Source: Octopus sinensis
Taxonomy: Eukaryota
DNA: 64,000 bases
Assembly: GCF_006345805.1 (NCBI RefSeq)
Contig: NC_043014.1
Location: 16,430,001 to 16,494,000, forward strand
Reading direction: 5' to 3'
In this document: piece by piece, positions 1-64,000 of the stretch
Layout: every line of letters starts with the position of its first letter
Position numbering within the stretch: the first letter of the stretch is position 1
Position numbers and translations under genes: made by a program
Notes under the pieces: model-generated
The model's input: only the letters and a program-made list of their open reading frames with translations
What the model was told of the DNA's origin: nothing
Databases searched by the model: none

Positions 1-43
1 TCTTTGATGTTTCCAAAGTTCTGCTGTGGCCATCTCCTTCAAT
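1..43 (-). CDS. Candidate internal exon (start only) of the unidentified minus-strand gene; runs off the window
   Basis: Minus strand reads ttttgttattccag|a ttg aag gag atg gcc aca gca gaa ctt tgg aaa cat caa aga (LKEMATAELWKHQR). The phase-2 start matches the phase-2 end of the 6533-7259 exon. Confidence 0.4.
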   Translation of the reverse strand, partial: MEGDGHSRTLETSK

Positions 44-940
44 CTGGAATAACAAAAGTTGGCTTGTTAGGTGTACGATAATAAGACAGAACACAAAATT
101 TATTCAGCTGTGACATGCAAAAAGAAAAAAAAAAAAAGAGATGTTTAATGGTTTTGCTGTGATTAGCACAAATTGTATTCCATAAAAAGCTTCCAAACCT
201 CACAGCTACATTCTGCAAACTCAGCAACCAAGACAAGCAGTGTTTATAGCAGGATGTTTCCAAATTGCTGTTACAGCTGCCTTCTTCAATCTGGAACAAC
301 AAAAGTTGGCAGGTCAGCTTTATTAAATGTACGATAATGAAATTCCAATAATTTAGGACAGTTAGAATGCAAAACTCCATTGTGTGGTGACCTTCCAAAT
401 TCTCTTCACATCCTGATTTCATTCTACAAACCAGTCAACTGTAACAAACAGTGTTTTGTAGGATGGGTTCAAAGTGCTCTAATAGCTGTCTCCTTTAACC
501 CTTTCGTTACCAACCCGGCTGAAACCGGCTCTGGCTCTGAGTACAAATTTCTTGTTTCCATAAGTTTTGAATTAAAATCTTCTATCAAACCTCAGTCACA
601 ATTTATGTTCCTAACAGTAGCTGAATGATAACTAAGTTATTTTGCTAAATTCTTTGTTATATTTAGAATAATTGAAAGAAACACAGAGCATCTCAAAATA
701 AATACAGTAATGAAAGGGCTAATATGGAACAACAAAAGTTGGCAGGTCAGCTTATTAGATGTATGATAATGAAATACTGAAATTACAATAATTTAGGACA
801 GTTACAAGCAAGCTTCCTACTTGTCTTCACATCACAATTACATTCTACAGATTGGTTAACTGTAACAAAGTGTTTCAGTTGGGTCTGTCAGAAAGTTGTT
901 TCAGCCATCTGGAACAACAAAAGTTGGCAGGTCAGCCTAT
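44..940 (-). repeat. Four diverged copies of a 3' splice-site cassette (branch point, pyrimidine tract, CAG)
   Basis: Plus-strand ctggaa(c/t)aacaaaagttggc(aggtcag) occurs at about 44, 291, 724 and 909. On the minus strand it reads ctgacctgccaacttttgttgttccag; the copy at 44 lacks the ctgac part. Confidence 0.7.
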
Positions 941-1239
941 TAGCTGTGTAGTAAAATGACTAAGGTCAGTTATAAAAGTCCCCAAACTTCTGCAAACTAC
1001 CATGGGCAGGCATTCTACTATACTTTAGACCTCAAGTGGCCTGAACTATTTACATGAACACCACCCTGTACATAACTCCATGTCCCCCTACATGGCCTTG
1101 CTTTTTGCTTTTCGAGCCAAAAAATTAACTAACTAACTAGATCTAATGTATGGTATAGCTGTGATTAATATTACTGGTTATAGTTGTTGTTGTTGTTGTT
1201 GCTGATATCTAGATATTTGAGAACAATAAGCAGTCTTAG

Positions 1240-1420
1240 GTAAAATGCTTAGAAGTATTTTGCCTGTCTCTACGTTCTAAGTTCAAACTCTGCTGAGGTC
1301 ATCTTTGCCTTTCATCCTTTCAGGTTTGATAAATTTAAGTACCAGTGAAACACTGGGGTCGATGTGATCAATCAGTCCCCTCTCCCAAAATTTCAGGCCT
1401 TGTGCCTACAGTAGAAAGGA
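1240..1420 (+). mobile_element. SINE family B (tRNA-derived), degenerate copy
   Basis: gttcaaactc B-box-like motif, ctttgcctttcatcctttc core and aagtaccag...ggggtcgatgt, as in the intact copy at 55781. Confidence 0.7.
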
Positions 1421-1421
1421 T

Positions 1422-1800
1422 TACTCTTTTACTCTTTTACTTGTTTCAGTCATTTGACTGCGGCCATGCTGGAGCACCGCCTTTAGTCGAGCAAATCGAC
1501 CCCGGGACTTATTCTTTGTAAGCCCAGTACTTATTCTATCGGTCTCTTTTGCTGAACCGCGAAGTGACGGCGACGTAAACACACCAGCATCGGTTGTCAA
1601 GCAATGCTAGGGGGACAAACACATAAACGCATATATACGACGGGCTTCTTTCAGTTTCCGTCTACCAAATCCACTCACAAGGCATTGGTCGGCCCGAGGC
1701 TATAGCAGAAGACACTTGCCCAAGATGCCACGCAGTGGGACTGAACCCAGAACCATGTGGTTGGTTAGCAAGCTACTTACCACACAGCCACTCCTGTGCC
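1422..1800 (-). mobile_element. SINE family A (tRNA-derived), near full length
   Basis: Reverse complement of the 18845 copy: A box tggctgtgtgg, B box gggttcagtccc, 3' tail gtcaaatgactgaaacaag(taaaagag)n. Confidence 0.85.
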
Positions 1801-1951
1801 TATAGTTATTATTATTTTTATTTTTAAGCTGTATCTGCATCTATAGTTTGTTATTGGTGTTTTTTGTTTTAATTTTTGCTTTTAAATGATTTCTTTTTGT
1901 CCTTCATCAGCTAAAATATCTAATCATTCCTCCTTTTTCTATTCTTTCCAG

Positions 1952-3904
1952 GTAATGGAGGCTGGCAAGACGACCCTACCCAAGTGGTTGTATTTCGACG
2001 TTGAGACTCGTACCTTCTCTGGAGTCCCGAAACCAGCAGACATCGCCCAGTATTACATCGAGGTTGTGGCGCAGGCTGAGGACCAAGGAGCTGTTAGTCA
2101 GTTCGCCAAAGATGTCTTCTCGATTCATGTGACCAAAGAAAGCTCGAAACCCGCCACAATGGCGGCAGCAGCAACAGCAATCAGTGGTTCATCATCAAAG
2201 AAGAACAGCAAAGGTTCAAATTTTCCACCAGTCATCCGATGCATGACCCAGGAGCCAGAGACTGCATTTACGCTAATTGTTGATGCAGACCTTGATCAAC
2301 TTCCTCCCCACGGCATTGTGGGACTGTTAAAGAAACTGGAGCACAATCTGGAGCTTGTGTCTGAGATGTTTAAGGTCGGTCCTGCCACCACTGGCAACAG
2401 GCCCATCCCTCCTGTCCATGCAGTCACCCCAGACACATCGTCCTCATCTACCCTTGTATCAGGGCCCGGTGACACAAAAATCGCAAAACACCCCGGGGTG
2501 CTTGTCACATGGCTGGTTGGTTGTGGCCGAGTGGAGCTGCAGCACATGAACGTTCTACAGAGGGTGGAATCAATTTCAGCAAATGGCACCTTGTCCGGGC
2601 TCCTCGGTCATGGAGTTGTAGGGTGGCATGTGACAAACAGACAAGTAACCCTGCCTGAGAAGAGGGTAAGGCGTGCAGCCATCATGGCCACACCGGCTGT
2701 CACTGACATTGCACCGACGCGCACCCACCTGCATTCACACAAGACCCACCACCGACATACAGATGGAATGGCCATCAGCATGCCCGAATATTGCAGTCGC
2801 GCAAGAAAGCTAAAACCACGAATAGCACACAGGATTCCTGTACAGGAATTCGAGGCCGGGAAGCGAGCCTACTTCTCTGTGCCATCTGACACGTTCATTG
2901 ACTGCAAGGATCCCAGCGACCGCTTGACGCTGGCATTTTTCCTTAAGCAACTCCCTCCCAACATTTGGCTGCAGCGAGACCCGGCCAATAACAAGAGTAT
3001 AATTGGGCTGCCAATGGAAAGCAATGTGGGCATCCTCAACGTGACAGTGGTGGCGATAAACAGTGATGGAATGTTCAACAACATGGACTTCCTCGTGAAG
3101 GTTCTGAAGAACAAGAACCTCAAGAGCAACAAGGTAACCCACAAGATCAAGATGAAGTTCAGTATGGAGTACAAGAAGTTCATGTCAAACCTCGACTCGA
3201 GGCTCGATCTCATTGACAAGATCGGCAAATTGTACGGAGACGCAGATGCGAGCAGCGTCACAGTGCTCGAAATAACAGAGGGGTCCGTGGAGGTGTCGTG
3301 GACAAACAACACTCTCGTCGGCACAAAATGCCCCGATGATGCTACCAAAGCCCTTTTTGAACGCCTAGTTGATGACAAAAAGCGGGTGAAACGTTCAGCA
3401 AGGAAAGCAATGAAACCTTTCAAGCTGCAATCGGCCCAAATAATCCCGATGGGAGCTTGTGCTGGGGTCTATATCAACCCAATGCCGAGCACCACAATGG
3501 TAGCATCAACAACACCAGAACTCAATATCAACCCAATGCCGAGCACCACAATGGCAGCAGCAACAACACCAGAACTCAATATCAACCCAATGCCGAGCAC
3601 CACAATGGTAGCATCAACAACACCAGAACTCAATATCAACCCAATGCCGAGTACCACAATGGCAGCAACAACAACACCAGAACTCAAGAAACCACAGTCT
3701 GATGATGAGAACGATATTCCTATTTCAACCATTGTCCTTGATATCACCATCGTGTCCATATTGCTTCTGGCCCTGCTCATTACTTGCATCCGTTACCGAA
3801 AGAATCGGAGAGGAATGATGTCGCTCTCGTCTGCCGGCGAGGGCACCCAGTCGACCCCGACCCAGACCGAAGAAGAGGTGGGCCTTGCAGCGACGGTGGA
3901 GTAA
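1952..3904 (+). CDS. DAG1: Dystroglycan-like protein, large terminal coding exon (ectodomain and TM intact, cytoplasmic tail truncated)
   Basis: Acceptor tctattctttccag| at 1951 gives VMEAGKTTLPKWL, matching the start of the DAG1 large exon (VSAAGKEALPSWL). Present: cadherin-like domain, paired N-terminal Cys, furin site RVRR (2663-2674), second cadherin-like domain, SEA domain with EG/SVEVSWTNNTL cleavage site (3281-3286), two beta-ectodomain Cys, TM followed by RYRKNRRG. The upstream signal-peptide exon is not seen in the window. Confidence 0.88.
   Translation, partial: VMEAGKTTLPKWLYFDVETRTFSGVPKPADIAQYYIEVVAQAEDQGAVSQFAKDVFSIHVTKESSKPATMAAAATAISGSSSKKNSKGSNFPPVIRCMTQEPETAFTLIVDADLDQLPPHGIVGLLKKLEHNLELVSEMFKVGPATTGNRPIPPVHAVTPDTSSSSTLVSGPGDTKIAKHPGVLVTWLVGCGRVELQHMNVLQRVESISANGTLSGLLGHGVVGWHVTNRQVTLPEKRVRRAAIMATPAVTDIAPTRTHLHSHKTHHRHTDGMAISMPEYCSRARKLKPRIAHRIPVQEFEAGKRAYFSVPSDTFIDCKDPSDRLTLAFFLKQLPPNIWLQRDPANNKSIIGLPMESNVGILNVTVVAINSDGMFNNMDFLVKVLKNKNLKSNKVTHKIKMKFSMEYKKFMSNLDSRLDLIDKIGKLYGDADASSVTVLEITEGSVEVSWTNNTLVGTKCPDDATKALFERLVDDKKRVKRSARKAMKPFKLQSAQIIPMGACAGVYINPMPSTTMVASTTPELNINPMPSTTMAAATTPELNINPMPSTTMVASTTPELNINPMPSTTMAATTTPELKKPQSDDENDIPISTIVLDITIVSILLLALLITCIRYRKNRRGMMSLSSAGEGTQSTPTQTEEEVGLAATVE
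3471..3686 (+). repeat. In-frame 54-bp x4 tandem repeat encoding (INPMPSTTMxAxTTPELN)4
   Basis: Exact period of 54 (3471, 3525, 3579, 3633); units alternate VAS and AA(A/T). Confidence 0.97.
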
Positions 3905-4032
3905 ACGAACCCATACTCGGCTCGCAACCGTATGAGCCACCACCTCCTGTCACTGCGTCGCAGGGCAAGAAACAGCCGCGCCCCCACGTGCAACCCCCCT
4001 AAAGATCACCTCCTCCATATGTGCCTCCATAA
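3895..4032 (+). pseudogene. DAG1: Stranded dystroglycan C-terminal tail (out of frame, with an in-frame TAA)
   Basis: A different frame reads PYEPPPPVTASQGKKQPRPHVQPP*RSPPPYVPP*. TAA at 4000-4002 sits where the canonical tail (…PYRSPPPYVPP) has Tyr; the final stop is at 4030-4032. Confidence 0.9.
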
Positions 4033-4338
4033 GTTCATTGCTGAAGTGTAATTATATATATAACTGTATGTATATATATATGTATGTATACTTATACATA
4101 TATAACGTATGTGTGTGTGTGTATATATTATATACACTTGTGTTCTATTCACTCTATATTTATTTATATACATGAATATATATGTATATATATATTTATA
4201 TATATATCACAAATATATATTATATGTATATATATATACACACACACATATACATATGTATATACATACATATATCACACATTTGTAATATGCGTGTGTA
4301 TACACGCATATTTACACACTAAACACGCATACATTATG

Positions 4339-4375
<37 letters not shown>

Positions 4376-4604
4376 TTTATGTAAAGCTCTACCACTGTTC
4401 AATCAACCAAAAATACAAACTAATAAACCAAACAAAGGCCCTTTGCCCTGTCCTCCTGCTCCAGAGGCCCCTACCCAATGCTCTCCCCCCTTCTTTATAA
4501 AAACAACAAAAAAAAACATTGACAAAAACAAACAAAAAACATTGACAAAAAATCAAAGCAAAAAAATGAACAATAACATCAACATTTTAGAAATGTAACA
4601 GTTT

Positions 4605-4691
4605 ATACAATTATACAAGATACACATGTATATATATACACACAAACACACATCTACATGTATATATATATCTATATATATATATCTTATG

Positions 4692-4735
<44 letters not shown>

Positions 4736-4882
4736 CTGTGTACATGACTATAAATGTGTGTTGTGTGTGTGTATAGAAGGATATTTGTATATACATGAGA
4801 ACTTTTATGCGTAATATATACATGTGAATATATAGACATATGCAAATATATGTGTGAGTGTTTGTACATATATATATATGTG

Positions 4883-4923
<41 letters not shown>

Positions 4924-6334
4924 TGCCTAATCATTTGATTAGAAAACTTACAGTTCAAAAACAGTAAAGAACTCAATACTATTTTAAAGTGTCTACTGTC
5001 TGTATATATATATGTGTGTGTCTGTGTTTGTCCTCCTAGCATTGCTTGACAACCGATGCTGGTGTGTTTACATGCCCGTCACTTAGTGGTTCGGCAAAAG
5101 AGACCGATAGGATAAGTACTGGGCTTACAAAGAATAAGTCCCGGGGTCAATTTGCTCGACTAAAGGCGGTGCTCCAGCATGGCCGCAGTCAAATGACCGA
5201 AACAATTAAAAGAGTAAAGAGTAAATTGAGCTCAAAATTAGCATGGAATCAGCATATTCTGAATTTTGTTTATTCCCTCTCTCTGTTTTAATGTATAGAG
5301 AGGGAGGTCCAAGTTTTACCTAGTGGATATTCTTGTACATGTAAATTTCATTTTTCTTTGAAGAATATTGGCCAAATTTCACCAATAAAAATCATATTAT
5401 GCAATGGATTTTATTTTGTAGACTATTAAAGTCCGATGTGATGTTTTTTTTCTCCCCAATTTTAAATATAGTCAGATAATCTGTAGTAGTGTTTATATTT
5501 TCACAAGTAGGTCTGATTTGTTTGGGGTTTTTCTCTCACACCTACAAACAAGTTTGCTGCAAGTTACAGATGTTTTTAATGCTAAAAACAAGAAATTAGC
5601 TTTCACATTTTGTTTTTTTTTAATCTAAGTCTACATGCAATTTTGAGAAAAGTAGTAGGTGGTTGTGGGATGTGCTAGGAACAACAGCTAAATCTCCCTT
5701 TAATCACATCCTTTCGTTTGAAAATATTTTCAATCCTCCCCCCACCCCACAAGTCTTCTCCCATTGTTTTTAAAGGCTTAGTTTTAAAAAAAGCCAAAAT
5801 TGGTCCAGGAAGGTGAAGGGGGAGATCATAAATTTTCAAAAGTTTTTTTCATAAAAAGCTTCCCACCATTATTTCCAAGGTTGTGATGAAAAAAAAAAGG
5901 AAAAATCCTCATCAAAATGGAGAAAATCCAACTTATGTGGGCATCCTGATCCAAAACTCTACTGTTTATAGCCATTTTTAATTGTCCATTAAAATTTAAT
6001 TGAAGTAGTATCATGTTCCAAAATCTCGGGATTCATTTAGTTCTATACCTACCACAAATGTGCCCCTTCTGGATTGAACTTTGGGATTTAATAAGGTCTG
6101 AAAACCTCATGAAATCAGCTGGTTGTTACATGCAAAAAAATAGGCTTTACGTAAATATTTTTAAAAACTGCTGAAACAAAAATTTCATTATCAAGAACTA
6201 GCAAATAAAAAGAAAAAAGGCAACTGCTATGCCATGGACACTATTAATTTGTATATGATTATCACCTCAGTTTCAAAGATATGACATTACAAATATGGCT
6301 AATTATTCATTTAGACTTAATTGGGCAAGATTTC
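4605..6334 (+). repeat. Left arm of a large inverted duplication
   Basis: Reverse complement of 7311-9593, e.g. ttgggcaagatttc (ends 6334) vs gaaatcttgcccaa (starts 7311). The MTTDAGVFT ORFs at 5046+ and 8601- are near identical. This arm lacks about 370 bp including the SINE head. Confidence 0.95.
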
Positions 6335-6532
6335 AACCAATTTGACATATTTCCTCAAATATTCATCTAAATTTCACAAATGTTTCTTTGGATGTTCTCC
6401 AAAGAAAGGTACGGTGGAAGTTAGATTTACATATTTTCAAAAATTCATAGTGATGCCTACTACAAAAGTTAGGAAACAATTTTGTTAAAGCAAGTCAAAG
6501 CACAATAATACAAATATAAAAGCAGGACTCAC

Positions 6533-7259
6533 ATTTTTATAGCAGTATCCATTCTACCTAAATTTTCTTTGGGATAATCTGTCAATTTACTTCCATCAGC
6601 ATCTCCAAGTCCAACATTATGTCCCTGTCTCGCCATCATGTTTTCTGTTGATGGTGAAGAGACCATCATGGAGGGTGATGACACCAACATTTTATTTGAT
6701 AAAGCCACATCTTCTGGTGACATACGTGAGTCTTTTGGATAGAACAATTCATTGGAGATAGAATCCACTATTCCATTTTGATTCAGTACCTGACTTTCTA
6801 AAGAGCGTGACAACATCTTATCATAGGATCCAACAAAAGCATCTTTATATATTAAATTGTCATTCTGGTTTGACCCCTTTCCTGACGAATCTTGATTTTC
6901 ATATTTAATCATCTGAGGATCAATAAGGCTAGATGTGAGTGAATATTGCTTAGCATTCGGTAAAAGAGCTTTATTTGACTCTTCATCAAGGTCCATCATT
7001 TTCTGATTATGGTTATCTGATGGCAGAGAGTGTCTTCTGTCTATAAGTGTTTCATAATTAGGCCGGTTAGTCAATACTTGATGGTTGTCACTGTTAACTG
7101 AATGCACCTGATCAGAACCTGATTCATATGTAGCACGAACAGAACCTAGGTACTGGTGGTGTTGAGCATTATCTGTAAGAGAGTGATGCTTACGGTCCTG
7201 CACCCCATCATTGTAACTAGAATGGTTATCTAACAACTGATGTCCCGAGGGTTGGTGAT
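6533..7259 (-). CDS. Internal coding exon (727 bp, phase 1 to 2) of an unidentified minus-strand gene; low-complexity S/N/D/Q/H-rich peptide
   Basis: A stop-free 251-codon frame in very AT-rich DNA, bounded by acceptor atattgatag|atcacc (7260) and donor aaaaat|gtgagt (6532). Confidence 0.75.
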
Positions 7260-7310
7260 CTATCAATATTATAATTATGAACATTATTATTATTACGCTT
7301 TTTTTTTAAA

Positions 7311-9593
<2,283 letters not shown>

Positions 9594-10059
9594 GGACTTA
9601 TCCCCATTGACTTTTTTATCCAAATAAAGCAAAAAAAAAAAAGTTCTCTTAATGGCTTTCATTCTCAACACAAATCGAGTTATAGGGCTCTAGTACAGTC
9701 GAAAACAAAAAAATGGGACAAACTGTGAATGGGTGGAAATATGAGTGTGATGGAGGGAATCTGACATGATAAGTAAGTGTTGGATTTTAATCAAAAGTAT
9801 AAGAGAAGAAAGTTCACATCTATAACTTTCAAGTAATATATAATTGTCTGTGGAAAGAATGCATTTTGATGTGAAAATAGTCAAGCAAAAAGTGGGCTTT
9901 TGCTTGGTCAAATTATGCTTGTCTCCCTTTTATGAAGCCCTTTAGTGATACCTATTTATTGACAGAAGTATTGAACGTGAGCTTAGTTATGCAATATCCG
10001 AAACAGAAAAGACCGATAAAAGAAGCTCACTTTTTTGTGTACTTTTGTAAATAGTAGGG

Positions 10060-10318
10060 TACTGCCAGTCTCGCCTGGCCCCTGTGCTGGTGGCACGTAA
10101 AGAGCACCATCCGACCGTGGTCGTTTGCCAGCCCCGTCTGGCACGTAAAAAGCACCCACTACACTCATGGAGTGGTTGGCGTTAGGAAGGGCATCCAGCC
10201 ATAGAAACATTGCCAGATCAGACTGGGCCTGGTGCAGCCTTCTGGCTTCCCAGACCCCAGTTGAACCGTCCAACACATGCTAGCATGGAAAACGGACGCT
10301 AAATGATGATGATGATGT
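10060..10318 (+). mobile_element. RTE-type 3' end repeat (family C)
   Basis: ggttggcgttaggaagggcatccagc core and aaacggacgctaaat(gat)n tail, the same family as 39500, 57100 and 59440. Confidence 0.75.
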
Positions 10319-10590
10319 ATATATATATATATATATATATGTCTGTATATATGCATATGTGTGTGTGTATTATGTATATATGTATGTATACATATATATG
10401 TATATATATATATGAATGTATATATATATATATATGTATATATATGTGTGTGTATACATATATATATATGTATGTATATATATGTGTATGTATATATATA
10501 TGTATAAATAAATGTGTGTATATATATATGTATAAATAAATGTATGTATATATCTATATGTGTAAATAAATGTATGTATATATGTATGTG

Positions 10591-10621
<31 letters not shown>

Positions 10622-10925
10622 GTATGTATATATATATATATGTATATATATATGTATGTATATATATATGTATATATATATATGTATGTATATATGTATA
10701 TATATGTATGTATATATATATATGTATATATATATGTATATATATGTATATATATATATGTATATATATATATGTATGTATATATGTATATATATATATG
10801 TATGTATATATATATATGTATGTATATATATATGTATGTATATATATATGTATGTATATATGTATGTATATGTATATATATATGTATGTATATATGTATG
10901 TATGTATATGTATGTACATATGTAT
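10318..10925. repeat. (TA)n/(TATG)n compound microsatellite
   Basis: Direct inspection. Similar tracts lie at about 4060-4370, 9070-9350, 11145-11375, 14726-15446, 16620-17340, 21085-21545 and 22010-22243. Confidence 0.98.
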
Positions 10926-11026
10926 ATAACGGGAAGCTTTATGAAAATAAACAAAAGACGAAGGCAGGTGGAAAACAAACGAACAATTGTATTAGTATGG
11001 CGCTCAGGAAATATAAATAAAACAAG

Positions 11027-11064
11027 TCTTTAACGTTTCGAGCCTACGCTCTTCAACAGAAAGA
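11027..11064 (-). ncRNA. Minimal type-I hammerhead-like motif (family H2) in a short Penelope-like repeat (about 10926-11130)
   Basis: Minus strand: TCTTT-CTGTTGA-A-GAGC(GTAG)GCTC-GAAAC-GT-T-AAAGA, giving stem I, core, stem II, palindromic stem III and a GUU site. Confidence 0.6.
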
Positions 11065-11265
11065 TACAGAGAGAGAGAAAAACACAGAAAGAAGGGGAGA
11101 AAAAAAATACGTGCAGTAGCTAACGAATCAACATGGCGATCTGTATATATGTATATATATGTATGTATGTATATATATATGTATGTATATATGTATGTAT
11201 ATATATATGTATGTATATATATATGTATGTATATATATGTATATATATATGTATATATATATATG

Positions 11266-11297
<32 letters not shown>

Positions 11298-11303
11298 CGT
11301 ATG

Positions 11304-11343
<40 letters not shown>

Positions 11344-11635
11344 TGTTTGTTTATATATGTATGTATATATATTTATAGATCAATAAATGGTGGGGTTGTG
11401 TTGACCGCACGTGGAGAAATGATAAGCAAGGAAAAATTGTAAAAATGTAGAATGCTCAAATGAAAGAAAATTTTAATGAAATGAGAAATTGATAAAATAT
11501 ATAAATATATATTTATTCAAACCAGTTTTCGTCATTGTATGACTTGTCAAGAATATTTAGGTTAAAAAAGTTTTTTAAAAATTAGAAAGGGGAAAAAAGA
11601 AAATTGCATTGTTTTTTGCAAAAGAATAATAATAG

Positions 11636-14600
11636 AACCTCGTCTAATATGTGGCACTTGGTGAAGAATGGAGTTTGATATAGCTACTCTCATTTGCACC
11701 TCTTGCTGTGAGGTAGGTTCATCTGGGACTCTCGACAGGAAGATGTCCAGCTTTTATTTAAAAACTGCTACATCTACTTTGTGCAAGTTCCTCATACTCT
11801 TTGGGAGAATATTAAAAAGCTGTGGGCCCTTGAAACCCAGGCTGTTGCAGAAGCTGGTCCTGAAGTGTGATGGCATTGCTGGGATATTTGGCACTATGCA
11901 GTGTCGTCCCGTTCTAGCATTGGTGTAGCTTACAATGCCAAAATTTGGCACAATTCTTTCCAGGATCATCCAGACATATATTACTGCATACCTCTCCTGT
12001 CTTCTCTCCAGGGAGTAGAGTCTTAGCTGTTTCAACCGTTCCCAGTAGCTGAGCTGTTGCAAAGAGACGATCTTCTTTGTGAATCTTCTCTGGATTGCTT
12101 CAAGGTCCGCTGTTAATTTTACACTGGTGGGTGACCATATCTATGAGCAGTAATCCAGGCGGCTGAGGACGAATGTCCACCAGAGGACCATCATAGTTTC
12201 CTTATCTCTGGTTCTGAATGTTCTCAGGATCCACCCAGTCAGTCGTCTGCACTTTGTCGCCATCCTGGTAATGTGCACTTGGAAAGAGGTATCATCACTC
12301 ATGTCGATACCCAGGTCCCTCACAGACTTAGGCTCTGGGATTGAAATTCCCTGTGGACCGGTGTATCCTGTAAGTTTAATATTCAGTTTTGGATGCTGGT
12401 AGAGCAGGGCCTGGAATTTTTCAGCATTAAACTGCATATTATTATCCTCAGCCCATCTGTAGATTGAGTCCAACTCCTGCTGCAGGTGTGCAACATCACT
12501 GGGGTTCTGTATTTTCTGCGAGACTTTCGTATCGTCTGCATAGCTGGCCTGAGTGGCTATCCGGGAATTTGAAGGCATATCTGAGAGGGCCACTATAAAA
12601 AGCAGTGGTCCCAAGACAGTGCCCTGTGGAACACCGCTCACTATTCGTGTGTTCATAGAGGTGGCTCCATTAACCACTACTGCCTGACTCCTATCTTTCA
12701 GGAAGTCATGTAACCACACTCCAAGATTTCCAGCTATGCCGAGGTCATGCAGTTTGTGGCATATCATACCATGATCCACCTTGTCAAAAGCTTTTGCAAA
12801 ATCAAGGTAGATTACGTCCACATTTGATTTGTTGAGTAACTGCCTCAACACCCAGTCATAATGTTGTAAGAGCTTGGTCAGGCAGCTCCTACCTGGTCGA
12901 AAACAATGCTGGGTATCACTCAGCAAGTTATCTTCCTCAAGGAATGCGATTAGTTTCTTTCTGACTATCCGTTCCATGACTTTGCTGATGTGTGAAGTCA
13001 GAGAGATAGGCCTATAGTTTTTGGCATCTGCTCTACTTCCCCCTTTATGTATTGGGCATATTATTCCCTCCTTCAGCTTGCTTGGCAGTTTGCCATTCGC
13101 AAGAAAGCTCTGGAAGAGAATCTTGAGGGGTTTTGCCAGGGCATGCTTACACGCTTTGAGGAGGATGGCTGGGAAACCATCTGGACCAGCAGCTGAGTTT
13201 GCGTCCACTTCATCTATGGCTAGTAGGACATCTTTTTCGCTTATGTCAATACATTCTATTGTAACCGCCTCGCTGGTTATGGATGAGGCGGCAAAGAAGT
13301 GCACTGGTTCGTTCACTTGTCTGTGTTCCAACGGTGTGGTAAAGACACTTTTGAACTGGTCATTCAGCATCTCACTGATCTTAGTTGGACTGTCTGTGAG
13401 GGAGCCATCCTTTTGGAGGAGGGGTCCTATCTTGTAGTGCACTGAGACTGTTTCTTAAACATAATGAAAGAAGGCCTTTGGGTTTGATTTATTATTTTTT
13501 ATAACCCAGGCTTCTTTGTCTGCTTTCTCCTTCACATAGGATTGTTGCTGCCTTTTTTCAATCTCCATCAGTGTTGTTTTTAGGCGGGACGTTTCGCTAC
13601 TTTTGGGATGTAGGTTGAGACGATTTGCAACCTTCGTCTGTTGTTTCATGAGGATCTTCCTGTCTCTTGGAATCTTGCTCCTATTTGTTTTGGCCTTGTG
13701 CTCTGGGACATATTTCTGGCATACGGCTTGCACAGAAGACATGAAACATTCTAGTTTCATGTCAATATCTGGTGTGGAGAGACATTCCGGCCAGTCCCCT
13801 CTGAGGATCTCTTTTTGGATCGATTTCCAATCTGCTTTATGGAAGATCAGATTGGAGAGATTTCGGGTGCTTCCTTTAGGCTGTGTGTCACTGGTTACTT
13901 TTGGCCCAAACATAGACAGCTCTATTATGTTGTGATCCGAAACTGATGTTGGTTTCACTTTCACATCATGAATGATGTCCGTATTGTTTGTGAAGCAGAG
14001 ATCCAGAATGTTATTCGCCCTAGTTGGCTTGAGTACAACTTGCTCCATGAATAAGGCATTGGTGAGGTTGAGCAGGGACTCCAGCTTTACTTGCTTGCAA
14101 TGATTCATTCCTGAGAGTATGTAACCTTCGGGCCATTTGACGTTGGAGAAGTTGAAATCACCCATAAGAAATATGGTCACGTGGTGTTCCAGATTCATGA
14201 GGATTTCTTTAATTCTTGTGAGGCAATCTTCAAACTTGCCTGTGTGATTTGGGGCATCCGGTGGGCAATATGTATTGCATATGACTATATTATGTTGTCT
14301 TACGTATACAGTTAAAGTGTCACATACCGAATTTGAGTATGTCATTAAGACCTGGGGTGTGAGATCATCTCGGGTGTATACAGCAACTCCACCATGGCTC
14401 CTTTCCCTTCTGTCTGTTCGCAATATGGCATAGTTTGGTATGTGTACTTCTGCGTCCTCTATATCAGGGTTGAGGTGAGTTTCCACAAGTGCTATGCATA
14501 GGGCTTGATTGCATGCAGTAAGATCTCTCAGGAAAGAAATTTTGTTTCTATTTTGATGTAACAGGCCCACAATATTTAGTTAAAGTATTAGGGTGACGGC

Positions 14601-14725
14601 TGTGCAGGCGTTAGTGGAGGCCATCCCGTGTCTGTTGACTGCGGTGGTCTTGCATAGTGGTGGGCAGGGTTCCTTCTCTGTGCTTGCTGTAGCCAGGTTA
14701 GCTGCCGGACAATTCTTTGTGCCAT
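11636..14725 (-). mobile_element. Near full-length CR1-group LINE ORF2 (APE endonuclease + RT), inactivated
   Basis: EN motifs ALVETHL, GGVAVY, MGDFNF, SDHN; RT motifs YRPISLTS, LDFAKAFDKVDH, GVPQGTVLGP, YADD; C-terminal PDEP. One frame is broken by three in-frame stops (13455, 12141, 11754). Confidence 0.93.
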
Positions 14726-14756
14726 ATGTATATGTATATATGTATGTATGTATGTG

Positions 14757-14813
<57 letters not shown>

Positions 14814-14826
14814 ATGTATGTATGTG

Positions 14827-14868
<42 letters not shown>

Positions 14869-15404
14869 TGTATGTGTATATATATATGTATGTGTATATA
14901 TGTATGTATGTGTATATATGTATGTATATATATGTATATATGTATGTATATATATTTATATATGTATGTATATATATGTATATATATATATATATAGATA
15001 TATATGTATTTATGTATATATGTATATATATATATATGTATATATTTATGTATATGTATGTATATATATATATGTATGTATGTATATATATATGTATGTA
15101 TGTATATATGTATGTATATATATGTATGTATGTATATATATATGTATGTATATATGAATATATATATAGGTATGTATATATATATATGTAATGTATGTAT
15201 ATATATATGTATGTATATATATATATATGTATGTATATATGTATATATAATATATATATATATGTATGTATATATGTGTATATATATATATGTATGTATA
15301 TATGTGTGTATATATATATATATGTATGTATATATGTGTATATATATATATGTATGTATATATAAGTTTATATATATATATGTATATATATGTATGTATG
15401 TATA

Positions 15405-15446
<42 letters not shown>

Positions 15447-16066
15447 GAAAAGGGAGGAGCCATGGTGGAGTTGCAATGTACATCCGTGATGACCTCACAC
15501 CCCAAGTCCTGTTGTCATATTCAAACTCAGTGTGTGACACTCAAATTGTACACATAAGACAACTGAATATCGTCATATGCACTACATATCGCCCAACAGA
15601 TGCCCCAAATCACCCAGGCATGTTTGAAGACCTCCTAACAAAAATAGGAGAAGTCCTCACCAACCTTGAACAACACAACATTGTATTCTTCATAGGTGAC
15701 TTTAACTTCCCCAATGTGGAATGGCCTGGGGGGGCAGATGCTCTCAGGGATGACACATCATCAGCAGGCACAGGCAGTGTCCCTGCTCCATCTCACAAAT
15801 GCCTCTTTCATGGAGCAAATAGTTCTGTAACCAACAAGGGCAGATAATATACTGTATCTCTGCTTCACAAACAATATGGATATTATCCATAATGTTAAAG
15901 TGATGCCGACAATGATCTCAGATCACAACATAATAGAGCTGTCTATGTATGGACCAAAAGCCCCCGTAGACACACAGCCTATACGAAGCATCCACCATCT
16001 CTCCAACTTAAACTTTCATAAAGCAAACTGGAAGTTGATTGAGAAAGAGATCCTCAAATGGGATTG
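15447..16066 (+). mobile_element. APE endonuclease fragment of the same CR1-group LINE family
   Basis: [19 protein letters not shown]…[10 protein letters not shown]…SDHNIIELSMYGPK closely parallels the 13455-14570 protein. Confidence 0.88.
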
Positions 16067-16620
16067 GTTCATCTGGGACTCCCGACAAGAAGGGATCCAG
16101 TTTAGTTTTAAAGAAACCCACATCCACACCATGTAAGTCTCTCAGGCATTTAGGGAGGATGTTCAAAAGCTGTGGTCCTCTGAAACCCAAGCTGTTGCAG
16201 TATCTGGTCCTGTATTTTGATGGTGATGTTGGAATCTTTGGCAACATGCAGTGGCGCCCCGTTCTGCGGTTGGGGCAACTTTGAATGCCAAAGTTTGGGA
16301 CCAGACCCTCCATGATTTTCCAGATGTATATCACTGCATATCTCTCCTGCCTTCGCTCTAGGGAGAAGAGGTTTAATACTTTCAGTCTTTCCCAGTAGCT
16401 GATATTTTGCATTGAGATGATCTTTTTTGTGTAGCTTCTTTGATTTGCTTTGAGTTCTGCTGTTAGTTTCATATTGTGTGGTGACCATAGTTGGGAGCAG
16501 TAGTCCAAGCGGCTGAGGATGAATGTTTTCCAGAGGACCATTAGTGTCTCCTTCTCTCTTGTTCTGAAAGTTTGGAGAATCCATCCAGCTAGCCGTCTGC
16601 ATTTTATCACCAGCTTAGTA
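16067..16620 (-). mobile_element. 3' ORF2 fragment of the same CR1-group LINE, in inverted orientation
   Basis: [17 protein letters not shown]…[10 protein letters not shown]…VPDEP. Confidence 0.88.
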
Positions 16621-16621
16621 C

Positions 16622-16676
<55 letters not shown>

Positions 16677-17006
16677 TATATATATGTATCTATATATATG
16701 TATATACATATATGTATCTATATATATGTATATACATATATGTATCTATATATATGTATCTGTATATGTATATACATATATGTATATATATATATGTATA
16801 TATATATGTATATATATATGTACATATATATATATGTATATATATAGTATATATATATATATATGTAATTATATATAAGTATATATATCATCATCGTCGT
16901 TTAACGTCCGTTCTCCATGCTATATATATATATGATTATATATATGTATATATATATATATATATGTAATTATATATATGTATATATATATGTAATTATA
17001 TATATG

Positions 17007-17045
<39 letters not shown>

Positions 17046-17117
17046 GTAATTATATATATATATATATATAATATGTAATTATATATATGTATCTATATAT
17101 ATGTATCTATATATATG

Positions 17118-17148
<31 letters not shown>

Positions 17149-17189
17149 GTAATTATATATATGTAATTATATATCTATATATATGTATA

Positions 17190-17279
<90 letters not shown>

Positions 17280-17312
17280 TATATATAATATATAGATATA
17301 TAGATATATATC

Positions 17313-17346
<34 letters not shown>

Positions 17347-17639
17347 CAGACAGAGACAGTAATACTTCACATTACAAGGACCTGCTTTACAGTAATAAAT
17401 ATAAAATGATTAAACAGCCATTGTGTGTGTGTGTGTGTGTGTCTACACTGGTTCTGATATGTCTACACAGTAATGGAGTAAAAGGATGGCATAGAAATTT
17501 TATTGCTACTATAGTAAATTACTGCTCTGCTTTGCAAGTTCTCTTTTTACGAGCGGTCTCCGGGAATATATCAACTTGCATATGAAGGCATTACTGTGCC
17601 TGTGTGCATATATAGGGGCAGGCTGTCACAGTAAACAAC

Positions 17640-17905
17640 ATCATCATCATCATTTAGCGTCCGCTTTCCGTGCTAGCACGGGTTGGACGGTTCAAATGGG
17701 GTCTGGGTAGCCAGAAGGCTGCACCAGGCCCAGTCTGTTCTGGCAACGTTTCTACAGCTGGATGCCCTTCCTAATGCCAACTACTCCGTGAGTGTTGTGG
17801 GTGCTTTTTACATGTCACTGGCACAGGTGCCAGACAGGGCTGGCAAATGGCCACAGTCGGATGGTGCTTTTTACATGCCACCGGCACGGGGGCCAGGCGA
17901 CGAAA
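17640..17905 (-). mobile_element. RTE-type 3' end repeat (family C)
   Basis: (cat)n followed by ttagcgtccgctttccgtgctagcacgggttggacgg, the reverse of family C. Confidence 0.75.
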
Positions 17906-18844
17906 ACAAATGAGTTAAGTACACAAATAATAAGAGGAAAGAATAGAAAACTGGATAAGTAATACACAGAAAGAACCCTTCGTATGTTGTCGGCTGTCTA
18001 TCTACTCCTCATTTCTAGCATTCAACGACAACTATTCCCATAAATTACCAAAATAAAATTTGGGATTTCTGGACGGTTGAAGTTGGGAACTAAAACAGGA
18101 AAGTGGAGACAGAGAAGGAAACCAAACGAAAACAAGCGTGGAGGGTCGTTGGACCAGAATGAGGGGGGGGGGAATAATAAAAGTGAAAAGAGAGGAGTAG
18201 AAGACATCCAGTTGTTAGAAAAAGAAAGAGGGCCACATATAAATAGTTATGGTACATTCTGTTAAGAATGTAGAACAGTATAAAGATCGCCTACCTTCAG
18301 ATTTAATCCTGTGCTGTCCAGTGGTAATAGATTTACTTCCAGGTTTGTGTTTGGGTTTCTCTGTCGTGTGTGAACAGGGAACTGGAAAAAAATTGGAGTC
18401 AATAAGAAGGGACAGAGTTGGACATTTTTATTTTTTTAATCACTGCAATGGTTTCCACGCAACCTGCTTCTCCAGGTGAGCAGGGAGTTGATTATGCAAC
18501 CGTTTTCCTCTGTTACGACATCTGGTTGTGTTTCCTCAGGTGATATATAAATATTGCTGCCCAAAGTTTAAAATTCTTGGCTTCAAGACCATCCCATCCA
18601 TCTGTTGTGGCCTAAATTTAGTAGTAGTAGTAGTCTGAGCTTATCAGGGCGTGTTGTTGCTGAAGGACTGTTGGAGGACTATGTCATGTGGAAACAATTG
18701 TAGTGATTAAAGAAATAAATGCCCAACCATAGCCCTTCTTGTTAGACACAATTTTCTCAATTATATGTAATACATAATATATATACATACAGTAGTACCT
18801 CAGTTTATGAACGCCTCTGATCACGAATAAATCGTACTTTATAT

Positions 18845-19230
18845 AGGCGCAGGAGTGGCTGTGTGGTAAGTAGCTTGCTTACCAACCACATGGTTCTGGG
18901 TTCAGTCCCACTGCGTGGCACCTTGGGCAAGTGTCTTCTACTATAGCCTCGGGCCGACCAAAGCCTTGTGAGTGGATTTGGTAGACGGAAGCTGAAAGAA
19001 GCCCATCATATATATGTATATATATATATGCGTGTGTGTGTTTGTCCCCCTAGCATTGCTTGACAACCGATGCTGGTGAGTTTATGTCCCCGTAACTTAG
19101 CAGTTCAGCAAATAGACCGATAGAATAAGTACTTGGCTTACAAAGAATAAGTCCTGGGGTCAAGTTGCTCGATTAAAGGTGGTGCTCCAGCATGGCCGCA
19201 GTCAAATGACTGAAACAAGTAAAAAAAAAA
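18845..19230 (+). mobile_element. SINE family A, full-length reference copy
   Basis: ggcgcaggagtggctgtgtggt (A box), gggttcagtccc (B box), gcaccttgggcaagtg core, internal microsatellite, tail gctccagcatggccgcagtcaaatgactgaaacaagtaaaa. Further copies or fragments at about 23215, 27655, 28170, 29330, 38725, 41890, 47635, 53870, 56530, 57245 and 61750. Confidence 0.88.
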
Positions 19231-19971
19231 TATATAGGATCTTTTCGGTTTGAACGGCAGTTTTTAACAATTTCTAGGTAACTAAAAAATGTTAAACTTC
19301 GTATACTGGTAGAATGTGTTAATAAAACATCTTTATACAGCATGGAATTTATATATTTAAACATAATTACAGAGTTGTTAGAAAAGAGTTTATTGTAGAA
19401 ATAAGGGTGTGGGGCATGCAGATAATGTCTTAACAGCTGTTTCCAGAGCAGATGTGCTTATGGTGCATTTCTTAGCGAACTAAGATAAACTATTGTAGCC
19501 GACTGTTCAATCCTTAATAATCCTTAACTAAAAGGGCTTGTTGGTGAACCATTCCTTCCAGCCTGTGATGTTTGAGACATTTGGAAGACATCTGAGACAT
19601 TTCACTAATAGCAAAGTTCTTGTCATCGTTTGTGCTTTACCTTGAGGGTGAAATATATGGGGTTTGAGAATGGCATGACTAGAGTGTGTGCCATCTGGAG
19701 CAGCCCTTGATTGTGCTCTACATTCCGAAAACACTCTGAGGATTTTTCACCAGGTTGTGCCAGGTTGTGGCTCTAATACCACTCGGTGTCAGACCAATCC
19801 GCCTTGGGAGGCCCTACCAGGGACCGAAGTTTCCGACGGCATAGCTCTGACACTACCTGTTACCAGCGTCCCCACCATGGTGAGGAGGGGATGGACTTTG
19901 GGGACTCCTCGGAGTGTCTTTTTCTGCAACCGGCGGCTCCTCAGTCTTTCTGTCCCTGCATCTCTTTCCTC

Positions 19972-20345
19972 GTTTCAGTCATTTGACTGTGGCCATGCTG
20001 GAGCACCGCCTTCAGTTGAGCAAATCGATCCCGGGACTTATTCTTTTGTAAGCCCAGTACTTATTCTATCGGTCTCTTTTGCCGAACCGCTAAGTGACGG
20101 GGACGCAAACACACCAGCATCGGTTGTCAAGCAATGCTAGGGGGACAAACACAGACGCACAAACACACATACATATATATACATATATACAACAGGCTTC
20201 TTTCAGTTTCCGTCTACCAAATCCACTCACAAGGCATTGGTCGGCCCGAGGCTATAGCAGAAGACACTTGCCCAAGATGCTACGCAGTAGGACTGAACCC
20301 AGAACCATGTGGTCGGTTAGCAAGCTACTTGCCACATAGCCACTC
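19972..20345 (-). mobile_element. SINE family A
   Basis: Reverse complement of the 18845 copy. Confidence 0.85.
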
Positions 20346-20704
20346 TGCGGACAGTCTGCAGCAAACAGGATGTCTCTACATGCGGGATTGTTGGGGACTG
20401 CTTGTGAAATCCACATATTCCCACAAAACTTCTTCCAACTTTTTCGAGATGCTTTGAGGGTGGTAGAAGAAGCCAACTCAACCCACCCAGGGTGAATGTT
20501 TCAACAAGTACAAGTAAGTACATCCCGAAGGTCCTGAGGCTTATACAGCCCAACACAACAGATACAAAATTGCCTCTGCCTCCTCATAATATATATGTAT
20601 GTATATAACTGGAAGGTTTACGAAAATAAACAAAAGACGAAGGCAGGTGGAGTACAAACAAACAAATGTACTAGTATGGCACTCAGGAATAGAAATAAAA
20701 CAAG

Positions 20705-20742
20705 TCTTTTACGTTTCGAGCCTATGCTCTTCGACAGAAAGA
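20705..20742 (-). ncRNA. Minimal hammerhead-like motif (family H2) in a repeat at about 20595-20790
   Basis: Minus strand: TCTTT-CTGTCGA-A-GAGC(ATAG)GCTC-GAAAC-GT-A-AAAGA. Confidence 0.6.
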
Positions 20743-21099
20743 TACACAGAAAAGAAACAAGGAGAGAAAAAAATTACGTGTAGGGGCTAATATGTATAGT
20801 TATATTTTTCTTACAAAAGATACAGACAGCATAGAAGTGCTGAAGTCAAGCCTGAGACATTAGACAATTATAATAAATGGAATGGAGAAAGCTCAAATCA
20901 TTTAAACCACAACGAACACACATGTATATGGGTATAATTATATATATGTGTGCTAATTTACAGACACACACCCGGGCAAATACTTAAACACACAGACACA
21001 CACGTGTGTGAGTTGATGCATGGAAGTATATAAAAAAAAAGCTATAAGACATTAAAACAATGGAATCTAAGGCCTGACAGTTCTGTGTGTGTGTGTATG

Positions 21100-21137
<38 letters not shown>

Positions 21138-21156
21138 CATACATATATATATATAC

Positions 21157-21212
<56 letters not shown>

Positions 21213-21265
21213 TATATACATATACATATACATATATATATATATACATATATATACATATATAC

Positions 21266-21323
<58 letters not shown>

Positions 21324-21329
21324 ATATAC

Positions 21330-21411
<82 letters not shown>

Positions 21412-21417
21412 ATATAC

Positions 21418-21469
<52 letters not shown>

Positions 21470-21547
21470 ATACATATATATATATATAAACATATGCATA
21501 TATATATATACATATACATATATATATATATGTGTGTACATATATAT

Positions 21548-22010
21548 AGCGGAGGCGGGAGAGATATGCAGTGATATACATCTGGAAAATCCTGGAGGGT
21601 CTTGTCCCAAACTTTGGCATTCAAAGTTACTCCAACCGCAGAACGGGGCGCCGCTGCGTGGTGCCAAGGATTCCAACATCACCATCAAAATACAGGTCCA
21701 GATACTGCAACAGCTTGGGTTTCAGAGGACCACAGCTCTTTAACATCCTCCCTAAATGCCTGAGAGACTTACATGGTGTGGATGTGGGTTTCTTTAAAAC
21801 TAAACTGGATCTCTTCTTGTTGGGAGTCCCAGATGAACCTACCTCACGACAGGAGACACGGATGCGGGCAGCAGCATCGAACTCCCTTGTTGATCAAGTG
21901 CCACGTATCAGAGGTGGATTCACAAACTAGTGTAGCTCATTCAGCGGTGGTGCCCCAGCATGGCCGCGGCCTTCGGGCTAAAACATTTTTAAGGATTTAA
22001 GGATTTATAT
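21548..22010 (+). mobile_element. 5'-truncated CR1-group LINE with an intact 3' end
   Basis: [15 protein letters not shown]…VPDEPTSRQETRMRAAASNSLVDQ…*, then a short 3' UTR and (taaggatt)n tail. Confidence 0.88.
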
Positions 22011-22011
22011 A

Positions 22012-22057
<46 letters not shown>

Positions 22058-22150
22058 TATACATATATATATAGATATATATATATATACATATACATAT
22101 ATATATACATATATATATATACATATATATACATGTATATATATATATAC

Positions 22151-22243
<93 letters not shown>

Positions 22244-22245
<2 letters not shown>

Positions 22246-22480
22246 AGGACACATCAAAAAAGAAACTGACCACACAAAATTCAAGAAGTCTTTGGACAAA
22301 TTCCTTTAAACAGTACCGGACAAACCACTCACACCCGGATATGTCTCCGCAAACAATAACTCTCTGCTCGAATGGGCCTTGGTGCTCAAATCCTGAACTG
22401 AAAGACTTCGCCAGGTGGTGCTATTAAGTTAGACATGGCCTGGGCCAATACTGGCCAAAACCGTTCTAAGTTATTCTAAG

Positions 22481-22483
<3 letters not shown>
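22244..22483 (+). mobile_element. 3' end of a second CR1-group LINE family
   Basis: [20 protein letters not shown]…NNSLLEW and a (ttctaagtta)n-type tail. Confidence 0.65.
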
Positions 22484-22518
<35 letters not shown>

Positions 22519-22589
22519 CTTAGAATAACTTAGAAAGGTTTTGGCCAGTATTGGCCCAGGCCATATATATATATATATATGTACACATA

Positions 22590-22632
<43 letters not shown>

Positions 22633-24104
22633 GATATATATATATATATATAACAAAGTGGAGTTGTGGGGTACCGCACGAGTGGAATTATATATGAAAG
22701 AAGGTTTGAAAATGCAATTTAAAAGATGTTTATTTACTTTACCAGTTACACTCTTTGGAAAAAGATTGTCAAAAGTGACAAGTAGAAGTTTGGTTGCATT
22801 AATTATTGGTTGTTGCAAATTGTTACATTACATATATACAGTCTTTGGTAACAGGGACATTTTAAGGACATAAAAAAGTTAAACAAGTTCCTTAAAATAT
22901 TGGGCACAAAAGATTACTACATAAATAATCGTTCTCAAGGACATGCTTAAGATAGTTTCCAGAAGGAATTGATATTGGTATTGTATCTGCATATTCAAAC
23001 ATGCACAGAATATTGGTTGACACAGAGTACTATAATCCATATAAATATACATTCTTTGGTGACAAGAGTATGTTGAGAATATAAAAAAGTTTAACAAGCT
23101 CATTGAAATAATTCCATCGATAATAATACAGACAAGAAAGGAGTCGATATTATCATATGAAGTCCTGGAATCTTATCAACCTCTAACAATGCATCAAGTT
23201 TTAGGTCCTAGCCCTGCAAGGATGGCCGTGTGGTTAAGAAGCTCGCTTTGCAACCATCTGGTTTCAGGTTCAGTCTCACTGCGTGACATTTGGGCAAGTG
23301 TCTCCTGCTATAATTTCGGGGCTATATATATGTGTGTGTGTGTGTGTGTGTATTATTGTTTACTTGTTTCAGACATTGAACTGCTTGAAGTGTTCATTCG
23401 AACAAATCAACTCCAATACTTATTTTTTAAAAGACTATGTTACTTTGCCGAAACGCTTTATATGGAGAAATAAACAAACCAGCTCCGATTGTCAAGCGGT
23501 GATGGGTGACAAACCCAAAAACACACACACATATACGACTGGTTTCCTAACTGTTTCGCCGGAGCTGACACTTGCTCAAAGTACTGCACTGTGGGACTCA
23601 ACTTTTTCTTAATGTCTTCTGATAGTGTTGAAGCCAGTGAGTGTTAAAAAGTATTTTCCAACACTCAGTCCAGATTAGAAACACTTTCTGCTTTAAGGGA
23701 TGAATATGTGGGGAGAAATTCTTTTACATTTAGGAGCATCTTTCCAATATACCTGAAACATGTATAACGAGAAAAAACATTTATTTATTTGAAAGCCTTT
23801 GAAAGTGGAAATTACAGGCGATATGAAAACATCCAAATATTGTCTTTAGTAAAATAAAATATAACTGGAAATCTACTCAGAGATCCGGTCCAGAAATAAT
23901 TGTTACCTCATTAGAGAGGATGTGCCCTTTATTCTTTAGCTATATAGAAAACTACTAATTTTAATTGCGATATATATGAATCAATCAATACTTATTATTC
24001 GAAATTCAACAAAGGAATAAGAGGAAAAAAACGGGTATAGTCAGTCATTGGCAGACATAGTTTATAAGGCTTTCCACTCCTTTCCATCTTCAGCTGCTAG
24101 AAGT

Positions 24105-24712
24105 ATTTCTATTCCTTTATTACCCACAAGGGGCTAAACACAGAGGGGACAAACAAGGACAGACAAATGGATTAAGTCGATTACTTCGACCCCAGTGCGA
24201 AACTGGTACTTAATTTATCGACCCCGAAAGGATGAAAGGCAAAGGCGTTCACAGAAGAATTTGAACTCAGAACATAAAGACAGAAGAAATACCTATTTCT
24301 TTACTACCCACAAGGGGCTAAACACAGAGAGGACAAATAAGGACAGACAAACGGGTTAAATCGATTATATTGACCCCAGTGCGCAACTGGTACTTATTTA
24401 ATCGACCCCCAAAAGGATGAAAAGCAAAGTCGACTTTGGCGGAATTTGAACTCAGAAAGTAGCGGCCGACGAAATATCTGTTTCTTTATTACCCACAAGG
24501 GTCTAAACATAGAGGGGACAAACAAGGACTGAACTGACAATCGGATTAAGTCGATTACATCGACCCCAGTGTGTAACTGGTACTTAATTTATCAACCCCG
24601 AAAGGATGAAAGGCAAAGTCGACCTCGGCGGAATTTGAACTCAGAACGTAGCGGCAGATGAAATACGGCTACGCATTTCGCCCGGCGTGCTAACGTTTCT
24701 GCCAGCTCATCG
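24105..24712 (-). mobile_element. Three tandem SINE family B units
   Basis: acccacaaggggctaaaca…gtcgattac…aaggatgaaaggcaaagtcgac occurs three times; the head is present only in the last unit (…gccagctc at about 24708). Confidence 0.85.
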
Positions 24713-24719
24713 CATTGAG

Positions 24720-26075
24720 TGACAACATCCTGCAGTCTGCACGAATCATACGGTGGCAAGTCGTTCTTGGTTGTTTCCTCTCGCTCTTTCCACTTTGTAG
24801 GGTGTTAAGCAGCAGACACTGTAGATAGCATTCATTGGGTGGGTGTTGCAGTTGGTGACCAACCTATTTCAACCGGCGTTCCATTATCCCTGTACTCATT
24901 TGATTCTCGTCAGCCATTTGGTATAATGTATCATTGGAAACGTGGTCGCTATAAGATATCTGATATATTTTCCTTAGGTTTCTTGTGTAAAAGTATTCAC
25001 CATGGCCCTTTGCTGGTTTTTTGCCTGTTACCCATGTTTCTCATCCATATGTAAAAGTCGGAAGTTTTGTCCATCTTTATCTTCATTGTTGTGTTGATGT
25101 CAGACGACCAGAGGTGTTGAAGCTGTGACATGCCGCTCTCCTACTGTCTATGATGTCACAGTTTGAGTTGTGAGAGCAGTTACAGTCGATCCTAGGTAAG
25201 TGAATTTATCAACCCTGGATAGCTGTTTTCCATTTGCCAGGACGCCTGTTGTTTTGTCACTGTTTATATTAATGTTGATGTATTCTGTCCTCGATTCGTT
25301 TATTTCTAGCCCCACAGTCTTGGTTTCTTGCATGACATTACCAAGGTAGTTCTGTGCTTCTATGGGGTAAGGAGCAAAGAGAACAATATCATCTGCAAAT
25401 GCAAGATAGACCAACTTATGTGATTCTGGTATTATCTTCCGTATGGGTTCGAACTTTCATCACATGATCCATAACCACCAAAGATAGATAAGGTGTTAAA
25501 GTATCACCTTGCAGAATTCCGCTCTGAAGTGTGAAGCCAGAAGAATGTTTTCCATTATCAAGAACATATGCTGTTTGGTATTCATAAAGATATCTAACTG
25601 CCAATGTTATCTTCGATGGTATCCCTATCCTTTCAAAATTCGCAAACATAGCGGTCCTATGGATGCTGTCGAATAGTTTTTGAAAGTCTATAAACAGCGC
25701 AGCTCTTGGGAGACACTACTCAACGCAGGTCTCCAATAAACTTTTCGGTGTGTGAATTTGTTCAATGCAACTACAGTTCTTTCTAAAACCTCTCTAGTAG
25801 ACTCTGATATCTTTATTTTTGCACGTACACCATTTAAGAGAAGTATATAAAAGACGTTTTGCGATAGTTGGACATCTGTCACAGATCACCCTTCATATGA
25901 CTGATGACCTCCATTCCCTAGGCGGCACACTTGTTAAGAGAACCTTGTTGTATATGTCAACGAATGCTGCTTGAGGTGTGTCTCCTCCATATTTGGGTGA
26001 TTTGTTTACTAGAAAGAGGTTTGTACCAGGTTCTTTGTCATTTGATGCCTCCTTAAGTACGACAAGAAGTTCAAA
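24720..26075 (-). mobile_element. Degraded RTE-like LINE RT fragments
   Basis: GILQGDTLTPY, LAFADDIVL, GLEINESRTEY, FTYLGS and TSVPPREWRSS, with several frame breaks. Confidence 0.75.
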
Positions 26076-26082
26076 CATCTCG

Positions 26083-26167
<85 letters not shown>

Positions 26168-26171
26168 ATGA

Positions 26172-26202
<31 letters not shown>

Positions 26203-28699
26203 CGATATCTGTTCTATGTATAACCAAAGAAAGAGCACATCTCAGATGAGGTGACAAGTATGTCTGGACCGGTTCTCTAAGAAGATTTTCAAATTCTAAT
26301 TCATTTTACTAAAGTTAATATTTGGATCGTCTGTAATTTCCAATTTTAAAGGCTTTCGTGTGTGTGTGTGTGTGTGTGTGTGCGTGTGTGCGTGCGTGCG
26401 TGCATTATAACATCAGCCTCACAAGATATAGTATATTATTATCAAATTTTTTTAATAAAGCATTGCTTCGAATTATTTGACAGAAACACAGAAAAGAGAG
26501 ATTATAATTTGAAAGAGTACCACCATCATAATCCCCGTCATCACCACCCCTATTGTCGCCCGAAACAAGAATAACCACGTACTTGGTCAAAGAACAGCCA
26601 AACAATAGGGTGCTAGGCAACTAACACAGAGGTGTCAACATCACTAAGGGGGTTGATTGGCAGAGTTGTTAGAGCATCAGACAAATGCTTTGTGGTATTT
26701 GTTCTAAGTTCAAATCCCACCAAAGTCAATTTACCTTTCATCCTTTCGAGGTCAATAAAATAAGTACCAGTCAAATGCCGAGGTCAAAAAAATATCAACT
26801 AGCTCTTATCCCCTGCAAATTTCAGGCCTTGTGCCTATGGTAGAAAAGATTATTAGTATGGTGATGAGTTGGCAGAATTGTTAACATGCCAAGCGAAATG
26901 CTTAGCGGCATTTTAAAGGTGGCAAGTTGGCAGAATCGGTAGCACGCCGGGCGAAATGCTTAGTGGTATTTCGCCTGCTGTTACATTCTGAGTTCAAATT
27001 CTGCCGAGGTCGACTTTGCCTTTCATCCTTTCAGGGTCGATAAATTAAGTACCAGTTACACACTGGGATCGATGTAATCAACTTAATCCCTTTGTCTGTC
27101 CTTGTTTGTCCCCTCTATGTTTAGCCTCTTGTGGGCAATAAAAAAATTTTTTTTTTAATGCTTATCGGCATTTCATTTAGCTTTACATTTTGAGTTCAAG
27201 GTTTACTTTGACTTTCATCCTTTTGGGGTCAATAAAAATACGTAGCAGTCAAACATTGGGGTTGATGTAATCGACTTACCTGCTTCCCTGAAATTTGCTG
27301 GCTTTGTGCCAAAATTGGAAACCAAAAGCCGCAGGCTGGTAGAATTGTTAGCACACTGGGCAAAATGCTTAGTGGCATTTGTCTTTACATTCTGAGTTCC
27401 AATTCCGCTGAGGTTGACTTTGCCTTCCATCCTTTCGAGATCGATGAAATAAGTACCAGTTATTCACTGGGTTGATGTAATCGACTAGCCCACCCCACCT
27501 CTTCCAAAATTTCAAGCCTTGCGTCTATAGCAGAAAGGATTATTATTGTTGTCGTTGTTGGTGGTGGTGTTATTATAGGCTGAAGGATCGAGAGAATTGT
27601 TAGGGAGTTGGACAAAATACCTGGCTGCATTTCTTAACATTCTGAGATCATAGGCATAGGAGTAGCTGTGTGGTAAGTAGCTTGCTTATCAACCACATAG
27701 TTCCGGGTTCAGTCCCACCTTAGATTAATCAGAGTTAAGTGTACAGCTTTGGTGCACAACAGGCATGGCTATGTGGTAAGAAGCTTGCTTCCCAACCACA
27801 TGGTTCCAGGTTCAGTCCCACTGCGTGGCAACCTGGGTACGTGTCTTCTACTATGGCCTTGGGCCGACCAAAGCCGTGTGAGTGGATTTGGTAGAAAGAA
27901 GCCCATCGTATATGTATGTTTGTATGTTTGTTCCCTAACCATTGCTTGACAACCGATGTTGGTGTGTTTACATCCCTGTAACTTAGCAGTTTGGCAAAAA
28001 GAGACTAGTAAAATAAGTACTAGGCTTGCTGCAAGCACTGTTACATTAAACATCATGGAATTAGAACTTAATTTGCAACTATGTACACCTGGGAGCAGAG
28101 AGTGCCTGCTACTTCACCTTAGTAGATGATAATTAGCTGAGGGGTTATACCTGTTCAGGTATTCTTTTACGTGTTTCAATCATTTGACTAGGATCATGCT
28201 GAAGCCTTTTAGTCGAAGAAATCAAACCCTGGACTTATTCTTTTAAGCCTGGTACTTATTCTATCTGTCCGTTCTGCTGAACCGCTTAGTTACAGGAATG
28301 TAAACACACAAACATCAGTGGGGGAAGGGGACAGACACAAAGACATAAATATATATAAGATGGGCTTCTTTCAGTTTCCATCTACCAAATCCACTCACAG
28401 GGCTTTGGTCGGCCCAAGGTGCCATGCAATAGGACTGAACCCAGAACCATGTGGTTGGGAAGCAAGCTTCTCACCACACACCCACGCCACTCGACCCTCA
28501 ACAGCCAAAACCAACTCAACTGAATTTTAACTTTTTGTCCCGAGATGGTTGCTGTTGCTTGGGCACCATGATCAAAGAAGTTTCTCCTACAACCATCCCA
28601 TTTATATATTCAGTGGTTGATTAACTAGATGCCAGTTGGGTCCAGGTGCCCAATATAAAGGGTTTTAAAAACAGTTCTCATATTATTCAGAACACCTTA

Positions 28700-29170
28700 C
28701 TTCCCTGAGCATGGATACATTGAAACTCCAATGTCTGGCAGCTGACTTGGCAGACACTCATAAAATTATTAACCATATTACTAACAATCACTCTGAGCAC
28801 CTTTTCAAACTCCACCTGTCTAACACTTGTGGACATGTTTACAAAGTCAGAAAACAGCACAGCTCCCATGACTTTCGGAAACACTTTTTCACACTAAGAG
28901 TTGGTGAAGTATGGAACAAACTGCCAGCATCAGTTGTTAGTTGCTGGAGCACTGCATCCTTCAAAACTTCCATGCTTCCTGAGATTCGCCAACACTACAC
29001 CTGATTTTCTCCCCTCCATACACACACAAGCATGTATCTGACTCATACACTGTTCGCTGTCCAGACATTTGTACATTACTGCATATGCTTTATACACAAT
29101 TTTGGCAAGTTGTGGTGCACCTGAGCACTGTATACAATAACTTAATTATTATTATTATTATTATTATTAT
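28700..29170 (+). mobile_element. CR1-type LINE 3' fragment
   Basis: GHVYKVRKQHS…RKHFFTLRVGEVWNKLP…SFK, typical of the CR1 ORF2 C-terminus, with an (ATT)n tail. Confidence 0.78.
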
Positions 29171-29996
29171 TATCTTCTTTCGTGATTTCACTGTGAATTT
29201 AGCTCATCAAATTCAACTCATACAGGTGTCTGATAACTTACTTAAGCCTACCCCACCACCTGCCTCCATATATACACATGCTTACATATGTATTTCTGTG
29301 CATACACACACACACACACATATATATGATAGGTGCAAGTGTGGGTGTGAGGTAAGAAGCTTGCTTCCCGACCACATGGTTCCAGGTTCAGTCCCACTCT
29401 GTGGCACCTTCAACTAGTGTCTTCTACTATAGCCTCATGCTGACCAAAATCTTGTGAGTGAATTTGGTAGACAGAAACTGAAATATCTATATATATATAT
29501 ATAATGCACGTGTGTGTATCTGCGTTTATTCCCTTGCCATCTTTTCACAACTGATGCTGGTGTGTTTATGTCCTTATAACTTAGCAGTTTGAGAAAAGAA
29601 ATTGATTGAATAAGTACTCAAAAAAATAAGTCCTGGGGTCAATTTCTTTGACTAAAACCCTTTAAGGCAGCGCTCCAACACAGCTGCAGTCAAATGAATG
29701 ACTGAAACAAGTAAAACAATAAAAGAAAGTATATCTATCTGTCTATCTATCTAATATGTATTTCTATATATATTATTATTATTATTGTTATTATTTTTCT
29801 AAATCTCTCAAAGAGAAACATTCAGTAATAGGTCTTTAAAGTAAAGGCTATTTGCCAACATAATGTGGCTGTCCTGGAAGAGGCGATGTTACTGTTATTT
29901 CTAGCTGGCTATACAACACAATATCTGTGTCCTTATATTTTCGAACAGGGAGTTCAGCACTCCCATCCAGTGCAATATATATATATATATATATAT

Positions 29997-31975
29997 GTTG
30001 ATTGATCGTGTGGCACCAGACATCAAGGTCCGCAGCCAAGTCTGACCAGCATTGGTGGTTAATATGACATGCTGTTAGAGACTTCTTGAGGCAGTCTTTG
30101 TAGCGCTTCCTCAGAGCTCCTCTCACACGGTGGCCGATGGAGAGTTCGCCAAACTGGGCAATCTTAGGAAGGCAATGGTTCTCCATTCTGGAGACATGCT
30201 CTGCCCATCGGAGGTGGGACTTCAGTAGCATGGCTTCAATGCTGGGGATCTCGGCCCGCTCCAAGACTTCAATGTTCATGACGATATCACTCCAGTGAAT
30301 GTTGAGGATGGTGCGGAGACATCGTTGGTGGAAGCGCTCGAGGAGACGGATGTGACTGCGGTAAGTAATCCTGGTCTCTGAGCCATAGAGAAGAGTGGTG
30401 ATAACCACGGCCCTGTAGACACTGATCTTTGTTTTGTTCTTCAGGTTATTATTGTGCCAAACATGTTTGTACAATCTGCCAAAGGACCTATTTACCTTAG
30501 AGAGTCTATTTTCAATTTCTTTGTTGATCCTTGCATCGAATGAGATGATGCAGCCCAGGTATGTAAACTGCTGAGTTGATTTCAGTTTGGTACCACATAT
30601 AGTGATGTAGGGTGGGCGGTAATCCTCTTGGGGTGTAGGTTGGTGAAGTACCTCCGTCTTCTTGAGGCTGACTGCCAGGCCAAAGAGCTGTGAGGCATCT
30701 GCAAGGCAGGACGTGATGCACTGCAGAGCTCGATCTGTATGGGCGACAAGGACTGCATCGTCTGTGAAGAGAAGGTCTTGGATCAGCCTCTCCTGGGTCT
30801 AGGAGGCGCCATAGATTGAAGAGGCTGCTATCCAGACGATACCTAACACACCCCATCCTCATCCTCCATTTCTTCAGTTGCATGCTTCATCATCATGCTG
30901 AAGAAGATGCTGAAGAGAGCCGGTGCCAGGACACAACACTGCTTCATGCCGTTGGAGATGGGGAAGGGCTCCGACAGGTCACCATTGAGACTTATCTGAC
31001 CACGCTGATTCTCGTGCAGCTAGATCACCATCTGTAGAAACTTGGTGGGACAGCCAAGTCGTTCCAGGATGAGCCATAGTCCTGTCCTGCTCACTGTGTC
31101 AAATGCTTTTGTGAAGTCGACAAAAGCAGCATAGAGTCCCCTGTTTTGTTCTCAACATTTCTCCTGGAGTTGGCGGAGGACGAACACCATATCCGTTGTG
31201 CCTGTTGGGTCTGAGGCCACACTGGCTCTTGGGGAGGTTTTCTTCAGCAATGGTTGGTACTAGCCTATTGAGCAGGATCCTGGCAAGTATTTTGCCAGTG
31301 ATGGAGAGTAGGGTGATTCCCTGGTAGTTGAAGCAGTCAGACTTTTCACCCTTGTTCTTGTACAGGGTTATGATGACGGTGTCGTGAAGATCCTGTGGCA
31401 GCTTGCTCTGCTCCCAGCAGCAGACAAGAAAATCATGGAGCATTGGACCTTCATTCTTCCAGATTTCTGGTGGGATGCCGTCAACTCCTGCTGCTTTGCG
31501 ACTCTTGAGTTTTCCTATGGCTTCAATCGTTTCTTCGAGGGTGGGTGGTTTGTTGACCTCCTCTTTGAGTGGAAGTTGAGGAATGCGAAGGATGGCAGCG
31601 TCCTGTATGGTACGGTTACCACTGAAGAGGCTTTGGAAGTACTCGGACCAGCAAGCGAGGATGGAGGTGTTATCGGTGAGGTCCTGTCCATCTGAACTGT
31701 GCAGGGGACTCTGGACCAGGTAGGTGGGGCCAGACACTGCTTTCAGAGCCTCATAAAAGCCTCTATAGTCTCTGAGGTTCTCCATGCCAGGTGGTTCCAC
31801 CACACATTCTGCATTTCTCTGAGTTTTCGCTGTAGGGTGCTGCATGCGCGTCGAAAGGTAGTTTTCTTTACAGGACAGGCTGGTTGTGCGAGGTGGGCCT
31901 GATGAGCTGCCCTCTTCCTTGCTAGTAATTCCTGGATCTCCTTGTCATTTTCATCACACTAGAATCTGAGGACTA
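29997..31975 (-). mobile_element. RTE-clade LINE, 5'-truncated and frameshifted
   Basis: KAAGVDGIPPEIWK, YQGITLLSITGKILARILLNRL, KISVYRAVVITTLLYGSE, LRWAEHVSRM, RKRYKDCLK. Confidence 0.88.
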
Positions 31976-32769
31976 CTGAAGATCTGTATGGGAAACAATT
32001 GAGGAAATCAGTGAACAAACTGTATGACTAAAAGAACTCATGCTGGTCTACTGCCAGCATGTTTAGCAAAAACATTATGAAATAGTTGGTGAAATATTGA
32101 AAGCTGTTCTAGAAAAAATGGGAAAGAAGAAATCTCCAGACCTAGGCCTAATAACAAGTTACTGGCTGAAGAATTTTACCTTTTATTGGCAAGATTTATA
32201 CACTACAGATGATCATGTTATACAAATCTTCAAGACCTTAAGATTTAAAGATGATGAAAAAAACAAGATACTCTCTTTCAAAACCTTGCCACCAAGCAGG
32301 TGGCCAGTTTGTCAGGAGTCTGTGAGGGGCTCCACACTAAAAGTGAATGGAATTATGAAGAGCTTTATTTAACAAAAGTAAATAAAAGAATAACAATATG
32401 TTTTATAAGCTATCCACAGTCCAATACAAATAGTTAGAATTGCTTTTCATTAACCTGGGGAATTGATTGTTCCTCTTTCCAAATATTTAGCACTGTCAGG
32501 TGCGACATACTAAACTACCCCCAAATTTTTTAAAATATAAAATAGCTGGAGATGGGGGCCATATGTTTTTAAAACTGAACATTCAAACCATCTTTGTTAT
32601 AGTACATTTGTTGAAAAAATTAATAATAATAACCATAATAGAAATAATACAAATGATGTTAATAAATGCATGATGACTTAACACCAGAATACCTGAACAA
32701 ATCTTTATGTTACCTTTATTTTTCTGTTATTGAAGCCTATTATGAACATTACTGTTGTTTCTCAGTTTT

Positions 32770-33370
32770 GAAACTGATTTATATACATCCTGCAGACATG
32801 GCACTGCATCTGGTATATTCTAAAGATCACTAATTGTCACAAGGAATGGGTCTTTCCAATATGACTTCAAAATGGAACCAAAATATTTGGATGCATGAAC
32901 TCAATGGTTTTGGCAATTTTGTTTGATGCCTAACATTTCTGACAATACACCAATCCAAACATCATCTGGCATGAGCATTTTGTTCTTCAATGATGCCAGA
33001 TAGAGTTTGTTGATTACATTAATATGTGCTATGTAACCAACACCATGACAATATATAGGATAGTTCTCCCCTTGATACAACATTTTCTCACTGAGTTCAC
33101 GGAATTTTTTGTTTTTGTGATGGTCTGATTTTCTTCCAGGAAAGCAATTACAAAATGCAAAATGATTATCATAATCAACTTGAGACAAATCATAATGAAG
33201 AAATGGCAGAAGTTTGATCTGGTCAACAAAAAGTTCATCATTTAATACCATAACATATTCCACATTGGCACAAAACTCCACACTCTACTTCCATGCCATA
33301 AGTGTCTTTAAGTAGACATTACCATAAGAATGTTGGAGGGAGTCTAAGAAATGTCTGTAGGTAAGACTTT
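32770..33370 (-). pseudogene. GT31 beta-1,3-galactosyl/GlcNAc-transferase (B3GALT-like) fragment
   Basis: FLDSLQHSYGNVYLKTLMAWK*SVEFCANVEYVMVLNDELFV…YPIYCHGVGY…LYLAS…DDVWIGVL matches Galactosyl_T family motifs. There is a TAG at the conserved Trp (33285-33287), the DxD motif is degenerate (NDE), and further stops follow. Confidence 0.82.
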
Positions 33371-33987
33371 ATATGAAGGGTGTATAATTTTTTGGGTGGT
33401 GGTAATAATAATAATCATAATACCACCTTGGGGTCCTTTCGATTAGTACTGAGGAGAGGGGATGAAGGATGAAGACTGATAAGTTTATTGAGGGGATGGG
33501 TAGGGATTCCTTCTATTTTGTTATACAACCTTTTCATTTTTTTTTACAAAATATATATGTATGCATATAAAAGAGGGGAAGGGAAACGGGAATGAGTGGG
33601 GTTATTCATTTTTCTTTTCTTTCTTTTTTTTTTTTTATATTTTTGAATATTCATTTCAGTTCACAGTTCTCTCCAACTAGACCAAAAAAAAAAAGTGAAA
33701 AATCACTCACACATATTACAGAATGGAGTTGGACAAGTGATGTGTAGTTAGAAGAATGCTTTTTCTCACCCAGAGTTTTACACCAAATCCAGTTCCATCG
33801 AACTAATATTCATAGATCTGCTCTTGCTCCCACCCCTGCATTACATTACACCCATCAATGTTAAGGCTTTTTTGTTAATGTCATTGTTGTTGTGGTGTGG
33901 TAAATGGTTCAATAGACCCTCTCACCCTAACGTGTTTATGTTAAGTTCTTTTTTTCAAAGATTCTCAAAGTTCAGAGTCCGTACTTC

Positions 33988-34360
33988 AGCCTCCAAGTTA
34001 CTCTGTTGGAAACTAACAAAATCTCTGCCCTGCTCCCCACCTCTCCTTTCCACTTCTTCCTCCTCCTCATCCTCCTCCACCTCCTCATCGCCATCATCAC
34101 TCGACGTCTTGCCTTCGAACGATGTGAGAGAACATGGCGTTGGTGGCATGGCAGAGAGTCGACTTTACCGACGATAGCCTCCAAGTTTCTCTGTTGGAAA
34201 GTTACAAAATCTCTACCCTGCTCCCCACCTCTCCTTTCCACTTCTTCTTCCTCCTCCTCCTCCTCCTCCTCATCGGCATCATCACTCGACGTGTTGCCTT
34301 CGAACGATGTGAGAGAACATGGCGTTGGTGGCATGGCAGAGAGTCGACTTTGCTGACGAT
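33988..34360. repeat. Tandem duplication (188 + 185 bp) of the 3' end of a coding exon
   Basis: agcctccaagtt…gagtcgacttt occurs at 33988 and 34176; both copies encode SAMPPTPCSLTSFEG…(E)nVERRGGEQGRDFV. Confidence 0.93.
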
Positions 34361-34987
34361 GACGGGCATTGCAACTGCTGCTGTTGTTTCGTGCCTCACC
34401 ACTTCTACGGCACTGTTTGGCCGACACTACTGCACCTGTATCCAGTGACCCGTCAGATGCTGATGATGTCGAAGAGGAAGGAGAAGGGTAACTACTAGTA
34501 CTCAAGTTTGTTGCTGACACTTCTGTTTCTGAACTTGTTGCCCGACCTTTGTCAAGGCTTGTGTTTTTCTTCTTGCGGGTTATCCGGTAGTCTTTTGAAT
34601 CTTTCCCTTCCTTGTGCAGGATCTGAGTTAGTTTTCGACGATGTGCGTTGGTGAACCTGTCCTCAGAGGCAATCACACTTTTTTCTCGGGGTGTTGCTGC
34701 TACTGCTGCTGTAGATTTTGCAGAAGGCACTACACGGGAGGCAATGACAGAATTCATTGGATTTTCAACAACAGGTTGAAGCAGTGAGAGCTTGGCAAAG
34801 GGCTTGACCTGCCGAGAAAATGGAGTGCTACAGATCTGATCTGGCAGTAGCAAGGTCTCCTCTTTTATAGCAACAGACTTCAGTGGTAAGTTCACATGGT
34901 GGTGGTCGTGATGTTGGTGATGATGGCTGTTATATGTGGAATATGTTGTTAATGGATCTACACTGGGCTCTGCTTTGATCTTGGTTA
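34169..34987 (-). CDS. Internal coding exon (819 bp, phase 1 to 1) of the unidentified minus-strand gene; S/K/H/E-rich, nuclear-protein-like
   Basis: Acceptor ttttttctttttcag|taacc at 34988; a long stop-free frame (KIKAEP, His tract, RKKKN, poly-S, poly-E); candidate donor g|gtaaag at 34168. The 3' boundary is less certain. Confidence 0.7.
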
Positions 34988-37253
34988 CTGAAAAAGAAAA
35001 AATATTAATGAGGATCAATACAAAGAAAATAAATGTAAGTAATACTTTATCAAATAAAGAAAGACGAAAAGCTTAACTTCTTTTATTACCAACCTCCTTG
35101 AGACTGCTCTTTCTTCTGCAATACTATCCTTTTGTTTTATCAAAATTCACATTAATTTATGTTCTAAAAACTAACTAGATTCTTTATTAATTTCAAAATT
35201 AATTGAACTGAATGCAGTGTATATCAATAGAAATATGGTAATGAAAGGATTAAGTCAACACTGGTACGTAACTAAATACTTGCAAGACAAATTTCATCCC
35301 AACACAATGTAAAAGGTAAAACCCCTTTTGGTCATGAACGACCATGAGATTGTACCTAGAAAGTTCCCCTCCAAGGCACAAGTCTAGGCAAAGTTGTTTA
35401 TGGAAGACCAGCATCCATTCACCGGGCCACCGATGTGCTCCAAAGGAAAGACAAAGGCTGATACAGCTTGGCACCAGTAACATCACAACTCATTTTTACC
35501 AAATCAACTCAGAAGGCTTTGGTTGGCCAAGAGACCTGCCCAAGTACTGCACAGTGGGACTGAACCTGAAACCACACAGCTGGGAAGCTTGATATCTACA
35601 AAGCCCAAGCTGTAGAGCAGCATTATATCGTCTGATTAAATTAATTCTAGTTTATGATTAGTACTCATTTTATTGTCCCCAGAAGAATAAAAATTGAAGT
35701 TGATTTCTGTGAGATTTAAACCCAAAACCCTAGGCATTATTTTTCATCAAGCCAAGCGAAATTGTAGTCATGGCCAATGCTGGTGTCATGTAAAAGCAGC
35801 CATTACACTCTTGGAGTGGTTGGCATTAGGAAGAGCATCCATTCATAGAAACCATACCAAGTTAAACTGGAACCTGATGCAGCTCTCAAGCTTATCACTT
35901 CCAGTCACACCACCAAACCGATGCTAGCATGGAAAACGAACATTAAATGATAATGATGATGACTACAAATTCAGCCATTTCCACAATTATATTAATTATA
36001 ACATAGGCAGAAGACCACAGATGTAAGGAGAGGAAACTGACAAATAGTTATCATCATCACCATTTTAACATCCATTTTGCATGCTTGTACAGGTCAAACA
36101 GAATTTGTTGAGGCAGATTTCTATGAACTTTACATTGCAACCCTCATCTGTTTCCAAGCTAATATTTCCTCAATGGACAAGCATGTTTTCCTAGAAGACT
36201 AAAAACAAAAGACACTACTTGTATGAAATGATGCTCAATTCAAACTATCACATGATGTCAAGACAAGGAATCACAAACATACACAACCGTACATGTGCAC
36301 ACACACACGACCAGTTGCCATCTACCAAATCCATTCACAAGGCTTTGTGTGAGCTTGTAGCAGAGGACACTTGGCCAAAAGGAAGGGCTCTGTCAGAGGA
36401 GAAAAAAAGCAGCGCATGATACTTTTTGGAATTTCTGTAAGTAGGAAGAGGAGGAAGAGAATTTGCCTTCAGATCAGAAACCTTGCTTACTTGTGACAGA
36501 ATGGACTCTGCTAAAGGAACTGAAGGGATTAAAGGCAAAACTGACCTTGGTAGGATTTGAACTCTGAATGTAAAGAACCAGAACAATACCATAAAATATG
36601 CTATCTGACACTAATAAGTATGCCGTTTTGCCACCTTGATAATAATTGGTTTTGAAGACCAGGAATTTAGAGGGGAGGTGGACTGATTAAATTGACACTT
36701 GTACTTGACTGGTACTTTATCGATCCTGGGAGGATAAAATACAAAGTTGACCATGGCAAAAGGATTAAGTAAAGGGCAAGACATATGGACATTAGCCAGT
36801 GGCACAAGGAAGTATATCCATATGATTTCGAATGCTAGTGGTATAAAAACTTTATTTTTTTCTCTATTTCACCAAAGAACAAGCTGTAACTCATGCTATA
36901 AAACATACTCCGCAAACATTCACATAAAACATACCCAACTCCTGCAACTATTCACCTTAATTTTTTGCCAATGCAAAATATCTTTAATTTTCTTAGCTTT
37001 TACAGTTTTCACCAGAATCAAGAGTGACTAAGCCAACCTTGGTTCTGACATAAACCTGTTTTAAAATTCCAAAATTTCATGCAAAATTAAGATCCAAACA
37101 CTTGCTTTCATAACAATAAAATTGTTCAGTTCTTTAGTATTCAGATTATTCTGCCAAACGTAATATCTATTTATTCATATTGTTTTGAATTAATCATGCA
37201 CTATCTCATAGCTTCCAGATTTTGATGATGTGATTTTATATTTAAAGAATGAC

Positions 37254-37634
37254 ACTAGCAGTATAGCCCAGCGTTGCTCGGGTTTGTTTTCTTTTCGACC
37301 TTTTAGAATTGGAATTTTTGAAAAGTAAAAATTTTGCATTATGCAGCTTGTTATTCTCTTCAAGTGAAATTTTTTCTGGTTGAAATACACTCAAAAATGG
37401 CGTCACAGCAGTAAAAAAAAAAATCGTAAAAAATAGGGGAATTACATAGAAAAAAAGCACCTTTTTGATGTAAATAATTTTTGGTGTTAACATGGTCCGA
37501 TTTGAACTTTTTCTTCTATCATACTCTCTCTCAATTTTGGTCAACTTGCACCACAGGGTCTTGGAGGAGATAACGTTAGTTGAAGGCTACCAAACCTGCC
37601 ACACACACACAACTTCAGCTTTATATATATAGAT
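37254..37634 (+). mobile_element. Helentron-associated (HINE/DINE-1-like) non-autonomous element
   Basis: Starts actagcagtatagcccagcgttgctcggg (short inverted repeat) and ends (ac)n…ttcagctttatatatatagat, termini typical of this class. Confidence 0.55.
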
Positions 37635-37997
37635 TCTAGTGTATGCATGAGAAATCAAATCTGACTGTGAACAGAAACAGGTAGAATAATTGGGCCAGAT
37701 ATGGCTAATTTAAATGCTTAAAGGGTTAACAAAATTCTTTACCAATTTCAAAGTTTAAGGTGTATTTCAAAAGAAATATAACAAAAGGACTAACGAGCAC
37801 AGGTTCTGGAATTATGACATTAATACAGAAGAAAATGAAAACATAACTACACTCCAATCTCACAATATTTGTTTCAAGTTGGAGATTCACTTAGTTACAT
37901 TAGTTAGAAAAATGTTTGCCTTGCTGTAGTTGGCAATAAGTCGTAAAGTAAGCATTAGCGTGAATCACTACCTTCATTCACTATTTCATATATATAT

Positions 37998-38353
37998 ACT
38001 CTTTTACATGTTTCAGTCATTTGACTGCGGCCATGCTGGAGCACCGCCTTTAGTCGAGCAAATTGACCCCGGGTCTTATTCTTTGTAAGTGACGGGGACG
38101 TAAACACACCAGCATCGGTTGTCAAGCAATGCTAGGGGGACAAACACAGACACACAAAAACACACATATACATATATATATATACATATATACGACAGTC
38201 TTCTTTCAGTTTCCATCTCCCAAATCCACTCACAAGGCATTGGTCGGCCTGGGGCTATAGCAAAAGACACTTGCCCAAGATGCCATGCAGTGGGACTGAA
38301 CCCGGAACCATGTGGTGGTTTAGCAAGCTACTTAACACACAGCCACTCCTGCG

Positions 38354-38355
<2 letters not shown>
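37998..38355 (-). mobile_element. SINE family A with an internal deletion
   Basis: Reverse complement of the family A tail and head; the aagcccagtac…gctaa segment is missing. Confidence 0.8.
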
Positions 38356-38390
<35 letters not shown>

Positions 38391-39462
38391 GGACTCCCTT
38401 GTCATTAGACAACGTATGAGAGTTTGGCAATTTCTTGCTGAAAAACCACACAGATCATTTGTTTGCAGTGATCAAATATTTGTGTTCACATAACCTCACT
38501 CCCTCCATCAGATCAACATTACCTGTACAGGTGCACCACGTGTCACATGTCAGATGGCGAAACGATCACAGAGCAATGTGAAATGAAATGCTCTGCTCAA
38601 AGAACACAATGCAACGTCCGGTCTTGGAATCAAAACCACCATCTTGCAATCGTGAGTGCAACACTGTAACCACTAAGTCATGCACCATCATGATATATAT
38701 ATATATATGTGTGTATATATATGCACAGGCATGGTTGGGTGGTTGAGTAGCTTGCTTTCCATCCATTTGGGTTTGGGTTCATGTGGTACTTTGAGCAAGT
38801 GTCTTTAAACTACCCACTTGGCATGAACAATGTTTGCTTGTCTACATGCCCCCGTAACTTAGCAGTTCAGCAAAAGAGACAACAGAACAAGTACCAGACT
38901 CAGAAAAAAAAATTGTAATAAATACTGGGTTGATTGATCTGTTTGAACTCTTGAAGGCAATACGCCAACACAGCTGCTGCAGTCCAATGAGTGATGTTAG
39001 CAAATGTGTGTGTGTGTATTGCTGTGAGGGTTTTTGCATGTAAACAGATTGGTGGTTTTTTAACCTTTCGCTTTCATATATATATGCTATGTTGGAAAAA
39101 CATGTGAGCACAATTCAGCACAGGAATGATTGTTAAAAATATCGTCTCATACCTTCCACAGTGTACTAGCAAATCCCAACCTTCAATTTACTCCCTTAGC
39201 AATAATCTGCCCCAGACTGCAAGATCAGGATCAACTGCAACAGTTCTTAGGGAAACAGACTTCACACATCACAGACATGGAGTCTTGTCTTGGGAAGCAG
39301 TGATTCAGGATAACATTTTGCAAGCAAGACAAATTCTGACAATCAGAAAGCAGGCATCCAGCCTAAAGAGCAGTAGCAGAATACATACTGATACAGTGTA
39401 GAGGAGGCGCTTCAATTTTGCAATAAAAAAAACTAAAAAAACTGAGTCGAATCAAAGAAAAC

Positions 39463-39499
<37 letters not shown>

Positions 39500-39506
<7 letters not shown>

Positions 39507-39780
39507 AGCACCCCCTTGACTGGCTTCCATGCCGGTGGCACGTAAAAAGCTCCAACTGATTATGGCCGATGCCAGACTCCCCTGGCACCTGTGCCGGTGG
39601 CACGTAAAAAGCATCCACTACACTCATGGAGTGGTTGGCGTTAGGAAAGGCATCCAGCTGTAGAAACACTGCCAGATCAGACTGGAGCCTGGTGCAACCT
39701 CATGGCTTTCCAGACCCTGGTCGAACCGTCCAACCCGTGCTAGCACAGAAAACGGACGTTAAACGATGATGATGATGATA
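39500..39780 (+). mobile_element. RTE-type 3' end repeat (family C)
   Basis: gccggtggcacgtaaaaagc units, ggttggcgttaggaaaggcatccagc and a (gat)n tail. Confidence 0.78.
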
Positions 39781-42317
39781 TATATACATACATACAACAT
39801 ATACAAAATCTGCTGAATCATCATTGTGTTGATGTAAAAATATTCAGTTGTTAAATCAACAAATATGTAAATCAATTGACCTGACCAAAATCTAAGTGGA
39901 CACTTGGATTGTCAAACCAATACCAATATATAAATTAGTTTGACCTGACCTACATCTATGCTGTGGGTCATTCAGAAGTGTCAAACCAACACCAATGTAT
40001 TAGCTGACTTGGCCTACCTCTAAGTATAAGTCACATACACTTGTCAAATCAAAGCAAATATGTAAATTAGTTGACCTGTCCTGCATCTATTCTATGGGTC
40101 ATTCAGCATTAACAATGAGTAAGTGGGGTTTAACAACAAAGCTAACAGCTCAGGCTCCAAGTAAAGAAATAATTTCTAACACAGCTTATTAAGCTGGAGG
40201 TGTCAATTTCTTAGATTAGTCATTATTCTAGTCACCTCTTAGAAGAATAAAAGCTAAAGTCAACCCTGAGGGAGTTTGAACTCAAAATGTAAAACGGGGA
40301 AGGCACAATTTCTGAAGACCTACCAGGTACCTAACTTCCTTATCATAATAACAGTAATCACAACACCAACCTATTATAGGCACAAGGCCTGAAACTTGGT
40401 GGGAGGGAATGGTCAATTACGCTGATCCTGGCACTTATTTCTATCAACTCAAAGACTGAAAGGCCAGGTCAACCTTGGCAGAATTTCAACGCAGAACACA
40501 ATGATGGACGAAATGCTGCTGAGTTTTTTGTACTAATGATTGTACTAATGATTCTGCCGCTCACAGCCACAATTCCTTAAATAACCCTCTCTACTACAGG
40601 CACAAGGTGTGAAATACGGAGGTAAGGGGAATAGTCAATCATATAAACTGGTATTTCATTGATGGTAAAAGGATGAAAGCAAAGTCAACCTTGACGAGAC
40701 TTGAACTCAGAATGTAAAAATGGACGAAATATTGCTAAGCATTTTGTCGCCTTAATAATAAAAATAATAAAAATTCTTTCTAGTGGAAGCACAAAGCCTC
40801 AAATTTGGAGGAAGGCATTAAGTTGATTACATCGACCCCAGGGCGTAACAGGTACTTATTTAATCGATCCTGAAAGGATGAAAGAAAGATGACTTTGGCG
40901 GAATTTGAACTCAGAAATGTAATGGCAAATGAAATACAGCTAAGCATTTCGTCCAGCACAGTAATAATTCTGCCAGCTCACCACTTTAATCTTTTCTACT
41001 ATAGGCACAAGGCCTGAAATTTGGCAGGAAGGGGTTAGTCAATCAGTGCTTGACTGGCACCTATCTCATCGACCCTGAAAGGATGAAAGGCAAAGTCAAG
41101 CTTGGTGGAATTCGAACTCAGAACACAATGGCAGACGAAATATGGCTACGCATTTCACCCGGCGTGCTAACGATTCTGCCAGCTTGTCATCTTAACGATG
41201 ATTTCTAAAATGTGTGCAATTCCATAATTTTCTGGCAGTGATGCGGGTGGAATGGTATGCTTGATTAAATCAACCTTGTGTACTCATTTGGTAGGGACAT
41301 ATTTCCTCGACCTTTTGCTGACTTTGGCGAGAATTGAACCCAAAACTACAAATCATTTTTGTTTACCACTTTGCCAATACAGTCAACTATTGGCCCAATA
41401 TGAATTATGTGATTAATATGAGTAAAATAATTATTTCTTTTATCTTCCACACGGGTGGCGGCAAATAACTACGTAATTATATAATGCACTTCAATTAGTA
41501 TTTCACGTCCAAAATTAAAGGAAAAAAAACACGTCAGTTTGTCTACTGGGTTATATAATTAACATTATTATTCTATACGTGGGGGTGGGTTGTCAGAACC
41601 GCTGGAGTGCCAGACAATATATTCAACTATTTAGTTACACCCAGAGTTCAAATATCCACACACACACACACACACACACACATAAACAGTGATTCCGACC
41701 AGGGTCTGTGTGCATGAGCGTGTGTGTGATGGGGGTATGACTGCCGACGGGTGGATTGATGGAATGTAAGGACTCTGCATTACCTCTTAAAAAAAAATTA
41801 CTGGCATATATAAAATAATTTAAATCGACTAAAAATCTTCGATAACAGAGCTCCAGTATGGCCATAGAGCAACCAGTAAAACAGAAGCAGGCGTGGCTGT
41901 GTGGTAAGAAGCCTACTTCCAAACCACATGGTTCTGGGTTCGGTCCAACTGCCTGACACACCTTAAGGAAATGTCTTCTGTTAAAGCCCCGGGCCGACCA
42001 AAGCCTTGTGTGCGAATTTGGTAGCTTGTGTAAATACATATACTCGTTAGTGTGTTTATTTATATACCAGTCACTCAGAAGCTCGGCAAGAAGGAACTTA
42101 TAGGAAGAATACTAGGTTTAGAAAAATAAGTGCTGGGGTCGATTTGTTCGACTAACCCTTCCAAGGAAGTGCCCCAGCATTTCCGCAGTCTAAATGATTT
42201 AAACAAGATATCTACATTTAAAAATGCTTCGTATGTGTGCGTGTGTGCATATTATTATTACTAGTGTGCGCGCGTGAGTAATAAGTTTCTATGATATAAT
42301 TTATGTGTATAACATTT

Positions 42318-42359
<42 letters not shown>

Positions 42360-42548
42360 CTTTGGTTACCAAATCGTGTTACGTTACACTCACGTCATTT
42401 GTACGTTTGCATGTCACACGCATAAATACACATAATGCGACTCACAAAAAGCTTTCAGCCCTGGAGCCAAGTCTATAACTCCAACCCCATATGTGTGTGT
42501 ATATATATAATAGTCAATATAATCCCATTGTAAGTTTAACTATATATT

Positions 42549-43095
42549 TCTTTATTGCCCACAAGGGGCTAAACATAGAGGGGACAAACAAGGACAGACA
42601 AAGGGATTAAGTCGATTACAACGACCCCCAGTGCGAAACTGGTACTTTATTTATCGACCCAGAAAGGATGAAAGGTAAAGTCGACCTCGGCGGAATTTGC
42701 CGAGGTCGACTTTACCTTTCATCCTTTCGGGGTCGATAAATTAAGTACCAGTTACGCACTGGGGTCGATGTAATCGACTTAATGCCTATGTCTGTCGTTG
42801 TTTGTCCCCTCTATGTTTAGCCCCTTGTGGGTAATAAAGAAATAGGTATTTCGTCTGCCGCTACGTTCCGAGTTCAAATTCCGCCGAGGTCGACTTTGCC
42901 TTTCATCCTTTCGGGGTCGATAAATAAAGTACCAGTTTCGCACTGGAGATCGTTGTAATCGACTTAATCCGTTTGTCTGTCCTTGTTTGTCCCCTCTATG
43001 TTTAGCCCCTTGTGGGCAATAAAGAAATATATAGTTAAACTTCGCTAAGCATTTCGCCCGGCGTGCTAACGTTTCTGCCAGCTCGCCGCCTTAAA
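42549..43095. mobile_element. SINE family B cluster with a fold-back palindrome (42549-42845), a tandem unit and an inverted head
   Basis: A minus copy joins a plus copy at gtcgacctcggcggaatttgccgaggtcgac; a second plus unit covers 42846-43028 and a minus head 43045-43095. Confidence 0.85.
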
Positions 43096-44463
43096 CCGTG
43101 ACTATAAGACAAAGTTCTAACCTACAGCAGGTCGGTTAAAACAACGTGTATAAATATAAAATGTAATAATATATTCAATCACACACACACACAAAACTAA
43201 GTAGGTCTTATCACGACGCGGAATACAATTAAGAATTTAAAAGATTTGGACAGAAACTTATAGAAAGACTTCGTATGTGATATGGAGATAGCTGGACTTT
43301 GTGATGGCGAAGATAATCTATTTGTTACTATTCTCTCTTCCTCACTCAGCCGGACGTCATTCATACACAAATTCCGTGTGTGTGTGTGTACAACAAAGTC
43401 TATATTGAACTTTGTGACGATCGTTGGATATGGTGTACTCAAAACATGAGTTAGACCTGTAGTAGATATTATAGCCTCTCTCTCTTCACCAACTGGAACA
43501 CTGTTCAATGAAGCCACCGCATACATACATATGGATACACACCACAAGAAATACATGCGGACATGCCTCAACTTAGGTAGTTCCGAGGTACCTATTTTTC
43601 AATGACTTGTTGTTCCTTTGAAGAAAAGAACGGAAAAAATAAACCTCAACTGCAGTCGATTCATCCGTTCTCGGCAAACATTAAAAAGCATATAAATTTG
43701 AAAAACAAAACAAAAAAAAACACTTAAAAACCAATGCTTCAGAGAAAAAGTCACTAAAATACATGTGAAAACTTGTACAAATCATTTATTAAAACATACA
43801 GGCTAAGAATTTTGAAATGCTTTTCGTTTAGGGATCTTTAGCCGCATGTTCTGGAACCAACTGTCGATGAAAAGTGAGGCGTGCTCCTGTGTATGTGTAA
43901 GGATATATGTGTGCTTGCGTTCCGGTGTTGTTTCCTTTACACATGGAAAGCGAAGCAGATGTGATAGTATAGTAATACACATCGCTTTGTCTCTTTTTAA
44001 GTTTCAGTCACGAGATTCTGATCACGATGAGGTACAACAATTAAAAATTTCACGGATCATAGCAATCCGTGTACTTATCGTTCCCTATTTGACGAACAGC
44101 AAAGTTACGAGACAATGTTAGCAGGTTAGAGAAGTTAGTGTGGGTGTAACCTGATGTCATAAGAATCTCTAAATTTCCGAAAGAACGTGAAGTCATTTTT
44201 TGGAACAATGGATCTCGAAGCACTTAAAGCTATAATCGCATGCAAATATTGGGTTGAAAAACCCCCTTCGATAGAAAAGGTTGAAGGCTGCTGCGCACTG
44301 AAATCCACAGTTCCAATATATACATATCCCTACACATTTTTTTTCCCTCCTCAATCTTTTCTGTCTTTGACTTTTACCATTCTTCTCGAGAGTCAAACTA
44401 AAACACCTACTTGTTCCCGTCACCTGTCTTCGCTTTTTGTTTTCTGTAAATAGGAACTATATA

Positions 44464-44593
44464 CAGGGTGATTCAAAAGTCACCATACATAAGAACAATT
44501 TTTTTTTTATAAGAAACAGTTTTTTAAAAATTTAACTGTTTCTTATAAAAAAAATAAATTTTTCCTATGTATGATGATTTTTCAATCACCCTG
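44464..44593. mobile_element. Tc1/mariner-type MITE
   Basis: TA|cagggtgattcaaaagtcaccatacat … atgtatgatgatttttcaatcaccctg|TA; the interior is also palindromic. Confidence 0.82.
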
Positions 44594-44616
44594 TATAAAT
44601 TTTTTCTCTCCTTGTT

Positions 44617-44654
44617 TCTTTCTGTGGAAGAGCGTAGGCTCGAAACGTAAAAGA
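44617..44654 (+). ncRNA. Minimal hammerhead-like motif (family H2) in a repeat at about 44597-44745
   Basis: TCTTT-CTGTGGA-A-GAGC(GTAG)GCTC-GAAAC-GT-A-AAAGA. Confidence 0.62.
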
Positions 44655-44766
44655 CTTTTTCAATTCCTGAGCGTTATACTAATACATCTGTTTGTTTTCT
44701 ACACCACCTGTCTTCGCCTTTTGCTTTTTTTCGTGAATTCTCCCTATATATATATATATATAGGGG

Positions 44767-44798
<32 letters not shown>

Positions 44799-44979
44799 CA
44801 CAGAGACAGAGAGAGACGGAGGGAGGGGAAGGTACAGTGTCCGAATAGCGACATAAAGAAGGACCTCCAGTGCGAACCAGAAAATAGATGTTTATACATG
44901 CGTCCATAATATATAGTTTCAACATACATGGAACAAAAAAAAATTAACCATCTTATACAACATGAAATACATATGTAAG

Positions 44980-45034
<55 letters not shown>

Positions 45035-45067
45035 GCACGTGTTGTGTGTGTATATATATATATATAT

Positions 45068-45185
45068 ACTTTATTTAAAGCAGCAGAAAATTCAACAAAA
45101 CCTGTTACTCTGAGTTTCCCGTTGCCGTTCATCGGACAGTTTTTGCTAGCAAAAACTGTCTGATGAACGGCAACGGGAAACTTAG
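45068..45185. ncRNA. Palindromic repeat carrying head-to-head hammerhead-like motifs (family H1)
   Basis: Arms 45110-45147 and 45148-45185 are centred on gctagc. The plus arm is CTGT-CTGATGA-ACG(GCAA)CGG-GAAAC (truncated); the minus arm is complete but has a CCGATGA core. Confidence 0.6.
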
Positions 45186-45222
45186 AAAAATATAGCTAGA
45201 TAATTTTGTTTTTTCTTCTTAC

Positions 45223-45447
45223 CCTTATCTGGCGTTTATGTCCTTGTATCTGGGGGCCGACCGTAAACGGGTACGTAATGTCAACTTCCTGCTTATATGT
45301 TTGGTGGACGGTGAGAAATTTCAATGTCAGCTGTCTCCTATGACTATAACCATGTCCACTCATAATAGCTAAACGAAATTTAACAGAACATTGCTTATTG
45401 TTCACATCGCTTGTCTGGTACGAAATCCCAATAAAACACTTTCCCAT
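45223..45447 (-). CDS. Candidate 225-bp phase 0-0 exon of an unknown gene
   Basis: Acceptor ttcaccttttag| and donor agg|gtaaga enclose an open 75-codon frame; no family is recognised. Confidence 0.3.
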
Positions 45448-45474
45448 CTAAAAGGTGAATTTTTGCCTTGTATA

Positions 45475-45673
45475 CGAGGGGTTGCTGAAAAGTTCCTGGC
45501 TTTGAGTAAAAGGAAATACAGAAGGATCAGTTGGTTATGATTTTATACAATGTATATTGTATTGTTAACAGTCCTTCAGCTTTTCTAGGCCCTGTACGAG
45601 ATCTCGGAAGGTTGAGCCTCCAGCCAGGCCTTTCGCGACACCCTAGAGGCGGGAATTTTTCAGCATCCCCTCG
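45475..45673. mobile_element. Mariner-type MITE
   Basis: TA|cgaggggttgctgaaaagttcc … ggaatttttcagcatcccctcg imperfect terminal inverted repeats. Confidence 0.7.
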
Positions 45674-45990
45674 TGTGTGTGTGTGTGTGTGTGTAACAAA
45701 ACAGGAGGTATATTTCCACGCAGGAAAAAATTTAGGAAAATTTGTTGTTGAAAATGCACCTAAATTTGAAAAACTTGTAATTGTTTTTAAATAAATATAT
45801 ATACACACATACCAAACTAGTTTCAACGCTATTTTTTGTTTGTCAATGGTAAAAAATTTAAATTATGAATTAGGAAAACATGTTTAAAAGTTTCAATAAT
45901 ATCAAATATAATTAAAATATTCATAACATTCAATAATATAAAAATTGTGGATCATCTTGTTTAACTGCACAAAATTCAATAAAGTTAGAA

Positions 45991-46029
<39 letters not shown>

Positions 46030-46031
<2 letters not shown>

Positions 46032-46230
46032 CCGCGTGTGTATCGTTGGCGATTTTTTTCCCGTCTTCCCTTCCTTGGATCTTTCCTTTTCCTATGTTTC
46101 TCACGAAGAGCTCCGCTCGACACGTTAAATCCCCCTTCTTTCTTTCCTTTCTTGAGCGTCCAATAACACTATACTTGTTCCACGTCCTCGCATTGTTGTG
46201 TTTTCTCTTTGTCGTTTCATGTTAGGATTA
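46030..46230 (+). mobile_element. Penelope-like short repeat with a degenerate hammerhead (46097-46129)
   Basis: ttt-CTCACGA-A-GAGC(TCC)GCTC-GACAC-GT-T-aaa; a related reversed, truncated copy lies at about 53670-53775. Confidence 0.45.
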
Positions 46231-46450
46231 ACTATATATATATATTACGGAGATGTACTTGCATAGCGAGTGACTTGATCTGAAATCGTATGCTGGAACG
46301 AAAACAATTGCAGCGTGGAAGGTGTTTATAAGCCATTTAAGAAACACACAAAAACCGTTAGATTCACTTCAACATTTAATTTAATTTGTCAAAATATTTT
46401 CGTCGCTTTGAGACTGCGACTTGTTCACTGACAAAACTTCGTGCTGCATC

Positions 46451-46510
<60 letters not shown>

Positions 46511-47089
46511 AAACAAACCCTTATCTGCCGTTTTCTTTCGTTTTCAGGATGATAGGCTGCAATCAGGTGGCGGGGTAGCAGAATCGTTAATGAAGATGAA
46601 CAAAAAGATTAGCAATATTTCTTCCGGTTCTTTACCTTCTGTGTTCAAATGCCGCTTTCATAGTTTTGGGGCCGATAAATTAGTTCTAGCTGAGCACTGG
46701 AGTCGATGTCATCGACTTCACCCCACCTAAAAATTGCAGGCTTTGAGCCAAAATTAGAAAAACAAAATTAAAAATTAGGAAGCTGTAATTTGAAAGACAC
46801 TAACTGCCATTTCTAGCATACGGAACATTCACATGCATTTTGCCATTAACCCCGTCAAGGATTTAGAAATTTATAAATATCGGTTATATGCTATATTCAG
46901 TTCAAATGACAAACTTCTGGATCTGTTCCAACTTTAGAATTAGTCGAGCACTAATGGAATCGTACTGATAGCTATTTAATTTCACTTTACATTCCGAGTT
47001 TAAATACTGACGGCGCTGACATTGACTTTATTATTCCTGTATTAGTAAAATGAATACCAGTCATATACTAGGATTGATATACGCATATA

Positions 47090-47580
47090 CAGGGTCAGGC
47101 AAAATGATCTGACACATCTGTAGGTTAAATAAAAGGCAAATGAAGTAAAGAAACAAAAAAGTTTTTTTATTTTTGAAAAGTACATATAATGCCATTTTGT
47201 TTCATTATGTTTAAAAAATTAAATCAGTCAAATGGGATCCATTATTGTCCACACACTGTCGAAGGCATTCACGAAAGTTGTCAATAACTCGGCGGGTAAT
47301 TTCATGTGGAATGGCAGTAATTTCTTGACGAATTGCATGTTTAAGTTGTTCAATAGATCGAGGGCGATTAATGTATACCTTTGACTTGAGGTATCCCCAG
47401 AGAAAAAAATCGCACGGATTTAAATCAGTTGAACGGGCGGGCCAACCGATGTCACCACACAATGAGATCAAATGACCAGGGAACATATTCCTCAAAATCC
47501 CCATCGCACGTCGAGAAGTGTGGGCTGTTGCCCCATCCTGTTGAAACCAAACATTGTCCATATCGTGGAGCATATTCAAT
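47090..47580 (-). mobile_element. IS630-Tc1-mariner DD41D (rosa/Visitor-type) transposon, 3' fragment
   Basis: WFQQDGATAH…WPARSTDLNPCDFFLWGYLK with 41 residues between the second and third catalytic Asp; terminal TA|cagggtcaggcaaaatgatctgacac. Confidence 0.85.
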
Positions 47581-47914
47581 TTTGGCCTGAGAAAAGTCTC
47601 TGATTTAAATCCGTTCGATTTTTTTCTCTGTGTCTTCTGCTATAGCCCCGGGCCGACCTATGCCTTGTGAGTGGATTTGGTAGACGGAAACTGAAAGAAG
47701 CCCGTCGTATATATGTATATATATATGTGTGTGTGCGTGTATGCTTGTGTGTCTGTGTTAGTCCCCCTAGCATTGGTGTGTTTACGTCCCCGTTACTTAG
47801 CAGTTCGGCAAAAGAGACCGATAGAAAAAGTACTGGGCTTACAAAAGAATAGGTCCCGGGGTCGAGTTGCTCGATTAAAGGCGCGGTCGAATGACTGAAA
47901 CGAGTAAAAGAGTA

Positions 47915-47947
<33 letters not shown>

Positions 47948-47986
47948 GCATATGTGCATGTGTATGTGTGCGGTAAAAATAAAATA

Positions 47987-47990
47987 ATAA

Positions 47991-48021
<31 letters not shown>

Positions 48022-48264
48022 AAGAAGAAGAAGAAGAAGAAGAAGAAGAAGAGAAGAAGAAGAAGAAGAAGAAGAAGAAGAATAGAAGAAGAAGAAGAAG
48101 AAGAAGAAGAAGAAGAAGAAGAAGAAGAAGAAGAAGAAGAAGAAGAAGAAGAAGAAGAAGAAAAAGAAGAAGAAGAAGAAGAAGAAGAAAAGAAGATAAG
48201 AAGAAGAAGAAGAAGAAGAAGAAGAAAAGAAGAAGAAGAAGAAGAAGAAGAAGAAGAAGAAGAA
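47987..48264. repeat. (AAT)n(AAG)n microsatellite, about 280 bp
   Basis: Direct inspection. Confidence 0.97.
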
Positions 48265-48868
48265 GAAGCTCAGGACTCAAAGCAGAGACAGAGGGATTTT
48301 TAATTGCAGCACAACACCAAAGCCTCCCCACCAGAAATTACCAAAAGCATGTAATGAAAAGAAATATTACAAGTAACTGCAGAATATGTGGAGATGGACA
48401 AGAAACAATAAATCATATTATCTCTAGCTGCCCAGTCCTGGCTAAGAAGGAATATATTCACAGACATGACAAAGTTGGAACCTACATACATTGGAAGCTA
48501 TGTCAACATTATAGAATAACAACAGAAAAAAGATGGTATAGGCACACACCAGAAAAGGTCACAGAAAACGAGAAAGCAACCATACTCTGGGATATGCCGA
48601 TACACACAGATAGAGAAATTAAGTCCAACAGACCAGATATAGTTGTCAGAGACCATGAAGAAAAAAAATGCTTTCTAATTGATGTATCAATACCGGCTGA
48701 TGACAACGTGTCTCTAATAGAAATGGAGAAACTCTCAAAATATAAAGACCTGGAAATAGAGGTAACTAGAATGTGGAATCTGAAAACAGAAACAATTCCT
48801 ATCATAGTAGGTGCATTAGGCATGATAAAAAAATATTCAGACAAATGCATAACAAAAACATAAAACTA

Positions 48869-48871
<3 letters not shown>
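48265..48871 (+). mobile_element. Short R4/Dong-type unit 1 (zinc knuckle + restriction-like endonuclease)
   Basis: CRICGDGQETINHIISSC, RPDIVV, LIDVSIP, EKLSKYKDL. Confidence 0.9.
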
Positions 48872-48952
<81 letters not shown>

Positions 48953-48972
48953 TAATAATAATAATAATAATA

Positions 48973-51439
48973 GCTCAAAGGATCCGCCGGTACGAGAAAC
49001 GCCAACGCTTATTTGAACAGAACAAAAAGTTCAACTCCGACCCCAAAAAGTTCTACCAAGAACTGGGCAAAAATAAAATAGAAGTCACTGCAGCACCAAC
49101 GGCAGAAGAATTGGAAGAATTCTGGAAAGAAATATGGTCGGCGAACGAACAGCCAAAAAAAAGGAGTATGAAAATAACAAACTCGGCATCTGAACAACTT
49201 TGGACCCCCATAACAACTGAAGAGGTCACCCAGGCACTGCAAAAACTAAGCAACTGGAAGGCACCTGGGCATGACAAGATTCCCATCTTCTGGTTGAAAT
49301 ATCTAACAGGAATGCACAAAAAGCTGGCTGAAAACTTTAACAGCATACTAGCAGAGCCAGAGACAATGCCTGAATGGCTCACGAAGGGGAAAACCATCTT
49401 AATTCCCAAATCAAATGAAACAACAAAACCAGAAAACTACAGACCAATAACCTGCCTCCCTACTATGTTCAAGGCATTTACTGCAGTGATATCGCAAAAG
49501 CTGAACAAGCACCTGGACGAAAACAAACTGTTCCCAGAAGAGCAGAAAGGATGCCGCAAGGGCTCATATGGCTGTAAAGATCAACTAATGATTAATAAAG
49601 CCGTAACTGAAGACAGCCACAGAAAGAAAAAGGGCCTCAGTATGGCCTGGATTGACTACAAAAAGGCGTTTGATAGCATCCCCCACACATGGATCCTCGA
49701 AACACTAGCCATGAACAAAGTAGCACCAACAATCATAAAATTCATAGAGCACTCTATGAATAAATGGCAAACAGTCCTACACCTCCAAACAAAAGAGTGA
49801 CTCATGAAAACCAAAGACATCCCCATTAGAAGAGGAATATTCCAGGGAGACACGCTCTCTCCACTCCTTTTCTGCTTGGCACTGTCACCTCTATCTGATA
49901 TGCTAAATAGAACTGGATGCGGATATAAATGTTACGGCAAAACGATCAGCCACCTTTTATATATGGATGACCTAAAACTATACGCTGCAAATGACAAACA
50001 GCTGGAAACACTATTAAAGACAGTTCATGGATTTACCAAAGAAATAGATATGAAATTTGGATTAGAAAAATGCGCCAAAGTAACCATGAAAAGAGCAAAA
50101 CTAGTTAAGAGTAACAACATCACACTAGATAAAACCAATGAAATAAAAGAATTAGACCAAAGCCAAACTTACAAATACTTAGGAATCCATGAACTAGATA
50201 AGACACAACACACACAAATGAAAGAGAAAAAAAAAAGAATATTATAGACGAGTTAGATCAATACTAAAAACAGAGCTCAATGCTAAAACAAGATAATAGG
50301 TATCACACTTTAGCTGTCCCAGTTATAAGTTACAGCTACAATATCCTTAACTGGACACGAAATGAACTGTCCAAAATAGATAGGAAAACAAGAAAAATAC
50401 TGACAGGATCTAGGATGCATCACCCAAAATCTGACATAGAAAGACTATATATACAACGTATAGAAGGTGGTAGAGGCCTTATACAGCTGGAAAACTACTA
50501 TAAAATAACCACCATAGGACTGCAAAAATACCTACTTCAGAAGGAAGGAAAACTGATCCAGATAGCAGCAAAACACGAGCAAAACAAAAAACTGTTCTCA
50601 GTATTTAAGGAAGCTGACAAATACAAACAAGAAATCATACCACCTAATACACACAAAGAAGAAGAAGAAGATGATGAAGATACAACAAAAGCTATAAAAT
50701 AACTGAAATCCAAACTAAAAATAGAACAGCAACGAGCCATGATAAAACGATGGCAAGAAAAACCCCTTCATGGTAAATACTGCACTAAACTAAACGCAAA
50801 AGAAATAGACAAAGAAAAATCCCAGCAATGGTTGAGAAGCTCAGGACTCAAAGCAGAAACAGAGGGATTTTTAATTGCAGCACAAGACCAAAGCCTCCCC
50901 ACCAGAAATTACCAAAAACATGTAATGAAAAGAAATATTACAAGTAGTTGCAGAATATGTGGAGATGGACAAGAAACAATAAATCATATTATCTCTAGCT
51001 GCCCAGTCCTGGCTAAGAAGGAATATATTCACAGACATGACAAAGTTGGAACCTACATACATTGGAAGCTATGTCAACATTATGGAATAGCAACAGAAAA
51101 AAGATGGTATAGGCACACACCAGAAAAGGTCACAGAAAACGAGAAAGCAACCATACTCTGGGATATGCCGATACACACAGATAGAGAAATTAAGGCCAAC
51201 AGACCAGATATAGTTGTCAGAGACCATGAAGAAAAAAGATGCTTTCTAATTGATGTATCAATACCGACTGATGACAACATGTCTCTAAAAGAAATGGAGA
51301 AACTCTCAAAATACAAAGACCTGGAAATAGAGGTAACTAGAATGTGGAATCTGAAAACAAAAACAATTCCTATCATAGTAGGTGCATTAGGCATGATAAA
51401 AAAATATTCAGACAAATACATAACAAAAACATAAAACTA

Positions 51440-51442
<3 letters not shown>
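48973..51442 (+). mobile_element. R4/Dong-clade non-LTR retrotransposon (RT + CCHC + REL), 5'-truncated and inactivated
   Basis: NWKAPGHD, YRPITCL, WIDYKKAFDSIPH, GIFQGDTLSP, YMDDLK, then CCHC and PD-(D/E)xK. Stops at about 49798 and 50700 and frameshifts at about 50230 and 50290; flanked by (AAT)n. Confidence 0.92.
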
Positions 51443-51524
<82 letters not shown>

Positions 51525-51528
51525 AGAA

Positions 51529-52132
51529 GAAGCTCAGGACTCAAAGCAGAGACAGAGGGATTTTTAATTGCAGCACAACACCAAAGCCTCCCCACCAGAA
51601 ATTACCAAAAGCATGTAATGAAAAGAAATATTACAAGTAACTGCAGAATATGTGGAGATGGACAAGAAACAATAAATCATATTATCTCTAGCTGCCCAGT
51701 CCTGGCTAAGAAGGAATATATTCACAGACATGACAAAGTTGGAACCTACATACATTGGAAGCTATGTCAACATTATGGAATAACAACAGAAAAAAGATGG
51801 TATAGGCACACACCAGAAAAGGTCACAGAAAACGAGAAAGCAACCATACTCTGGGATATGCCGATAAACACAGATAGAGAAATTAAGGCAAATAGACCAG
51901 ATATAGTTGTCAGAGACCATGAAGAAAAAAAATGCTTTCTAACTGATGTATCAATACCGGCTGATGACAACGTGTCTCTAAAAGAAATGGAGAAACTCTC
52001 AAAATACAAAGACCTGGAAATAGAGGTAACTAGAATGTGGAATCTGAAAACAGAAACAATTCCTATCATAGTAGGTGCATTAGGCATGATAAAAAAATAT
52101 TCAGACAAATACATAACAAAAACATAAAACTA

Positions 52133-52135
<3 letters not shown>
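51529..52135 (+). mobile_element. Short R4/Dong-type unit 2
   Basis: Same 5' junction (gaa)n-gctcaggactc and same 3' end taaaactactg(aat)n; open 169-aa ORF. Confidence 0.9.
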
Positions 52136-52185
<50 letters not shown>

Positions 52186-52221
52186 TAATAATAATAATAA
52201 GAAGAAGAAGAAGAAGAAGAA

Positions 52222-52825
52222 GAAGCTCAGGACTCAAAGCAGAGTCAGAGGGATTTTTAATTGCAGCACAAGACCAAAGCCTCCCCACCAGAAATTACCA
52301 AAAACATGTAAAGAAAAGAAATATTACAAGTAACTGCAGAATATGTGGAGATGGACAAGGAACAATAAATCATATTATCTCTAGCTGCCCAGTCCTGGCT
52401 AAGAAGGAATATATTCACAGACATGACAAAGTTGGAACCTACATACACTGGAAGCTATGTCAACATTATGGAATAACAACAGAAAAAAAATGGTATAGGC
52501 ACACACCAGAAAATGTCACAGAAAACGAGAAAGCAACCATACTCTGGGATATGCCGATACACACAGATAGAGAAATTAAGGCCAACATACCAGATATAGT
52601 TGTCAGAGACCATGAAGAAAAAAAATGCTTTCTAATTGATGTATCAATACCGGCTGATGACAACGTGTCTCTAAAAGAAATGGAGAAACTCTCAAAATAC
52701 AAAGACCTGGAAATAGAGGTAACTAGAATGTGGAATCTGAAAACAGAAACAATTCCTATCATAGTAGGTGCATTAGGCATGATAAAAAAATATTCAGACA
52801 AATACATAACAAAAACATAAAACTA

Positions 52826-52828
<3 letters not shown>
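52222..52828 (+). mobile_element. Short R4/Dong-type unit 3
   Basis: As unit 2; the ATG codons of the zinc-knuckle ORF are mutated. Confidence 0.9.
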
Positions 52829-52888
<60 letters not shown>

Positions 52889-52894
<6 letters not shown>

Positions 52895-52990
52895 AGAGTT
52901 AGACCCAGCGGAGAGCTACAAGTAGCTGGGGGTAATTGAAGGGGACGGAATAAGGCATTCAGTGATGAAGGAAAGGATCAGGAGAGAATG
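52889..52990 (+). mobile_element. Small RT-thumb fragment of a related R4-type family
   Basis: KELDPAESYK*LGVIEGDGIRHSVMKERIRRE parallels KELDQSQTYKYLGIHE…QMKEK in the long copy. Confidence 0.55.
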
Positions 52991-53414
52991 CTTCATACTG
53001 ATTTACAGGCAACATTTTTCGTCGCCAGTAAAGATTCGGTAAAGAAATCGTTGCTTGTGTACATGAATTGAGCGGTGACGAGCAAGCATTTTTGAACTTG
53101 GCATACCAATCAGGAGCGGTTCTTTCAACTATAGCACCCTCTCCATACACAGCACAAATGTCGCGAGCAGCTTTTGCGGCCTTTGAGCCTGATTTAAAGC
53201 AAAAAGAAGGAGGTGTCGAAAATGCTCGTTTTTCTTAACTTGACATTCCATTTTAATGATCTGAAAATAAACAAAAATTAACTAAAATTAACTAGAAAAA
53301 AAAACAAAACAAAATAAATTCCAAAAGGATTCCAAAATAGAATTCTCAAAAACAATAGATTCGCAATAATTACCAAAATTTAAAAAACGGCGGGAACTTA
53401 GTTGCCAACCCAAT
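52991..53414 (-). mobile_element. Mariner transposon, 5' part with an internal deletion
   Basis: Terminal repeat attgggttggcaactaagt; ATG at 53251, MECQVKKNEHFRHLLLF…VYGEGAIVERTAPDWYAKFKN fused to QRFLYRIFTGDEK. Confidence 0.85.
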
Positions 53415-53521
53415 ATATGAATAAATGTTTAATATATTTGTAAGCATACACTATATGTATATGAAGATGAAGTTGCGTACATATATACGTATGTGTGTGG
53501 GCATATTTATACATGTATGTG

Positions 53522-53555
<34 letters not shown>

Positions 53556-53629
53556 TGTATGTATATGCGTTTGTAAGTGTAGAGCTGTGTAGAGCATGTA
53601 AATGCAAGTATATGCCTTGTGTGTGTATG

Positions 53630-53665
<36 letters not shown>

Positions 53666-54771
53666 ATCCAAACATGAAAGAACAAAAGAAAAACACAACA
53701 ACGCGAGAACGTCGAAAAAATGTAGTATTATTGGACGCTCAGGAAAGAAGGAAAGAAGGAGGGTTTAACGTTTGTGTGTGTGTGTGGTGTTCAAGAAAAG
53801 GGATTCAAGGAATCAAAACCAAAAGAGGTTCCCAATGTATGTGTATATGTGTGTGCACGTATCTTTTCGTTTGTGTTTGTCCCCACTCCATTTCACCGCT
53901 CGACCGGCTGGTGTTGTTTTGTTTACGTCCCCATAACCTAACTGTTCAGTAAAGACAACCCGATTGAAAAAGTAGCAAGCTTTAAAAATGTGTACTGGAG
54001 TCACTTTATTCACGTAAACCCTTCAAAGCGGTGCACCAGCATGGCTACAGTCCCAATGACTGGGGAAAAAAAGAATATTTGTAAATTCTATTCTATTCAA
54101 TAAAGTGTTATAACAATACAGAATACGGCGAGTTTCCAGAATCGTTACTCTGTCGCACAAAATGCTTAGCAGCATTTATTCCGGCTTTCTACGTTCCGAG
54201 TTCAAAGACTTTGCCTTTCATCCTTTCGGGGTCAATAAAAACAGGTACCAGTTGAGCACTGAGGGCCATGTAATCGACTTACTGCTTTCCCCTAAGATAG
54301 CTGGTGTTGAGCCTCTCTCTCTCCGTTATTCAATCCCACGCACCATCACCCCGCCATTGCCGCCGCCGCTGCCACTACCACCACCATGTCACTGTTTCCC
54401 TATTCACACATAAACACATGACATAAGGCCGTTCTCCATCCTCCAACACTGCTTAAACTCTGTGTGTGTGTGTGTGTGTGTGTGTGCGCACGCGTGTCTG
54501 CCTGTGTGTGTGACTCTGGGAGGAGGAGGAGGGGGATGAAACCGGGTGGAGGGGAGAGAGAGGGAGAAGTTACTTTTTACCGAGAAGGGTGAGAGAGAAG
54601 GGACCTGCTTTCACACTTAGGACGGTCCGCGCAGGATTAAGACAATCTACATCAAAACTTAACCCCTTTTGGAATTTAAATCCTTACGAAAAAAAAAAAC
54701 TTACTTCTCTTGTATATATATATATATTAGTAGTATATATTTATTGCATATTGTATATATAATAATATACT

Positions 54772-54841
<70 letters not shown>

Positions 54842-55780
54842 CATATATATATATATATATACATACACTGGATTGGAAAAAACTCATTTCTCTGAAAAAA
54901 AAAAATTATCTTTTTGGATAATTTTGCCTTTTACACTCACGTATGTATATCAATTACTTTTACTACACACTTAATTGAGGATATTAATTAATTTATAACA
55001 CACACACACACATAAAGAATCTATCACCTTTTCATTGCTGTGTTTTAAAAAAACTGCAGAAAAGTTATATATTTTCTATATGTGTTTGTATATTAATTAC
55101 AGATATGTAAGTTGATCATATAGACCCCAGTGTTTCACTGGTACTTAATTTATTGATCCCTGAAAGGATGAAGGGCAAAGTTGACCTCAACGGAATTTGA
55201 ACTCGAAATGGAGCAATGGAAGAAGTGATTGCAGAGCAAAAAGTTTTGCCCCAGAAAACAACACACACCACCAGTCTAGGAATTGAAACCACCACCTCAT
55301 AATTGTGAGTGCAACATCCTAACCACTAAGCCATGGAGTGGAGCACTCAGGTACTTACCAGCCCGTTAATTCCACAAGCCAGCTTGTCGTATATTCGCAC
55401 CATTTACCCAGGTTGTTTGTGATCTGGTCTCATTTTATTGTTTGTCTCCTTCACTGCCCTTTGCATTTGCTCACTCAAACCCCTGCAGTCCTTTTGCTGC
55501 TGTTGACACCCCCAAAATAATCTTATCAGTAAAGGTGCAAAATTATGATTTTTCAATGAGAACCGATGAGGGATGAGCATGTCCACATGGTGTGTAAGAA
55601 TTTTCCTGGGATCCTTTGTCGTACTTCTGTGCAAAATTTTAATCACACCAAGCACACACATATATATATATTCAAGACAAGGTATAAATAACGGCCATTA
55701 CCTATTTCTCTATACTGTAGTTAACCTGACTTGCAGCTGTTTCCAGTAGCAATTATAGGTTCGTTATTGGCAGGTTTACA

Positions 55781-55991
55781 GGCGAGCTGGCAGAAACGTT
55801 AGCACGCCGGGCGAAATGCGTAGCCGTATTTCGTCTGCCGTTACGTTCTGGGTTCAAATTCCGCTGAAGTCGACTTTGCCTTTTATCCTTTCGGGGTCGA
55901 TAAATTAAGTACCAATTACGCACTGGGGTCGATGTAATCGACTTAATCCCTTTGTCTGTTCTTGTTTAGCCCCTTGTGGGTAATAAAGAAA
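55781..55991 (+). mobile_element. SINE family B, near full-length reference copy
   Basis: ggcgagctggcagaaacgttagc (A box), gggttcaaattcc (B box), tail ccccttgtgggtaataaagaaa. Other copies at about 26640-27530, 40130-41190, 54130, 55110, 58470 and 61470. Confidence 0.87.
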
Positions 55992-56759
55992 CATATTGGC
56001 AGGTTTACTCAGTCGGCTCATCGACCAGTTGGGAAATGTTGAATGACCTAAAATGCTACTTCCATCAGAACCATGATGAACAATAACCTTGGACCCTGCC
56101 ACAAGAATACACAAAGTTCTTTATCAATCTAAACCACGGTGTTTGCCTGGTTTACAAACAGAAAGCATGGATTGATAATCTCTCACAAATAATCCCTCTC
56201 TCTCTCTACACACACATACATGTATACACATAGACCAGCGGGATGTATATATATATATATATATAAAGGTAAGTAGAGTTTGCTCCAGCATGGCCACAGT
56301 CAAATGACTGAAACAAGTAAAAGAGTAAAAAAGAAAGTAAAAGATATATATATATATATACACACACACATAATGCATTGCCGAATCTAGAAATTGAACC
56401 TATGATTGCTAGATATGAATGTACCATTCTAACCACTATACCAAACACCTTCACATATATACACATACATATAGAATTTGCATGTATAGATATATGGATA
56501 TATATGTGTGTGTGTGTGTCTGATATATTCTTTAATTTGTTTTTCGTCATTTGACGGCGGCCATACTGGAGCACCACCTTGAAGGGTTTTTTAGTGGAAC
56601 AAATCGAACCCCGCCTTCTCGCCGGACTTATTCTGTTGGTCTCTTTTGCTGAACTGCTAAGTTACAGCAATGTAGACACACCAACAATGTCAAGCAGTGA
56701 TGGAGAAACAAACACCAGCACAAAGATGCAAATATATGCATAATTATATACATAAACAT

Positions 56760-57240
56760 GGGATGAGGTGGTGAAGCATGGCCTTCGAATGTTGGGCCTC
56801 ACAGAGGCAAATGACAAGCAACCGAGACCCTTTGGAGATATGCTTGAGAAGACCTGGCAAGCTAAGCGAGATCGTAGCCAAAGCTGATGCCAGTGTTGCG
56901 TTACCAGCCCATTGAAAAGAGCCCTTCAGTCATTGGGCAGTATGCTGTGCTTGAGAAGACCTATTGAGTGAAGTGAAATCGTAGTTGTGGCCCAAGCCAG
57001 TGCCGCCTGACTGGCTCCTGTGCCAGTGGTACGTAAAAAGCACCATTTGAGTGTGGCTATTGGCAGTACCACCTGACTGGCCTCCGTGCCGGTGGAACAT
57101 ATAGTGGCTGGTGTTAGGAAGAGCATTCTGCTGTAGAAACCTGACTGGATCAGATTGGAGCCTGGCTGTCCTCGGTCAAACTGTGCGACCCATGCCAGCA
57201 TGGAAAGCATGTTAAACATTGATGATGATGATGATGATAT
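56760..57240 (+). mobile_element. RTE LINE 3' end (ORF2 C-terminus + family C 3' UTR)
   Basis: EVVKHGLRMLGLTEANDKHRDPWRYA-like RTE C-terminus leads into family C sequence and the (gat)n tail. Confidence 0.65.
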
Positions 57241-57817
57241 ACGATGTGCTTCTTTCAGTTTCTGTCTACCAAATCCATTTACAAGTCTTTGGTCGGCTCG
57301 AGGCTATAGTAGAAGACACTTGCCCAAGGTGCCACGCAGTGGGACTGAACCCAGAACCATGTGGTTGAGAAGCAAGCTTCTTACCACACAGCCACGCCTG
57401 CACCTATATATATATATTTTATATATACACACACATATATATGCTAGCATGTATGTGGACTAAGTCATCTCATCCAAACAAGTTAGTAGACACTTAGTCT
57501 TCCACACACACACACGCAAGATGCTTTCTACTGATATGCACGTGTGTATGTGTATACATCTATATACACACACACACACGCATATATATTTGACCATTAA
57601 GTTGGTGCGGGCTCACGTACCATACAAACATATATAGTGTGTGCATACATGTATATATATGTGAGTGTGTATGTATATATATATGTATGTGTGTGTGTGT
57701 GTATTTATATATCTATATCTACTCACTACTACGATTTTATAAACAATATCGGATTAATACTTTTGATCTCAAAATGTATTTAGAAAGCTATAATGTTTAT
57801 TGTTCATGTATGTAGCA

Positions 57818-58073
57818 ATCTTTCGTCTCTAGTAGACCTTTCCGTCGATTTCCGTAAAAAAATATTTTTTTTACATATGGGCTTGCGGGAACTTTTGAAG
57901 TAATGAGAGCGAAAGAAACTAAGAGAAAGCGATTGTATGACGAGGGAAGTTCTTTTGAAGTTACCGTGCATGGGAGCATTGATGTACATGTGTGTGTGTG
58001 TGTGTTTGATGGGGCGTGGGAGACATACAGTATGTTGTGTAATCGACGGAAAGGTCTACTAGAGACGAAAGAT
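57818..58073. mobile_element. MITE-like element with perfect 33-bp inverted repeats
   Basis: atctttcgtctctagtagacctttccgtcgatt (57818-57850) and its exact reverse complement (58041-58073); no TSD seen. Confidence 0.7.
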
Positions 58074-58138
58074 CACCCATGTAGGTATGTGTGTGTGTGT
58101 GTCTCTATCTATATATATATATATATATATATATCTCC

Positions 58139-58182
<44 letters not shown>

Positions 58183-58184
58183 GG

Positions 58185-58229
<45 letters not shown>

Positions 58230-59067
58230 AACACTTAGTATAAGTGACGTTGAATCATTATATTTTCCCTTACTCAGAGAAAGCCTAAATAAATAATATA
58301 ACCTAAGAGAAAGCTTAAGGTAGAATAAACAGAAAACCGCGACTGATGTAGCAATAGCCATTTTAGCCATTTTGAAATGTGGCGCGAATTGGCACTATGA
58401 CGTAATGTCTTTGCTGAAGGATTATCATTTTAGTTTTATTCCATTGGTTAATATAACTTGCTCATATATATTTCGTCGGGCGAAATGCGTAGCCGTATTT
58501 CGTCTGCCGTTACGTTCTGAGTTCAAATTCCGTCGAGGTCGACTTTGCCTTTCATCCTTTCGGGGTCGATAAATTAAGTACCAGTTACGCACTGGGTCGA
58601 TGTAATCGACTTAATCCCTTTGTCTGTCCTTGTTTGTCCCCTCTGTGTTTAGCCCCTTGTGGGTAGTAAAGAAATATCTATAAAGATTCTAGAAGTTTCG
58701 AAAAGAATATCTGTCATGAATTTCGATTCTTTTAGAATCTTTATATAAGCAAGTTATATTAACCAATGGAAATAGGAATTACAAACATGCTTTCTTGCAG
58801 CTCCGAGGGTTTTTAATTCTTATTTCTAGCGATATAGGTGCTACTCGCCCCCCCCCCCTCGGTTACCTGCACTTTGAATGGATATATATATATATATACA
58901 TACATACATATACACACACACACTGGTATGTGTATGTGTACATAGACCTATATAGACACAACCTGCCACTCCCCCCTATTAGAACCTGACTGTATTGCTT
59001 AATACACAGGGGACAGGCACCTCCCCCTCACCCACCACCTCCAACCCCCACCTACCCCACCCACTCT

Positions 59068-59114
<47 letters not shown>

Positions 59115-59181
59115 ACCTATTACAGGTTCAGCCTCTTTGTTTTATTAGCATCCGTATGTTGTTAACGTGTTTATATATATT

Positions 59182-59615
59182 GTGCCGGTGGCACATAAAA
59201 AGCACCATCCGAACGTGGTCGTTGCCAGTGCCGCCTTGACTGGCTTCTGTGCCGGTGGCACATAAAAAGCACCGTCCGAACGTGGCCGATGCCAGCGCCG
59301 CCTTGGCTGGCTTCTGTGCCGGTGGCACATAAAAAGCACCGTCCGAACGTGGCCGATGCCAGCGACCCCTTGGCTGGCTTCGGTGCCGGTGGCACGTTAA
59401 AAGCACCAACCGATCGTGGCCGATGCCAGACTCCCCTGGCACGTAAAAAGCACCCACTACACTCGCGGAGTGGTTGGCGTTAGGAAGGGCATCAAGCTGT
59501 AGAAATACTGCCAGATCAGACTAGAACCTGATGCAGCTCCTGGCTTCCCAGACCCCGGTCGAACCGTCCAACCCGTGCTAGCGCGGAAAACGGACGTTAA
59601 ACGATGATGATGATA
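59182..59615 (+). mobile_element. Family C RTE-type 3' end with a 67-bp x about 4 tandem array
   Basis: Units start at 59182, 59249, 59316 and 59383, each opening with a GTGCC-GGT-GGCAC hairpin; (gat)n tail. Confidence 0.85.
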
Positions 59616-59809
59616 TATATATAGTGTGTGCGTGTATACACACTCATCTTTCTACAGTTTCTACACACCATTAACCAGCTTCCTTGGCACAGTTCCACAC
59701 TGGCCTCCATGCCCTTTCACCCTTTCCTATTTGTCTGTCTGTGTGTCCTCCTCCCGATTGTGTTTCTATTTGCTTCTGTGCGCATGTGTGTGTAACTATG
59801 CCCCCACCC

Positions 59810-59930
<121 letters not shown>

Positions 59931-60076
59931 GTATATATATACATGTACGCACACACTCACCAACATTGTTCTGGAAGTTGAGGCCAAATCTTCTACACCT
60001 TAGTTGCATATAAAGTGTATGTGTGTGTGTGTGTTGTATATATGTATGTATAAGTATAAGCATACACAAGACGCTT

Positions 60077-60102
<26 letters not shown>

Positions 60103-60107
<5 letters not shown>

Positions 60108-60329
60108 CTTTATTTTAAGCAGCAGAAAATTCAACAAAATCTGTTACTCTGAGTTTCTCGTTGCCGTTCATCAGACAGTTTTTGCTAGAATGGAACTTAT
60201 ATATTAATTCAATCTTAGATTGAATTAATATATAAGTTCCATTCTAGCAAAAACTGTCTGATGAACGGCAACGAGAAACTCAGTGTAACAGATTTTGTTG
60301 AATTTTCTGCTGCTTAAAATAAAGCATAT
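60103..60329. ncRNA. 227-bp near-perfect palindrome with two hammerhead-like motifs (family H1; 60141-60178 minus, 60254-60291 plus)
   Basis: Centre at 60216 (1-nt spacer). The minus arm reads CTGT-CTGATGA-ACG(GCAA)CGA-GAAAC-TCAGA-GT-A-ACAG. Confidence 0.65.
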
Positions 60330-60419
60330 TACTCTACCACTGGTATTTGAGTACTCTTTTTTCCACCTTGTTTCACATTTATGTGTTTACTCCGGTATAT
60401 ATATATATATACATATATA

Positions 60420-61155
60420 TACTCTTTACTCTTTTACTTGTTTCAGTCATTTGACTGCGGCCATGCTGGAGCACCGCCTTTAGTCGAGCAAATCGACCCT
60501 GGGACTTATTCTATCGGTCTCTTTTGCTGAACCGCTAAGTGACGGGGACGTAAACACACCAGCATCGGTTGTCAAGCAATGCTAGGGGGACAAACACAGA
60601 CACACAAACATATATACAACAGGCTTCTTTCAGTTTCTGTCTACCAAATCCACTCACAAGGTTTTGGTCGGCCCGAGGCTATAGCAGAAGATACTTGCCC
60701 AAGATGCCACGCAGTGAGACTGAACCTGGAACCATATGGTTGGTAAGCAAGCTAGTTACCACACAGCCACTCATATATATATATATACACACACATATAT
60801 AGTGGCTGTGTGGTAAGTAGCTTGCTTCCCAACCACTTGGTTCTGGGTTCAGTTCCACTGCTGGGCACCTTGAGCAAGAGTCCTCTACTATAGCCTTGGA
60901 CCGACCAAAGCCTTGTAAGTGGATTTGGTAGACAGAAACTGAAAGAAGCCTGTTGTATATATATATATGTTTGTGTGTGTGTGTGTGTGTCGCTTGACAA
61001 CCAATGTTGGTGTGTTTACGTTGCTGTAACTTAGCGGTTTGGCAAAAGGGTTTGATAGAATTAGTACTAGGCCAAAGAATATGTCCTGGAGTCAATTCGT
61101 TTGACTAAAGGCGGTGCTCCAGCATGGCTGCAGTCAGATGACTGAAGTAAAAGAG
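60420..61155. mobile_element. Head-to-head pair of SINE family A copies
   Basis: Minus copy at about 60420-60770 and plus copy at about 60800-61155, with about 30 bp between the heads. Confidence 0.85.
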
Positions 61156-61720
61156 TGTGTGTGAGATTATATACACACACACACACACACACATCATCTT
61201 GTCAGTTTTCCATGCTGGCATGAGTTGAATGGTTTGACAGGATCCAGCAAGACTGTACTGAGTCCCCCTCCCATTGTGGCCTGGTTTCTACGCTTGGAAG
61301 CCCTTCCTAATGACAACCACCTCACACAGTGACACTGGGTGCTCATTTTTTTTCTCGCACTAGTGAGATGACCCGAATAAGCTGCAAGATGTGGAAGATA
61401 AAGAAGGGTGGAAGGGTGCCTTTGCACCCTGTGCTGGAAGCCTAAAGGGTGTTAGGGAGGCTGCCCCCAAGGCAGTGAGCTGGCAGAAACGTTAGCAAGC
61501 CGGGCGAAATGCGTAGCCGTATTTCGTCTGCCATTACGTTCTGAGTTCAAATTCTGCCAAGGTTGACCTTGCCTTTTATCCATTCGGGGTCGATAAATTA
61601 AGTACCAGTTACGCACTGGCGTCGATATAATCGACTTGATCCATTTGTCTGTCCTTGTTTGTCCCTTCTGTGTTTAGCCCCTTGTGGGTAGTAAAGAAAT
61701 AGGTATATACATACATACAG

Positions 61721-61757
<37 letters not shown>

Positions 61758-61982
61758 GCTCACAAGGCTTTGGTCAGCCTGAGGCTATAGTAGAAGGTGC
61801 TTGCCCAAGGTACCATTCAGAGGGACTAAACCCAGAACCATGTGGTTGGGAAGCAAGCTTCTGACCACACAGCCCCCTTTATGGCACCTTTGGCAAATGT
61901 CTTCTAGTATAGCCTCAGGCCCACCAAGTCCTTGTGAGTGGGTACAGTAGATGGAAACTGAGAGAAGCTCACTGTTTCTATA

Positions 61983-62015
<33 letters not shown>

Positions 62016-63019
62016 GGAGAGAGAGAGAAAAAGTCATCAGAATTTCGTGAAAAAAATGTTTCTATTTCTTCATTATTATGACTGGTTTCAAAGTCACTGT
62101 TCTTCATCAGTCTGGAATATATATGTATGTATACACATACATATATATGTGTGTGCATGTATGTATGTGTGTATAAACACACAGGCTTTTGTGTTGGAAC
62201 AAGAATTAAGTTCTCAAAGACTGTTGGATTAAAATTCATGCAAAATGCATCACATACATTTGTGTATATATATGTATATACATATACTTATGTGTGTGTG
62301 TGTATGTACTTGTTTGTGTGTGTATGTACTTGTTTGTTTGTGTATAAATATATATATGTCTATGCACATATGTATATATATATATATATAGGAGTATACA
62401 TAAATATGTAATAATTCGTGTGTGTGTGTATATATATATGTTGTATGCATATAGTTGTTTAGATTCTGTGTAGGTTATGTTATAATGTTGATTACGGAAA
62501 ATTGGGCGTTATATATTTGCTATTGGAGAAAGCAACATCTAATTTGAAAATAATGAAAGAATTGTCGATACATACACATGTACATATTACATTCATATTA
62601 ATGCTTACATGTGTATAAATGTATGTATATATCATAATTTAATGTCCTTTCCATGTTGGCATTGGTTGGACTGTTTGGCAAGAACAGAGAAGCTGGAGGG
62701 CTGTTTTGGCATGGTGTCTACAGCTGGGTGCCCTTCCAAACATCCTTCCATCCTGAATAGAATGTACTGGGCACTTTCTGCTTGGCCACAGCACTGGTGT
62801 ATTCAGTTCCTTACCCAGAAGATAAGGCCCTTCAACAATGCAATGTTAAGGACTGGCAGAAGACACAATGAAAGATGGGGATGAGGAGCTGCTGTTCTAG
62901 AATTTTTAGCTTCAAGGAATATGTTCTGCTAGTGGTTACCATCTTTCCTTTTAATTCACTTTCAGACACCAGCTAACCACCACGGGCCTTTTGTGGCACT
63001 TGATCATTCTTAATGATAA

Positions 63020-63665
63020 GCGCAGGGGTGGCTCTGTGCTATGAAGCATTCTCACCCACATGGTTCCAGGTTCAGTCCCACTGCATGGCATCTTGGGCAA
63101 ATGTCTCCTACTATAAGCCTCAGACTGACAGGTGGCAAGCTGGCAGAAACGTTAGCGCACCAGGCGAAATGCTTCATCTGTCTTTACGTTCTGAGTTCAA
63201 ATTCCGCCAAGGTCGACTTTGCCTTTCATCCTTTCGGGGTCGATTAAATAAGTACCAGTTTCACACTGGGGTTAATATAATTGACTTAATCGCTTTGTCT
63301 GTCCTTGTTTGTCCCCTCTGTGTTTAGCCCCTTGTGAGCAGTAAAGAAATATATAAGCCTCAGGCTGACCAAAGCCTTGTGAATGGATTTGGTAGACAGA
63401 AACTGAAAGAATCCCATCATATATATGTGTATTTATTTATTTATGTGTGTCTTTTTGTCTGTGTTTGTCCCTCACCATCACTTTGACAACCAGTGTTGGT
63501 GTGTTTACATCCCTATAACTTATCGGTTTGGCAAAAGAGATTGATGGAATAAGTGCCAAGTTTGCAGAGTACAAGTCCTGGGGTTGATTTAATTCAAATA
63601 AAGATTCTTTGAGGTGGTGCTCCAGCATGGCTGCAGTCAAATGACTGAAACAAGTAAAAGAATAC
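63020..63665 (+). mobile_element. SINE A with a SINE B (63130-63351) nested inside
   Basis: An 18-bp TSD tataagcctcag(a/g)ctgac at 63112-63129 and 63352-63369. Confidence 0.9.
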
Positions 63666-64000
63666 ATCATTGTCATCATCCAACATTCCTTTTCCCTTGC
63701 CGGCATGGGTTGGACGGTTTGACAAGATCATGTGACTCAGAGGGCTCTGCCAGGTTCTATGTCTACCTTGGCAAGGTCTCTGCAACTTGTTACCATTCCT
63801 ATCACTGGACACTCTTCTACATGGTGCACCTGCCCCAGTGAGGTCACCATGTACTGGCAAAATAAGACCAACCACTCTTGTTTTCATCATTGTTGAACGT
63901 CCCATGTTCCATGCTGGCATGGATGGGGCTAGGATTTCGCAGAATCAAATGGGTCCCAAGACAGCATTGTCCTCAAGGGTCTGCTTTTGGGATGCCCTTT

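What the first reader, a model, noticed from the sequence alone, without database searches (positions are those of the whole stretch)
1952..4032. Dystroglycan copy with an intact ectodomain but a dismantled cytoplasmic tail
Seen: about 650 codons with no stop or frameshift cover both cadherin-like domains, the furin site, SEA G/S site, cysteines and TM. The tail ends at …GLAATVE*, the conserved KGVPIIFADEL…PPPEY segment is absent, and the rest of the tail lies in another frame with Tyr changed to TAA just before RSPPPYVPP. Established: the C-terminal PPxY motif of beta-dystroglycan binds dystrophin/utrophin WW domains. Inference: three lesions concentrated in about 200 bp against a clean 1.9-kb ectodomain suggest a paralogue uncoupled from the cytoskeleton (decoy or adhesion-only receptor), although a young pseudogene is possible.
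Basis: partly seen in the sequence, partly recalled or inferred. Interest (0 to 1): 0.75.

Follow-up and report, generated by a model that had tools for sequence, protein, structure and literature searches.

The report
Tail-less dystroglycan gene copies in octopus
This is the main coding exon of one of at least four tandem octopus copies of the matrix receptor dystroglycan. All copies lost the tail that binds dystrophin before they multiplied and have kept open reading frames since, so they may be natural "uncoupled" receptors, though a young pseudogene family is not excluded.

Summary
Window 1952-3904 is the large 3' coding exon of Octopus sinensis LOC118767037 (100% match, chr CM016876.1). 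It has 650 open codons and stops 37 residues after the membrane helix.

It is not a lone damaged copy. Eight copies (4 O. sinensis, 4 O. vulgaris, tandem 78-kb units) share these changes relative to canonical dystroglycan, which is intact on another chromosome:
- A 144-nt in-frame tail deletion.
- A 1-nt deletion that causes the frameshift.
- Three in-frame ectodomain deletions (84 codons, mostly mucin-like region).
- An expanded 18-codon stalk repeat.

The Tyr-to-TAA change lies in what was already 3'UTR and is shared by 3 of 8 copies. The old tail drifts freely (12 non-synonymous/stop changes against 2 synonymous). Assembly error is excluded.

Whether the family still functions is unsettled.
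- For function: no premature stop (3.4-4.3 expected under neutrality) and one frameshift (about 9 expected) in eight copies. N/S ratios also differ between domains (p about 0.01).
- Against: omega is 0.71 (not distinguishable from 1), the exon evolves as fast as its flanks, and changes are radical and do not avoid conserved sites.

I favour a still-coding, fast-evolving, cytoskeleton-uncoupled family (about 0.6) over pseudogenes (about 0.33). No publication describing it was found.

The parts
1927..1951 (+). 3' end of the conserved IG1 intron: polypyrimidine tract and AG acceptor
   Evidence: Sequence. The same TTCTTTCCAG|GT junction is present in all 11 octopus dystroglycan loci. The IG1 intron is universal in dystroglycan genes (PMC5216574).
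1952..3904 (+). Last coding exon of LOC118767037: 650 codons plus TAA. It encodes the end of IG1, the S6-like domain, the furin site, a mucin stub, IG2, the maturation module, a repeat stalk, the membrane helix and a 37-residue tail.
   Evidence: ORF. Identical to the C-terminal 650 residues of XP_036366871.1 (P0014). Window 1-13904 matches L005 at 100%. Pfam hits: He_PIG, a_DG1_N2, and DAG1 profile positions 3-129 of 290 only.
2663..2674 (+). Furin site RVRR, followed by the MATPAVT threonine pair region
   Evidence: Invariant in all 8 paralogues and 3 canonical genes.
2712..2768 (+). Remnant of the mucin-like region between two in-frame deletion junctions: a 90-nt deletion at about 2712/2713 and a 153-nt deletion at about 2767/2768
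   Evidence: DNA alignment and protein alignment. Both deletions are shared by all 8 paralogues. The first is flanked by the 6-nt direct repeat ACCGAC in the canonical sequence.
2944..2945 (+). Junction of a 9-nt in-frame deletion in IG2 (canonical FFLDDYKQ became FFLKQ)
   Evidence: Shared by all 8 paralogues.
3281..3286 (+). [quoted passage not shown]
   Evidence: Invariant in all copies.
3471..3687 (+). Tandem repeat of a 54-nt (18-codon) Thr/Ser/Pro-rich unit (INPMPSTTMxAxTTPELN), 4.0 copies, just outside the membrane. The canonical gene has one unit.
   Evidence: TRF. Copy number varies from 2 to 5 among paralogues, always in whole units.
3722..3790 (+). Membrane-spanning segment ISTIVLDITIVSILLLALLITCI
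   Evidence: Aligned to the canonical helix. This segment and its surroundings are the fastest-changing part: N:S is 25:5 in the clade and 7:0 on the stem.
3791..3904 (+). Short new cytoplasmic tail RYRKNRRGMMSLSSAGEGTQSTPTQTEEEVGLAATVE plus the TAA stop
   Evidence: The same ...TEEEVG(L/I)A(A/E)TVE* end is found in 7 of 8 paralogues.
3833..3834 (+). Junction of the 144-nt in-frame deletion that removed EHDAYSGKGAPVIFAEELEDKPTDCQRPLILDDEKPPHPPPEYQHSS. Its placement is ambiguous within about 7 nt.
   Evidence: Flanked by the 7-nt direct repeat CCAGCGA in the canonical gene. Shared by all 8 paralogues.
3864..3865 (+). Site of the 1-nt deletion (canonical CCAGGACCG) that shifts the frame
   Evidence: Shared by all 8 paralogues in two species.
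3905..4032 (+). Former C-terminal tail, now 3'UTR. It is readable in the old frame from 3865. TAA at 4000-4002 replaces Tyr, the relic PPPY is at 4009-4020, and the old stop is at 4030-4032.
   Evidence: Within the family there are 12 non-synonymous or stop changes against 2 synonymous in the old frame. The TAA is shared with Ovul P0011 and P0013. Canonical genes show 11 differences, all synonymous.
57927..64000 (+). Start of the next 78.4-kb tandem unit: the upstream region of the neighbouring paralogue LOC118767040
   Evidence: Window 57927-64000 matches L001 1-6074 at 100%. From about 58168 it is 93-95% identical to the upstream region of the window gene itself.

Best explanation
**What it is (shown).** The interval is the 3' coding exon of LOC118767037, one member of a lineage-specific dystroglycan-derived gene family.

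**History (shown).**
- The whole canonical dystroglycan locus was copied at the DNA level to another chromosome. The copy included at least 8 kb upstream, both coding exons, the IG1 intron and about 1.2 kb of 3' flank.
- Synonymous distances place this after the split from O. bimaculoides.
- The founder copy then lost 81 codons of the mucin-like region, 3 codons of IG2 and 48 codons of the cytoplasmic domain. All four deletions were in frame, and at least two were flanked by short direct repeats.
- The founder also took a 1-nt deletion that ends translation 37 residues after the membrane helix.
- Only afterwards was the about 78-kb unit amplified in tandem. There are at least 4 copies each in O. 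sinensis and O. vulgaris, three of them recognisable orthologue pairs.
- The last 55 codons, including PPxY, became 3'UTR and now drift.

**Function (inferred).**
- The copies still encode a secreted, furin- and Gly|Ser-processed type I membrane glycoprotein.
- It has a dystroglycan-like ectodomain, a shortened mucin region, a variable 18-residue repeat stalk and a minimal tail.
- It cannot bind dystrophin/utrophin or other tail partners.
- It would therefore act at the cell surface uncoupled from the cytoskeleton, either organising or competing for matrix ligands.
- It evolves fast, under relaxed or diversifying selection.
For: **Identity and family**
- Window matches L005 at 100%.
- Eight paralogues and their names are; their chromosomal positions are.
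- The canonical loci are elsewhere.
- The tandem unit is 78.4 kb.
- Paralogue and canonical loci are colinear, including upstream DNA and the intron.

**Shared lesions**
- All four deletions and the 1-nt deletion are in every copy.
- The old tail is unconstrained: 12 N/stop against 2 S, with TAA in 3 of 8 copies. Canonical genes show 11 differences, all synonymous.

**Timing**
- dS paralogue-canonical is 0.17-0.18, below the 0.32 for O. bimaculoides-canonical.

**Signs that it is still coding**
- All 8 last exons are open for 615-669 codons, and exon 1 with its signal peptide is open in the 7 copies covered.
- Under neutrality 3.4-4.3 nonsense events are expected in the clade (P of zero = 0.014-0.035), or 4.7-6.1 with the stem.
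- The adjoining intron has 9 non-microsatellite disabling indels in 1794 columns. The coding part has 1 frameshift in about 1900 nt, located after the membrane helix (binomial p = 0.008; combined p about 0.001-0.003).
- 7 of 9 non-unit indels in the exon are multiples of 3, against 5 of 19 in the intron (Fisher p = 0.017).
- N:S differs by domain (chi-square p = 0.012, Monte Carlo p = 0.008). IG1, the mucin stub and the maturation module together give 10:13, against 38:9 for IG2 plus the membrane region.
- The furin site, Gly|Ser site and all Cys are kept in 8 of 8 copies.
Against: **No detectable constraint on the amino-acid sequence within the family**
- My own branch codon model gives omega 0.71 for the paralogue clade and 0.98 for its stem. 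Omega = 1 is not rejected (2dlnL = 2.8, p about 0.09). Canonical omega is 0.12.
- Changes fall evenly on codon positions: 29/44/41.
- Non-synonymous changes are more radical than random mutation. Mean BLOSUM62 is -0.85 against -0.31 expected.
- They hit positions invariant in five canonical cephalopod dystroglycans as often as chance predicts: 36 of 64, with 34 expected.
- The exon diverges at least as fast as its intron and 3' flank, also when CpG sites are excluded.

**Weaknesses of the ORF argument**
- The copies were found through a protein database, so disrupted copies would have been missed.
- O. vulgaris spacings of 80, 122 and 157 kb leave room for unannotated units.

**Missing evidence**
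- No transcript or protein evidence could be obtained.
Confidence: 0.6

Rival explanations
1. A family of young, non-functional segmental duplicates (unprocessed pseudogenes). The founder lost function when its mucin region and tail were deleted. The units were amplified as neutral DNA, and the open frames persist only because the copies are young and because only intact ones were annotated.
For: - Omega is 0.71 in the clade and 0.98 on the stem, not different from 1.
- Codon-position spectrum is uniform, and amino-acid changes are radical.
- Deeply conserved positions are not avoided.
- Exon divergence equals or exceeds flank divergence.
- All known cytoplasmic docking motifs and two thirds of the mucin-like region are lost.
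- One copy (Ovul P0013) has a further frameshift.
- No expression evidence was found.
Against: - Zero nonsense mutations where 3.4-6.1 are expected.
- One frameshift where about 9 disabling indels are expected from the adjoining intron.
- Strong in-frame bias of exon indels, including all four large founder deletions.
- N:S heterogeneity between domains, which a uniform neutral process does not predict.
- The four O. sinensis copies sit in consecutive units, and the window shows no hidden copy between two of them. Ascertainment is therefore limited there.
- Three orthologue pairs are retained intact in both species.
Confidence: 0.33
2. The full tail is still made. A small intron, programmed frameshift or RNA editing restores the old frame, so the PPxY motif is expressed.
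For: - A GT (3878) ... AG (3936) pair 59 nt apart would join the two frames (read).
- Five of 8 copies keep TAC instead of TAA.
- One NCBI model (XP_036366867.1, 'LOW QUALITY PROTEIN') reads into the old frame.
Against: - In the old frame the segment evolves without coding constraint (12 N/stop against 2 S) and has a stop in 3 of 8 copies. It is invariant at the protein level in three canonical genes.
- The putative acceptor has no pyrimidine tract.
- Three O. sinensis RefSeq models (P0001, P0002, P0014) and three of four O. vulgaris models (P0010-P0012) end at ...TVE*; the fourth, P0013, ends in a third frame.
- The low-quality model is an imposed frame correction. The native frame of that exon is open to the same TVE* stop.
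Confidence: 0.02
3. The frameshift and the TAA are sequencing or assembly errors in an otherwise normal dystroglycan gene.
For: The 1-nt deletion lies in a short G run and the TAA follows a C6 run, which are contexts prone to long-read errors.
Against: - The same 1-nt deletion and 144-nt deletion occur in all eight copies, in two species assembled independently.
- The TAA is identical in the O. vulgaris orthologue and in a third copy.
- The normal gene exists separately on another chromosome.
Confidence: 0.01

Closest known systems
Canonical dystroglycan (DAG1/Dg) of Octopus sinensis, O. vulgaris and O. bimaculoides
   Same: - Same two-coding-exon gene structure with the IG1 intron.
- Same signal peptide, IG1, S6-like domain, RVRR furin site, IG2, Gly|Ser maturation site, two beta-ectodomain Cys and single membrane helix.
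- About 91-94% nucleotide identity in the exon.
   Different: - Lacks 81 of about 125 mucin-like residues and 3 IG2 residues.
- Has 2-5 stalk repeats instead of 1.
- Lacks the whole conserved cytoplasmic domain, including both PPxY motifs.
- Multi-copy in tandem on a different chromosome.
- Omega about 0.7 against 0.12.
DAG1a/DAG1b paralogue pairs of teleost fish and lamprey (PMC4582122, PMC5216574)
   Same: These are the only previously described cases of more than one dystroglycan gene in a genome.
   Different: - Those arose by ancient duplication and keep the full domain set, including the dystrophin-binding site.
- They are single extra copies.
- The octopus family is recent, tandem, at least 4-fold and truncated.
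Dystroglycans of Trichoplax and urochordates that lack a conserved dystrophin-binding site (PMC4582122)
   Same: Natural dystroglycans without the C-terminal PPxY site.
   Different: In those lineages it is the only dystroglycan and the rest of the cytoplasmic domain is present. Here a complete canonical gene coexists with the tail-less copies.
Engineered beta-dystroglycan lacking the cytoplasmic domain, and mucin-less splice isoforms of Drosophila Dg (recalled from my own knowledge, not checked here)
   Same: Same idea of an ectodomain anchored in the membrane without a link to dystrophin, or with a shortened glycan-bearing region.
   Different: Those are laboratory constructs or splice variants of the single gene. 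Here the state is hard-wired in separate genes. The resemblance is a lead only.

Membership tests
Dystroglycan (DAG1) family | Significant sequence homology to dystroglycan over the ectodomain (Pfam DAG1, a_DG1_N2, He_PIG) | tested here: met
   All three Pfam families score above their curated cut-offs in P0014. Identity to canonical octopus dystroglycan is 72% over 97% of the query.
Dystroglycan (DAG1) family | Gene structure: ATG exon, IG1 intron, one large 3' exon | tested here: met
   Exon 1 is at L005 10001-10462 and the last exon at 22582-24534, with the same acceptor as the canonical genes. This matches the conserved structure in PMC5216574.
Dystroglycan (DAG1) family | [quoted passage not shown] | tested here: met
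   All are present and aligned in all 8 paralogues. Actual processing was not tested.
Dystroglycan (DAG1) family | Central mucin-like region carrying the O-mannosyl glycans that bind laminin | tested here: inconclusive
   Only about 44 of about 125 residues remain. The Thr pair region after the furin site (MATPAVT) is kept. Glycosylation cannot be tested with these tools.
Dystroglycan (DAG1) family | Conserved cytoplasmic domain of about 120 residues | tested here: not met
   The tail is 37 residues. The DAG1 profile matches only positions 3-129 of 290, against 3-290 in the canonical protein. The cause is the 144-nt deletion plus the frameshift.
Dystroglycan (DAG1) family | C-terminal dystrophin-binding site (PPxY within the last 15 residues) | tested here: not met
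   The motif lies out of frame in the 3'UTR, behind a stop. It evolves without coding constraint and is preceded by TAA in 3 of 8 copies.
Unprocessed pseudogene | Disabling mutations (premature stops, frameshifts, lost splice sites) within the region homologous to the parent coding sequence | tested here: inconclusive
   There is one frameshift that truncates only the tail. There is no stop or frameshift in 615-669 codons of any of 8 copies, and splice acceptor and exon 1 are intact.
Unprocessed pseudogene | Neutral substitution pattern (omega about 1, no codon-position bias, rate equal to flanks) | tested here: inconclusive
   Omega is 0.71, not significantly below 1. Codon positions are uniform and the exon rate equals the flank rate. 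However, N:S is heterogeneous between domains (p about 0.01).
Unprocessed pseudogene | No expression of a protein product | not testable with these tools
   No transcript or proteome data were reachable. The locus identifiers are absent from the searched literature and from the held supplements.

The most novel reading that the evidence does not exclude
The tail-less copies are a new, rapidly diversifying family of cell-surface dystroglycan decoys or recognition molecules. Selection would keep the frame open while favouring amino-acid change in IG2, the stalk and the membrane-proximal region, and variation in stalk length. This could serve, for example, to intercept pathogens or ligands that use dystroglycan, or to tune matrix assembly without engaging the dystrophin complex.
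Probability: 0.2. Interest if true: 0.75.

Novelty: new variant of a known kind. Interest (0 to 1): 0.5.

Why it matters
- Dystroglycan is treated as a single-copy gene in invertebrates. Its transmembrane and cytoplasmic parts, including the dystrophin-binding site, are described as its most conserved region (PMC4582122).
- A recent tandem family that removes exactly that region, while keeping the processed ectodomain open in eight copies across two species, would be a natural separation-of-function experiment. It would show what the extracellular half does when uncoupled from the cytoskeleton.
- It would also be another lineage-specific surface-protein expansion in octopus.
- If the copies prove to be pseudogenes, the locus is still a well-dated example of how a segmental duplicate decays. 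Automatic annotations currently call these copies 'dystroglycan 1-like', and one model is force-corrected into the old frame, so they need care.

Tried and rejected
1. My first two fits of the branch codon model had not converged and gave contradictory likelihood ratios (24 and 1.4). A tighter run timed out. Only the coordinate-wise fit is used.
2. Nei-Gojobori omega for orthologue pairs (0.46-0.72) rests on 2-8 changes per class. It is too little to test.
3. A 59-nt GT...AG mini-intron (3878-3936) that would rejoin the frames was rejected. It has no pyrimidine tract, the downstream old frame is unconstrained, and a stop is present in 3 of 8 copies.
4. Rooting the duplication with decapodiform proteins gave 2:1:1 informative sites, which is undecided. 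The timing rests on synonymous distances only.
5. A second dystroglycan exon in the window: none found.
6. Expression evidence:
   - The three locus identifiers occur in no searchable paper.
   - They are not in the supplements of an O. sinensis gonad transcriptome.
   - They are not in the O. vulgaris brain cell atlas marker tables, which were cut when stored.
   - One preprint had no held supplements.
   - Absence from these sources is uninformative.
7. A protein search of transcriptome-derived (Logan) sequences returned no octopus dystroglycan at all, canonical included. It cannot speak to expression.
8. Comparing the exon rate with flanks as a constraint test showed no reduction.
Full report
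**1. What is at 1952-4032**

The region is eukaryotic. A polypyrimidine tract and AG end at 1951, and an open frame runs from 1952 to a TAA at 3902-3904. Its 650-residue translation matches octopus dystroglycans at E = 0. It is identical to the C-terminal 650 residues of XP_036366871.1, 'uncharacterized protein LOC118767037 [Octopus sinensis]' (P0014).

Window 1-13904 is 100% identical to L005 20631-34534. The window therefore starts at about position 16,430,001 of O. sinensis chromosome CM016876.1.

- RVRR at 2663-2674.
- Gly|Ser at 3281-3286.
- The conserved cysteines.
- The membrane helix at 3722-3790.
- The end ...GLAATVE*.
- In the other frame...NEPILGSQPYEPPPPVTASQGKKQPRPHVQPP*RSPPPYVPP*, with TAA at 4000-4002 in place of Tyr.

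Pfam finds He_PIG, a_DG1_N2 and DAG1. The DAG1 profile is matched only over positions 3-129 of 290, whereas canonical octopus dystroglycan matches 3-290.

**2. It is one of a family, and the lesions are ancestral**

The protein database holds four such proteins from O. sinensis (P0001, P0002, P0003, P0014), all on CM016876.1 between 16.26 and 16.52 Mb. It holds four from O. vulgaris (P0010-P0013) on OX597833.1 between 22.86 and 23.23 Mb.

The canonical, full-length dystroglycan lies on a different chromosome in each species (CM016885.1 and OX597842.1). O. bimaculoides contributes one canonical gene.

A DNA alignment of the last exons and a protein alignment of all eleven show that every paralogue shares the following relative to the canonical gene:
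- In-frame deletions of 90 and 153 nt in the mucin-like region.
- A 9-nt deletion in IG2.
- Expansion of a 54-nt repeat to 2-5 units.
- A 144-nt in-frame deletion removing ...GKGAPVIFAEEL...PPPEY....
- A 1-nt deletion (CCAGGACCG to CCAGACCG, window 3864/3865) that leads to ...TVE*.

At least two of the deletions are flanked by short direct repeats in the canonical sequence (ACCGAC and CCAGCGA). This is the usual footprint of slippage.

The two coding lesions of the tail therefore happened once, in the founder. The TAA at 4000-4002 is shared by the window copy, its O. vulgaris orthologue P0011 and P0013. The other five copies keep TAC.

In the old frame the ex-tail has collected 12 non-synonymous or stop changes against 2 synonymous within the family. 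The same 168 nt differ between O. sinensis and O. bimaculoides canonical genes at 11 sites, all synonymous. The PPxY segment is thus untranslated DNA drifting after the truncation.

Assembly error is excluded, because the lesions recur in eight copies and two independent assemblies.

**3. How the family arose**

- The paralogue unit is colinear with the canonical locus from at least 8 kb upstream of exon 1, through exon 1, the IG1 intron and the last exon, to about 1.2 kb beyond the old stop. Non-coding identity is 85-94%. This was a DNA-level duplication of the whole gene including its upstream region, not a retrocopy.
- Exon 1, with start codon and signal peptide, is open in all seven copies for which it is covered.
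- Units repeat every 78.4 kb. Window 57,927-64,000 is already the upstream region of the next copy, LOC118767040. No other dystroglycan exon lies in between.
- Neighbour-joining groups the eight paralogues as one clade with three clear O. sinensis/O. vulgaris orthologue pairs.
- Synonymous distance is 0.17-0.18 between paralogues and canonical genes, and 0.03-0.05 among paralogues. Orthologue pairs differ by 0.005-0.013, and O. bimaculoides-canonical by 0.32.
- The order of events is therefore: split from O. bimaculoides, duplication, truncation, tandem amplification, then the O. sinensis/O. vulgaris split. That split is estimated at about 2.5 Myr in PMC10700109.
- An attempt to confirm the root with decapodiform proteins was undecided.

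**4. Functional gene or pseudogene?**

*Evidence for selection*

- All eight last exons are open for 615-669 codons in their native frame. This includes the copy that NCBI flags 'LOW QUALITY'.
- From the observed substitutions and the mutation spectrum, 3.4-4.3 nonsense mutations are expected in the clade under neutrality (P of none = 0.014-0.035). With the stem, 4.7-6.1 are expected.
- The intron next to the exon carries 9 disabling, non-microsatellite indels in 1794 aligned columns among the same eight copies. The coding part has a single 1-nt deletion, in O. vulgaris P0013, just after the membrane helix. The binomial p is 0.008. Combined with the stop test, p is about 0.001-0.003.
- Of nine exon indels that are not whole repeat units, seven are multiples of three. 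In the intron the figure is 5 of 19 (p = 0.017).
- The N:S ratio is heterogeneous between domains (chi-square p = 0.012; Monte Carlo p = 0.008).

| Region | N:S in the clade |
|---|---|
| IG1, mucin stub and maturation module together | 10:13 |
| IG2 | 13:4 |
| Stalk end, helix and juxtamembrane | 25:5 (plus 7:0 on the stem) |

*Evidence for neutrality*

- My branch codon model (kappa 4.2) gives omega 0.12 for canonical branches, 0.98 for the paralogue stem and 0.71 for the paralogue clade. Omega = 1 is not rejected (2dlnL = 2.8), while omega = 0.3 is rejected (19.3).
- Changes fall evenly on codon positions: 29/44/41.
- Amino-acid replacements are more radical than random mutation (mean BLOSUM62 -0.85 against -0.31).
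- Replacements hit positions invariant in five canonical cephalopod dystroglycans as often as chance predicts (36 of 64, 34 expected).
- The exon diverges as fast as or faster than its flanks, also outside CpG sites.

*Caveat on the ORF tests*

The copies were found through a protein database. Spacings of 80, 122 and 157 kb in O. vulgaris could hide unannotated, possibly broken, units. In O. sinensis the four copies occupy consecutive units.

*Verdict*

The frame is being kept, but the ancestral dystroglycan constraints on the sequence are largely gone. I read this as a still-coding family under relaxed or diversifying selection (about 0.6), with a young pseudogene family as the serious rival (about 0.33).

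**5. Likely mechanism if functional (inference)**

The product would enter the secretory pathway and be cut at RVRR and at Gly|Ser like dystroglycan. It would sit in the membrane with a short acidic tail (RYRKNRRG...TEEEVGLAATVE).

It lacks every known cytoplasmic docking element of beta-dystroglycan (established knowledge; the conserved block and both PPxY motifs are gone). It therefore cannot recruit dystrophin or utrophin.

With most of the mucin-like region removed but the Thr pair after the furin site retained, its capacity to carry laminin-binding glycan is uncertain.

It could organise or compete for extracellular ligands without transmitting force. The variable stalk and fast-changing IG2 and membrane-proximal parts would suit a decoy or recognition role.

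**6. Comparison with what is known**

Two surveys of dystroglycan evolution report the following:
- Most species have a single gene.
- Paralogues occur only in teleosts and lamprey.
- O. bimaculoides has one gene, with a 2310-nt last exon. This matches my L011 extraction.
- The dystrophin-binding site is conserved in all phyla except Placozoa and urochordates.

Neither survey, nor any paper searchable by locus identifier, mentions tail-less octopus copies. The gene models exist in public annotation only as 'uncharacterized protein' or 'dystroglycan 1-like'.

The copy meets the homology, gene-structure and ectodomain criteria of the family. It fails the two cytoplasmic criteria. I file it as a truncated derivative of dystroglycan, not as a dystroglycan in the functional sense.

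**7. Scores**

Novelty is 'new variant of a known kind'. Interest is 0.5. The structure and history are solid and unexpected for this gene, but function is unproven and the sequence evolves almost neutrally.

Noticed in passing
window 1421-1804: A SINE-like element of about 380 nt sits in the IG1 intron just upstream of the exon. It has many 80-93% identical copies on both strands in every octopus locus fetched. One paralogue (L001) lacks a 461-nt block here.
   Followed up: partly
window 6529-7284 (-): A 251-codon ORF without any Pfam match. The homologous position in sister units carries small annotated genes of 146-182 residues (L002 14557-15027, L007 26747-27368, L009 27139-27760). It is therefore co-amplified with the dystroglycan copies. 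It was not seen in the 10 kb downstream of the canonical gene.
   Followed up: partly
window 12141-14570 (-), 29848-31845 (-), 48354-52127 (+): Non-LTR retrotransposon remains fill much of the inter-copy space. They include adjacent endonuclease and reverse-transcriptase ORFs (371 and 433 codons) and tandemly repeated RT/zf-RVT fragments.
   Followed up: partly
window 33972-35018 (-): A 348-codon low-complexity ORF with His-rich, Ser-rich, poly-Glu and Arg-rich stretches and no Pfam match. It may be an exon of an unannotated gene or may be chance.
   Followed up: no
L010 and L004 about 10514-10954 (canonical exon 1) versus L005 10001-10462 and L011 9989-10315: Just after the signal peptide, the paralogues and O. 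bimaculoides share ...ERDVGAPP.AP.AASMQLKLNDIQ. The canonical genes of O. sinensis and O. vulgaris have a different, shorter segment there. The paralogues seem to preserve the ancestral N-terminus that the canonical gene later changed.
   Followed up: no
last exons of L010/L004 versus L005/L006, L002/L007, L003/L008: Synonymous divergence between O. sinensis and O. vulgaris is 0.044 for the canonical gene but only 0.005-0.013 for the three paralogue orthologue pairs. Locus-wide mismatch is similar, at 2.1% against 1.6%. This is unexplained. Possible causes are regional rate differences, gene conversion or chance.
   Followed up: partly
L003 28395-30529 (XP_036366867.1, 'LOW QUALITY PROTEIN: dystroglycan-like'): The RefSeq model is frame-corrected so that it reads into the old PPxY tail, and it passes through an out-of-frame stretch around the repeats. 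In its native frame the exon is open for 669 codons to the same ...TVE* stop as its sisters. This looks like an annotation artefact.
   Followed up: yes
L001 (LOC118767040), membrane-helix region of the last exon: This copy has the longest terminal branch (0.073 against 0.003-0.02 for most others, with P0013 at 0.053). It has a cluster of replacements in and around the helix: ISINVLCITYVFILLL and YLKSRRRK.
   Followed up: no
window 4040-4380, 4600-5040, 9050-10980, 14580-15850, 21000-21690: Long (TA)n/(TG)n/(CA)n-type microsatellite tracts produce spurious 'YIYIYI' ORFs on both strands. They account for most indels in the 3' flank.
   Followed up: no
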